From positions 71,238,001 to 71,302,000 of the forward strand of contig NC_043000.1 in the NCBI RefSeq assembly GCF_006345805.1: DNA of 64,000 nt, written 5' to 3'. Of this stretch, positions 1 to 64,000 are shown in pieces. The notes beneath the pieces are model-generated. The model was not told the DNA's origin. It saw only the letters and a list, made by a program, of their open reading frames with translations, and searched no databases. A program made the translations under genes and the position numbers. Positions within the stretch are counted from its first letter, which is position 1. The number at the start of each line of letters is the position of its first letter. The DNA is from Octopus sinensis. Its lineage: Eukaryota.

Positions 1-149
1 TTAGGATACTTTTAGGTCATAGAAGCTACCAACTTTTCATGGATACTTTTAGTTCATGAGTATACTTTCTTTTAAGTACTTTAATGCCTCTGTTAGCCTG
101 CTTTTGATCCCACTACATTTCTTAATTACTTTCAGTACACTGTATAGGA

Positions 150-530
150 TTCTTACCTGTTCTTTTTCTGCGTATCACTCATGGTTACTTCCTAGATAAC
201 AGTAGTGTTTTGTTTTCTTTTCTGCTGATGAAGTTTTACCCTCTTCAGGTTTATTTTGAGGCCTTTGCTTCTATGTTTGGAATTCCGTCTTTAATTCTGT
301 TCATATTCTGTTCTAATCACTGCTAAGATGACTAAGATGAGGACTAGATCATTGAGTTTAACACTGGCTGTTTGTTTCCATAGACAGCAATCTTAAACTC
401 CTTTATTGTGGCCTGGAGCTAAGAACTAAACTGTGATAGACACTTACCAATATATGAAATTCCGTGGTCTTGGTTCACACTTTGTTGACTGCATCTTAGT
501 TCATGCCATGTATGTTTCTAACAAGCCATT
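150..530 (-). mobile_element. Decayed RTE fragment
   Basis: Reverse strand gives NDLVLI and SKGLKINLK, matching the ADDLALI / SKGLRINV motifs of the intact RTEs in this window. Confidence 0.5.
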
Positions 531-810
531 CATGTATACCTAATTAGTAATCATGAGACTTCAGAGCATAAAAATCCTTTCAGAGTCCTTATCCAGGACA
601 ACAAATGTTCTTTGTTAAGAACTTTTATAAATGTCTCACTCAAAAGAACATATTAGTGCTCTTCCTTAATTGCCTTCTTCTGTTGTGGTATAAGTATTTT
701 TGTTACTTTCATAATTTGATCTCGCTTTGTGGTTGCTTCTAAGCAGAGAAAATGGGCATATTTGAGTCTATAAATATTTTACTTAAACACATGCATGCAC
801 GCACACACAT

Positions 811-854
<44 letters not shown>

Positions 855-1075
855 TTTAGGCAAGACATTCTTATATATCATCATCATCATTTAGCATCCA
901 CTCTTTATACTGGCATGAGTTGAATGGTTCAACAGGATCCAACAAGTTGGAGGATTGCATCATGCTCCAGTGTCTGTTTTGGCAAGTGGATGCCCTTCCT
1001 AATGCCAACTGTTTTACAGGGTGTACTTCATTCATTTTTTTTTTTTTTCATGGCACCAGCAACTTAAAAGATTAA

Positions 1076-1297
1076 TCCTTTTGATACCAACTCACCTGAA
1101 ACCATCTCTAACTCTGTAATATAAATGTCTTGTTTTCAAAATTTCTGAATTAAAATCTTTCACCAAACCTTAGTTATAATTTTTGTTCCTAACACTAACT
1201 TAATGATAACTAGGTTATTTTACTAAATTCTTTGTTATATTTAAAATTAACTGAAAGAAACACAGAGCATCTCAACAGAAATATGGTAACAAAAGGG
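1076..1297. mobile_element. piggyBac-like MITE
   Basis: TTAA flanks; (T/C)CCTTTTG(A/T)TACC terminal inverted repeats. Confidence 0.72.
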
Positions 1298-1970
1298 TTA
1301 ACAAGCTTAAAGGAGCTCTTATAACTGATTGAGATAGTTGTGATTCTATGCAACATGGTGAGAGTATGATGAGATGAACAAATTTAGAGGTGTGAAAGTA
1401 TGTTAGTAGAGATAGTAACAGAGTAGATACTTAGGGGTGGGGTGTGGAGGAAATAAAGGAAATAGATGGAATTGATATCAAGGTAATATCTCCTTGAACT
1501 TGTCCCAACTCCTTTTAATCTAGCCACTGTACTTTCTGAACACTTACTCCCTCTGGTGCTACTTAGGTCATCTAGGTAACAAAATCTATCAACTATTCCT
1601 GGGGACGAAAGCTGAAAACCATTCTAGGGAACCATCCAGGTATTTGAAGGAATTTATTCCCCAAATAGTCTGTATGTTTATTGCCTTCATGCACTTACTG
1701 TATATGAAATCTACCTTCTGTTGGCTTGCACATGATCCTTCTACACGTTTTGTGTATCAATTGTTTACACTGGGAACACTATACAGGATGTGTACCAAGT
1801 CTTTTTTGATATATGAACTCAGTCATTTTCCTAAAAGTTTGTTTTTGCTATATTTTCTTTAAGGCTCTTCAATTCCGGGTTTTGCTTCCATATCTACAAT
1901 TTCTGCTCCAAACCTTCTACAGATTCTGCTGTCTGAGCTAAGTCATCAGCAACTGCCACTATGTGATCTG

Positions 1971-2006
<36 letters not shown>

Positions 2007-3739
2007 GAATAATTCTTACAATTATGTGTATATTATTCATGATGAAACATTCTATATATTCCCCCTCTTTTCTAATCACTGCTAAGATGACTTGTTTGCA
2101 AATTCAGTCCCCAGCTAGGTAGGACATTGTATATAAAACATCAAACAATTACGCAAAATCTGTTTGCATATTGTATTCCATACATAAATAAATCCCATAA
2201 TTTTTAAGCATACTACACTAGTGGGTGTCTGTGTGTATATTATTTTGTTCCTGCTTCACATTCCTGGTCAAATTATATACCAACCACTCATTAAAGCCAG
2301 CTACTACAATAAATTGTATGGTAACATGTCTTTCCGGTGGTAGCTGACAAAATGAGTAGTCATTGAAACATCCCAACATCTCATGAAGTAACTTATAGTA
2401 AATATTCCACATGTGCTTCCTGTGGTTTATTTAAATGTTCATCTAGTAAATAAGCAGGACAATAAAAAAAATATATGATATGGTATTATTAGGATATGAC
2501 ATCTGCAGAGAAAAGAAATGTGTGTAAAGAGCAACAATGGTGAAAAAGAAAGAGTAAAATGAAAGAAAAATATATGCAACTGAAAAGCCATATATTGCCT
2601 ATTTTAGTACTATTTTGGTATTGGCAACAGTGTATTTTGGTTCTCCATTTTTACTTTTCGTTTTTTTCCCTCCTCTATTCTTATGTTCTCTTTCTTTCTC
2701 CATTGTTTCTCTTGTTGATGGACTGCAGTCCAAAACGTTGAAAGCATTTCTATTCTTTCCAAACATGGACCTTATGTCATATTTTTCCTGTGTTTTATTG
2801 CCCTTGGATTGCTTATTTACTGTTTGAGTACACCCTAAGTGCTGCTTTAAATATAATTTAGCTATCCAGTAAAGACACTCATTTAATTGCTAATCATGTG
2901 AAACAGGATTCTGTATTCTTCTGAAGGAAGCAAATAGAACAAAGGTTTAACACTGCTAGAATGCCAAATATATTGATTATTTATCTAACATTCAGGAAAC
3001 AGTTAAATAATCTAACAACTAAATGGAGCATATTAATAATATTATGCAAAAACTAACAACTTCCCCGTTGAGTGCAAGTTCCCAACCACTCAGAATAAAA
3101 ACATTGGTTCTATGCTTCTCTGTTTACCTTTTATCTTTTACTTGTTTCAGTCATTTGACTGCAGCCATGCTGGGGCATTGTTTTGAAGGGTTTTAGTCAA
3201 ACAAATTGATCCCAAGACTTTTTTTAAGCCTAGTACTCACTTTATAAACTCCTTTTGCTGAACCATGAAGTTATAGGGGCATAAACACGCCAACACTGGT
3301 TGTCAAGCAGTGGTGGGAGGTACAAAGACACACACACACAATAATAAAAGCAAAATTCTGTCTGTCCATCTGAGATCCTTGTATTTCAGTCTACATTTGC
3401 TCTACATAGACATATACCTTTTTGGTATCAGGATGATCCCATGATTGAAAATCTGCCCTTCATTCGGTTCCTGAACAGCAAGCATTTGGATTTGATTTAA
3501 AAGCATTTTGCTTGCTATTTCTAGCAGGTAAAGCTTGACTGATTCATGCCATCTTGGTTGTCAGATGACATCAGAGATCAAGGGAGAGATAAATGACATT
3601 CACTTCATTAATTTTACATCAAGAATTTTGAGACAAATTGGCCGACAGTTGGAATTCAAAGTGGGACTAGAACGATAGAATGATTGCATTACAGAATTAA
3701 TTTTCATCTGTCTTTAACCTCTGATGAAACACCATTTGG

Positions 3740-4214
3740 GGATCTTTTCCTTTTGATAGACGGAATTCAACACAATTTCTAGTTAACTAAACAATTTGAA
3801 ACTTCGTATACTGGTAGAATGTGTCAAAAGAAAACATTATTTTCACTTGGCTTTTTTGATAAATTTCTAATTCGTTTGTTTAACGTAGTTTAATTTTTCG
3901 AATTTTAACCAATCGTATGCTCTCTTTTGAGCTAAAATCATTTGCTGCGTTATCGATATTGATAAACAAACGAGGAGGCATGTGCTAGAAATAACAGCCA
4001 TATCTCTTAAATATCAAAAGGAAAAGATCCCACACACATACAAACACTTGCATATACAAGCGCGCCTGCATATAGAAGTAAATATACGTACACACACACA
4101 CAGACAAGTATACATATACATACACAAAGATACATGCTTATACGCATATACGCACGCCGCATACACACACACACACACACATATATTCAGATACATACAC
4201 ACACACACACTCTG

Positions 4215-4249
<35 letters not shown>

Positions 4250-4929
4250 CACATGCATATACATTTGCACAAGCACATAGTAATTAATATATAAGCGTAC
4301 ACACACATACAAATGGAGATATACATACACATACATACGCACACAAGCATACATACATGTTCGTGAGTTCGCACTGGTGTCGATAGAATCGACTTAATAC
4401 TTTTGTATCTCATGCTTTGTCCCCTCTGTGTTTTGCCCCTTGCCGGAACAAATTTACACAAAAGGTAAATAAACTAGAAATGGGGGATCAATGTTTCATC
4501 GTTTCGAGGTCGATAAATTAAGTACCAATTACGCACTGGTGTCGAGGATTTTTTTCCCAATTTATATCACAGCCTCCGACAAGCTGGGGCATCCTTTTAT
4601 GAAAAAATAGTTCGCAAATTTTTACAATATGACCCACACTCCACGCGCACCCTCATATCCCACTCTAGACCGATTTAGGCATATTATTGTTTTGTTTTTG
4701 TTGTTTTTGGCCCATCAAAACCATGGGAGAAGCCTTTTTGGTAAAAAAGAAATAAAGAAAATATTTAAAAAATATCGTTAATATTTTTTTGGGCGACGAA
4801 ATTCATCGATTTAAGAGATATGGCTGTTATTTCTAGCACATGCCTCATCGTTTGTTTATCAATATCGATAATGCAGCAAGTGCGGATGACTTAAAGAGCG
4901 AGACAGACAGAAGAGAGAAGGATGAATAA

Positions 4930-4965
<36 letters not shown>

Positions 4966-5216
4966 CGCTGTTTACGTTGTAACAGGATGTTGTCTGAGTT
5001 TTTAGACGCAGCAATTGATTTGTGCTCAAATACTGGCAATTCATTGGTTAAAATTCGAAGAATTAAACTACGTTAAACTTACAAATTAGAAATTTATCAA
5101 AAAAGCCAAGTGAAAATAATGTTTTCTTTTGACACATTCTACCAGTATACGAAGTTTCAAATTGTTTAGTTAACTAGAAATTGTGTTGAATTCCGTCTAT
5201 CAAAAGGAAAAGATCC
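3740..5216. mobile_element. Non-autonomous DNA transposon with long TIRs (GGATCTTTTCCTTTTGA...), composite copy
   Basis: About 210-bp arms at 3740-3950 and about 4980-5216; 8-bp flanks CCATTTGG / CCACTTGG (7/8); same family as 46746-47548. Confidence 0.85.
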
Positions 5217-5353
5217 CCACTTGGGGCTTATAGTCATGCTATTTAACTCTCTAGTTTTGGACTGCAAGCCCAGTTAGCTCTCAGCAGGAGCTATCTTAAA
5301 AGTTCGTACGGAGTGTGGCTTTTAAGCTAATATATATATACACACACATATCT

Positions 5354-5732
5354 TCTTTTACTTGTTTCGGTCATTTGACTGCTGCCATGCTGGAGCACCA
5401 CCTTAAAGTGTTTTAGTCGAACAAATTAACCCCAAGTATTTATTCTATTGGCCTCTTTTGCTGAACCACCAAGTTACAAGGTCATAAGCACACCAACACT
5501 GGTTGTCAAGTGGTGATGTGGGAGACAAATACAGATGTGAAGACATTCACATTGATATATACATATATATATGACGGTCTTCTTTCAGTTTTCATCTACC
5601 AAATCCACTCAAGGCTTTGGTCAGCCCGAGGCTATAATAACAGACACTTGCCCAAGCTGCCATGCAATGGGACTGAACCTGGAACCATGTGGTTTGGAAA
5701 TAAGCTTCTTACCACTCACCCATGCCTGCACC
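5354..5732 (-). mobile_element. tRNA-headed SINE family A (tail ...CAGTCAAATGACTGAAACAAGTAAAAG), near full length
   Basis: A/B-box-like head near 5670-5732; related copies or fragments at 3134-3340 (-), 11405-11775 (+), 23390-23510 (-), 33480-33720 (+). Confidence 0.85.
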
Positions 5733-7083
5733 TATAAGAAAAGGCTGCTCTGAAGTAAAGAGCAATTCCCATATGCGTTAGAAAGATCAAATTATGTCTT
5801 CAGTCCTTGTCAAGGGAAATGCTAACCATCTAACATTTTTGTAATAAGGGCTAGGTATTGGTATACAAGATCTCTAGATTGTGTTCTCAACAAGATCTAC
5901 TGATATATAACTGGTTACTTCAAGTCTACAAACATTAATAATCATTAATTTTTGGCTAACCTCACTCTAACTGATATCAGTGAGAGATGTTGCTGGCAAA
6001 GATGCAAATCAAAAGCAGCTATTTGTTGAAAGACATCCATCCATTATGTGGATGTCAACAAATACAAAAATTAAAATTGAGTAAAGGTTTCATACTATCC
6101 ACTATTTTCCCTGTATTTTCAAAGAATCCACCCCCTTACAATAGTGGGAGGAAAATGGCCAATATTCTACAAATGCCTGATTGAAAATGGAACCAGCAGA
6201 ACATTTGTGAAGACTTGAAGTCTTATGGAATGAGTGGAAATGCCTTAATCAGCTCTGTGTTGGTTTTAAACATTTATGTCCGTCTTTTACTGTGTGTCCC
6301 TGCCCTGACCAGTAACACAAAGTAAAATAGAATCTCTATTCTGTGATTGTAGAACAGTCCCAAGCAATGGGTTACCTGCTGGTTCGCTTATTATTGGATT
6401 CCTTTGTCTCATTACTACGCAGTATTGCAGTTTCAAACACTAGCATTACATGATTTGAGAACTAACATAAAGAATGCGAAAATGTGGAAAGATTTGTTGA
6501 AGCAATAATAACCTGTTTATATAATTTTTGTTCTAAATTTCAATTTATTTCCAATATCAACACTAGATAGAAAAAGAAAGAAGACTTCCAAACAACCATG
6601 AACTTTGTTTTGTTTCGTTTGCACCCCACACCCACTGGGTGAAATATTTTTTGAAATAATACTATTAAAGCTTTATCAGTTTGAGTAAACCAGTACTGTT
6701 GTTTCATTATCATAGTGTTGGATTACTCAATTGGACTACCTTCAATTTTACTGCTGTCAGCCAGTATTCTCACATGGTAGATCTGTTTTCAATAATGAAA
6801 ATTACACAGAATCAAATGTATGTAGCAGACTCATTTATTGCAATTGAATGAAAATAAATGTATATTTGATTTGTTGGTTAAATAGAAACTATTATAATGA
6901 CTAATTATCATAAAAATAAATGTTGCTGTTGCATCTGTATATTTTTTTGGTAATTTTGTTAAGATTCCTACATTTGTATATTACTTTATTCTGGTAATAT
7001 CTGAAATTGATTAAATTTATAATACTACCATGTATATTACTCTTGCTACAGCTGAATAGATGAATAGAGAAATCAGTGTGATG

Positions 7084-7128
7084 AAGAGTTATGCCTGCAA
7101 GAGTTATGCCTGCAAGAGTTATGCCTGC
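7084..7128. repeat. 3 x 15-bp perfect tandem repeat (AAGAGTTATGCCTGC)
   Basis: Visible directly. Confidence 0.9.
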
Positions 7129-7653
7129 TGCAAGTGCAAATTGCTGATTTAAATTAGCTTGGTTGAGTTTCTGAAAAGTTTCTGTTGATTATATGTCATG
7201 GTCAAAGATTTGTTCAAAAAGCAGTATTATACATGAATATTGAGAAAACTGGATAATTGATATTTACAGAAAAATAGATGTGAGTTTGTAGGCTATAAGA
7301 ACTGGTTCCTTTGATGTTTGAAAAGAATTTGATAATTTAAAGTAAACTAAAAGTAGTGGCTATCAAATGTCAAAAGGAATAAGTCATAACATTGACAAAA
7401 GTCATTCAAAAAAAATTGTAACTATTTATTTGCAAAAAACGAAATTACTTTCTTGCCAACACAATATATAGCTCTGTGCTTGCATAATTTGTTTGTGTGT
7501 AGTTGAATTATTTTTTCACCATTGATGTTAGGTCATTTTTATCATTTTGGAACAACAAAACAAAAACATCATTATACTTTTGCTTTGTTTGACGTTAGTA
7601 GCACTGTGATGTTGATTTCATTTCAACTTCTTGACTTAAAGCACAGTTTTTAA

Positions 7654-7873
7654 CCCTTTAGCATTCAGATTACTCTGTCAAATGTAATGCTTATTTATTC
7701 AAATTGCTTTGAATTAATTATACATTGTTTTGTAGCTTTTAGATTTCAATGATGTGATGGTTTATTTTTAAAATGACATTGTAGGGTAGATGTGAGAGGT
7801 CAGATTTGGTCAGTTTGAACATAAAACGGGGAGAATATTTGAGCAGGGTTTGGGCAGTTTAAATGCTAAATGG
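7654..7873. mobile_element. piggyBac-like MITE
   Basis: TTAA|CCCTTTAGCATT ... AATGCTAAATGG|TTAA. Confidence 0.78.
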
Positions 7874-8651
7874 TTAAACTGTTATGTTACTACTTTGTAT
7901 TCAGTTATGAATGTAGCAGGCATTGTAATTTCTTTTAAAATTCATTAGGATGTTTTTGTCATGGAAGGTAAAGAAAACAAAAAAGATTGTAGTGAAAATA
8001 AAATGAAATAATTTGTTGTTTCTTAAAAGAAATTTCATTAAAAGAAAATATTTTTTTTGAGCTTTCCTTCTTTCCAAGACATAAGACATATGATGTGTCC
8101 TAGTCATTCAAACACATCCCACTCCTGGTGGGCAGGGGGCTCATCTATTTCCAGGTGTGCTTATAGTTGATGTCTGTGAAAAAGAAGGTGGGAGAGCAGG
8201 AGGAGTGGAGTGGAGTGGAAGAGAAGAATGATGATGACGATGACTACTGGCCTCAGTAAAGGACTAATACTTTATTATCTCAACTCTGAAAGGATGACCA
8301 GCCAATTTGACCTTGGTAGATTTCAAATCAGAGTGTAAAGCATTGAAATGAATAATGCTATATTCTGCCTAGTGCTTTAACAATTCTGCCAACTCAACAC
8401 CTTACTGCATGAAGATTAAAGAGAAAGGTACAGAAGATGTGAATGTGTTTAAAGTCTTTAGTGCAGTTAGAACTTTGGTTTAAGTCTTCACACTAAACCT
8501 AGTGAATATGTTATACATGGAATTATTTCTGTATGTTGTTAGATAAGTATTTATTTTGTTTTATTTTGTTTTTTTCTGGGAAAGAGGACAAAATAGTCGC
8601 TGATTACAAATTATTGATTTTATTTTATTTATTTATTTATTTATTTTACAG

Positions 8652-8708
8652 GGCCTCTTGACAATGAATTTAGTTATGAACCTCCCGGTAAAAAATCCAG
8701 AAGTTTTC
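8652..8708 (+). CDS. shn: Candidate upstream 57-bp coding exon of shn (xG-PLDNEFSYEPPGKKSRSF)
   Basis: Polypyrimidine tract ending TTTTACAG, strong GTAAGT donor, open frame in phase 1/1 that joins in frame to the phase-1 exon at 35288. Linkage across a 26.6-kb intron is inferred. Confidence 0.55.
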
Positions 8709-9853
8709 GTAAGTTATCTGTTATGTACTTAAATTAATTCTTTAACAGACAATAGAAGCTTCCTTAATTGATCACAATAATAGTTCATTGAATACACTAC
8801 TTTTGAAAACTTTACAAGTATCAATATATATAAAATGCTATGTGTCTTCTTGTATATATATACTTTTTTCTATTGAATTTGTTCCAGTTTATGAGATTAT
8901 ACTTTCTAAATCATTCAACATGAGCTGGAGATTTTCTGTTTATTTTTTGCATTTGTCTCAATAATTCTTAATGAAAAAGTTTTCTAAATTATTCAACAGT
9001 GTTTCCACTATCTTGCTATAACAGTGTATCAGTTGTTCTGTTTGCCTTTTGTATTTGAAAGTTCATTCAGCTTTCTTGTCTTATCTTATAATAAAATGCA
9101 ATGAATTGGTCATGCTGGACAATGGAAACTAAAACCACAAACAGAGTGACTAACTGTCAGAGATGCTTAATGCAGGTGAACTGTAATGAAATGTTTCGCT
9201 CTGAAGTTGTCTGTATTTTAATCAAAATGAAACTAAGTTCGTATCGTTAATTCTGTACATTTTATCAATTTCACTCTTATTTTCAAAGTATTATCATTCA
9301 CGTAGCATTCATAGATTATATATACTAGCAAATCTACCCATCTACAATGGCGGTATAAAATGAGGGAAGGAAGTCATAACAGCAGTATGTATTGAGAAAT
9401 GTGTAAATGGACTTGATAGATTACTGGGTGATGTCTTAGGGAAATCACATTATTGTTGGTGATACAGCATTCTGTTGCAGCTATATGACATGTGTTTCCA
9501 ACTAAGTGACATGTGATGACAATTCACTCCCAAACTCAAATAGTCTCCCAGCCTCTGTATCATGAATGGTTATGTGGACCACTCCTAATGAAAGCCAGAG
9601 CTTCCTTCAACTACTACATAAAAAGTATTAAGAAAAAAAACGTTATTTAGATGTACTATTATTTTAGTTGTTTACACTATTTTACATTTGTTTATACTCT
9701 TATACATTCAAAATTCACAAATTTCCTTATTTAAATAAGGATTTGTATTCCTTTCAATAAAATCAATATTATTACAAAACTTCTTTGTAGACAATATTTT
9801 CTGTTTGGTCGACACTAATTTTCAAATTACTGGAGTCCGTTGCTCTGCTCATA

Positions 9854-10180
9854 GGGGAATTCAGCGCCTGAGAAGAGGAGGGTTGTTGTGGTGGTGATAG
9901 TTTTCGTAGCATTTTTCTTTTGATCTCTCTTCCGACCTGTCCACGCCGTGGACAGGAGCTGGTGTTAGCAGTGGACATTCGTTATCGTCACTGAGTAACG
10001 TAATTAGGTAGCGTAGTAAGGAGGAAAAATACAGATATTCTAGAGTTGAGTTGAGTCCAGCTGAGAAAGGTTTTTACCAGTGAAAAGAGGGGGAGAGATA
10101 GTAGAGGGGGTGCGGTCAATATAGGGGAGCACCAGTGGGGAAGGTTGGGGTAAGGAGGAACGATGGCAGGAAGGGTTGGT
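9854..10180. repeat. About 325-bp GC-richer segment duplicated almost identically at 15231-15561; both copies are followed by similar (TA)n arrays
   Basis: Direct comparison shows only two small indels (GAGTTGAGTCC vs GAGTTGGGGGAGTCC; GGTTTTTACC vs GGTTTTACC). Confidence 0.95.
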
Positions 10181-10197
10181 GTATATATATATATATT

Positions 10198-10237
<40 letters not shown>

Positions 10238-10284
10238 TATATATATATACATATTTATATATATATATATTATATATATATATT

Positions 10285-10320
<36 letters not shown>

Positions 10321-10378
10321 ATATATATATATATATAATATATATATATAATATATATATATATAAAAATATATATAA
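10171..10378. repeat. (TA)n array; other microsatellites at 787-852 (CA), 11790-11860 (TA), 20300-20417 (TA), 29480-29545 (GT), 34750-34848 (CT/CTAT), 37077-37139 (TA), 60660-60727 and 63200-63520 (TA/GT)
   Basis: Visible directly. Confidence 0.95.
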
Positions 10379-10709
10379 CTGGTCGTGTGTAAACATCGGA
10401 GAGGGTAAAAATACACCTACATGATCTAAAGTCTGGCCCTGTGCCTTGTTTGCTGTGAATGCATGAGCTGAATCTTTAAGGTTGCAAAAAAATCAAACTA
10501 TGGCTCACCTCTCACTGTTCTATATGAATAATGTCTGGACGTTCTGGTACCATGGGTTATTTTGATTGACAAAACTGAGATGTAAACAACAACCACTTCA
10601 ATTAGACATTTTGAATCCTGCTCAAGACCAACACACTTCAATAACCACTAAATAATCACACACACTATATACAGGTACACACTTTTTCCATTTTATTTTC
10701 ACTATTAAC

Positions 10710-11290
10710 CCTCCTCACAACCCCCTTTGTGTCTACAATGGGGCCACGAATTATACAATGAAAATCCAGAGTTACTCATGGTCCGTGAATTTTTAATAAA
10801 AATGCAAAGGTGGTTTATCAATTCAAAAATCAATATCCACGAAATAACCATACTTTCTGATTTTTTTATGCTAAAAACCTTCCTGACGACCATCTTTATA
10901 ATACCAAAAAATATCGTAATCATTGGTCTAGCCATCTGGCCATGAAGAGAGAACAGACAAAGAGACATAATGGCCATTATAGTAAGATAGCAAATCTACC
11001 CATCTACGACAGGAAATAAAGTGGTAGTATTGCAAATCTAAACCTAAATTCATGAACTATATGGGGGGAATCCAGAGTTAATCCTTGTTGCCGGAATTTT
11101 AACAAAAAATTATAATTGGTGATTTACTAGTACAAAACTCAACAGCCGCTAAACAATCATACTTTTTCACATTTCTTTTGCTAAAAACCTTCCTGATTAC
11201 CTCCTTCGTAATCCTGAAAAACATCATGACCATTGGGCCAGCTGTTTGACTGTGAAGAGGGAACAGACAGACAGGCGGACATAACACCCA
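10710..11290 (-). mobile_element. Two head-to-tail non-autonomous Helitron-like units; a matching 3' terminus also lies at 9325-9350
   Basis: 5' TCTTACTATAATGGCC at 10987; 3' hairpin remnant plus GTAGATGGGTAGATTTGCTA(G) at 10988-11010 and at 9325-9347 (CTAG|T); the two units are mutually similar. Confidence 0.65.
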
Positions 11291-11404
11291 TTACAGTTAT
11301 ATGTGTGTGTGTGTTAATACATATATACATTCACATGCACATATGTATTTTTATGCACAAGCATAGATGTATATATAAGATGTGCATATGTATGTATGTA
11401 TGTA

Positions 11405-11775
11405 TATGGCTGTGCGGTAAGAAGTTTCTTCCCTATCACATGGCTGTAGGTTCAGTCCAACTCTGTGATGATTTATGTCATCTACTGTAGCATCATTGCA
11501 ACCAAAGCCTTGTAAGTTGATTTGGTTGATGGAAAGTGAAAGAAGTATGCCTGTATGTGTATTTCTGTCTGCCTTTGCCCACCATAACTGCTAGACAACT
11601 GGCATTGATTTGCTTACATCTCCATAACTAAGTAGTTAGGCAAAAAAGATATTGCTAGAATAAGTGCCAAGTTGAAAAGGTACATACAGAGGTTGATTCA
11701 TTCAACTAAAAACTTCAAGGCTGTGCCCCAGTATGGCTGCAGTCTAATGACTGAAACAAGTAAAAAATAAAAAAT
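11405..11775 (+). mobile_element. SINE family A, older copy
   Basis: Colinear with 5354-5732. Confidence 0.8.
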
Positions 11776-11794
11776 AGGTGTATCTCTCTCTCTC

Positions 11795-11860
<66 letters not shown>

Positions 11861-11861
<1 letters not shown>

Positions 11862-14800
11862 CATCATCATCATCATCATCATCGTTTAACGTCCGTTTTC
11901 CGCGCTAGCACGGGTTGGACGGTTTGACCGGGGTCTGGGAAGCCAGGGGCCGCTCCAGGCTCCAGTCTGATTTGGCAGAGTTTCTACGGCTGGATGCCCT
12001 TCCTAACGCCAACCACTCCGTGAGTGGATTGGGTGCTTTTTACGTGCCACCTGCACAGGGGCCGGGGGGTCCGGCATTGGTCGCGATCGGTTCGAGCTTT
12101 TAACGTGCCAGCGGCACGGGGGCAACTGGGTCCGGGGTACTTTGAATGGGTAGGGGGTATGTGGAATTGCTGCAGAAAGCAGCCCGGGTCTTTGCAGTCA
12201 CAGCATATCTCCAGAGATCTCGGTCTTTCGCCATTGCCTCAGTGAGGCCCAATGCTCTGAGGTCATGCTTGACTACCTCATCCCATGTCTTCCTGGGTCT
12301 ACCTTTCCCCCTGATACCTTCAACTGTTTGGGAGTGGCACTTCTTCACACATCTCTCTTCATCCATCCGCAACACATGACCATACCATCGCAAGCGTCGC
12401 TCTTGCACACCACATCTGATGCTTCTTATATCCAGCATTTCTCTTAGGATGCTTACACTCTGTCTTGCGTGCACACTGACACTACACATCCAGCGGATCA
12501 TGCTAGCTTCATTTCTTTCAAGTCTACGCATGTCCTCTGCAGTCAATGCCCATGTTTCATTACCATGAAGCATGGCAGTTCGCACACATGCATCATACAA
12601 TCTACCTTTCGCTCTGAGGGAGAGACCTTTTGTTGCCAGTAGGGGTAGGAGCTTTCTGAACTTTGCCCAGGCTATTCGTATTCTAGTGGTGATACTCTCT
12701 GTGCATCCACCTCCGCTACTAACTTGGTCACCCAGGTAGCGGAAACTATCAACTACTTCTAGTTTCTCTCCCTGGAGTGTGATGGAATCTGTTTTCTGAG
12801 TGTCTGTTGTGTCTATTGTCCCTGTGCATCTGCCGCACATGAAAGCTATCTTATCTATTAATTTCCCTTTAATGTTGCTGCATCTCTTATGTGTCCATAA
12901 CTTACATTGGGTGCATCTTATGGAGTTTCTACCTGTACCTTTCCTACAGATTGAGCAGGGCCACCTACCCGAGGGGGTGTGTGCTGAGTACCTCTTGCTG
13001 CTTACTAATACTTTGGTCTTTGCTACATTTATTCTAAGGCCTTTTGATTCCAACCCTTGCTTCCACACCCGAAATTTCTCTTCTAGTTCCGGTAGTGATT
13101 CTGCTATGAGAGCTAGGTCATCGGCATAGAGGAGCTCCCAGGGGCATCCCGTTTTGAATTCCTCTGTTATTGCCTGAAGGACTATGATGAATAAAAGGGG
13201 ACTGAGGGCTGAGCCCTGGTGCACACCTACTTCTACCCGGAATTCTTCACTATATTCGTTGCCAATCCTAACCTTGCTGACAGCCTCTCTGTATAGAGCC
13301 TGTACAGCCCTTATTAGCCATTCTTCAATCTCCAGTTTCCGCATCGACCACCAGATGAGGGAACGGGGAACCCTGTCAAAGGCTTTCTCCAAGTCTACAA
13401 AAGCTATGTAGAGGGGTTTATCTTTAGCTAGGTACTTCTCCTGCAGTTGTCGGACCAGGAATATAGCATCAGTGGTGCTTCTACCTGGTACAAAACCGAA
13501 CTGCATTTCATCTAAACAAATTCTCTCCCTAATGAGATGGGTTATGACCTTCTCTGAGACCTTCATCACCTGGTCCAACAGTTTGATACCTCTGTAGTTA
13601 TTTCTATCTAGAGCATCACCCTTACCCTTGTAGCAGTTGACTATGGTGCTGCTGCACCAGTCATTGGGTATGACTCCATTGTGAACTACCTGGTTTACAA
13701 TGCGGGTGACTATGGTATAGCCCACATAGCCAGCTGTTTTAAGCATCTCAGCAGTGATTCCTGATAGGCCAGGGGCTTTGCCTGGTTTCATATCCTTAAT
13801 TGCCTTATCTACAAGGGAGCTGTCTATTCGGGTAGCTGGTCCCTCTACTGGGTCAACATTTGGCAGGCTCTCCTCCTCCCATTCATTCTCCTCATTCAGC
13901 AGTCTTTCATAATGGCTTCTCCAAGCCTCTTTCTTTTCACTAGCAGTAAATGCAAGTGCCCCATCATCCATGCGGACATTTCTCTCCTATAACATCACTA
14001 TTTTCTCTGACACACTGTCTGGCAATCCGAAATACTTCAGCTCTTTGATCCTCGCGTCGCTGGACATTGGCAAACTTCTTCTTTTCTGCTACGTCTTTGG
14101 CTATGTATACCTGCCGCCCAGCCTCCCTTTTGGCTATCTGGTACATTTCCCTGCTGCCCCCATCCTTCCAGGCTTTCCAGGCCCGTCTCTTTTTACAGAT
14201 GGCTTTATCTACTGCACTATTCCACCACCACGTAATTCTAGGTCTGGAAGGGACTTTGCACCATCCACAGACTCGGTCTGTGGCACTCAGCAAGCTGTCC
14301 CGTAGGAATTCCCAGCTACCTTCTATGTCTGACGTCTGAAGCTCCTCCTCCCTCTCATCAAATTTCTTGATGAGTATGTCCCTAAATTTCTGACCATGTG
14401 AAGGGTTCTTTAGCCTCCAAATCCTTCTTTTCTGGATTGGTTTGTTTCTTGGAGTCCTTCTGGCCTCGAGCTTAAAGTCACTGATGATTAGTCTATGCTG
14501 AGGGATACATTCTTCACCCGGGAGGGTCTTTGTATTCAAGAGCAACCCTGCATCCCGCTGTCTGGTGAGGATGAAGTCTATTTGGCTAGCGGAGTCTCCT
14601 GACTGATAGGTTATGAGGTGGCAGACTGGCTTCTTGAAGTTAGTGTTGCAGATTGAAAGGTTACATGCATCACAGAATTCCAGCAGTCTAGTTCCCTCAT
14701 CATTTCTGGTGCCAATAACCATAGCCACCATGTACCCCAGTGAAGATACCCGATTCCCGCCCAACATGCCCATTAAAGTCTCCACCTACAAAGATGAGGT

Positions 14801-15230
14801 CCTTGCTACTAGTCTTTGAAGTAGCCTGCAGAAGGTTATCATAAAAGTTGTCCTTCTGATCATTTGGTAGTCCCGCTTGTGGGGCATAGGCGGAGATAAT
14901 CATAGCTGTGCCACTCTGTAGGACCAACCTGAGCTTAAGCACTCTATCGCAAACCCTGACAACCTCTATGACCTCATCCACCCATTTCTCCGCAAGGAGA
15001 ATGCCTACACCCCCTACACCTTCCACGTTACCTTGCCAGAAGAGTTTGTACCTAAGTGCCTTGCCCGTGAGGACCCTAGCCGAAGCACCTCTCCATCTTA
15101 CCTCTTGTATGCAGCATACATCAACCTGTCTTCTCTCTAGCATCTCTACAATCTCACTAGACTTGCCTGTCAATGTACCAACATTGATAGTGCCAACTCT
15201 GAAAACTGGGAAGGAGATGTGGGGGGGAGG
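11861..15230 (-). mobile_element. RTE-clade LINE, near full length (APE endonuclease, RT, Cys/His domain), two frameshifts
   Basis: Overlapping ORFs 14700-15173, 13964-14785 and 12100-13971: RVGTINVGT/CCIQEVRW and GGDFNGHVG (endonuclease), FVDLEKAFD, QGSALSPLLF, YADDL (RT), QERRLRWYGHV; (ATG)n tail at 11861-11883. Confidence 0.95.
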
Positions 15231-15561
15231 GGGGAATTCAGCGCCTGAGAAGAGGAGGGTTGTTGTGGTGGTGATAGTTTTCGTAGCATTTTTCTTTTGA
15301 TCTCTCTTCCGACCTGTCCACGCCGTGGACAGGAGCTGGTGTTAGCAGTGGACATTCGTTATCGTCACTGAGTAACGTAATTAGGTAGCGTAGTAAGGAG
15401 GAAAAATACAGATATTCTAGAGTTGAGTTGGGGGGAGTCCAGCTGAGAAAGGTTTTACCAGTGAAAAGAGGGGGAGAGATAGTAGAGGGGGTGCGGTCAA
15501 TATAGGGGAGCACCAGTGGGGAAGGTTGGGGTAAGGAGGAACGATGGCAGGAAGGGTTGGT
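15231..15561. repeat. Second copy of 9854-10180, fused to the 5' end of the minus-strand RTE
   Basis: Near-identity to the first copy; the junction with the RTE lies in a G/C run (GGGGGGGAGGGGGGAATTC). Confidence 0.95.
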
Positions 15562-15704
15562 GTATATATATATATTTATATATATATATATTATATATAT
15601 ATATTTATATATATATAATATATTTTATATATATATACATATTTATATATATATATATTTATATATATATATATATATATAATATATAAATATATGTATA
15701 TATA

Positions 15705-15737
<33 letters not shown>

Positions 15738-15812
15738 AATATATATAAAAAATATATAATATATATATATATAAATATATAAAAATATATATATATAAAT
15801 ATATATAAATAT

Positions 15813-15843
<31 letters not shown>

Positions 15844-15951
15844 CATATATATACAAATATATATATATAAATATATATATAAATATATATTAAATATATA
15901 TATATATACATATGTATATATATATAAAGATATATATATATATAAATATAT

Positions 15952-15987
<36 letters not shown>

Positions 15988-16054
15988 TATGTAAATATAT
16001 ATAAATATATATATATATATTTATATATAATATATATTTATATATATATATATT

Positions 16055-16087
<33 letters not shown>

Positions 16088-16133
16088 ATTTATATATATA
16101 TATTTATATATATATATATATATATATTATATT

Positions 16134-16168
<35 letters not shown>

Positions 16169-16229
16169 ATTTATATATATATACATATTATATATATATA
16201 TATTTATATATATATATTATATATATATA

Positions 16230-16277
<48 letters not shown>

Positions 16278-16337
16278 TATGAAAATATATATATATATAT
16301 ATATAAAATATATATAAAATATATATATATATATATA

Positions 16338-16395
<58 letters not shown>

Positions 16396-17216
16396 TATAT
16401 ATATATTAAACGACGATGATGATGATGATATATATATATATATACAAATATATATATAAATATATATATATATAAATATATATATATATACAATATATAT
16501 ATATATAAATATATTTTATATATATATAAATATATATAAAAAATATATATATATAATATATAATATATAAATATATGTATATATATGTATATATATGTAT
16601 ATATATACATACATACATACATACATACATACATACATACATACATACAAACATACATATACACATATGTACATACATACATATACACATACCTACATAC
16701 ATACATACAAACACACATACATACATACATACAAACATACATATACACATGTGTACATACATACATATACACATACCTACATACATACATACATATACAC
16801 ATACATACATATATTCATACATACATACATACATTCATACATACATACACACATACATACATACATACATACATACATACATACATACATACAAACATAC
16901 ATATACACATATGTACATACATACATATACACATACCTACATACATACATACAAACACACATACATACATACATACAAACATACATATACACATGTGTAC
17001 ATACATACATATACACATACCTACATACATACATACATATACACATACATACATATATTCATACATACATACATACATACATACATATACACATACATAC
17101 ATATATTCATACATACATACACACATACATACATACATACATACATACATACATACATACATACATACATACATACAAGTATATACTTACATACATACAC
17201 ACATACACCTATGTAT

Positions 17217-17249
<33 letters not shown>

Positions 17250-17250
17250 A
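15562..17250. repeat. About 1.7-kb compound microsatellite, (TA)n then (TACA)n
   Basis: Visible directly; source of the YIYI/HTYI pseudo-ORFs. Confidence 0.97.
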
Positions 17251-17474
17251 AATATTAGAAAAAAATCACCTTTTATCAATTCACTTTTTAATTGTTATTT
17301 TAATTTTAATTTTTCTATTATATGTAATTTAATTATTCATTTTGAATTGATAAAAGGTTCTTTTCTAATATTTTATATATATATTATATTGTGTGGAATT
17401 TGATTTAGTATTTCTAAATTGAATTCTTTTTCCTTGTAAGTTTGGATTTTATTCCCTCAAATAATAATTATATG

Positions 17475-20300
17475 GACAGAGATTTAGAGACATATTACTT
17501 GAAGCCTCTGACAAAGTAGAAGGGGATAGAGCATCACAGGGGGTAGAAGACAGCTGGACGTTTCTAAGGGACAACCTGCTGAGAGCCACTGACCAGATCT
17601 GTGGCTGGTGCAAAGTCCCCTCTGGACCTAGAATAACGTGGTGGTGGAACAATATTGTAGACAGGGCTATTAGAGAAAAGAGACAGGCTTGGAAGGTCTG
17701 GAAAAATGGGGGTAGCAGGGAATTGTATCAGACTGCCAAAAGAGAAGCTAAGAGACAGGTTTATTTAGCTAGAGGGGAAGCAGATAAGAAAAAATTTGCC
17801 AATGTTCTGCGCCGTGAGGACCAAAGACTGGAGGTGTTTCGCGTTGCAAGACAGTGTGTGAGAGAGAATCGTGATGTGGTAGGAGAGAAGTGTGTTCGCA
17901 TGGAAGATGGTTCACTTGCGCTAAATGAGGATGCAAAGAGAGAGGTTTGGAGATGCCACTATGAAAGTTTTCTGAATAAAGAAAATGAATGGGATAAAGA
18001 GAGTCTGCCGAATGTTGACCCAACAGAGGGACCAGCTATCCGAGTTGATAGTTCCGTGGTAGCTAAGGCAATTAGAAGCATGAAGACAGGAAAAGCCCCT
18101 GGCCCATCAGGAATCACTGCAGAGATGCTCAAAATGTCTGGTAGTGTCGGCTATAGCCTAGTCACCCATATAGTTAATCAGGTGATACACAAAGGAGTCA
18201 TACCCAATGACTGGTGTAGCAGCATAATAGTCAACTGCTACAAAGGTAAAGGTGACGCCCTAGATACAAATAACTACAGAGGTATCAAGCTGTTGGATCA
18301 GATGATGAAGGTTACGGAGAGGGTCATAGCCCAACTAATTAGAGAGAGAGTTAGTTTAGATGAGATGCAGTTTGGGTTTGTGCCAGGGAAAAGTACTACT
18401 GATGCTATATTCCTGGTAAGGCAGCTGCAGGAGAAATACCTAGCCAAAGATAAGCCCCTGTACCTGGCTTTTGTTGACATGGAGAAAGCCTTCGACAGGG
18501 TCCCCCGATCCCTTATCTGGTGGGCAATGAGGAAACTAGGGATAGATGAATGGTTAGTGAGAGCTGTGCGGGCCATGTATAGGGACGCTGCTAGTAGGGT
18601 GAGGGTTGGAAATGAGTACAGTGAAGAATTCCGGGTAGAGGTAGGGGTCCACCAAGGCTCAGTACTCAGCCCCCTCCTATTTATCATAGTCCTCCAGGCA
18701 ATAACGGAGGAATTCAAGACAGGATGCCCTTGGGAGCTCCTCTATGCTGATGACCTTGCTCTAATTGCTGAGTCGCTATCAGAACTGGAGGAGAAGTTTC
18801 AGGTGTGGAAACAAGGATTAGAATCGAAGGGCCTCAGAGTCAATCTAGCTAAAACCAAAGTCGTAATCAGTAGGAAGGTAGACAAATCACAAACGCCTTC
18901 AGGTAGATGGCCCTGCTCGATCTGTAGAAAAGGTGTAGGTAGAAACTCTATAAGATGCACCAAGTGTAAGCTATGGACACATAAGAGGTGCAGCAATGTC
19001 AAAGGAAGGCTAACTAGGAAGATGGTTTTTGTATGTGGCAGATGCTCAGGAACAATAAACACTGAAAATGCTCTGAGACCAACTTCCGTCACTTTCCAGG
19101 GAGAAAAACTAGAAATAGTTGATAGTTTCCGTTACCTAGGTGACCAAGTCAGCAGCAGGGGCGGGTGTGCTGAAAGTGTAACTGCTAGAGTAAGAATAGC
19201 TTGGGCAAAGTTCAGAGAACTCTTACCTCTGCTGGTGACAAAAGGCCTCTCGCACAGAGTGAAAGGCAGACTGTATGATGCATGTGTACGAACAGCCATG
19301 CTACATGGCAGTGAAACATGGGCTGTGACTGCTGAGGATATGCGTAAGCTCGCAAGAAATGAATCCAGTATCCTCCGATGGATGTGTAATGTCAGTGTTC
19401 ATAATCGACAGAGTGTAAGTACCTTGATAGAAAAGCTGGACCTAAGAAGCATCAGTTGTGGTGTGTAAGAGAGACGTTTGCGCTGGTATGGTCATGTGGC
19501 GAGAATGGATGAAGATAGTTGTGTGAAAAAGTGCCACACCCTAGCGGTTGAGGGAACCTGTGGAAGAGGCAGACCCAGGAAAACCTGGGACGAAGTGGTG
19601 AAGCACGACCTTCGAACTTTAGGTCTCACTGAGGAAATGACTAGAGACTGAGTCCTCTGGAAGTGTGTTGTGCGCGAGAAGACCCGGCAGGACAAGTGAG
19701 TCCATAACCCGTGGCCTTCTACTTGGGATGGAGCCAGCCTACGTATGCATACCTTCCCTTCTTGGGACACAAAACTCTACTTGTGAAGACCTGTTGAGGC
19801 AAGTGAGGATCAGAATCGAAATCGATCAATGGAAATTGCAGATGTGTTACCAGTGCCGGTGGCATGTCGAAACTCTACTTGTGAAGACCCGTTGAGGCAA
19901 GTGAGGATCAGAATGGAAATCGATCAATGGAAATTGCAGATGTGTTACCAGTGCCGGTGGCATGCAAGAGAACCTTCCGTTTTGCGACCGTTGCCAGCAC
20001 CGCCCTGTTTCGTGTCCGTTGCCAGCCTCGCCTGGCCCTTGTGCCGGTGGCACATAAAAAGCACCATCCGTTCGTGGCCGTTTGCCAGCTCTGTCTGGCA
20101 CCTGTGCGGGTGGCACGTAAAAAGCACCCACTACACTCACGGAGTGGTTGGCGTTAGGAAGGGCATCCAGCCGTAGAAACACTGCCAGATTTGACTGGGC
20201 CTGATGAAGCCTTCTGGCTTCACAGACCCCAGTAGAACCGTCCAACCCATGCTAGCATGGAAAACGGACGCTAAACGACGATGATGATGATGATGATGAT
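17475..20300 (+). mobile_element. RTE-clade LINE, 5'-truncated, second subfamily, premature stops near the C-terminus
   Basis: ORF 17723-19468 with RT motifs; CAA-to-TAA stop in GV*ERRLRWYGH; long 3' UTR ending TAAACGACG(ATG)n. Confidence 0.95.
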
Positions 20301-20304
20301 ATAC

Positions 20305-20370
<66 letters not shown>

Positions 20371-20417
20371 TGTATATATATATATATATAAATATGTATA
20401 TATATATATATATATAT

Positions 20418-20950
20418 GCTAGACTACCTATGACCATTGGGTCATCAATAGTTCAAGGTACCTGAAAAAACTACATATCTCAGTAACCCATGGTCCAATT
20501 TATGCGAAACTTGTTATATTCACATGAGCATCCGATTCATGATTCTGCTTTTGTCTCTTTCCCTCTGTTTTGCCAGACACTCAGCTCTCTGAACATCTGA
20601 TTCCTGATCTCTCCTGCTTTTGTTTCTTTTCCTCTGTTCCACCAGACATTCAGCCCTTGCTTTATCAGTCTCATCAATCCTATTCGCATGCCTGTCCTGA
20701 TCTTGGGTAAATATATTGTAAAGGACCCTTTCATACTTCGGTGTGAAATAATTTTTTGCACAGGTTTTTTCGAGTGCATTCAATGCATCTCACCTCCAAA
20801 CTTATCACAAACCATGTTCTTCTGGAAAAGAAAGGGGGAAAGGGTAGTGGGGACCTCAGAGTTTCCTGGGAAACTCTGAGTTTCTAACCAAAGGTGTTTT
20901 GTTTCATAGGTTTCTTTTCTTTTCCAGGTTATTTCACATGCTTTCAACAA
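20418..20950 (-). mobile_element. Helitron-like remnant with charged-repeat coding trace
   Basis: TGACC-ATTG-GGTCA hairpin shortly before CTAG; ORF 20520-20783 has RAECLxxQRxR repeats like those in Helitron Rep N-termini. Confidence 0.55.
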
Positions 20951-22210
20951 ATGTGGCTTCAAAATCACATATAAGTGGCTCCTTTCTTCAGAAAAGGAAA
21001 GATTTGGCTGCTATTTCTTGCATGCCCTACTACCACATAACAGCTATTTTGTGTCCTTTGTCACAAATAGCTGTTATGCTTCAGCTATAGGAATAAAGAA
21101 TATATTTCTAAAATCAATGTTTACTTTCTAAGGCGGTGAGCTGGAAGAAACGTTAGCAAACCAGGTGATATACTTAACTGTACTTTGTCTTTATGTTTTT
21201 GAGTTCAAATTTCGCCACGGTCAACTTTGACATACATATTATTTCATTGTTTTTTTTTTTTTTAACTAAACACTTTCAAACTTCCAATACTGGTAGAATG
21301 TGCCACATACAACAGGGTTTACTCTTAACGTTTTTGAAAAAAATTTCGTATTTTAGAAGCGGTATTTCATCTGTCTTTACGTTCTGAGTTCAAATTCCAT
21401 CAAGGTCAACTTTGCCTTTTGTCCATTTCGGATCTATTCAAGTAGACGTACAGATTATTTAATTAATTTTTTTTTACCTAAATACTTTCAAACTTCCGAT
21501 ACTGATACAATGTGTCACGTTGAACAGGGTTTACTGTTAACATTTTGGACAAAATTTTGTATTTCAGAAGTTATTTCGTCAGAAGTTACAGAGTGACAAT
21601 GGACAAATTCATGTTTGATAAGTGCCAATACATGAAACTCTCAGCTTTTGACTTAGTCTCTAACTACTGCCGTTGATATATATACATATTGCATATATGT
21701 ATAAAAAATCTTATCATGCAATCGAACCAATGAAAGAGCCTCGACCTGGTCACTTGACACACTAAAAATAGCAGCCAAAGTATCCCCCCTTCCTAAAGCA
21801 CATGCCCTGGAAATTGAAAATGATTTTTTGGTTTATAAAATGGTTTTAATTTATGGAAAACCAAATATTTACATAAAATTGAAGGTACAATAATAGCTAT
21901 TTTTTATTGCAAAATTAGTTTTACTTAAGGTGAGCCTGGTAACTGATGGTTTTGGGGTCTTGTTGTTTGTAACTTTTGGTGAGCCATGGTGCAATCAACA
22001 ACATAGTAAAAATCCCTGCCATTAATTTGGTGTGGATGGGTAATATCAAATAATTCAATCACAACATATATTTAAATTAAACATGAAAAAAAAATTGAAA
22101 TATTATCATCACTTACATGGAAAAATTGAAATATTATCTTTCAGTATTTTATAAGGTAAAATCTTAAATTATTAATTACTTTGTAACAGCAATGCCTGGA
22201 AAAATCATGA

Positions 22211-22733
22211 ATTACATGGAAAAAATGCAAGTATGAAAAGTAATATTCTTAAGATTATAAACCTGGAAAAGTACAGGACAAGTTATTACACCTGTAAAAG
22301 TATAGGATAAACTATTACTTCAAGTAAAGTAAAGAATAGAAAATTTTTTACTTAAAATATTGCAGCTAAAATTAAAATTTGAATATTAAAAATTATTTTA
22401 TTATAGTTTACAAATAACACTATAATTATTTAAGTAGAATTTGGCTAATTTACTACCTTAAATGCAGAAAAAAGTGACTAATTAGACAACCCTACAAATT
22501 AGCAGATCAGTTTTATACAATAAATTTAAAAGATGAGAACTGTAAAGAGTGATAAATTAGAAGAACTGGCAATCTTTGCTGTAATATTTTAAGTAAAACA
22601 TTTCTTATTCTTTACTTTACTTGAAGTAATAGTTTTTCCTATACTTTTACAGGTATAATAACTTGTCCTGTACTTTTCCAGGTTTATAATCTTAAGAATA
22701 TTACTTTTCAGGCTCGCATTATTCCATGTAATA
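22211..22733. repeat. AT-rich inverted repeat (about 155-bp arms, 211-bp spacer), MITE-like
   Basis: 22211-22366 is the reverse complement of 22578-22733 at high identity. Confidence 0.85.
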
Positions 22734-24809
22734 ATTTTATGTGAGAAATAATCAGCCTTTCAGATATAAAAATAAATAAATAAAATAAACAATAATAAAG
22801 AAAAGGAAACAAAAATGTACTTGTCAGTAAATAGTTCAGTGAATGGTGTGGTGGGGTATGCACAACCCCAGACACAAGTAACATGTGTACACTTCTCATT
22901 ACTCAGCAAATAACCAAGTGGGGTTGTGCATTAACTCAGTGGAGTGTGCCAAGAAATTACATGGATGGATAGCACTATCACTGCTGCCAGATGTAAGACA
23001 TACATACACAAACATCACCTGGGGCATGAGATACCCTATCACACCACCAGAGGGTTAAAGCTATGTATTCCTCACACCCATCTTCCTTTCCTTTCTTCAG
23101 TGTTTTAAAAGTTATTTGTGTGTATGTGAATTACATGTGTTTACATACGTTATGTATGCAGCATCCATCATTATATATTTTAATCGTTCATCAATTTCCC
23201 CACCATTGTTTGAAAATTTCCAAATTTAGATTCTTTCATTTAACCTTACCCTTCTCATTCAAGTTTAATGCAACTCAGCCTGCACCTCACACCTTCCTTA
23301 TACATCAGCAAAGATAGCTAAATGATTGTCAAGAGATTTATAAGTTATAGGATAGGATATATATGTGTGTGCTATGTATAAGTATATATATATATAAGCC
23401 TAGTACTTATTCTATAGATCTGTTTTGCTGAACTGCTAAATTACAGGGACATAAGCACAGCAGCAACAGTTGTCAAGCAATAGTGGGGGACAAGCAAAAA
23501 AAAAAATGCACACACACACATTAAAAATTGAAGGTTGGTGTTTGTAATATTACTTTTATTTTATGGTTGACATAATATCACAAACTCCAACCTTCAATTT
23601 TTATTATTCATACTCTCCAATGGAAATGGAATTTGTGGATTTTCTCTATATTTAAAACAACAATTTCCCAGGGTACATTGTTCTTTTGCAATTTTCAGAT
23701 AACTGCTGTCCATATTAGTGCTTCCTAAAGCAAACACCTGGATTATCTTATTCCAAATGACATAGAGTAAATATAAAATATTCATTTTAAGATAATGTTT
23801 TTGAAGCCTGATTCAAATCCTATTGCATGATGTGGAATTTAACCTTGTTGGTATTTTAAATCATATATTTATAGCTCCTTTTATATCTGTTAAATTAGGA
23901 ATTTACTTCTTGTTTTTATGGCACTCCCTTCAACAAAGTAGATTATTTTGTCTATGTTATACAGTTAAAGCAGATAGGTAGTTAACCTGGGGCCCAGGGC
24001 AAATATTTTCTTATGCAACCTGTTTCCCTTGTTGTGTATATACTCCCCAACTTGTTTATGCAGTTTAATATATCTTACATTATTCTCTGAGTTGCATGCA
24101 AAGCACAAAAGATTCAGTTTTCTTATCACCTGAAGCTAGATTGTTGTTTGAAAGAACTAGCAATTATTATTTTTTCATATAACAATAAACTGTTGGCAAG
24201 AAAGCATATCCTGTTGAATCAGTACAGTTTTTATACTTTTAACTGAGTTGAAGTTAACTTCTATGTAAGTCTTAGAAATAGGCTAACTGCTTAAATCTGG
24301 CTTGTTCTTTTCAGTTTATTCCTCTCTTAATTTATTCTGAAGGTAGTCAATATTTCAGAAGCAAAAGTCATTATTTTTTATCGTTTCATATATTAACCAA
24401 TTTAAACCAGTTATTAATCAGAGTTATTTCATGAAGCTTTATTTTGTTACTTCAAGTCTGCAGAAATTCTTATCTTCACTTTTTTCAGTTCCACCATTTG
24501 TTTTATATTTTAAAGTTGAAGTAAATAGTTATAAATATTAACATCTTATTTCAGGGTAACACAATAAAATGACATCAAATTCATTAAATTATTTTATTAA
24601 TCAGAAAACTAGGGACTCTGGTCATAATGTTTGCAGGCTTTTTCCATCTTTTTTGCTGCTGATGCCTAGTCTGAACATCTGTCAATGTCTGTAGGAAATC
24701 TGTAAGTAGGAAAGGAACTGCTTGAGCAGAGTAAACTCCTCTAAAAACAGAAAAAAGAATTACATTGTGTTAAACTGGATGATATGGTAAGCTTACCATT
24801 CCAAAACTA

Positions 24810-25987
24810 CAAGAGGAAGAAGAAAAGCTCATAGGCTGACCAAGATACTCTCATGGAATGTGACCAAATGAGGTTTATTTTTCAACAAGCACCCCTTGTG
24901 GTCCACACACTTATTCCATCAGTGTTGCAGTGCTTGGATCACATTTGTAAAGAAGCTTTCATTCTGTTGCTCAAAAATCTCATCAACAATAGATATAATG
25001 TCATCATTGATGCGATACTATTTTCCAGCCAAATGTTTTTCTATGTTGGGGAAGAGATGATAGTCAGATGGGGCCAAATCAGGAAAATAGGGAGAGTGAT
25101 CAACCAGTTCAAAGCCATAGTCACATACAGCAGCCATTGAAACCAAGAATTTGTGTGTTGGAGCATTGTCCTGATGAAACAAGACCCATTTTGTCAGTTT
25201 TCCTAGCTGTTTCATCTTGATAGTCTTTCATAACTGTCTCGGCAAGTTAGCATAGTACATTCTATTGATGGTAATAAACACAATGTCTTTTGCATCCCAA
25301 AACATTAAGTCCATTACTTTCCCTGCAGATGAAACAACCTCGGCCTTCTTTGGAGCAGTATGGATTGTTTCTTTGTCTCTGGCTTAAAGTAAAGAAGTGA
25401 ACACTTGTCTTGGGTTAGGAAACATTCAAGGAATCCAGCTGGATCTGCCTCAAACTATGTTAGATTTTTCTGTGATGTTATTAGCCTGATGCACTTTTGA
25501 TCAGATGTCAGAAAACATGGCACCCACTGAGCAGAAACCTTCATCATGCTAAGTTCAATGTGTAGAATATTTTCAACTCTCATGGGATATGCTATCAATG
25601 GCTATTTGATTTATAGTCAGTCGCTTGTCATCCATTACCATGTGGTGAATTTGATCAATGTTTTCCTTGGGTCATCTTCTCCTTAAATTCAGTTGCTCAT
25701 TTTTGCACTGTTGATAAAGTTGGAATGTCATCCCCTAATGTAACAATCATGTCAGCATGAATGTCCTTGGGGCTAAATCCTTTTTCTGTAGGTATTTGAT
25801 AACCTCACAATGTTCATTTTCATGAGAAGTCGCTACTTGCTACTTTTGAAGTCTTCTTTGAACAGTCAGATGTCAGTTTACCTGGAAATAAACAATGCAG
25901 TTATTAATAAGAAGAGTTGAAATTATTGCATGCAAAATTTCACAGCTCTAGCATCATTGAGCTTATGAACTTTTTGGCCCACCCTCA
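24810..25987 (-). mobile_element. Degenerate mariner transposon
   Basis: Transposase remnant LFHQDNAPTH...DHSPYFPDLAPSDYHLFP (ORF 25018-25215); degenerate TIRs (AAAAG(C/T)TCATA(G/A)GCT) and TA at both ends. Confidence 0.88.
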
Positions 25988-28900
25988 TATGTTGTGTTTT
26001 CATGGCATTACCACTAGAGAAGTTATCCAATTCAAATGAAGACCTATATATTGAATCAGTCTGATATTTGTCAGACATTAAAGCTTTTAGTGAAGTTCAT
26101 GAGTTTGATATATTCATATGCTATAGGAAGAAGAATCAGATACTTTGGGACTAACTCTTTGTCTGAAAAGACAGAGAGAAAGAAAGTATTTAACATTTCT
26201 AGATGAAAACAATATTGTCCATTATGTTTACGTTATTTTGGTAAGATCTGGAATCCAAAGAAAGTAGTGGTCATTTATTTTTTCTCATTATGATCATTTG
26301 ACCCCAAAATACATATACTGTAGTGAAGATAAATATTCTGAAGTCAACATTAAGCACTACTCACCAGTGATTAAACCATTAACAGGAGTAAGATACCATT
26401 CACAATATAATCATATACATGATCATAGCTAAATTTGAGCTCTGATATTCCACTATCCCACCTGCTAAGTATATTCCATCTCCTTAGCTTTTTTTTTTTT
26501 TTTTAATACAAGGCTGACTATGTTTTCATGTGCTGAATTATTATGCTTTTGAAGTGTCCTATAGAATTTTTAGTGATGAATGCACTTGTTACAGTTGTAT
26601 TTTATGAAACTAAGTAATTTCCTGTGTATGTATGTAAATTTTAATTAGTTATCTTGCTTCAATGAATCCAGTTCACCTTGGTGATTCAATTTTGTTCTGA
26701 AGCATAGAGTGAATCTATCTATTTTGAATTACATGGAATTAGTTTTGAAAAAAAAGCATTATTTTAAATTTCAGTAAGCATTTTTATCGTTGTGGATGTG
26801 CAATCTGTGGTACATTTCTTTAAATATCATGCAGAGCATGTATACTTCAACTATTTTATGGTGAATTGGGGGATTCTCAACATGGTTGTTTGATCTACTA
26901 AAAATAGCTGCTTATCTTCCTCAAATTTTGATGTACTGTCTTAAAAAAGGGAGAAACACTATAATTAAATGAAAAGACCGAAAGCTCATGAAAGCTAGAA
27001 TAGTTTTGATCCTGGGTTTGCTCAGTCATGGCCGATATGAGTCTAAAAAGTAACAACTCGCACAAACATAGACCCTCACTCTAGCACGGACAATATTGAA
27101 ACATACAAAGCTTATACTAAAAAAGTCCTTGTGTACATACATACATGCACACACACATATGGATTAACATTAGTGTAATTGAATATACATTAATGTTAAT
27201 TCAGCTGGAATATCTTTGATTGTAGATTAGTTCAATTAGGATTGACTTAAAACAAATATATTGGATTGTTTGCATAGCAGAGGCCATTGTTCCTTAGTCA
27301 ACATCATGTCAAATTGTATTCATTGGTATATGTCCAAAATTAGTGGTTTGCAGAAGTCTTTTTCTTAGGGAAGGTTGTTTTCCTGTTCTGATGCTATGTT
27401 AGATGCTTGTGTCCATAATAAGCATATGTTATTCTGAAGATGGTAATTGTGATAATATTCCGACAAAATACTCTGCCAACTACCAACCAATTACTCTTAC
27501 TTGCAATATCTCAAATATAATAGAAACAATTGTAAGCAATTACTTCTTTTACCCTCTGAATCTTTTAGGACATCATTTTTGCTGTAACAGGTGGGTCTTC
27601 CCAGGCTCAGCAAAATGCTAAAATCATCATCCTAAGCTCACTCAGTTACGTACATGCAAGGCCCTATCCCAACCATTTTCCTCCCTCCCCCCACCTATGG
27701 TACTACTTGGCTGCTGCACTCACCTGAGAGCACAATTAGCACATATTTCATTTCATTTCCTCCCTAATGGTCTCCCCTCTTCCACATCATCCCTACCCAC
27801 ATTATTTCAATCATTCACCCTCTTTTTATGCCTTCAACCACTGCTCTCTCTCCCGCTCTGCTATACTCCATTTTAAACACCTCTCTTATCTGCATTCTCA
27901 ATGCCCTCCCATATCTGCTAACATAACTCACGTACTATAGTCCCATATGTTTCCATCTCCAGTGCTCCTACACCTTGAACATTTTGTTCTGTTGTCCTTC
28001 CTGATACACTCCTAAAACTCCTACCTAACTCCTCTCCATACTCATATTTCCCATCATCTGCACTCCTACCCTTTCTCATCACTCACTACACTAACCTCTA
28101 CTTCCACCTGTTTACTCTGACTTCCCACTCCTATCAAAGCATCCACACACTCATCCCATCCCATGACCAACTGTCAGGATGTCTTTTGCTCAATTTCTTA
28201 AAGCTACCCACTTCCACATTCCCCTCCTAAGTATTTTTTCTCTTAGTAGTGGAAGCTTTTCCCTTTCCTTTTCAGCCCATGCTATCATGGAAAGTGGATG
28301 TTAAGATAAGGATGATGACGATAAGGATGATCCCTTTGAAACTCTTTCCCTCCTTATTAACCACTAGTATGGTTTCTGGGGAGCCAGATCACCTAGAAAT
28401 TTACTCTTCTGTTTCACTTTCTAGTAGTCTGTCACTCTTAGGAGCTTCAGTGAAAGTATTGTTCTTGCACTTGATGACAGCAGAGCCTTTGACTGTGACA
28501 GGTAGGAGAATCTTCTGGTTAAATGTAACCATATGGCCTAGTAGATGAAAGTTAAGGGTTAAAGATTTCTAGTTTCAGTCAAGTCCAATACTATGTGCAT
28601 ATCTTGGCTTAAAACATTTGATGATGACTGGAAATCAAACTAGTTGAAAGGCAGTGAAAATGTAAATATTAAAAAAGTGTTTCCTCACTAAAAATGAAGT
28701 TAATAATTTGAAAATTATCTTGATAAAAGTTGCCACAAATCATATATTTGATCAAGGTTTATTGTGTTTTAATTACTGGTGGGAACACTTAATACTTTAA
28801 AATAGAAACAAATGTCTTTTACAGTTAAATGCTTTATTTTCACTTGTACATTAATATCAAAATATCAACAATTATTGTTACTACTTTAAATTGATAAAAG

Positions 28901-29257
28901 TTTAAATTTGAAGATGTAATAGATAGGAGAAAGGTCAAAATAAAATAAACTATTTGATATTATGATTTTAATAAAATAATTGTGCAATATATTGTTGAAT
29001 GTTTAGTAGTGAAGTCACAAAGGTCTTTTCTATTTTATTTTTGTAAACAGCACTTGATGTGTTACTCTTTAGATAGTGTTATAATGTTATTCATAAATGT
29101 ATTTTTTTGTTTATTATTCCACATTCAGCAATGCTACCTCATTTACTTTCAGTTCTCAGACCATGATTTATTGCTGTTTACAGACTCAACCATTTAAAGC
29201 TAAAAAGATTTGTGATATTATTCACAGAAGCTACTGTTTCCCTCTGTAGCCATTATG

Positions 29258-29474
29258 GGCCATCTTTCGTTACAAGTCCTGTTACTGTCAAACTGGAGCA
29301 CATGCATTTGTTTACATTTGAAGAAGAAGATCGTCGCTTTCCGTAAAAGTTTTTAATTTTTTTATAAATGTGGAGGGAGGAAGGACATCTTTTCAAGTCG
29401 GCGTAAAAGCAAAACAGAGTGCGATTGGATCAGGGAAGTTCTTTTGAAGTTGGCGTGAATCGGAAGAATTGTTG

Positions 29475-29546
<72 letters not shown>

Positions 29547-30263
29547 AGAGAGAGTGTGTATGTGTGTGTTTGATGGGGTGTGCAAGACAGAAAGTGTGGT
29601 GTGTAAGTGAAGTGCTTTTGTTAGTATGTGTGAAAAGATAGAGAGAGTAATGCTGATACTGTGTGTGTATGTGTGAGAGAGAGAGATAACTGAAATTTTT
29701 GTATTCACTTTTTGTAGTGAGTGAATGTGTGAGTGACTGACAGAAAAAAGGAGAGAGAGGTTATGTATGTATGTATGGTTTCAGTGACACACGCACACAT
29801 GCAGGTTGTTATGTATGTATGTATGTGTGTGTGAATGGCTTTAGTGACACACACACACACAAACACATACCTACACACACCTATTGCATACCTTTTTTTG
29901 TACGTATACATGTGCGTGAGAGAGATAGAAAGAGACAGAGAGAGAGAGTATGAATCTGATCATAAAATCGCCAATAAACATTAAAAAAAATAAACCGAGA
30001 GAAAGAAAAAGTTAGCAGCAGGAACAAAATTGAAGCACTCACTCACACACACACAGACAGAACGCCAACTTCAAAAGAACTTCCCCGATCCAATCGTGCT
30101 CTCTCTGTTTCGCTTTTACGCCGACTTGAAAAGATACCCTTCCCCCCACCCTGCATTTATAAAAAAATAAAAAACTTTTACGGAAAGCAACGATCTTCTT
30201 CAAATGTAAGCTAATGCATGTGCTTCGGTTTGACAGTAACAGGACTTGTAATGAAAGATGGCC
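29258..30263. mobile_element. Mutator-like (MULE) non-autonomous element, about 200-bp TIRs, 9-bp TSD
   Basis: GGCCATCTTTC... and ...GAAAGATGGCC termini; flanks GCCATTATG / GCCTTTATG (8/9); interior mostly GT/GA microsatellite. Confidence 0.85.
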
Positions 30264-31390
30264 GCCTTTATGCATTGCTCCTATCAATTTCATAACTATT
30301 GCTCATGTATTTACAATAGTTTCAGGAAAATTTGGGCACTGTTTCTGTGTTGTACAATGAGAGTAAAATGTGTTATCAGAGACAAAATATAGCATCTGTG
30401 ATACAATGGGAATAGAGGTCTTTTTCAACTATTTTAATAACTTTACCACTTTATAGTTCTTTAGCTGTGTACCTTCTATTGAAATATTAATTTTTAACTG
30501 TTATTTTTCTTAAGTATGTTGATAAAAAAACACAAAACAGCAGTTCGTCTTAACTGAAGATTTGGGAATATTATTCTTTGTAATTAAATTCCATTATTTT
30601 GTGTGGGGGTTTCATTGATACGTAATGTTTCCTTGTCATATTCAGCCAGCCAATTCTCTGATCATCTTTGTGGTCAGCAACAATATTGCTGCTGCTTTCA
30701 CCCCTTCTCTTCTTCCTCCATTTTTCATGTTTATATGGTAATTTATGTTTTATATATACTTCATTTTGTAGCAGTCAAAGCTTTTACCATTCCATTCATT
30801 ATCCTAAATGTATTAAATAAATTTGTAACAGCTTTGTTGGTTACAATTTTCCAGCTTGATCATTGGCTCACTGCATTTTCTGAGTGGCAAGGAAGAGAAA
30901 GGGTTATAGAAAAATACCTCTAGGGATTTTGTTTATTAACCTTTTTTTTCTCTTGCTTGTATTTATAACCTTAGCTGCTACAGAGAGGGGGTTGAGAGAT
31001 AGAGAGAGAGGTTTCTTTATAGTTTCCATTCGACTGAATTCTGCTCATTGATGTTGGTCAACCTTGAGCTATGGTAAAAGAGACTTTCCCAAGGTGTCAC
31101 ACTTTCAAATTGAACTTGGAACCATGTAGTTGCAAAGTGAGATTCTTAACCATACAGCCATACCAAGTTTTGATGTTCAGTTTGTTTCCATGTAATATGA
31201 AATTTGTATAAAAATTGTTTTAATGTGCTGGTGGCTGGTGTTAGGAAGGACATCCAACTGTAAAAACCATCCAAAACAGGCACAGAAGTCTGGTGCAGAC
31301 TCTTCCTGGCCAGCTCCTGTCAACTTGTCCAGGAAGGCAAATGATGATGATGACGATGTTGGAGATATGTAAATTGGGATTCACCTACAG

Positions 31391-31641
31391 CAGTTTTTCT
31401 CAACCATTTTTATCTCTTGACCCCTTTGATTCCTATTATACTCAGATGACTCCTCATAGCCATTTGATGTTAAAAAAAATCCTGTTATATTTTTCATAAT
31501 TAAATATTATCAGGAATTGTATGAAAATAATTATTAAAATATTCTGTGTATTGTAGAAGTATGACCAATTTATAGCATAAATTTTAAGAAAATCTTATAT
31601 GGACCCCCAAGGACCATAACAACCCTGGTTAAGAACTACTG
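31391..31641. mobile_element. hAT-family MITE
   Basis: CAGTTTTTCTCAACC ... GGTTAAGAACTACTG TIRs; 8-bp flanks ACCTACAG / ACCTACAA. Confidence 0.78.
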
Positions 31642-34600
31642 ACCTACAACATATATTTCTTCATAAACTGGAACATTTGATATCAATTTGTACCCTAGAT
31701 AGGAAAGCCTGTTACTTTTTTTCTATTTCAAATTGGTTATTATAATAATAATAAATTCAATCACTGGAAAGTAATTGATTTAATGATTAGTCTTTACAGT
31801 AGATGTATCTAATGGTAATAGTATCTAGTTGGTCTGTTCTTTGACTGTTGTTCCTATATATATGTGTGTGTGTGAATACATACATCTTGTTTTTGATCAA
31901 TCTGTCCTCTGTCCAGGCTAATTTTTTTATGTTGAAATTTCCAGTTGGTCTGCTCTTATTAAATATTTATCACTCATTTTCTTTTATAGAAAGTTTCTAT
32001 CTAATTGGTATATTCTGTTGCATTTTTTGTGTAGAAATTTTTTATTCAGTTGATCTTCTGTTCCTTTATATTTCATTAGCTTTCATATATAATCAAATCA
32101 GGCATCTTTTTGTTTCTACTACAATCAGAAAGATTTACCTGTCCCCAGTATGTCGCCAAACTTCTCCGAGGAAGTCCAAAAGCTGCCAGTACTGATGCTA
32201 TAACAAATAATGTAATTTGCTAACCCTGATACAGTGGTATTAACAAAACTAATTGAAAATTATTACTGAAAAATCTTATGAGATGGAAAAATACATATTT
32301 TATTACTTTATATCATTGGAAGTATAAAGTCCATTGGCTAGTCTACATTTATTGGATTGTTATTTCTGTACATCAGCATTCTCATTCTGTAGATTGCATG
32401 ATTTGAAAATGGGACTGGATGATACAATGTGGATGCTTGTTATGTGTAGATCCAAACTTGAAAAGTCCATTGTAATTTTTGTTAAATAAAACAAATATAT
32501 TTAGATGTTTGCATGCTCCAATTGAAATGTCTGCTTACTGATAAGTCTCATAAATTTCTGAAGACATAAATCAAGTGTAATGCTTAGAGGTTAATATTCT
32601 TTTTTACTGCTTTCAATCATTGAACTGTGGCCATTCTGGAGCATCGTTTTCTTTGTTTTTAGTCAATCATATTAATTCCTGTACTTATTTCTGACTGGTA
32701 CTTACTTTATTGATCTCTATTTTCAAATGGCAAACTACTTTTAAAATAGAGAGATGCAACTTTCTACATTACACACATGCACCACTGCCCATACAAACAG
32801 GAATATCATTAAGTCTCATTTGTAGAGCATCCACAAAGCTTACTCGAGAAATTGCAGTGATGGTTTATTGTTACCTTCCTTCAGAGTCTATCCCTTGTGG
32901 GTACATGAATTGTATGATAGAAACAATTCACCCAGTCAAAATTAGTTGTAAGGATACTATCACAATACTATTGACAAAGTGGCTCAGAGGTTAGTGGCAG
33001 TAGAAAATGTGTGAATGAAAACCTGTGAGGTTTCTATCCACACTAAAGTGGAATAGTTAACATTAAACCACATCGCAAAATTAATTTTAAAAAAACCTAC
33101 AAATACACCATCTCCAAATTGTTATTTGCAGTTCTAATGTAGACATCAACTGATATGGGTTTAAATATTTTAATTTCTGTGTTAATTGAATGTTTGTTTC
33201 AATGTAACAGTGGACAAGGTCATGATCTTCAAAGATGATAATTGATTGAATCCTGCTCACAGCAAAAATAAGTATATACTAATCACAATTGCATAATTTG
33301 TTAAAGGCTGAAGATACCCAAACACATTGAACTGAACATGATAATATAATGTAGATGAAATAAGTGTCCATGTTTTGTAACTAACTTTATAAGTATATAG
33401 TAATGAAACCTCTTTACAATCATTATGGGATTTTAAATAGACTAAAATATTTAAAATTTACGCATAACTTTGTGATAACCATGTGTTGCCTGGTTCAGTC
33501 TCATTGCAAGGCAACTTTGGTAAGTGTCTTCTACTATAACCTTGAGTTAACTAATGCCTTGTGAGTGAAATTTGAATGGAAACTCTATAGAAGCTTGTTG
33601 TGTGTGTATATGTGTAATACACACACACATAACAAGCTTCCATAGTGTATGTGTGTGTGTGTGTAATACACACACATACACACATGAATGTGCTATTCAT
33701 GTCTCTTCCTATTGACACCATTCTGCAAACAGTGACAATATTTGTCCCACACAAACAAAAAGTAATGCTCATCATTTGTGTGGAGTCAGGCAGTAAAGTC
33801 CTCATTTGAAAAAATAAGTAGGAGATGAAGGACAATGGAATACAATCTTTAGAAATCTCTCTAATATATAGATTGGCAGAACTGTTAGGGCATTGGACAA
33901 AAGGTTTTGTGGTATTTGTCATGGTTATTTGCATTCTGAGTTCAAATTCCGTTGAGGCCAATATTACCTTTCATCCTTTGAAGATCAATAAAAATAAAGT
34001 ATCAGTCAAGTAATTAGAATTGATGGTTTTGACTTAACCCTTCTCTCTCAAAATTACTGGCCTTGTGCCTTATTCAGAACCCATTATCATTGTTGTTATT
34101 GTTATAACTAAGTAGCATGTAAATTTTAAAATACAACTTGCTTTAATGTCCAAAGATCTTTCTAAGAGTCGTCACATATATTCACAAGGCTATTGCCAAC
34201 ATAAATAAGGGGGAAAATCCATAAGGCATCATAATTTTCTCAGTGACATTCCAGAGGTTCCCATAATACTCTTTGAGTTTTGCCATAATCCATTGACTTT
34301 TCAGTCCAGGTTATTTAATTAATGAAGTACTCATCAGTTTTTCAGAGTGTCTTTGCTACCTGTAATGAGAACTAAATGGATTAATGCAGCAAGAGTTAAG
34401 TATATTTGCAAAGAATGATGATGGAATACTAAGTGTTGGCTTTTCAACAAGTAGGCTGGTAAACTGAGTTATTTGTTGTTGATTGTTATTCTAATTTCTT
34501 TTCACTTTTCAATTGCCACTGTTTTTACTTCATATTCAAAATGTATTATGTTAAAAGTTAAAAAATACAAGAACACACCTCTTGAAAATACTGGATTGAA

Positions 34601-34746
34601 AGCCTAAATACAATTGCTCTTTCTTCGAGACTGATTCTAAACTGATCTATAAATCTAATAGAAAATAAGCTCAGGAATTTGTATTTTTACTGTGTTTTCA
34701 GGTACACTGCTCTCTTTTTCATGTGTGTATGTGTGTGTATTACCTT

Positions 34747-34814
<68 letters not shown>

Positions 34815-35287
34815 ATCTATCTATCTATCTATATATCTATCTATCTCTTTGTCAGTCCATGAGTTAGAGAAAGAGAGTATAATTTTATTTATATGTACCT
34901 GTACAGATATATATGTATATAAAATGTGTTTGAGAATAAAAGATGTATCTAGTCTTTTCCATAACTTTTAAGATAACTAATTATCTTGAATTATTCAAGT
35001 TGATAACATCTATGTTGGATGAAACTTAGGAGTATATATTTATGATGCTATAACTTACATCAATTTCAATTCACTTTTGTCTTAAGAAATCATTTGTGTA
35101 ACAGCCAACTATATATTTTCTTATCTAATTCTTCAATTCTGTTTTTCATTCATATAATCAGATTGGAATCAGGATTCACAAGCTAAATGATAACAAAGTT
35201 TAAACTTGAAACTTCTGTGTGTTTTTATCTATTAAATTTGTATTTTACTATTTTTATTCATTAGTTTGACTTACTCTTTTTTTCTAG

Positions 35288-35716
35288 TTGCACCTAAATC
35301 TGATATCAGAAGAGCTCAGTTTAAAGGGAGCAAATCAATGCCTCCTATTGATACCTCATCTCCAGGACCAATCACTCAACCTATTAAAGATGCTGAGGAG
35401 AGTCCATTTCTTACATCCATGTTATCTTCATCTACTGACAGACCAGTGGACTCATACAACTTGCCTCTAAAGTATCTTCTTCAAGTGACTGATTCAGAGT
35501 TACAGAACATGTCACGTCAGGTGCCAACTAGTCAAAAAATGTCAATGGCTGGTGATGGCACAACTGCTATCACTCAGCTTGTTTTGCGTCCTGTATCTTC
35601 AGGCCAGTCAAATGTGCTGCAAGATAATGTAATTTTATCTGATATTATCAAGATACCTGTTTCTGAGAGAGGAATAGAAAAGTATCAGTTAAAACCTGAT
35701 ACCATTGAATCACAAG
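35288..35716 (+). CDS. shn: shn coding exon (APKSDIRRAQF...PDTIESQ), 429 bp
   Basis: TTTCTAG acceptor, CAAG|GTACTG donor, inside ORF 35266-35748; phase 1/1 matches exon 38119. Confidence 0.85.
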
Positions 35717-36019
35717 GTACTGTGAACTTTATGCACTTATGTTATTGATTTCATTTTATGTACAAAATTCTTTTTGTGTAAGTAAAAATAGGTGAATTAG
35801 TTGACTTTATAGTTGTATATTATTGGTATTTGTTGAATTTACCTTACAAGGATGAAATGCAAATGTAATCTTGATCATAAATGTTTTCAAATCTTGATGT
35901 CCTTCCAAATACTAATCACTCAGCCATGAAGGAGGAGTGCAAATTAAAAGTAATGTGATTTTAACTTTGACATCAGTAAAGCCTTTGATTGTGTCTTAAA
36001 TGCACCAATCAAAATTTTC

Positions 36020-37000
36020 TACCCACCAGCTCCACGCTTTTGTTACCTTGAAGTGGTAGCTTTTGATCAGATTGCACCATCGCAACATGTGTTGAAACAG
36101 TTCTTTCTGTCCAACTGTCAATCAGTTCTCTTGTTCCCCAAAATTTGGTTTTGCCCTCCAGTCTCTTCAGCTTTACACCAATGGTCTACTTGCTTCCACA
36201 TCCAACAGTACTTATTTTTATGCAGATGGTATGACCCTTCATTCCTCCCTAACTTACCCTGAACATACATCATCTATATGCAACCCAGACACTACATGCC
36301 AAACTTGCATCAATTCTCTGAATGGTGAGCATCCTCCTGTGTGTTCATGCCAACTTTTTCTCTTCTAACAGAAAAAATTTTAAGCAGTACACATACAAAA
36401 ATAATACAAGTGCATCACCCCCCCCCCTAAACCTGAGTAATATTCAGCTAGAATCTTCGCATTCACTCCAAGTACTGGATCTTACTATTACCTAGGATAT
36501 ATCTTTGCAAAAGCATATCCTTAACTAAGATTGCATCTCAAAGCCTGGCCCTTTCTCCCCAAGGCCTGAAAATATTTCAGTTCCCAACAGTTGCTGACAC
36601 TCCACAAGGCTCAGGTGAGGCCTACATTTGGAATGGTGTTGCTGCTATGTTCACAGATATTGTGGTGTTCAGAGCTGGTTGACCTTGTAACTCCACCACT
36701 CAGGCATCCCTGATCCACTTGTATCTCCACCTCTTTTCACTTTTGTTGCATTGAATCTCATCTTGCCTGGTCCTTCCTTTCCAAAATATTGTCCTTCTGA
36801 AATTCTTTCCCTACTCATGTCTTTCCTGCAGGTTTTGACCTGCAACACTTTAAACTGAACATTAACAACATCAAAACTCATCAGTCTTAGAGGGTCTATA
36901 AAAGCCATGGGAACTCCCATTCTCTCTGATTCAACAAATGAAAAGAGGATTGTGCACAGCTATGTATTTTGCTTAGATGCAATGCTCAGTGTCTTTAGCA
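36020..37000 (+). mobile_element. Old CR1/L2/Jockey-group LINE RT remnant
   Basis: Decayed VPQ...LF, YADGMTLHSS and LLTLHKAQVRP motifs on + with stops and frameshifts. Confidence 0.6.
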
Positions 37001-37081
37001 ACATTTTAAAATAATGTGTTATTGCAGTGGTTGAAGAACTATCACAAAATTGTGCAATGATATGCAAAATTGGTAAATATA

Positions 37082-37129
<48 letters not shown>

Positions 37130-37139
<10 letters not shown>

Positions 37140-37527
37140 AAGCTGAAGTTGCCTGTGTGTGTGTGGCAGGTTTGGTAGCCTTCAACTAACACTATCTCCT
37201 CCGAGACCTTGCGGTGCAAGTTGACCAAAATTGAGAGTATGATAGAAGGCTTGCTCTTCATTCCATACAAGAAAAAATTCAAATCAGACCATGTTAAGAC
37301 CAAAAATTATTTACATCAAAAAGGTGCTTTTTTTCTATGAAAATCCCTATTTTTTACGATTTTTTTTTACTGCTGTGTCACCATTTTTCAGTGTATTTCA
37401 ACCAGAAAAATGTTCACTTAAAAGAGAATAACAAACTACATAATGCAAAATTTTTACTTTTCGAAAATTCCAATTCTAAAGGGTCAAAAAGAAAACAAAC
37501 CTGAGCAGCGCCAGGCTATACTGCTAG
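37130..37527 (+). mobile_element. Non-autonomous Helitron
   Basis: Ends with CCTG..CAGG hairpin (37500-37515) then CTAG|T; 5' end merges into (TA)n. Confidence 0.7.
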
Positions 37528-38118
37528 TAATAATAAATAATATCCCTTTATAATATTAAAAATCATTATGAAGCACTTTTAAATTGGCTATAGAATTGAT
37601 CCTAATACCCATAGAGCTTTGGTAATCTTTGGAGTGATTATTTTTTAAAATTTCTTAACAAGATTAAAAGGAGTAATACCAAGAATTCCCAAACTTGTAG
37701 GTTAGGTGTAATTAAGTTTCTGGGTGATATATGTAGGATAATGGCAATGGTTCATGACATTACTATCAGATAGTTTTGGTCAGTTCTGATTATAAAAATT
37801 ATGGAACAAGAGTGAGTGGCAAAGAAACTATATCTAATATACCAGGCAAATTTGATTTATTTTTGGTTACTAATTAAGCCTAATGAAATTTGAACTTATA
37901 ACTGCAAGCTACCAAATAACTTGTAAATTATACAATCTAGGTCCTACCAATAATTCATTGTCTTGTATTTTCTAATTTTTATAGCAGTTTTGTAACGTGT
38001 GTATGTATGAAGTATGAGGAAGAGGATAATCATTTACTAATTGGATATATATGATTATTGCTTTCTTTCTTAATTTTTCTTTTTGAGATTTTAAAAAAAT
38101 ACTATTATTACACTTTAG

Positions 38119-41100
38119 GTTTCAAACCTGTGTACACAAAACAACAATGTGATCAGTATGAATCAAATCCGGTGAGTTACAGCAACTTCAAATCTCGAAC
38201 TTTTAAGTCACAACAACCCCAGAGTGGGGAAAAGTTTAGGCAGCAAATTTCTGGAGATAATATAGTTGGTCGTAAACGTAAACTCCCCACAAAACCAGGC
38301 CGCCACATTTGTCATTTTTGTGGTCTTGGATGTGCTAAGCCAAGTGTGCTTGAGAAACACATCCGATCACATACTGGAGAAAGGCCATACCCTTGTGTGG
38401 CTTGTGGTGTATTCTTCAAAACTAAAAGTAACTTGTACAAGCATAATAAATCACGAGCCCATGCTGTGAAAGCTGGTCTCGGCCAAATCCCCACAAGTAC
38501 ATCATCTGAAATGACAAGTACTGAAGGTGAGGGTGACAATGAAGATGCCAATGAGAGTGAAGAAACACAAACAGAAACAAGTGATACAGATGGAGAAAAT
38601 GAAGAGAAGCAAATGAAACATTTCAGGAAAGAACAATGTTTGTTAGAATTAGATCCTTTACGATTAAAAAGAGGTTATTCTGAATCTGATGCCAAAATAC
38701 GTATTGAGGAATTTCAAGAGAAAAAGTCAACATCTTTAACAGAAAATTGTTTTTTGGGAGATCAGCATCAATCTGTTAATGTTACCAAGATGACTAGTAG
38801 TGGAAGCAGCAACACCACAAATACCGTGGCATCTGTAAATATCCATGGAGAAATAAGCAAAGGTTCATCTTTGGAATTACATACTGATAGTCCACTTCAT
38901 CATTCTGGTAACTTAGATGGTAAATCTAAACTATCAGTTTCAAGTATGACTGGACACACACCTGTTTATTTGCCAGATAAATGCTTCTATGATGTTCCTC
39001 AGATATCTAAATTACCAGAAATCAATTTAAATGAAGAATCTAAAGATGACATTTTGGTACCAGTTGCAGATAATGTAGTTTCTGGAAGTTTACAAAGTTC
39101 TCATGCTAAGGAGTCAGTAAAATCTTTCAACTTTCATGACAAGCAAACTGTGAGTTCCAAAGACCATGTGCCATTATCATTATCTTTACAGCCTTCACAC
39201 AGCAAGTCGCAAGATAAATCTATACATCCCATCAACAAAAGCAGTGAAGAGACAAAAACAATAAGTTCTCTCAGCATCACAGGATCAACACCTACTGATA
39301 AAAAAAGACTTGAGGAGCATATTTTGCAAATCATATCTAAAAATGATACTATTGTAAATACTCCAATGTCTGAACCACCACGTCAGAAAAGGATATTCCG
39401 TCAACACAGTGACCAACCAAACACTTCAGGTTCAAAATTGGAAGAGCTGCCTCAGTCAGTGTCAATGACTAAAGTATCAATACCAAGTATTTTATCAATA
39501 CCCTTGGCTCCAATACCTGATGACAATGATATAAACAAAGATTTATGCCTCAGTCCACAACCTTACTTTACTCCTCTTATTTCTGAAAAGAAGGAAATCT
39601 CAAATCCAAAACTCCCAGAATTACTTTCATCTTCATCTAAGACAGAAAACTTAAATGAAAAACTTTCTTCCACCAACATTTGTTCTGGGCTCCAAGGAAG
39701 CCAAGAAATTAAAATTGAAATTAAGTTGCCTAAAACTGGTTCCAATGTTGTAACTATTGCAACACCATCACAGTCTATCATTGGTAAGCCAAACATGCAA
39801 TTTTCACCTACATCTGTTGTTACTACAGTTGTAAATTCTTCATCTTTTGTAAAAAATCCTGAAAATAGTGTTATTAAAGGCCTTCTTTTGAAAGGTAAGA
39901 CATCTTCTCTGACTTCTCCAACTCCCCCAAGTAGAGTCATTAAGGAAAAATCAAGTAGTGTTGATGAGATAACAACTATGAGAAATGAGTCAACACTCAT
40001 TTCCTTCCAGCGTGAAGATATTGGCACTTATTCTGTGTCAAATGTGTCTTCTGTTTACAGCAAGGCTTCACAACTACAAAAATTTCGACAGTCAAAAAGT
40101 AGTTCATCTTCTACAAGTATGGATTCTCATACTTCCCCTATTACTATAACGGAAAGAAGACCAGACCGACCTGCTCTAGTGAAATGCAGCTCTTTCGAGA
40201 AGGATGTACCACCTGGGTACCTATCTCACAGTTTTTCAAGTGATCGTGAAAGTTCAGTTGATGTTGATTTTGAGAAAGGAGAACGTTTAAAAGATGATAA
40301 ACATGATTCAAATGCTGTTGTATTTAATACTGAAAATTATGACCTGGTGGCACCAAAAAAGAAAGGAAGGCCTAAGGGCTCAAAAAACAAACCAAAGATG
40401 ATGAATGCAACAGTATCAGTGCAAGGTCTATCTTCTACTACTTTAGCTACATCTTCAAGTTCATCACAAAATTCTATTTTACTGGCAACTCTGAAGCAAC
40501 CTTCCCTGCAGCAACCCTACACAGAGCCATCTTGTGATTTGCCTCCTTGGAAGGTAATATTGAAAAATAAACTTATAAAGAGATCTATGAGTACAGAGAG
40601 AATGCTCTCACAAGAAAAAGATTCTGATTCATTCTCTGCACAGTCTACTATAAGTACATCTCCCAGCACAGAAAGTTCTAGTAGCCTTGGACCTGTACGA
40701 GCTTCATCTTTTGAAATGTTAAAGCAGCCTATTGATAATGAACGGAATGAAAGAAACTCACCATTAAAGAAACGTAAAGTTCCAAATGAGTTTCTTCAAT
40801 CTGATCCAATTTCAAGACCTGGAGTAACTCGAGCTGGATCAGAACCATTAATGTCACAAATGGGGCTAAATGCTGCTTCTTCAAAATCTTTATCTGAAAA
40901 ACGCCTTGGCAGTCTACCCGAAACACTGGAGTATAAATATTCTGTTCCTCAAGTGACAAACTCTTTAAATAATCCAATGTGTTCAGGTCCAGTTACAGTA
41001 CCTGTCGTTGTTGCACAACCAATTGTTATCCCAATGAAATTTTCTGATTCTATTCAAAGTGCCCATGTACCTGTCACTTCAGGGTGGAGCAAATTGAACA

Positions 41101-42484
41101 AAGTTGCTTTATCAACACACTGTGATATTCAGTTATCTTTGCCAGCTATTCCAGCCACTTCAACATCAAGCAAACAAATTCTACAGTTACCATTGGTAAC
41201 AAGTCTAGTTGTTTCAAAATTTCCTAAAGACAATAAAATAGAAGCAACAAATCTGACAGAAGAATTCCCATTGTTAAATACTTCAAAAGAATTGTCTACA
41301 AGTGTTAGTAATAGCACTGACATAGTTAGTGAGACAAACACACAACCAGATGTCACTGCTATTGTAGTTCCTGTATCTGCTTGCCAAGCCTCTCTTCTTT
41401 CAGGAGACTCTACTCTAACATCACTTAAAGAAGTCTCAACTGCATCAACAACTGGATGTAATACCTCAAAGCAACAAATTATTACTTCCTTGCGGAGTTT
41501 AACACAAACTACATTTTGTTGTGTTCAGCGTTTGCAACCCATGTATGTTCCACAAGGTGAAAATCAAAAAATTTCGATGTATTCTAACTGGAGGGTTTCA
41601 AAACATACACCACATCCAAGCAATCTTACACCTCAGATGTCCTTATTTCTATACAATTCTAAGAATACAAGTGATCCTATATATTCTGTGGCCAAGAATA
41701 AATCTGAAACAAACGTGACTGAGAGTTCTGAATGGAATTTGTATTCCAAACGAAAACTTCTGCCATTGAGTTCTTCTGTTGTTGAGAAACTTTCCAATGG
41801 AGTGTTAACCATTGATACAACTGTGGCCACAGAAGTTGTCAAACTACCAACAGACATTATGATATCTGATAAAAAAGATATTGGTTTATTGCCACAATCT
41901 GAAAATAAGGTTGACTCTGTACTAACTAATTCCAGTTCAAAAGAAACTGTTACAACCAAAGAACCCAAAAGAGTTCGAATATTTCAAGGTGGCTTTCGTT
42001 CTACTGAAGAGTATACATATATTCGTGGAAGGGGACGAGGGAAATATGTGTGTGAGGAATGTGGCATTCGTTGTAAAAAACCAAGCATGTTGAAAAAGCA
42101 CATCCGCACCCATACAGATTTGCGGCCATACCACTGTAGACATTGTCGTTTTTCTTTCAAGACTAAAGGTAATTTGACTAAGCATATGAAATCAAAAGCT
42201 CACCAAAAGAAATGTTTGGAACTCGGTATTGATCCTGTGCCTATTATTGTTGATGAATCACAAATTGACTCAGAAGCTTTAGCTGCTCAGAGTGCTATAG
42301 CCAAAGAGACTAAGAGCTTGGATGATGAGAATGAAGATGATGAAGAAGATGATGATGATATAGATGATGAAGAAGAAACTGATGATGCTGATGGCCAATT
42401 TTCGGATTCTGAAGAAAGTGCCCGTACAAGCTTTGAAAGAATGGACACTAATGAGACAGTTGATACATCTATTGACAGAGAAAG
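38119..42484 (+). CDS. shn: shn giant exon (4,366 bp): ZAS finger pairs at 38310-38462 and 42051-42203, conserved TTFCCVQRLQPMYV...KISMYSNW block, acidic tract
   Basis: Inside ORF 38058-42488; CACTTTAG acceptor, GAAAG|GTAAAT donor; phase 1 in, phase 2 out. Confidence 0.97.
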
Positions 42485-43531
42485 GTAAATATGTTTGCAG
42501 GAATATTTTATTGTCTTTTAATTTAATGTAATTTCACTATAAAGTAATGGACTGTTGAACTGTAGATGAAAATTCCTTTTCAGTTAGTAAATATAATTTT
42601 ACTTTTCAGAATGATGCAAAAATGTTTTTAAAACATCCTATTTAATGAGCTATTTAGACTTGAAATTATAAAATATGATAGATATTTCCTTTCCGATTTA
42701 TAGCTGGATATATTAATAGTTTGATCTAAAAATTATACTACAAACATATTTGAATGCTAAAAACATTTAGTGGAGGCTTGGTTGATGTATATGAAAGAGA
42801 TAATTTCATTTGTTTGAATATGTGATAAAAATGCATGACTGTATCCTCTTTCAAAGACACTACAATACATTAATTTCCAAATTGTTATACTTGAACTAAT
42901 AGAAATCACTCTTTCATTTCTCTGATCCAAAAGATTTTCCTAGTCTGTGCTTTTCATTTAATGAGTTATTGAAAGATGTGTAGCTGTTGCTGAAGCTAAG
43001 AACAGGGAGTTTTTTTGCCATAGAAGGATTCTGTTTTGAAGGACCAACAGGCAATCATTGTCTCATATCCGTATGCAATCTATTCACATGACTGGTTCTA
43101 ATGAAATCATCCATTTTCCAACTGATTTTGAATAATGCCAATGTTCTGTGGCTTTTTAATGAAACGCTAATTTTACCTGAGTTTTTTCTAAAATTATCTC
43201 AGTAATTGATGATATTTTGAAATGTTTAATTATGATGATTTGAAGTACTGAGTTGAATTGTTTCCCAACTCAGAATTCTTGGTATATGACTAGTTGACCC
43301 TTTTGCTTGATAGCAAAATCCTGTGGTTTACAAAATTCTTTGCAAATAAAATGAGAGGAAACTGATGATTCTGTGAGTTACATCAAAGAAAGAAGAATTT
43401 TTAATATTTTGGGACTGTGGGATGTTTGAATGTTCTTTATTATTACATTTAATTGTTGTGTGCATTTTAAACTTTTTTTTTTTTTGCTTTAATATTCTAA
43501 TAAATATATTTTGGTATTGTTATTTTTGCAG

Positions 43532-43684
43532 TGAATGTGGTATGCCAACACATTCTTCAAGTTTAGATGTTGCTGAAACAAGTCGAATATCAGAAGTTAA
43601 TTCCTCTGAGGTCTCAGAATCTGAGCATGCTAGTGGCTCAGAAATTGCTGTGTCTATGACCTCTGTCTATGTTGGAACATCAGG
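43532..43684 (+). CDS. shn: Probable shn exon, symmetric phase 2/2, 153 bp, Ser/Glu-rich (ECGMPTHSSSLDVAETSRISE...)
   Basis: TTTTTGCAG acceptor, CAGG|GTTAGT donor, open frame matching both neighbouring exons. Confidence 0.65.
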
Positions 43685-43879
43685 GTTAGTAGGCAGTTTC
43701 TTTTATAAATCTGAGGAGATTCTTACATGCCTTCTATGACTGGATGCCCTTTCTAATGCTAACCACTTTACAGAATATACTGGGTACTGTTTTTGTAGCT
43801 CTACAACTGGTGAGATTACCATATAGCTCACAGGACTAAGATCCCCTTCAACTAATTGAAGAGTAAGGAAGCTTTATAC

Positions 43880-44114
43880 GGTGGTGAGCTGGCAGAAACG
43901 TTAGCACGCTGGGCAAAATGCGTAGCCGTATTTCATCTGCCATTACATTCTGAGTTCAAATTCCGCCGAGGTTGACTTTTCCTTTCATCCTTTCGGGGTC
44001 GATAAATTAAGCACCAGTTACGCACCGGGGTCGATGTAATCGACTTAATCCCTCTGTCTGTCCTTGTTTGTCCCCTCTATGTTTAGCCCCTTGTGGGCAA
44101 TAAAGAAATAAGAA
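43880..44114 (+). mobile_element. tRNA-headed SINE family B (GGTGGTGAGCTGGCAGAAACGTTAGC...), first tandem copy
   Basis: B-box GAGTTCAAATTCC; central CCTTTCATCCTTTCGGGGTCGATAAA block; related copies at 8265-8403 (-), 21133-21420 (+), 33865-34080 (+), 49340-49749 (-). Confidence 0.88.
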
Positions 44115-44218
44115 TATACTGGGTACTGTTTTTGTGGCTCTACAACTGGTGAGATTACCATATAGCTCACAGGACTAAGATCCCCTTCAACTAATTGGAG
44201 AATAAGGAAGCTTTATAC

Positions 44219-44450
44219 GGTGGTGAGCTGGCAGAAACGTTAGCATGCCAGGCGAAATGCTTAGTAGTATTTCGTCTGCCATTACGTTCTGAGTTCAAAT
44301 TCCGCCATGGTTGACTTTTCCTTTCATCCTTCCGGGGTCGATAAATTAAGTACCAGTTGCACACTGGGGTCGATGTAATTGACTTAATACCTTTGTTTGT
44401 CCTTGTTTGTCCCCTCTATGTTTAGCCCCTTGTGGGCAATAAAGAAATAA
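44219..44450 (+). mobile_element. SINE family B, second tandem copy
   Basis: Part of a 339-bp tandem duplication (units start at 43772 and 44111). Confidence 0.88.
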
Positions 44451-44974
44451 AGAAGCTTTATGCTAGGTGTTCAGAAGTTAAAGTATGGAAGAAAGGATAG
44501 GAACAGGTTTCTTGCTGTAGAGGAGATACATAGCTACTGCACATTATTTGGGTTAAAACTGGAAAGAGATATAAAGATGGTGGTGACTGGGTGTCAGGGT
44601 GAGCAAACTTCTTTAGTTTATTTATTTTAGACTTGAAGATTTTGGCCATGCTGAATCTTGAGGATATAAAGGGTTTTCTAAATCTAGTCATAAAAAGTAA
44701 TTTTTGACAAATTTTAGTTGTACTTTCAAAAATTATGGAATTACAAGTGGAATTCAATGGACAACCATCTAACTAAAAACTCAGTAGTTCGCATTTATTC
44801 ACAAGTATGATTTTAAGTCTATGACTAAGACATTTAAGATTTGTTGGTTCAGATTACTTAACTATAAACTGGGACCATGTATGTTGTAAGCTGTAGGATC
44901 CCTATATCACTGAGTTTTGACATCAACACAAGGCTGCAAATTTTATGAAAGAGCAAAGTTGATTAAACGGGTGG

Positions 44975-45109
44975 AAGAATACAGTCCCGAGGATTAGGTC
45001 CGGTTCCTGAGCCATTCGCAGTTTCACCCTTTGTTTACGGCATGAACTTACACTTGCATGGCATAAGCTTTGAGACAAGCATATGACTACTGGCAGGATT
45101 AACCAGGTA
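44975..45109 (-). rRNA. Non-functional fragment of the 18S rRNA 5' end (about 135 nt)
   Basis: Reverse complement reads TACCTGGTTAATCCTGCCAGTAGTCATATGCTTGTCTCAAAG...GTGAAACTGCGAATGGCTCA, the universal eukaryotic 18S start with a few substitutions; similarity ends after about 135 nt. Confidence 0.93.
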
Positions 45110-45410
45110 TCACCGACGTTTAGAAACGAAGCGCAGCAGCGATGGAAGCTCGCGAAGCAGCCGCTGCCGCCGATTGGAAAAAAATGAGAAGAGGAATCGG
45201 CGGGCCGAAAACAGAGGCGAGCGCTCATGAGTTCGGCCGCCGTTTGTATACACACGCGCCTCATCCAACGCTGGGGAGGCGAAAACAAACGAGACAACGC
45301 GCGAAGAAGCGTTCGCGGAGTAAAAAACGGTTTGTGCTCCGACTGATTTTAATTGAATCCAGAATGACGAAATGCAAAGTTAAACCAGCAAGAATTTACC
45401 GCGTAGATTG
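45110..45410 (-). other. Putative rDNA 5' external transcribed spacer (ETS) contiguous with the 18S fragment
   Basis: Abrupt GC/CpG-rich block (about 34 CpG in 300 bp by hand count) immediately 5' of the 18S start, inside CpG-poor intron. Confidence 0.7.
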
Positions 45411-45819
45411 TAACTAAATACTGTAAGCCATTTTGTCTGGTGACCCCTTAAAATGCCATATAATGTGCCAATGTTTCATTGGTTTTTTAATATAGAATTA
45501 AAATTCTCTTACAGATTTAAAGAAAGCAATTTTTCTTTTCTTATAGCTATACATCTAAACTAAATTTTTTTGGCTGCTGACTCAGAAACTAAATGACTTA
45601 TTGAACTAAGCATTAACAGGAACCTTAATTTGAGGAAGGAAAGTTCATGCACTTATATTTTACTTCATTTGACTGATAGAATAGTCTTAAGAGTAAAATT
45701 GTTGAAAACTTTTAGTTACTCCTGGTTGTAGTTAATTCATCATGCTTAATCAAAGATTCTAATTATATACAGATATTTCTGTTATGCTTGTTTATTTTCT
45801 TATCAATTATGTTTTTTAG

Positions 45820-45863
45820 ATTGACAGCAACAATTTCCAGTGCATCAGTTGCCATGATCACAG
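45820..45863 (+). CDS. shn: shn 44-bp exon (LTATISSASVAMIT)
   Basis: GTTTTTTAG acceptor, CAG|GTAAGT donor; supplies the phase 2 to phase 1 change needed between flanking exons. Confidence 0.78.
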
Positions 45864-46036
45864 GTAAGTTTTCTTTTTATTCTTTTTGACCCAATACTCA
45901 AATAGCTTCAGTGAAACAATATGATAAGAAAAGCTATACATTATATAAATCCAGTTGTTTTTCTCCAAGGCTAAAATTATGAAATTTGAATCTCATGAAA
46001 TAACATATAAAATATTTAGAGGAGTATGTTGAAAAA

Positions 46037-46274
46037 TTTTTTTTTTTTTTTTTTTTTTGTACTTGTTTCAGTCATTTGACTGCGGCCATGCTGGGGCACC
46101 GCCTTTAGAGTGGTGAAAGAGTACAGCAGGGATCACCACCATCCCCTGCCGGAGCCTCGTGGAGCTTTTAGGTGTTTTCGCTCAATAAACACACACAACG
46201 CCCGGTCTGGGAATCGAAACCGCGATCCTCCGACCGCAAGTCCGCTGCCCTAACCACTGGGCCATTGCGCCTCC
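46037..46274 (-). mobile_element. Young chimeric SINE: distinct tRNA head, family A tail, A22
   Basis: Intact A box (TGGCCCAGTGG) and B box (GGTTTCGATTCCC), CpGs preserved; last about 45 nt match the family A tail; T22 run on + at 46037-46058. Confidence 0.82.
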
Positions 46275-46560
46275 TTATGTTAATTAATTGTAAATAAATA
46301 TTTTTTTCTCCTTTGTATAATCACTATATTCAAGGAATAATATTTCCAAAATTAGTATAGCATTATGAGAGCTTGAATAATGTAGTAGATTAATAGTGTC
46401 CCCCAAAAAATAATAATAATTAGATACCTTGTTATGAGAGGCAGTTATATAATTGAATTCAGTTAAAATTTTTATTGAAAATATCAACAAAATAATGATT
46501 AACATAAATTTTGCATTTAAGTTTGTTTCAACAATTTATTTCCCATTTTTCTTTGGACAG

Positions 46561-46692
46561 GAGTGGCAAACCAATCACAAATTGATAATGAGATTGCTCG
46601 TAGTCTTTTAGATCTATCTCAAAGACAAGTGCAGCCATCAGAAGATACTGCAAAAGAAATTTCAGCCAATGTGGCATCTCATACCAAAACAG
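46561..46692 (+). CDS. shn: shn exon (VANQSQIDNEIARSLLDLSQ...SHTKT), 132 bp
   Basis: CTTTGGACAG acceptor, CAG|GTACAT donor, phase 1/1, open frame. Confidence 0.85.
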
Positions 46693-46745
46693 GTACATTT
46701 ACTAGTTACAAAATGTAAAACATATTTCATTGAAAAAAAACTTTT

Positions 46746-47548
46746 GGATCTTTTCCTTTTGAAGGCCAGATTTCAACACAATTTCTAGTTAACTAGACAC
46801 TTTAAAACTTCGTATACTGGTAGAATGTGTCAAAAGAAAACATTATTTTCACTTGGCTTTCTTGATAAATTTGTAATTCGTTTGTTTAACGTAGTTTAAT
46901 TTTTCGAATTTTAACCAATCCTATGCTCTCTTTTGAGCTAAAATCATTTGCTGCGTCTAAAACTGAGACAACATCCTGTAACTAACCCTCCCCCTCCCCC
47001 TAAATTTTTTTTTCCTAATTGTTAAATTAATTTAATTGTTATGCGTGTAAAAAAAACTAAAGCAATGGAAAATAATTTAAACAATTAACATACAAAAATG
47101 ATTCTATAATTTTTATACACACGCTTTCCGTAACACGCGCTTTCTGTATACATACGGAAAGCGTGTGTATAAAAATTATAGAATTATTTTGTATGTTGTT
47201 TAAATTATTTTCCATTGCTTTAGTTTTTTTTACAGGCGTAACAATTAAATTAATTTAACAATTAAGAAAAAATAAAATTAAGGTTAGGGTTAGGGGGAGG
47301 GAGAGGGTTAGTTACAGGATGTTGTCTCAGTTTTTAGACGCAGCAAATGATTTCAGCTCAAATAGAGGCGATTCATTGGTTAAAATTCGAAAAATTAAAC
47401 TACGTTAAACAAACAAATTACAAATTTATCAAGAAAGCCAAGTGAAAATAATGTTTTCTTTTGACACATTCTACCAGTATACGAAGTTTTAAAGTGTTTA
47501 GTTAACTAGAAATTGTGTTGAAATCTGGCCTTCAAAAGGAAAAGATCC
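46746..47548. mobile_element. 803-bp foldback (near-perfect palindrome) DNA transposon, 8-bp TSD, GG termini
   Basis: Arms 46746-47132 and 47153-47548 are reverse complements around a 20-nt spacer; flanks AAACTTTT / AAACTTTC (7/8). Confidence 0.92.
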
Positions 47549-47699
47549 AAACTTTCTGTTGTAATATTGTAATATTTTAAATCTTGATGCTGTTTATAGT
47601 TGATATACAGTGTATACAAAGAAGTCTATGAAAATATTTCCATTTACTGCAATAAATATTTCCAGTCAGTACAAAAATTTTATTCTGTGATTGCAAGTT

Positions 47700-48900
47700 T
47701 CAAGCCTTAGTTCATCTGCTGTTTTCTTCACTCTAGAAACTTCCCCAGTCCTCAGAATTGACATCACTTCTCTTGAAAGTCATCATATTTAGTTGCTTTT
47801 GTATAAACAGTTCTTCTTGACTTCACTCATCTACATCAATACTGTTTACACAGAGGCTGAATTCTTTGCTTTGTTGAACTGTCTGCTACAGTTGATCTTG
47901 ACACCTCATATTTTTGATCTCTCCTATAAATCCAACTATTACTTTGAAACCACAGTCATTGCTCTTATCCCTTCATTGTCATTTATTTATTTCTTAATTA
48001 AAGCATCAAATTATTGTACAACTTTTGGTCATTCTCTTGTATTTTAAGTCACCTAATTGTTTGGAATTCTGTCAGTTCTATACTAATTCACCTTAACAAC
48101 AAATATACTTCACTTCCTCATCAATGACAGTTAAATGGATTACTGAATCACTCTTTTTCTTGATATATCACTCACTCACTCAATCCAAAACTCATAAATC
48201 ATTCACATGTAGCTATATTTGAGGAAAATACTCCCTGCAACATCAAAAAAAAATTGTTTGCCATCTCCTCTGTGGCATTTACTTATTATTGTGCATGTAT
48301 TATAACCATTAAGAAGGCAAAGAATATCTTTGTATATTACACTTTTGCTACCTATTTTGCTTCCAATTTGATGTTACACACATGCCTTCTTCACTTGATT
48401 TTTATCTCACCCTCAAGTTTATCTAGTTGCCATGTATTGAAACTTTTCCAGTCACTTCATCCTAATAAGGTGATAAATCTTAATGGTGCATTCAACTATC
48501 ATGTTCAAACACTTTCACCTCTAAAATTTTCAAATACTCCATCTCTTATAAGTTTCTATCCAAAATTATGGAAATACTCTTCATAATGTCTTCTCTTCAA
48601 GAGGTGAACTCTAAGTACCAACTGCTTATTTATTATCCTTTCTTTCAATATCTCACACATCTTTTTTTACCTTGTATCTTCACATTCATATGGCTTCTGT
48701 AGAGTCAGATCTCTCTGAGAACTGCTTTATTCCTTCACACATCAGTAGTCTCACATTCTAAAATAACTTCTGAGAAATGTTATTGTTATCATCATAAGCA
48801 AAGCTTTCAGCTGTATCCAGCACTAGAATCTTGCAATAAAACTGCCTAATTATAGGCTCCATCCATTTTTCATCTTTTCTATTGGGGCCTTCCTGTTAGA
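47700..48900 (+). mobile_element. Possible highly decayed Penelope-like RT remnant
   Basis: Only traces (FFLDI, HKSFTCSY resembling FLDV...RKPTFTG.Y); heavily disrupted. Confidence 0.35.
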
Positions 48901-49539
48901 ATGCTCTATTGCAGAGTGCTTTAATGAGGTCTCATCCATGTTCTGTCTTCTTGACTGCTTCTAGGGTTTAGTAATATTTGGCATGTTTTCTCTGTACTTT
49001 GATGCAGTCACTACACCTATGAAAGAAACACACCTACAACTCTACATTTCCCTGCACATAGACAATATACAATTAAAATCTTCAGAAATGCTTAGCCACA
49101 CATTTTCTGATGATCTTTGGTAGAAAACACACATGTATAACATAATTAACACTAACTCTCCAGGATCTAAACAGTTGTTAACCCTCTCTTATTCATATAT
49201 TTTACTAGTGTTTCATTCAGGCCTTTAACAATTCCTACTTACCAATTCTATATTCATCTTGACACACTGGGCAAAATGCTTAGTGACATTTCATCTGGCA
49301 TGCTAGCAATGGTGGTGGTGGTGATACTATCCTCCTCCTTTCTACTATGGCACAAGGTCTGAAATTTAGCAGGACAGGATTAGTCAATTACATCAGTGTT
49401 TTACTGGCACTTAATTTATCAACCCTGAAAGGATGGTGGAATTTGAACTCAGAACATAGCAATGGGTGAAATGTCACTAAGCATTTTGTCCAACATGCTA
49501 ACAATAATGCCAGCTCACCACATTAGCAATAATAATAAT

Positions 49540-49749
49540 CCTCTACTGAAGGCACAAGGCTTGAAATTTGTGGGAAGAGGACTAGTCTATTATATCGAAC
49601 CCAGTGTTTCACTGGTACTTAATTTATCGACCTTGAAAGGATGAAAGGCAAAGTTGACCTCGGCAGAATTTGAACTCAGAACGTAGCAATGGGCGAAATG
49701 CTGCTAAGCATTTCATCCAGCATGCTAACAATTCTGCCAACTCACTGCC
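49540..49749 (-). mobile_element. SINE family B copy (with a second degraded copy at about 49340-49520)
   Basis: Reverse complement of the family B head and core. Confidence 0.8.
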
Positions 49750-49799
49750 TTAATAATAATAATATTTTAAAAGGATTGACATAACTCTTCACAAAAGTA

Positions 49800-51755
49800 A
49801 ATAGACAACAAGAAGAGTGTGATGCGATTGCAATAGATGTTTTAATGGGTGAACGGTATTTTGACAGCTGGCCTGTCTTTGTCGATTTCAAAATGAAAAG
49901 TGATAAAAGTTCAAAATTATAGAAATTCAAATCCAATATACGAACGAGAGCAACCAACATCCCCATGTTGATGGAATGACATCATCAGTCTTCAGATTTC
50001 AAGTTTACTACTGACAAAAAGAAAAAGAAAGGAGAATATTTAATCAAACAGTTTTGTGTAAATATGATGAAATTCACTTGTCATTTTATTAATTCCTGCA
50101 GGGCATGATGTTAACCAGCAAACATATTTCTCCTCATGCATTTTGAGCATTGAAAGTGTAGCAGATTCAGAATAGTTTCTGAGAATATGTACTTCCAAAT
50201 CTTTTTTTCAAAATCGCAGCTGTTTGATGCAAAATGTTCAGCAAGTTCTGTTGAACTACTATTATTGTGTCTGACATCATATCTGTGCCCATTGAATCTT
50301 TTGTTTAATTGTTCTGCTGTACAACCAACATAAACCAAGCTGTGTTTGATGCATTCTGCTAAATACACCAAATGGGAATCTCTGCATGTCCCACCTTCTG
50401 TGTTAATCATAACATTTCTATTATGTTTCTTGATGGAATTCACTTGGCTCATTTTGTTGCACAATGAACAGGGCTTACCTCTCTTGCAGCTGTTTTTCAA
50501 ATTACAGCATGCAGGAATTCCAATGTTAGTTTTTTTTTGGAGTCAGAAGTAGAGGTTAATAGTTCTCTTATATTTTTTTTCCATCTAAAGGCTACAATGG
50601 GTGGCTGAGGAAATATTTGTTTGAAACGAGCATATTTTTCCATAACATGCTGGTAACTGTCATGTTGAAATGCTTGTGAAATTTCGGTGCCATTAAAGGA
50701 ATTCTGTCAGATATTGTACTTTGCCAAAATTATGCATGGAAGTTTGACTTTCTTTGCTAATCTTTGCTATGTCATTTGCTATTTCCTTTAATCATGATTC
50801 ACTGTAACTGCATTTGACATAATGGTGTACAAAAGTATTTGAATGTTTCCAGTAATTCCCTATATCTGTACAGATCTGTTTTATCCTCAAAAATTGGGAT
50901 TTCAGATTTGACTGAATTATATGATGTGGATGATCAGAGCAGCAGTGGAGGTAAATGTGGAATGATGTGGGCTTGCAAAATAACTCTGTCGCTATTCTGC
51001 CTCCAGAAAACTTAACTTTTGTGTCCAAATTTAAAATGCTAGTTTTTGAAAAACTAGATGTAAATTTTACATTGGACTTAAAGCCATAGTTTTTAGCATA
51101 ACAGTCACAAAAATGCAAGTCAATTAAACTATCCTATGATCCTTCCCAGACAAAAAAGACATCATCAATGAACCGTAACTGAGTATTGGTTCATGACTAT
51201 GTAGGGATTTGGATGTCTTCAGTAACTTTCGAATTTTGTCATGAAGACATTAGCGAAATTAACTGCCATGGGGGTACCCATGGTGCAACCCCTTGTCTGG
51301 TGGTAAAATTTTTGTCCAAACTCCATTGTGTTACTTTGTAACACAAACCTCAATAGCCTACAGAGAAAATTAGATGGAATAATCTGCTACACTTTCAGTC
51401 CTTAAAAGGCATGAGGAGAAATATGGTTGTGAGTCAACATCACTCTATGAAGGGATGAATAAAATAATAGAGAAATTTCATCATATTTACACAAAACTGT
51501 TTGATTAAATATTCCTCTTCTTTTTCTTTTTCTTTTCTCTTTTTTTTTTCTTTTTGCCAATTGTAAACATGAAATTTGAAGACTGATGATGTCATTCCAG
51601 CAATATGGGGATGCTGGTTGCTCTCATTCATATTTTGGATTTGAATTTTTATTACTTTTCATTTTGAACTCGATAAAGACATGATACCTATCGATATATT
51701 GTTCAACCAATAAAATATTTATTGCAATCACATCGCGCTCTTCATATTGTCTAAT
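49800..51755 (-). mobile_element. Penelope-like element remnant (RT C-terminal half plus GIY-YIG) flanked by about 300-bp inverted terminal repeats
   Basis: MGTPMAVNFANVFM, LRFIDDV, LFCKPTSFHIYLHCCSDHP...SQFLRIKQIC; GIY-YIG-type LVYLAECIKHSLVYVGCT...RFNGHR; 49800-50100 is the reverse complement of 51455-51755. Confidence 0.88.
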
Positions 51756-51775
51756 AATAATAACAATAACAACAA

Positions 51776-53370
51776 CACAGTTCTACTTGTATCATTCCTC
51801 TTCCCCCATTACTTCTAGGTAGGTACAGATGATCAACGTCTGCTTTGAGTGGTTCATGTTCTTAGATGTTAATAATTTTCTTGTCTTCCTGCCCAGGCAT
51901 TGGAGCTCCATCAGATTCCAGTTAATGATGTTAAAACTGTACTGGACTACTAGAAGTGTCAGGGTGTCAAAGTCTTATTCTCCTATAGTACTCCTTTCTT
52001 ATTTTTTCCTTCATAGTAGCATGTTGTATACTATCTCCATTTATCCCCATGTATTTATAACTTTCTTGTGGGTCAAGTTTAATGGAGGCTGTTTGTCTGA
52101 GCTTACCTCTTACAAAAGTTGCTTTAGTACACTTATCGAAGCCAAAATCCATCCCAATGTTGTTGTTAAACTCTTTAACAGTTGTTAGCAGCCCTACTGG
52201 CTCCTGGTCATTTCTAGCAAATGGCTTCAGATCATCCATATAAAACAGATGGTTTATTGTAGTGTTTTAAATTTTGTACCCATACCTGGTGTTATTTAGT
52301 TCATTTGAGAGTGGGATCAGGGCCATGCGAAAGAGTAATGGGGAGAGTACAGAGGACTGGATGTTGCAGCTTGTATGCAAACATGAAAGCAGTAAATTCG
52401 CAAGGGAATTTGACATTAACCCTGAATTAGATGAAGAACCTGAAACCATTGCCACCAAACATGCAAAATGGAACAAGCAAACTGCAAAAAAGAATGGGCA
52501 GAAACATACTGAGGAATAGTGGAGCCAGAAGCCCCTGCATGGAAGGTATATTCTTTGATGTCAAAATGCTAATGTAGATCAAGCAACAACTCATCAGTGG
52601 CTGAGAAGTTCAGGACTGAAAGCAGAGACTGATGATTTCATATTAGCGGCCCAAGATCAAAGCTTGCTTACCAGAAACTACCAGGCTAATGTTCTTCAAA
52701 ACGGTTCTGACCCTAAATGCAGATTTTGCAATACATTAGACCATCTCATTTCAGGATGTCCAAACGAATACATATATCACCACAGTAGGGTAGGTCAGTA
52801 TTTATATTGGAAAATATGTAAACACTACAAAATTGGCACTCCTGCTTACTGGTATGAACATCATCCTGAGCCAGTCGTTGAAGGTAAAAATCTTCTGGGA
52901 TTTTCCAGTCAACACTGACAGAACGATTCAGACTAATCAACTGGGCATAATTATTTAAAGACAGAGAATGTAAGTGTTCTCACTGGTTAAAATATATCTG
53001 TAAAGGAATTTGACAAATTAAGTAAATATAAGGACCTGGAAATTGAAATACAAAAGATATGGCATCTTAAAGCAAGAACTGTTCCTGTTATTGTAGATGC
53101 CCTCAGTATGATAAAAAAGGGATGTCAGAAACATCTAGACAGTATCCCAGAAGAACCATGTCTCAGAGAAATCCAAAAGATTGTGCTGACAAGTATTGCT
53201 CACATCCTTAGAAAAACCCTATCAATTTAAATATCATGAAGATATTTCGTTACTGCCCCTGCCACTTCTCCTCCCCAAACTTTCAGTCATGTTGTAACAT
53301 CTCTTATCCTTCACTCACCCTTGGACACCCGGTGTGTCTCGGTAAGTGATTGTAACAAACGTGCAGGTTA
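51776..53370 (+). mobile_element. R4/Dong-clade (RLE-type) LINE, truncated, with an inverted 5' segment (51776-52346 on -, 52347-53370 on +)
   Basis: Minus strand: LSPLLF..ALIPLS, YMDDLK, GMDFGFDKC, LYLPRSNGGRG. Plus strand: LHGRY, WLRSSGLKAE, AAQDQSLLTRNY, CCHC knuckle CRFC..DHLISGC, RLE tail KYKDLEIEI..VPVIV. TAA-rich flanks. Confidence 0.88.
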
Positions 53371-53723
53371 AAAGTGAATTATAATAATAATATTTATAAT
53401 ATTAATAATAATAATATTACAAAAAAATTGGTAATGTTTCAGGACAATACAATGTGGGGTTACATAAAGAAATGTATTAAAACACAGAAAAACAATAACT
53501 ATTATATTATATAGAGCTTAATATAAGTGAGATCTGATTAGATTACATGGTTATGTATGGTTTAAGTAACAGCATTTTTGTTTCTTGAAATTGAACCAAT
53601 AGGCATATACTTAGTACAGATTTGAATTAGTTTAAGTAAATTAACATTAATGAATTTATTGTAACAAAACATTCCTAAAGTTTTCATAACTCAAACTACT
53701 GTGTGTTTTTTTTACCTTTCCAG

Positions 53724-53941
53724 ATACTAGTGAAAAAACATTGGTACGGCAGTACAGCTTTGATATGGCTGACTCTCCTGAGAGAGGTATGAGCAGGTCT
53801 CCATCCCAAACGGAACATCCAGAAATTCAAGTTTTTTCTGCTGATGAATGTGAAAAGTTTCCATCCTCAGTAAATGTTAGAGAGAAGGAAGAAAATATTG
53901 TGATTGTGCAAAGAGAAACTTCACCTATCTCTCATGAAAGA
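53724..53941 (+). CDS. shn: shn exon (TSEKTLVRQYSFDMADSPER...SHER), 218 bp
   Basis: CCTTTCCAG acceptor, AGA|GTAAGT donor; phase 1 in, phase 0 out; overlaps ORF 53741-53974. Confidence 0.88.
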
Positions 53942-54132
53942 GTAAGTAATACTTTTCAAGGCATTTTAAATTAAATTAAATTTATTGAGTAGTCATAGAT
54001 GCACATTACATCATAAACTGCTTATAAAGTTTCATTATTTCTTTGTTATTTGTTTCTTATATCCCCATCCTTTTTTTTTCTCATAAATTGATATTTTCAT
54101 GATTCTAACTATTGTATTTTCTCTTGTTTTAG

Positions 54133-57100
54133 AAGGATTCCAAAAGACAACAATCTTCTGAAAAAGAAGAGACTAACCTATCAAACAGCCAGGCGCTAAT
54201 GGCATTAAAGACAACAAAAGGTCCAACTCATTGTTTACCTTCAGGAGTTTCTGTTGATCCTGTATTAAGTGAACCTTCTTCAACTCAGAAAATTATTTTT
54301 GTTTCTGAGATACCACAGAGTTTACAAACCATTGTAGCTAATGATGCTGGTCAAACATCAATAAGCACGGTGTCATTATCTTTTACAGGAATTCTTCCTA
54401 ATGGCAGTATGGGCCCTCTTGTTGGCCAGGTGTTACAAGGTTCAAGTAGCACAACATTGAATTCTACTAATACTACCATTACTCTTTCTCCACTTATCCC
54501 TCCATTTCAGTTTCAGCACCCTTTCCAAGCATTTGAAAGATCATCGGAAATAAAACCTGAAGAAACAAATGTAAAGTTAAAGGAAGATACATCATCTACT
54601 GTAATCATACCACTGGTAGACACTTCTGGTGAGAGCCAGTCACCAATCTGTAACCCCAAAACTGTTTTGTTACCTCAAACCTCTTGTGTGCAAACAGCAA
54701 ATAGTGTTGCAACAAGCATTATTCATAATTCTGATTCTAATAATCAGCTGCAACCTCAGCCACTGATTGGGCAAGTAGTTTTGCCAAATCAACAAACACC
54801 AAATAATTCTTCACTTGTGAGTATAATTGTGACTAATCAAGCTTATCAGACTACAGATGGATTATCCCCACAAAATCAGAACAAGCCTGAAAATGGGTTC
54901 CAATCAGTATACCAACGCATTCAGTCACCTCTGCAACAACATAGTAATAGTGAATCATGTATATCAGAAAGCAGGCATATTGAAAGGTCATCACCTTCAA
55001 AACTTGGAAGCAATATGCAAGTCAATAACATGGCTACCATCAAACCTTCCAGCTATATTTCTGAAGGATCTCATCAACCTCTTGCAGTTTTTACTCCAAC
55101 TAAAATTGTTGGCCAAAAATCACACTCTGAACAACAATCATCTACATTTGAAAGACATTCACCTGTAATGTTTGTAGATGATATTCAAAGAAGAAATTTA
55201 TATGAACAAAAAAAACTAGCTGAACAACAAACATCTTTCAAGATTCAACCATCAACAATGATTTCAAATGTACAAGTACCAGTTCATCATATCAGTAGAC
55301 AATCACCAAAGACACATGTAGAGAAAAGTTTCTCCCCTACTCTGTTTGCTGACAATTACTCTACAACCAGACAACACCAAACTGATCTTTCTGCTTCTAC
55401 ACAACCACAGTTAGAAGAATTTTTTCCAGTGCATCAAAATTCAGACAACTTTTCTTCAACTCAACAACACCAAAGAGAAAGGTATTCTCCTATGAGACAA
55501 CCAAATATGGAACAGTATTCTGCTCCACAGAACCAAGTAAATAGATATTCACCAAATCAGCAACTAAATATGGACAGATATCCAAAGACACAGCAGCAGA
55601 TGGAAAGATATTCTCCAACGCAGCCACTAAATGCAGATAAATATTCTCCTACAAAACAAATAGACATGGACAAATACTCTACTACACAGTTACAGTTGGA
55701 GAGGTATCCTGCTACACAACAACAGAAAATGAAGCATTATAATCCTGTTCACCAAAGCAATGTAGAGAGATATTCACCCACAAGACAACTCCATGTGGAT
55801 AGGTATTCCACAGTTCAACATGTGGACAGGTACAGTCTATCTCAACAACATGCAGATTTGTTGCCTTCACAAAATTATGTTGAAAGAGTATCACCATACC
55901 ATCCTCTTGAAAGATTGGCATCTCCAAGGCATCACAGATTTTCTCCCACAAGACAGTTGGGAGATAGGATTTCACCAACAAGACATGTAAACAGACTTTC
56001 TCCAACAAGGCAGCATGTAAGCAGATTGTCTCCAACACATGTTGATAGGTTTTCTCCTACTTGGCAATATACTGACAAACTGTCTCCAACTCAACAAGGA
56101 GTAGAGAGATTATCACCTTCACGTCAGCATTCAGAGAGAATGTCTCCAAGCCAACAGTTTCTAACTAGATTCTCTCCAACAAGACAAACTAACCGAATGT
56201 GTCAAAATGTTGACCTTGTGTCTAATCCCAAACCTCACGTTGACATGTCTTTAGAATGCCAATCTCCAACTAGACAAATAATACGAATGTCACCTCAGCC
56301 ATTCGGTGATAAGATATCTGGAACTACTCAGATCAATAGAGTTCCAAACAAATCAAATGAAACTTCAGGTCAAATACCATTAGAGCCATCTTCAAGTAAT
56401 CTGTCTGAACAACAGTCAACTGATAGATCACTTCCAGAATCAACCATTGAAAAAGTAATCATTGAAAAGCATTTATCATACAGACATTTAGAACCTCAAG
56501 TTTCTTCGAAGATCTTCGGATGCAATGCAACATCTAAGCCTAATGAAACACTCTGTGTTGAAAAACAACATGTTGTAACCAGTATATCTACATCCTGTTC
56601 TCAGACAATGCAGAAGTCATTTAAAGAGGATTTGAACCGTTGCAGAGATTGCAATAAGAAATTCTCTACTTCACAAGACTATACTGTGCACCGGAGACAA
56701 CACATGAAAACGCATCGAAGTGAAGATGCTACTACTTCTCATACACGACCTCATCTTCATAAGTGCTTTCACTCAGAAGGACATGCAGATTCCCGCTCAC
56801 TGAGCACCGAAGAGATACCAAAGCCTCCAGACTGTGTGAATTGTAAGGTGGACTTCTGGAAGCAAAACCACTTACCTAAACATTTATGGGCAAAGACTCA
56901 TAAAATGACATTAGAGAAATTACGTAACAAACATTCATCATCAAGTGATAGTGAGCCTGCTAACCTTGCAGACTCAGTATCTGAGACAATTAGTCATTCT
57001 ACTTCTGCTGTCACCGTTGTAGCTCCGTCCAGAGTTGAAACCATCCCTGCTTCTGAAAAAGCACTCGATTTGTCGAGAGATGAATCTCTTACAGTAACTC

Positions 57101-57510
57101 AGACAAGTATTGCAAAAACTTCTTCCCTAATAACAACTGCGAGTGTTACTAATGCAGCTAATATTCAGAGTGTTAGTGTTTCTAGTGAACCTACATTTAG
57201 ATTAAGTGAAGAAGAAAGCAAAATAACTGGATTAGAAACTCCAAGCCAACCACAGTTCTTATTACACCAACGACCACTCTACCAAAATTATCTCGAACCA
57301 TATAGTGATTCTAGTATCAAAATTAAGGATGAACCATTAGAATCGGATAAATGGTCTTCTGTTCGAAATCACCAGTGGTTAAGAGTAACCAATAACAGTA
57401 CTGAAATGACAGGAACTGGTATTATTCCTGTAATGTCTGTAATGGCTGTTACTTCCCCCAATATGTGTAATCTTTGCCAAGCTGTATTTCCTTCACATCA
57501 CCAGCTTCAA
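54133..57510 (+). CDS. shn: shn second giant exon (3,378 bp): Q/S/T-rich region, R-x-S-P-T repeats, two C2H2-type fingers, first half of the C-terminal triplet finger
   Basis: In frame with ORF 54199-57585; TTTTAG acceptor, CAA|GTGAGT donor inside CNLCQAVFPSHHQLQ, which the next exon completes. Confidence 0.93.
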
Positions 57511-57656
57511 GTGAGTCTTTTTTTACATAAAATATATTCATTATTTCTGGCATTATTGTCATCATTTTCATTCATACTGTTTTGATTATAATCACTTATT
57601 TTGTGTGTTGTGTGTGTGGAGGATCATGATCATATTTCCAAAACAATAGATGCTAA

Positions 57657-57800
57657 GTGTACTTAGCTAGGGAAGAAGCAGAAAAGAAGAGATTTGCAAG
57701 GATCAGGGGTATGAGGTGTTCCAAATTGCAAGACAGTGTTGATGACAAGAAAGAAGCTTGGAAGTGCTATTATAAGAGGTTGAAAAGAGAGAACTGCATT
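57657..57800 (+). mobile_element. Short internally deleted RTE fragment
   Basis: YLAREEAEKKRFA...DKKEAWKCYYKRL matches the RTE linker at 17760-17970. Confidence 0.7.
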
Positions 57801-60139
57801 GAACTATCTGTACTCAATATGCTCTACCCTGCCCTATCTGTATTGTCATCCATCACTCTCTCTTCTCTGTGTCCTATTCTGCTATCCTCTTGTCTATAAC
57901 TCTCTCCTCTCTCCTCTTGTCTATAACCCAATAACTGTTTCTACCATCCTATTCTTGTTCCTTTCATTAACCCTTGATCACATTACCTGAGTGAAAATAT
58001 ATGTCTAAACTTACTGAGTACTCTTTATACTTGTAGTGTATAAAATACAGGTGTCACAAAGGAAGCCACTCTGCTGCACACCCACTTGATTGATTAATAA
58101 GCAAAGTAGGATTGAGATGTCCTTTAGCAGATGGCAAATGAGAAAAGGAAGTGTAGGATTGTGAGGTCACTTCAATTATGTATCACTGAGGACTTATAGA
58201 CCTCTCTAGTGTTGGTGCTATGAGAAAATGCACTAACTACATTCTGCAAAGTAGTTGGTAATAAGGGCATCCAGTCTCGGAAACCAAGCCAAAATGATAT
58301 ATGCAAGTACCAATCTTTGAAAACAGTAGTTCCCAATAACAAAGGACTCAGACCTATTCAACTCACACCAGCATAGAAAATAGACATAAAGAGATAATGA
58401 AAATAGAATTTTAACTTTTTAATTATTCTTATAGAAGTTAGATGAAACTTTTATCTACTGGAAGCTTGCATTATTGTTTATATAATAATAGGATTTTTGT
58501 TAAAATTTCAATTTAAATAAATTAGTTTGATTTGGGCAGAAACAGGTCATTCTCTGACAGGTTGGAATTGAAAGAGTTAGATAAATCTTCACCATCTTCT
58601 ACATCTTTCTTGCATGTTAGCTCAAAAATTCATCGATAAAGTAATTGTCATTTTTTTTGCTCATGACTTATGCAAACTAGACAAATGGTTTTAAACTAGA
58701 TTATATCTTGCATGATCTGGTTTTACTCAAATCTTTTGCATTATTTGTCTTTATCATGCTTTTCTTCTTATTTGTTAGTTACATCCTATATCACTAGTTT
58801 ACAATTAATTAGTTCCAGTCTCTTGATTTTACATTGTACATCATACATAATGTTCTTAGCTAATTATTTCAAGATTTTGCTGCTTTCCAATCTTTTTATT
58901 ATATTTCAGTTTTGTGTTGCTTGAGCAACAGGTTGTATATGGTTGATTTATATATTGTATGAATGACATGCATGACAAAACTCTCTTTACAGTCAAACAT
59001 ATTTTCAACTTTCTTTTTGTTTAGTTTGACCAATATTCAATGATTATCAAATTTTTCTTGTGGCCAACATTGGTGACTTATTTAGAGTGGATAAGATCTG
59101 CATCTCCATCATCCTTAGAACTGGAGTTGATATATGTTGGGGAATTGAGGTGTCATTACAGCAAGTCCCTTGATTTCAGAGGTCAGTCTTCATGGATTGT
59201 CATATAGACTGAACATAGTTTGCTTTGGTCGCTACAAAGAGATAAAGTTTAATCATTAAGTGAGCCTTAGCCAAAGTAAATATCCCTTCAATCCTGAAAC
59301 TAGTGAGATTGTCCTGGAATGAAGGAAAGGGACACAATATATTCACCCTTTACCCTTTTGCTGAAAGTATCACTTCATATGGAATGCCACTGTGGTGACT
59401 CTGCTGCTCTATCATATGTCTTTAATGCTGTGGCAGAGGTTGGGGTTACTATGTCAGGTTGAATGAATAAAACACAAATACTCTAATGAATTTCTAGTCC
59501 TTTTGTTTAAAGTAATATATTATTGCTGTTACATTTTATAGTAGAAGATTATAACAAATGCAAGGACTTGTACTGTTTCTTTAATTTCTGTCAAAATCTC
59601 AAAATAAGTATATGACTGATCAAAACATTGAATTTCCTAAAAGAAATTTCTTTAAAATAAAATATTGTGTTGAGTCAAATGTTATGTGATATTTTGAGGG
59701 TGCTAGGTCTGGATTATATGCTGGGTGTGACATCAGTTTGATTGCCTCAAGTTTCTGGAGTTTATTCTGGGTTGTTCAAGCAGTATGAGGTCTTGCATTG
59801 TCTTGCTACAGAAGAGCTCACTTTCTGTTAACCAATATATTTATATTTATTGTAGCAATACTAATAAGTTGCTGTTAAAACTCAGTATACATATGTTTCA
59901 GAAAAAGCTCCAGTCAAGTACAGAGCAATAATAAGAAATTAAAATGACAAAGGAATAAGAAATTATGTCATAAACTTCATTAGCTTACAACTGTTTCTAT
60001 TACAAGATGCAATGCATTCATAATTAAATGCACAAACATTTCAACTATAAGTGCATTGCCTCCTATAGCAGAAACCACTGTAAGTTAATAAAGTTCATGA
60101 CAATTACTTATTCCTTTGTCATCACATAAAAAGCACTGA

Positions 60140-60296
60140 GTTCACTCTGTGAAGTTGTTGGTGTTAGGAAGGGCATCCAGCCGTAAAATCCCTGCCAAAA
60201 CAGACTCAGTAGCCTTGAGTAGATTTTCTACATGGCTGGCTCCTGTCAACCATCCTACCCATGCATGCATGGAAGATGGATGTTAAACGATGATGA

Positions 60297-60300
<4 letters not shown>
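60140..60300 (+). mobile_element. RTE-type 3' UTR fragment with (ATG)n tail; similar fragments at 877-1040 (-), 31230-31360 (+), 43740-43810 (-), 58230-58400 (+)
   Basis: Shares GTTAGGAAGGGCATCCAGCCGTA and TTAAACGATGATGAT with the 3' end of the RTE at 20150-20300. Confidence 0.75.
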
Positions 60301-60339
<39 letters not shown>

Positions 60340-60341
<2 letters not shown>

Positions 60342-60662
60342 GAGCACTCCGTGGTTATGATGACAAGGGTCCCAGCTGATATGATCAATGGAACAGCTTG
60401 CTCATGAAATTAATGTGCAAGTGGCTGAGCACTCCACAGACATGTGTACCCTTAATGTAATTCTCGGGGAGATTCAGCATGACACAGAGTAGGATAAAGC
60501 TGGCCCTTTGAAATACAGGTACTACTCATTTTTGCCAGTTGAGCAAACTGGGGTAACATGAAACATAGTGTCTTGCTCAAGGACACAACATGTCACCGGG
60601 AATTGAACTCATGGCCTTACAATCGTGAGCTGAATGCCCTAACTACTAAGCCATGAGCCTTC
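60340..60662 (-). mobile_element. tRNA-headed SINE family C
   Basis: Head TGGCTTAGTAGTTAGGGC...GAGTTCAATTCCC...GTGTCCTTGAGCAAGACAC on the minus strand. Confidence 0.78.
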
Positions 60663-60681
60663 TCACACACACACACACGTG

Positions 60682-60734
<53 letters not shown>

Positions 60735-61259
60735 GTCTAGGGAGAGTAATTCTCTATTAGTTCCTTATTATTTAACACACTCACTGGTTAAGTTTCCACT
60801 CATTTATTTTTTTTCTAAAATTTTCTTGCAACCTTTTCAATAGTCGTTGACTCTGTTCTTTATCTGAACGGCGTTCTTTTTGTTTGTTTGTGCACATGTG
60901 TGTGGGTTAGTGTGCATGTGCATACACATATTCAATTCAATTCAATTCATACACATATGTATGCATGCATGTGTGTATGTTTGTGTATATGCTGCATATT
61001 CATGTATTTGTGTGTTCGTGTTTGCATGTGTGTGTGTACCTGTGTCTCCTTGTGTGCGCATGTCTGAATATGTTTTTGTGTGTGTGTGTGTGTGTGTCTG
61101 TGTATGGGTTTTTGTGACTAAGTAATGCATCTGTTATGTATGGATGTGTGTCTCCATATGTGTCCTTGTGTGAAGTGAAGCGTGTGTGTATATGGTCACA
61201 TGTATAATATTTAAGTTTTACTTATTCTTTTTAATCTCAACATTTTATTTCATTTTTAG

Positions 61260-61367
61260 AGTCATATTTTGGTGCACAAAAACCATCGACCATATGTGTG
61301 TGAATATTGTGATGCTGGTTTTACAAAAAAGCAGTCACTCAAAATTCATCTTCAAACCCATTCACTG
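61260..61367 (+). CDS. shn: shn exon (SHILVHKNHRPYVCEYCDAGFTKKQSLKIHLQTHSL), 108 bp
   Basis: CATTTTTAG acceptor, CTG|GTTGGT donor; completes one C2H2 finger and encodes the next. Missed by the ORF track. Confidence 0.92.
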
Positions 61368-61796
61368 GTTGGTACTAATCTTTATTATAACTATCTTCAG
61401 TAATATAGCTAACACAGTGTGTCATAATCTTTGTCATGTATAGTTATCCATTGTTGATAATACATTGGTAGTTGTTAATCCAGTAACCATATTCCTATTT
61501 TGCCAGATGAATAAATTGTTAATAGGAAATCACTATTTCTAATTGATAAAACATTAATTTTATTTTCTTACATGTCTCCCTACATACCCTCCTTACTGAC
61601 TGTGTCCCAACCTATCACATTTTGATAAAGCCTATTCTTTGGAACTTTTCGTCTTCTGTCATCTTTCTCACCTCAAGATCAACAGTGTTACCTTCATGAA
61701 ATCCTTTTGTTAAAAATATATTTTATAAACATTCTAGTGAACATTCTAAACAAAAATTAACTGAAAGTAATATTTTTTGTTAATGTTACATTGGTA

Positions 61797-62203
61797 CAGT
61801 TGGTAATCCTTTATCCAAAATGCTTGGGAGTGGAGGTGTTTTGGATTTAAGATAATTTTAGATTGAAGAATTTTGGTATATTTGCATCTATAAATAGCAC
61901 ATTTTGGTCATGGGATTCCAGTCTAAATACAGTTACATTTCCTAATACTTCTTTTACATATAGATTTAATGTTGGTTCTGTTTTGCTTGATATGTAACAG
62001 TTTTACTTAAAGAATGTTTTGCTTTCCATGAAAACCAATCTATGTTACACTCTCACTTCAACTTTTGAACTACATAAAACAGTTACATGTTACTTTCATT
62101 CTGCGTTTACCTTCGCTTTTTAAAACCCTTCAGGAATTTTCCATTTGTGGTGTTTATTTCATAATTTTGGATTTCATAATTTTGGATAAAGGATTATGAG
62201 CTG
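61797..62203. mobile_element. Tc1/pogo (Tigger-like) MITE
   Basis: TA|CAGTTGGTAATCCTTTATCCAAAAT ... ATTTTGGATAAAGGATTATGAGCTG|TA. Confidence 0.8.
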
Positions 62204-62284
62204 TATTGTACTTTTGTTTAATGAACTTAATTCAGTTATATTTTTCTCTTCAATATCTTTACTTTTATCTTTTATTATATGCAG

Positions 62285-62689
62285 GATAAACCATACATTT
62301 GTGATATTTGTGGTGATACTTTTGCTTCAGCTGATAAACGTAGTGATCATTACCAGATTCATTCAGAAGCGCACCATAGAGGTGAGGATAGTATTACACC
62401 AGCATATCAACAACTACACCAAGTGGTTAGCCCTTTGCCTAAGGCTTACACAAGTTCACAAGAGTTGTATATGACCCTAACACAGCTACCCGGAAACCAA
62501 ACTCCATTACCTGAGGCATCTGCAATGGTTCAGCAAAAGCATGTACCATTCCGAACACATTTGCATCAAGATCAGCAATATTTGGAAATTTGTTCTCCAA
62601 ATGTTGTTGAATCAGCAGCTGTTACAGTTTCAGCACCCATCCTCACAACAGCTATCTCACCAGACTCAAGTTCAATCAGCAAGCCTTGA
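62285..62689 (+). CDS. shn: shn terminal coding exon (DKPYICDICGDTFASADKRSDHYQIH...ISKP*)
   Basis: ATGCAG acceptor; the spliced linker reads H-S-L-D-K-P-Y; stop TGA at 62687-62689. Confidence 0.92.
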   Translation, partial: DKPYICDICGDTFASADKRSDHYQIHSEAHHRGEDSITPAYQQLHQVVSPLPKAYTSSQELYMTLTQLPGNQTPLPEASAMVQQKHVPFRTHLHQDQQYLEICSPNVVESAAVTVSAPILTTAISPDSSSISKP

Positions 62690-63271
62690 AATGGACATAT
62701 TGCCCTTTGGTAATCAAAATCAATTTCAGTGGGAATTATTCCCTTCTGAAGAAATGCAGTATTCTGCAGTGGCATGCAGATAGCATCATATGCAACAACC
62801 AGATAGTCAGTCAATGAAAAGTGCATCCCCTAGAAAATTGCAGCTTAACCTACAGAGGGTTTTTCTGTTTACACAGGGGATATTTTGTTTGAGTGTCTTT
62901 GTTGTCACGGTGCAGAAAGCATTAGGCATGTCTCTTCCGAGGGAGACCAAGCAGAATTTCTTGAATGAGCCCCATGATGGCTTTAATTGCAACCTGCTGA
63001 ATAATGTTGTACCTATTTGATACACTTCCTCAAGCCTGCTCTTCAGTTATGTTTGAGCACTTTTTTCAGGTTGAAACTAAGATGTGTGTATAACACAAGC
63101 CTTTTCTCTTTCCTTGCCTGGGTGACATTTTTGGGTTATCAGGTGTTGAGAGTTACAAAGACATATGAGAATACATAGATCCTTGCAAGGAGAAACCAAA
63201 TACATGTGTATGTGCACGTATGTATGTGTGTGTGTGTGTTTATATATATATATATTACACATATGTATGTA

Positions 63272-63323
<52 letters not shown>

Positions 63324-63413
63324 TGTATATATGTGTACACATATATGTATATTTGTAAATTAATGTGAGTGCACTCAGATATACACACACACTTGTATGT
63401 ATGTACATATATC

Positions 63414-63480
<67 letters not shown>

Positions 63481-64000
63481 GAGACAGAGAGTGATGTGTG
63501 TGTGTATATATTTGTATATATATGATCTTTTGGGGTCAAAGTAGAACAAATTCACTTGACTCTACAGAAATATGCTTCAAATAGGTGAAGATTTTTCTTT
63601 TAACATGCACTTGCACAGATTCACATACATATATACAAATTTAAAAATTAAATACAATGATTAGAATACATTTTTTTTTATTTTTTTAATGACCCACTCC
63701 CATTTGTTGTAATTTAAATCCTGACTCCCTAAATTTGTTCCACAACATATACACTGTCTGATTTTGTTGGGAAATGTCCAAAGTCGGGTTTTATCCATAG
63801 AAGTGCTTGGGGTTGTTTTTAGAGCTTTTATTGAAAAATTTATAAAGTTTGTTTAATCTAATCTGTCTTTCAAAAGTGATATATTGTGTCTTGAAAAATA
63901 TCAGATTCTACCGGAAAGGAGAGAAAAAAAATTTTTTTTTCTGATATATAAAATCCTTATTAGATATCTACTTGTCTGTAGCCAGCTATGCCTCTCTCTC

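What the first reader, a model, noticed from the sequence alone, without database searches (positions are those of the whole stretch)
55471..56300. About 24 tandem R-x-S-P-T-like peptide repeats in Schnurri, half with a Pol II CTD-like YSP(T) core
Seen: about 250 aa of 10-12-residue units (ERYSPMRQ, NRYSPNQQ, ERYSPTQP, DKYSPTKQ, ERYSPTRQ, then HRFSPTRQ, DRISPTRH, NRLSPTRQ, ERLSPSRQ, TRFSPTRQ). The array has polarity: Tyr before SP in the first half, F/I/L/M/V in the second. Literal YSPT occurs three times and about 16 units keep SP. The DNA units are diverged while the peptide core persists, which suggests selection. Established: S-P-x-R is the CDK consensus, YSPT begins the RNA Pol II CTD heptad, and human HIVEP2 has S-P-x-R/K repeats after its second finger pair, the same relative position. 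Inference: an expanded multisite phospho-switch or condensate domain that could tune BMP/Smad cofactor activity or mimic the CTD.
Basis: partly seen in the sequence, partly recalled or inferred. Interest (0 to 1): 0.7.

Follow-up and report, generated by a model that had tools for sequence, protein, structure and literature searches.

The report
Ser-Pro repeat array in cephalopod Schnurri
The window encodes a cephalopod HIVEP/Schnurri transcription factor whose disordered tail carries about 26-30 ten-residue repeats built around Arg-hydrophobic-Ser-Pro; this is an enlarged, lineage-specific version of the Ser-Pro-x-Arg/Lys repeats already known in vertebrate HIVEP2/3, most likely a multi-site phosphorylation module and not an RNA polymerase II tail mimic.

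Summary
Window 55471-56300 (+) lies in a 3378-nt coding exon (54133-57510) of a HIVEP/Schnurri gene. It encodes 26 units of 9-11 residues: 16 [RK]xSP against 0.43 expected, and 18 SP. The first 12 units all have Tyr before the core, and the next 13 have V/A/F/I/L/M. A profile scan extends the array upstream to about 55348.

A cuttlefish orthologue has the same array (about 21 units, all Leu-type, no Tyr block) between colinear flanks, and two spliced cuttlefish transcripts include it. Cuttlefish units with identical peptides differ at 7 of 10 codons, all silently, so the peptide is under purifying selection.

Vertebrate HIVEP2/3 have a similar, published S/T-P-x-R/K array. Homology to it is unproven. 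The cephalopod array lies in a lineage-specific expansion, and the sampled oyster, annelid, nemertean, echinoderm and insect proteins lack one.

The Pol II CTD comparison fails on period (10-11, not 7), on the missing second SP, and on only 3 YSPT. In the Tyr block, Tyr is kept 12/12 but SP only 5/12.

Best reading: a disordered array of proline-directed phosphorylation sites, plus a derived Tyr/Arg "sticker" block. It is a new variant of a known kind, of moderate interest.

The parts
35287..35718 (+). HIVEP/Schnurri N-terminal coding exon (approximate limits of the tblastn match)
   Evidence: tblastn of cuttlefish full-length product P0138 aa 19-160, 58% identity
38118..42482 (+). Large exon with the ZAS-N finger pair, the ZAS-C finger pair and the acidic tail
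   Evidence: ORF translation shows HICHFCG...HTGERPYPC and YVCEECG...HTDLRPYHC pairs plus D/E-rich tails. It hits HIVEP1/2/3 and 'zinc finger protein 40'. tblastn with P0138 aa 160-1626.
43530..43664 (+). Small coding exon
   Evidence: tblastn P0138 aa 1627-1671
46560..46646 (+). Small coding exon
   Evidence: tblastn P0138 aa 1697-1725
53723..53833 (+). Small coding exon
   Evidence: tblastn P0138 aa 1779-1816, 66% identity
54133..57510 (+). Array exon (1126 codons), with acceptor ag at 54131-54132 and donor gt at 57511
   Evidence: Stop-to-stop open frame 54133-57585. Splice contexts printed. Colinear with the cuttlefish genomic exon P0130/L002, which ends at the same ...QL(E/Q)|V position. 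BLASTP against P0026 gives E=2e-96.
54505..54525 (+). Conserved FQFQHPF landmark motif upstream of the array
   Evidence: Present in the window, the cuttlefish, oyster P0017 and P0122
55348..55473 (+).
   Evidence: Profile scan scores 16.3, 2.1 and 8.1, against a 95th percentile of 8.59 for the maximum in shuffles
55474..55851 (+). Tyr block: 12 units with consensus M-(D/E)-R-Y-S-P-T-Q-Q-x. Tyr is kept 12/12, a basic residue 10/12, SP 5/12.
   Evidence: Tyr spacing 9-11 aa; 11 of 12 units have another Tyr unit as nearest DNA neighbour
55879..56307 (+). Aliphatic/Phe block: 13 units with consensus V-(D/E)-R-(L/F/M/I/V)-S-P-T-R-Q-H. SP is kept 12/13.
   Evidence: The units are as similar to cuttlefish units as to each other (0.547 against 0.562 nt identity).
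56305..56334 (+). Weak terminal unit GDKISGTTQI
   Evidence: Profile score 5.9, above the per-position 99.9% level but below the exon-wide threshold
56638..56703 (+). Lone C2H2 finger downstream of the array (CRDCNKKFSTSQDYTVHRRQH)
   Evidence: Pfam zf-C2H2 at aa 836-857, E=2.4e-4. The finger region is 67% identical to the cuttlefish.
57466..57510 (+). First half of the first finger of the C-terminal triple-finger cluster, split by the intron
   Evidence: Pfam zf-met at aa 1112-1126, a weak match. It aligns to cuttlefish CHLCSRTFTSAYQLE.
61269..61364 (+). Exon with the second C-terminal finger
   Evidence: tblastn P0138 aa 2881-2912, 75% identity
62270..62689 (+). Last coding exon: third C-terminal finger, C-terminus and stop codon
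   Evidence: ORF 62279-62689 with KPYICDICGDTF...H finger. tblastn P0138 aa 2910-3062.

Best explanation
Shown:
- The feature is an intrinsically disordered tandem array of a short linear motif in the C-terminal half of a cephalopod HIVEP/Schnurri protein.
- It lies between the second finger pair (ZAS-C) with its acidic region and the C-terminal finger cluster.
- The ancestral unit, shared with cuttlefish, is (D/E)-R-(L/F/M)-S-P-T-R-Q-H.
- The array grew and turns over by unit duplication, while the peptide stays under purifying selection.

Inferred mechanism:
- Each unit offers a proline-directed phospho-acceptor. S-P-x-R is the full CDK-type consensus. Arg at -2 with Pro at +1 also fits DYRK-type kinases.
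- The array would then act as a multi-site phosphorylation module. Graded phosphorylation of up to 18 sites would swing its net charge from about +16 to clearly negative.
- That swing would tune how the flanking finger modules engage DNA, chromatin or partner proteins such as the Smad complex and corepressors.

The Tyr block:
- The N-terminal 12-unit Tyr block is a derived sub-family that is not seen in cuttlefish.
- What is kept there is Tyr (12/12, evenly spaced) next to Arg/Lys in a Gln-rich context, not S-P (5/12).
- It is more likely a multivalent aromatic/Arg 'sticker' segment than a phosphosite array.
For: - Gene identity and position of the array.
- The array is far beyond chance.
- Orthologous array in cuttlefish between colinear flanks (E=2e-96), with 19 SP and 17 [ST]Px[RK].
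- The array is included in two spliced cuttlefish transcripts. One is the 3062-aa product on an intron-less 10.8-kb contig. The other is P0134, which crosses the downstream junction..
- Purifying selection: cuttlefish VERLSPTRQH units differ at 7 of 10 codons, all synonymous. Third positions differ at 6/10 against 1/20 for positions 1 and 2, p=0.002.
- Core pN is 0.15-0.19 against 0.48-0.62 in the unit flanks, with saturated pS. Ser and Pro codons vary only at position 3.
- None of the 8 substitutions between two close cuttlefish sequences touches an S-P.
- Disorder: AlphaFold mean pLDDT 43.6, pTM 0.13, no secondary structure. Mean hydropathy is below the charge-hydropathy boundary. There is no PDB relative.
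- Motif context: 9 SPx[RK], 14 RxSP and 16 [RK]xSP.
- The analogous vertebrate repeats are a described HIVEP feature (PMC1887724). [quoted passage not shown]
- Tyr block.
Against: - No phosphorylation data were available for any cephalopod, and none could be retrieved for the vertebrate repeats. The primary paper on KRC phosphorylation is not held.
- Kinase assignment rests on consensus motifs recalled from established knowledge.
- Half of the window's SP sites lack the +3 basic residue.
- The literature's own reading of the vertebrate repeats is DNA binding, not phospho-regulation.
- The AlphaFold run had no alignment, so its low confidence is weak evidence.
- The pN/pS contrast is partly circular, because units were picked by their core.
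- Array identity to cuttlefish (0.41 of aligned positions) is not much higher than that of the N-terminal flank (0.38).
- Absence of the Tyr block rests on cuttlefish sequences only (two closely related sources).
Confidence: 0.5

Rival explanations
1. Accessory DNA-binding array. The unphosphorylated S/T-P-x-R/K turns would contact the DNA minor groove, as proposed for SPKK motifs of sperm histones H1/H2B and as 'thought' for KRC/HIVEP3. This would add non-specific affinity to the neighbouring zinc fingers. It is not exclusive with phospho-regulation, since phosphorylation would switch the binding off.
For: - PMC1887724 describes KRC's five S/T-P-X-R/K copies as 'thought to bind DNA'.
- The array is net basic: +16 in the window and +20 in the cuttlefish.
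- It sits between DNA-binding finger modules.
Against: - There is no strict S-P-basic-basic unit in the window. The x position is T, S, M, N, Y or Q, with one SPRH.
- Every unit also carries an acidic residue.
- Net charge per residue is only +0.04 to +0.08, against +0.16 in vertebrate HIVEP2.
- The Tyr block is nearly neutral.
Confidence: 0.2
2. Largely neutral low-complexity expansion. Replication slippage or unequal crossing-over inflated a short motif in a tolerant disordered linker. The array would then serve only as a flexible spacer.
For: - Unit number and order differ between the two cephalopods, and cuttlefish has recent duplicates.
- The interval between conserved landmarks is 141 aa at most in oyster and 596-705 aa in cephalopods.
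- The Tyr-block S-P cores are decaying, with 5/12 kept.
- Other invertebrate HIVEPs do without an array.
Against: - Identical peptides are encoded by units that differ at 7 silent codons.
- 12 of 13 S-P cores are kept in old, DNA-diverged units of the second block.
- The motif and a comparable unit number (26 in the window, about 21 in the cuttlefish) are retained across a deep cephalopod split.
- Tyr is kept 12/12 in the Tyr block.
Confidence: 0.12
3. RNA polymerase II CTD mimic. The YSPT-containing units would be read by CTD kinases, phosphatases or CTD-binding factors.
For: - Three literal YSPT and five YSP.
- Tyr is evenly spaced.
Against: - The period is 10-11 aa, not 7.
- There is no S5-P6 equivalent in any unit.
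- Only 5 of 12 Tyr units keep S-P.
- The cuttlefish orthologue has no Tyr-type unit at all, so this cannot be the conserved function of the array.
Confidence: 0.03
4. The whole array is primarily a condensate-forming low-complexity domain, with Arg and aromatic or aliphatic stickers in polar Q/S/T/P spacers. S-P would matter for chain conformation rather than as a phosphosite.
For: - Disordered and polar, with regularly spaced Arg plus a hydrophobic residue in every unit.
- 12 evenly spaced Tyr and 17% Gln in the Tyr block.
Against: - In the ancestral block and in cuttlefish the -1 residue is mostly Leu, a weak sticker, while S-P is the best-kept element.
- There is no experimental handle here.
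Confidence: 0.1

Closest known systems
S/T-P-x-R/K repeats of vertebrate HIVEP2 (Schnurri-2/MBP-2) and HIVEP3 (Schnurri-3/KRC/ZAS3)
   Same: - Same protein family.
- Tandem units C-terminal to the ZAS-C fingers and acidic region.
- Very similar core with a basic residue upstream, a hydrophobic residue at -1, S-P, and a basic residue downstream. Vertebrate example: [20 protein letters not shown]. Cephalopod example: VERLSPTRQH.
- 11-12 [ST]Px[RK] in tetrapod HIVEP2 and 7 in HIVEP3.
- Described in the literature.
   Different: - The cephalopod array has roughly 21-30 units of a regular 10-aa period, against about 7-12.
- It is 256-330 aa long, against about 117 aa.
- It lies about 770 aa after ZAS-C, against 190-256 aa.
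- It precedes a C-terminal finger cluster that Pfam did not detect in the one vertebrate HIVEP2 scanned.
- It is Gln- and Thr-rich and much less basic (+0.06 against +0.16 net charge per residue).
- It has Arg at -2 rather than -3.
- The window has a Tyr-type sub-block.
- There is no array in the sampled oyster, annelid, nemertean, echinoderm, insect and Xenopus HIVEP1 proteins, so common descent is unproven.
SPKK / S(T)PXX minor-groove motifs of sea-urchin sperm histones H1 and H2B (from established knowledge)
   Same: - Tandem S/T-P-x-basic turns in a disordered basic tail.
- They double as CDK-type phosphorylation sites that regulate DNA binding.
   Different: - SPKK needs two basic residues after Pro. 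None of the window's units has this.
- Each cephalopod unit also contains an acidic residue, and the array is only weakly basic.
KSP repeats of neurofilament H/M tails (from established knowledge)
   Same: - Dozens of tandem basic-S-P units in a disordered tail.
- They are massively phosphorylated by proline-directed kinases (CDK5, ERK) to change charge and interactions. This is the clearest precedent for a long multi-site S-P array.
   Different: - They belong to a cytoskeletal protein, not a transcription factor.
- Lys is directly before Ser, rather than Arg-hydrophobic-Ser.
- Their spacers are Glu/Lys/Ala-rich.
- They are unrelated by descent.
RNA polymerase II CTD heptads (YSPTSPS)
   Same: - Tandem, disordered and Tyr-containing, with S-P.
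- Literal YSPT occurs three times.
   Different: - The period is 10-11 aa, not 7.
- There is one S-P per unit instead of two, and S-P is lost in 7 of 12 Tyr units.
- An acid and a base sit in each unit.
- Tyr-type units are absent from the cuttlefish orthologue.
Prion-like / FUS-type low-complexity domains with evenly spaced aromatic stickers (from established knowledge)
   Same: The Tyr block has 12 Tyr at 9-11-residue spacing, each next to Arg/Lys, in a Gln/Ser/Thr/Pro-rich disordered context.
   Different: - It is much shorter (129 aa).
- It contains regular acidic residues and Pro.
- It has no Gly-rich spacers.
- Self-association is untested.

Membership tests
HIVEP/Schnurri (ZAS) transcription factors | Two widely separated pairs of C2H2 fingers (ZAS-N, ZAS-C), each followed by an acidic stretch | tested here: met
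   Exon 38118-42482 encodes both pairs and D/E-rich tails. Top hits are HIVEP1/2/3 and 'zinc finger protein 40'.
HIVEP/Schnurri (ZAS) transcription factors | Colinear orthology of the array exon with an annotated HIVEP protein | tested here: met
   BLASTP against HIVEP [Acanthosepion pharaonis] gives E=2e-96 on both sides of the array. tblastn of the full-length cuttlefish product maps 8 colinear exons.
HIVEP/Schnurri (ZAS) transcription factors | C-terminal triple-finger cluster of protostome Schnurri. In Drosophila this is the Mad/Medea-interacting part (from established knowledge). | tested here: met
   The fingers are split over 57466-57510, 61269-61364 and 62270-62689. The same cluster is present in the cuttlefish and oyster proteins. 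Smad binding itself was not tested.
HIVEP S/T-P-x-R/K repeat region | Several (five or more) S/T-P-x-R/K copies C-terminal to the ZAS-C fingers and acidic domain | tested here: met
   9 SPx[RK] in the window array and 17 in the cuttlefish. The definition is taken from PMC1887724.
HIVEP S/T-P-x-R/K repeat region | Common descent with the vertebrate array: same position, and presence in intermediate lineages | tested here: inconclusive
   The array is about 770 aa after ZAS-C, against 190-256 aa in vertebrates. No array was found in 7 named non-cephalopod invertebrate proteins (plus three unnamed assembly-derived relatives) or in Xenopus HIVEP1. It lies in an interval of 596-705 aa that is 141 aa at most in oyster.
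SPKK-type DNA-binding motif | S/T-P followed by two basic residues | tested here: not met
   None of the 18 SP sites is followed by two K/R. The closest is SPRH.
SPKK-type DNA-binding motif | Binds the minor groove of DNA | not testable with these tools
   This needs gel-shift or footprinting experiments.
RNA polymerase II CTD-like repeats | Heptad period | tested here: not met
   Unit spacing is 9-11 aa. Tyr-to-Tyr spacing is 10-11 aa, with one of 9.
RNA polymerase II CTD-like repeats | Y1-S2-P3-T4-S5-P6-S7, with two S-P per unit | tested here: not met
   There is one S-P per unit at most. YSPT occurs 3 times in 26 units. S-P is lost in 7 of 12 Tyr units.
CDK-type phosphorylation sites | S/T-P-x-K/R consensus | tested here: met
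   Met at 9 of 18 SP sites in the window and at 17 sites in the cuttlefish array. This tests the motif only.
CDK-type phosphorylation sites | Actually phosphorylated | not testable with these tools
   No phosphoproteomic data are accessible. The KRC phosphorylation paper is not held.
DYRK-type phosphorylation sites | Arg at -2 or -3 with Pro at +1 (consensus from established knowledge) | tested here: met
   14 RxSP in the array, or 16 counting Lys. This tests the motif only.
Aromatic-sticker low-complexity domain (Tyr block only) | Evenly spaced aromatic residues in a polar, disordered sequence | tested here: met
   12 Tyr at 9-11 aa spacing, 17% Gln, low hydropathy and low pLDDT.
Aromatic-sticker low-complexity domain (Tyr block only) | Self-association or phase separation that depends on the aromatic residues | not testable with these tools
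   This needs purified protein.

The most novel reading that the evidence does not exclude
In the lineage of this window, an ancestral cephalopod phospho-acceptor array (R-L-S-P-T-R-Q units) gained a newly amplified block of 12 Tyr-type units. These units have traded S-P for an invariant, evenly spaced Arg/Lys-Tyr sticker. The combination would create a phosphorylation-tunable self-association or condensate module on a BMP/Smad cofactor. That would be a natural example of a transcription-factor disordered region acquiring a new interaction mode by repeat sub-functionalisation.
Probability: 0.12. Interest if true: 0.55.

Novelty: new variant of a known kind. Interest (0 to 1): 0.3.

Why it matters
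S-P-x-R/K repeats after the second finger pair are an old but functionally neglected feature of vertebrate HIVEP2/3, genes tied to intellectual disability, bone mass and immunity.

A much longer and more regular array of the same kind of unit in cephalopods, demonstrably under purifying selection, shows that this kind of module is either recurrently favoured or anciently retained in Schnurri proteins. It also offers a cleaner natural system for asking what the repeats do: about 20-30 near-identical sites, plus two contrasting sub-blocks.

The finding also corrects a tempting but wrong analogy to the Pol II CTD. It remains a descriptive finding in a disordered region, with no functional data, and the general kind is already known.

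Tried and rejected
- **Word-indexed protein search with the whole array exon and with its non-repetitive finger part.** No hits, although P0026 is in the database and aligns at E=2e-96 by BLASTP. This is a limitation of the search, not evidence that orthologues are absent.
- **Exhaustive HMMER search of 1.84 billion representatives with the array exon.** It returned only unrelated repeat proteins (for example NDRVSPATSN, KKLSPKRQVQ and AERYPPAR arrays) and Schnurri finger regions from other invertebrates. It found no further array-bearing orthologue.
- **Genomic locus of a second decapodiform (L001).** The 10-kb downstream flank is intron with retrotransposon ORFs and does not reach the array exon.
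- **Exact look-up of the window's own ORF.** It is not on record, so the source species could not be named.
- **Pfam on the exon.** No family covers the array. PF23611, flagged on vertebrate HIVEP2, turned out to be another zinc-finger model at the N-terminus, not a model of the repeats.
- **PDB sequence search.** Only a chance haemoglobin match at E=0.59.
- **dN/dS between the window and cuttlefish.** Rejected as uninformative, because synonymous sites are saturated even between units (pS 0.6-0.8). I used silent differences between identical peptide units instead.
- **The KRC phosphorylation paper and the ZAS review (PMC148227, PMC5977514).** Not held.
- **14-3-3 binding.** Considered and rejected from established knowledge: the canonical modes need Pro at +2, whereas here Pro is at +1.
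- **The antisense ORF 55712-56038 (108 aa).** Nothing supports it as a gene.
Full report
**1. What is in the sequence**

Window 55471-56300 (+) lies in a stop-to-stop open frame of 1150 codons (54133-57585). The window is 35% G+C, so an open frame this long has a chance probability of about 10^-36. The frame starts right after a polypyrimidine tract and AG (ttttag|AAG at 54133). Homology to the cuttlefish protein ends at CAA|gtgagt (57510/57511). The array is therefore inside a 3378-nt coding exon.

Counts in the 276 residues:
- 18 SP (shuffle mean 3.2, maximum 10 in 20,000 shuffles)
- 16 [RK]xSP (shuffle mean 0.43, maximum 5)
- 5 YSP, 3 YSPT, 11 SPT, 6 SPTR and 9 SPx[RK]

Anchoring on the basic-hydrophobic-S-P core resolves 26 units with 9-11-residue spacing.

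- The first 12 units (nt 55474-55851) all carry Tyr at -1.
- The 13 units from 55879 to 56307 carry V, A, F, I, L or M.

The DNA has diverged. Tandem Repeats Finder detects only 2.4 copies of a 30-nt unit, at 55970-56037.

A position-specific profile built from the units, with leave-one-out scoring, was calibrated on shuffles of the rest of the exon. It shows the array is somewhat larger than stated:
- ADNYSTTRQH at nt 55348 scores 16.3, against a 95th percentile of 8.6 for the maximum in shuffles.
- Weaker units lie at 55441 and 56305.

**2. The gene**

The upstream exon 38118-42482 encodes two C2H2 finger pairs, each followed by an acidic stretch. It retrieves more than 1000 HIVEP1/2/3 ('zinc finger protein 40') proteins. 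By far the best hits are cephalopod. P0001 and P0002 are 47-48% identical over 97% of the exon and score 1165 and 1115 bits, against 549 bits for the next hit.

A cluster look-up gave a 3062-residue cuttlefish product, P0138, on an intron-less 10.8-kb Logan contig. tblastn with it maps eight colinear exons in the window, listed under 'parts'. The exons downstream of the array encode a lone C2H2 finger and then a triple-finger cluster.

The source species could not be named, because the window's own ORF is not on record. At 48% identity to cuttlefish over the best-conserved exon, it is a cephalopod only distantly related to decapodiforms.

**3. Conservation and expression**

HIVEP of *Acanthosepion pharaonis* (P0026/P0129), the genomic exon P0130 (L002) and the transcript product P0138 all carry an array at the same place. 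It reads ...VERLSPKRQHVERLSPTRQHVERLSPTRQHVERLSPTRQHVDMLTPTRYH...

- The cuttlefish array has 19 SP and 17 [ST]Px[RK] in 256 residues, in about 21 units.
- It is flanked on both sides by sequence colinear with the window (BLASTP E=2e-96).
- The cuttlefish genomic exon reads into its intron at the same ...QL(E/Q)|V position as the window's exon.
- P0138 and a second, slightly different cuttlefish product (P0134) continue across that junction into the next finger.

In cuttlefish the array is therefore part of spliced mRNA.

All cuttlefish units are Leu-type. There is no Tyr block.

**4. Selection**

*Silent differences between identical peptide units.* In cuttlefish, units 418 and 428 (VERLSPTRQH) each differ from unit 438, which has the same peptide, at 7 of 10 codons, and every difference is synonymous. 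Third positions differ at 6/10, against 1/20 for first and second positions (Fisher p=0.002). Recent copying cannot explain this, but purifying selection on the peptide can.

*Codon positions in the window.* Ser and Pro codons of the second block are fixed at positions 1 and 2 and variable at position 3. The -1 codon keeps a middle T (a hydrophobic residue) while positions 1 and 3 vary.

*Pooled Nei-Gojobori proportions.* Core pN is 0.15-0.19, against 0.48-0.62 in the unit flanks, with saturated pS of 0.6-0.8. This contrast is partly circular, because units were chosen by their core.

*Close relatives.* Between two closely related cuttlefish sequences, none of the 8 substitutions in the array touches S-P. 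The numbers are too small for significance.

*Overall identity.* Array identity between the window and cuttlefish is 0.41 of aligned positions. That is no higher than the N-terminal flank (0.38), higher than the post-array linker (0.27) and lower than the finger region (0.67). What is conserved is the motif and the approximate number of units, not unit-by-unit sequence.

*Age of the Leu-type block.* The window's Leu-type units are as similar in DNA to cuttlefish units (0.547) as to each other (0.562). A few colinear unit matches exist: SPTW to SSSW, TDKLSPTQ to TGKLSPIR, and SERMSPSQ to TNRLSPSR. The Leu-type array therefore predates the split of the two lineages.

**5. The Tyr block is different**

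- Its 12 units cluster with one another in DNA (11 of 12 nearest neighbours are Tyr-type).
- Tyr is invariant (12/12), at 10-11-residue spacing with one spacing of 9. A basic residue precedes it in 10 of 12 units.
- Gln makes up 17% and the net charge is only +5.
- S-P survives in just 5 of 12 units, against 12 of 13 in the second block (Fisher p=0.011).

In that half, the constraint is on [RK]-Y and not on the phospho-acceptor. This is the opposite of what a CTD-like reading requires.

**6. Comparison with other HIVEPs**

Tetrapod HIVEP2 has 11-12 [ST]Px[RK] within about 117 residues, for example [24 protein letters not shown]. HIVEP3 has 7. These arrays lie 190-256 residues after ZAS-C.

The feature is in the literature. 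[quoted passage not shown] The unit logic is the same: basic residue, hydrophobic residue, S-P, x, basic residue. The cephalopod array differs in these respects:
- It lies about 770 residues after ZAS-C.
- It is two to three times longer.
- It is Gln/Thr-rich and much less basic (+0.06 to +0.08 against +0.16 net charge per residue).
- It precedes C-terminal fingers that Pfam did not detect in the one vertebrate HIVEP2 scanned.

No array is present in the oyster, *Owenia*, two nemertean, two sea-urchin, sea-cucumber and stick-insect proteins, nor in *Xenopus* HIVEP1.

The interval from a conserved FQFxHPF motif to the next finger is at most 141 residues in oyster, 261 in another invertebrate, 596 in cuttlefish and 705 in the window. 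The array thus sits in a cephalopod-lineage expansion. Common descent with the vertebrate array is neither shown nor excluded. Independent expansion of a similar motif is at least as likely.

**7. Structure**

- AlphaFold2 without an alignment gives mean pLDDT 43.6, pTM 0.13 and no secondary structure.
- Mean hydropathy is below the charge-hydropathy boundary.
- Neither Pfam nor the PDB has a relative.

All of this is consistent with intrinsic disorder. The single-sequence AlphaFold result is weak evidence on its own.

**8. Mechanism**

*Shown:*
- A disordered tandem array of a short linear motif, under purifying selection.
- It is expressed in an orthologue.
- It sits between the DNA-binding ZAS-C module and the C-terminal finger cluster. 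In Drosophila Schnurri that cluster builds the Mad/Medea repression complex (established knowledge, not tested here).

*Inferred:*
- The units are proline-directed phosphorylation sites. S-P-x-R is the full CDK consensus, and Arg at -2 with Pro at +1 fits DYRK-type kinases.
- A hydrophobic residue before pS-P and a basic residue after it also resemble preferred Pin1/MPM-2-type contexts. All of these consensus motifs come from established knowledge.
- Phosphorylating up to 18 sites would reverse the array's net charge of +16. That would give a graded switch for DNA, chromatin or partner binding.

I put this at about 0.5.

*Rivals:*
- The DNA-binding reading given in the literature for vertebrates is compatible with the main model but weaker here. 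No unit has two basic residues after Pro, and each unit carries an acidic residue (0.2).
- A near-neutral spacer expansion is contradicted by the silent-site evidence (0.12).
- A condensate-first reading fits the Tyr block better than it fits the ancestral block (0.1).
- The CTD-mimic idea fails its defining features (0.03).

**9. Verdict**

It is partly wrong: CTD likeness, and 'same relative position' read as homology.

The feature is a new, enlarged and internally differentiated variant of a known HIVEP repeat region. It is interesting mainly as a clean natural system for a neglected motif. It is not a surprise.

Noticed in passing
window 12100-15173 (-) and 17723-19468 (+): Two copies of a non-LTR retrotransposon in opposite orientation, upstream of the first mapped Schnurri exon. 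Pfam finds an Exo_endo_phos endonuclease, an RVT_1 reverse transcriptase and a weak PHD-like finger. The copies flank a long simple-repeat tract.
   Followed up: partly
window 16233-17258 and 63077-63555: Long microsatellite-like tracts (TA/CA-rich, read as YIYIYI/THTHTH pseudo-ORFs on both strands). The second lies just downstream of the last Schnurri coding exon, possibly in the 3' UTR.
   Followed up: no
window 50111-50500 (-): ORF fragment with a GIY-YIG nuclease domain (Pfam E=1.8e-5), in the intron between the exons at 46560-46646 and 53723-53833. It is probably a Penelope-like retroelement remnant.
   Followed up: partly
window 54505-54525 (+); P0017 aa 1898; P0122 aa 65; P0138 aa 1977: A short FQF(Q/E/S)HPF motif is conserved between the cephalopods, an oyster and another invertebrate Schnurri, inside otherwise fast-evolving disordered sequence. 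Its function is unknown. I used it only as a positional landmark.
   Followed up: partly
P0026 / P0129 (NCBI CAE1290971.1, CAE1290970.1) compared with P0138 (L003): The deposited Acanthosepion pharaonis HIVEP gene models jump from just after ZAS-N (...ENEDDPQK) straight into the second ZAS-C finger (TKGNLTKHMKSKAH...). They therefore omit about 1200 residues that are present in the transcript-derived product P0138. This looks like an annotation error.
   Followed up: partly
P0124 (507 aa): An unrelated protein has about 17 tandem (A/V)E(A/R)(E/D)RY(P/A)PAR units that resemble the window's Tyr-type units (ERYPATQ, DRYPKTQ). This is probably convergent, and it is the only Tyr-type look-alike in 1.84 billion representatives.
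   Followed up: no
searches compared: The word-indexed protein search returned nothing for the array exon or its finger part, although the database holds a cuttlefish protein that aligns to it at E=2e-96. Negative results from that tool on this kind of sequence should not be read as absence.
   Followed up: yes
window 55712-56038 (-): A 108-codon antisense ORF overlaps the array. It has no homologue and no other support, and is most likely a by-product of the repeat composition.
   Followed up: no
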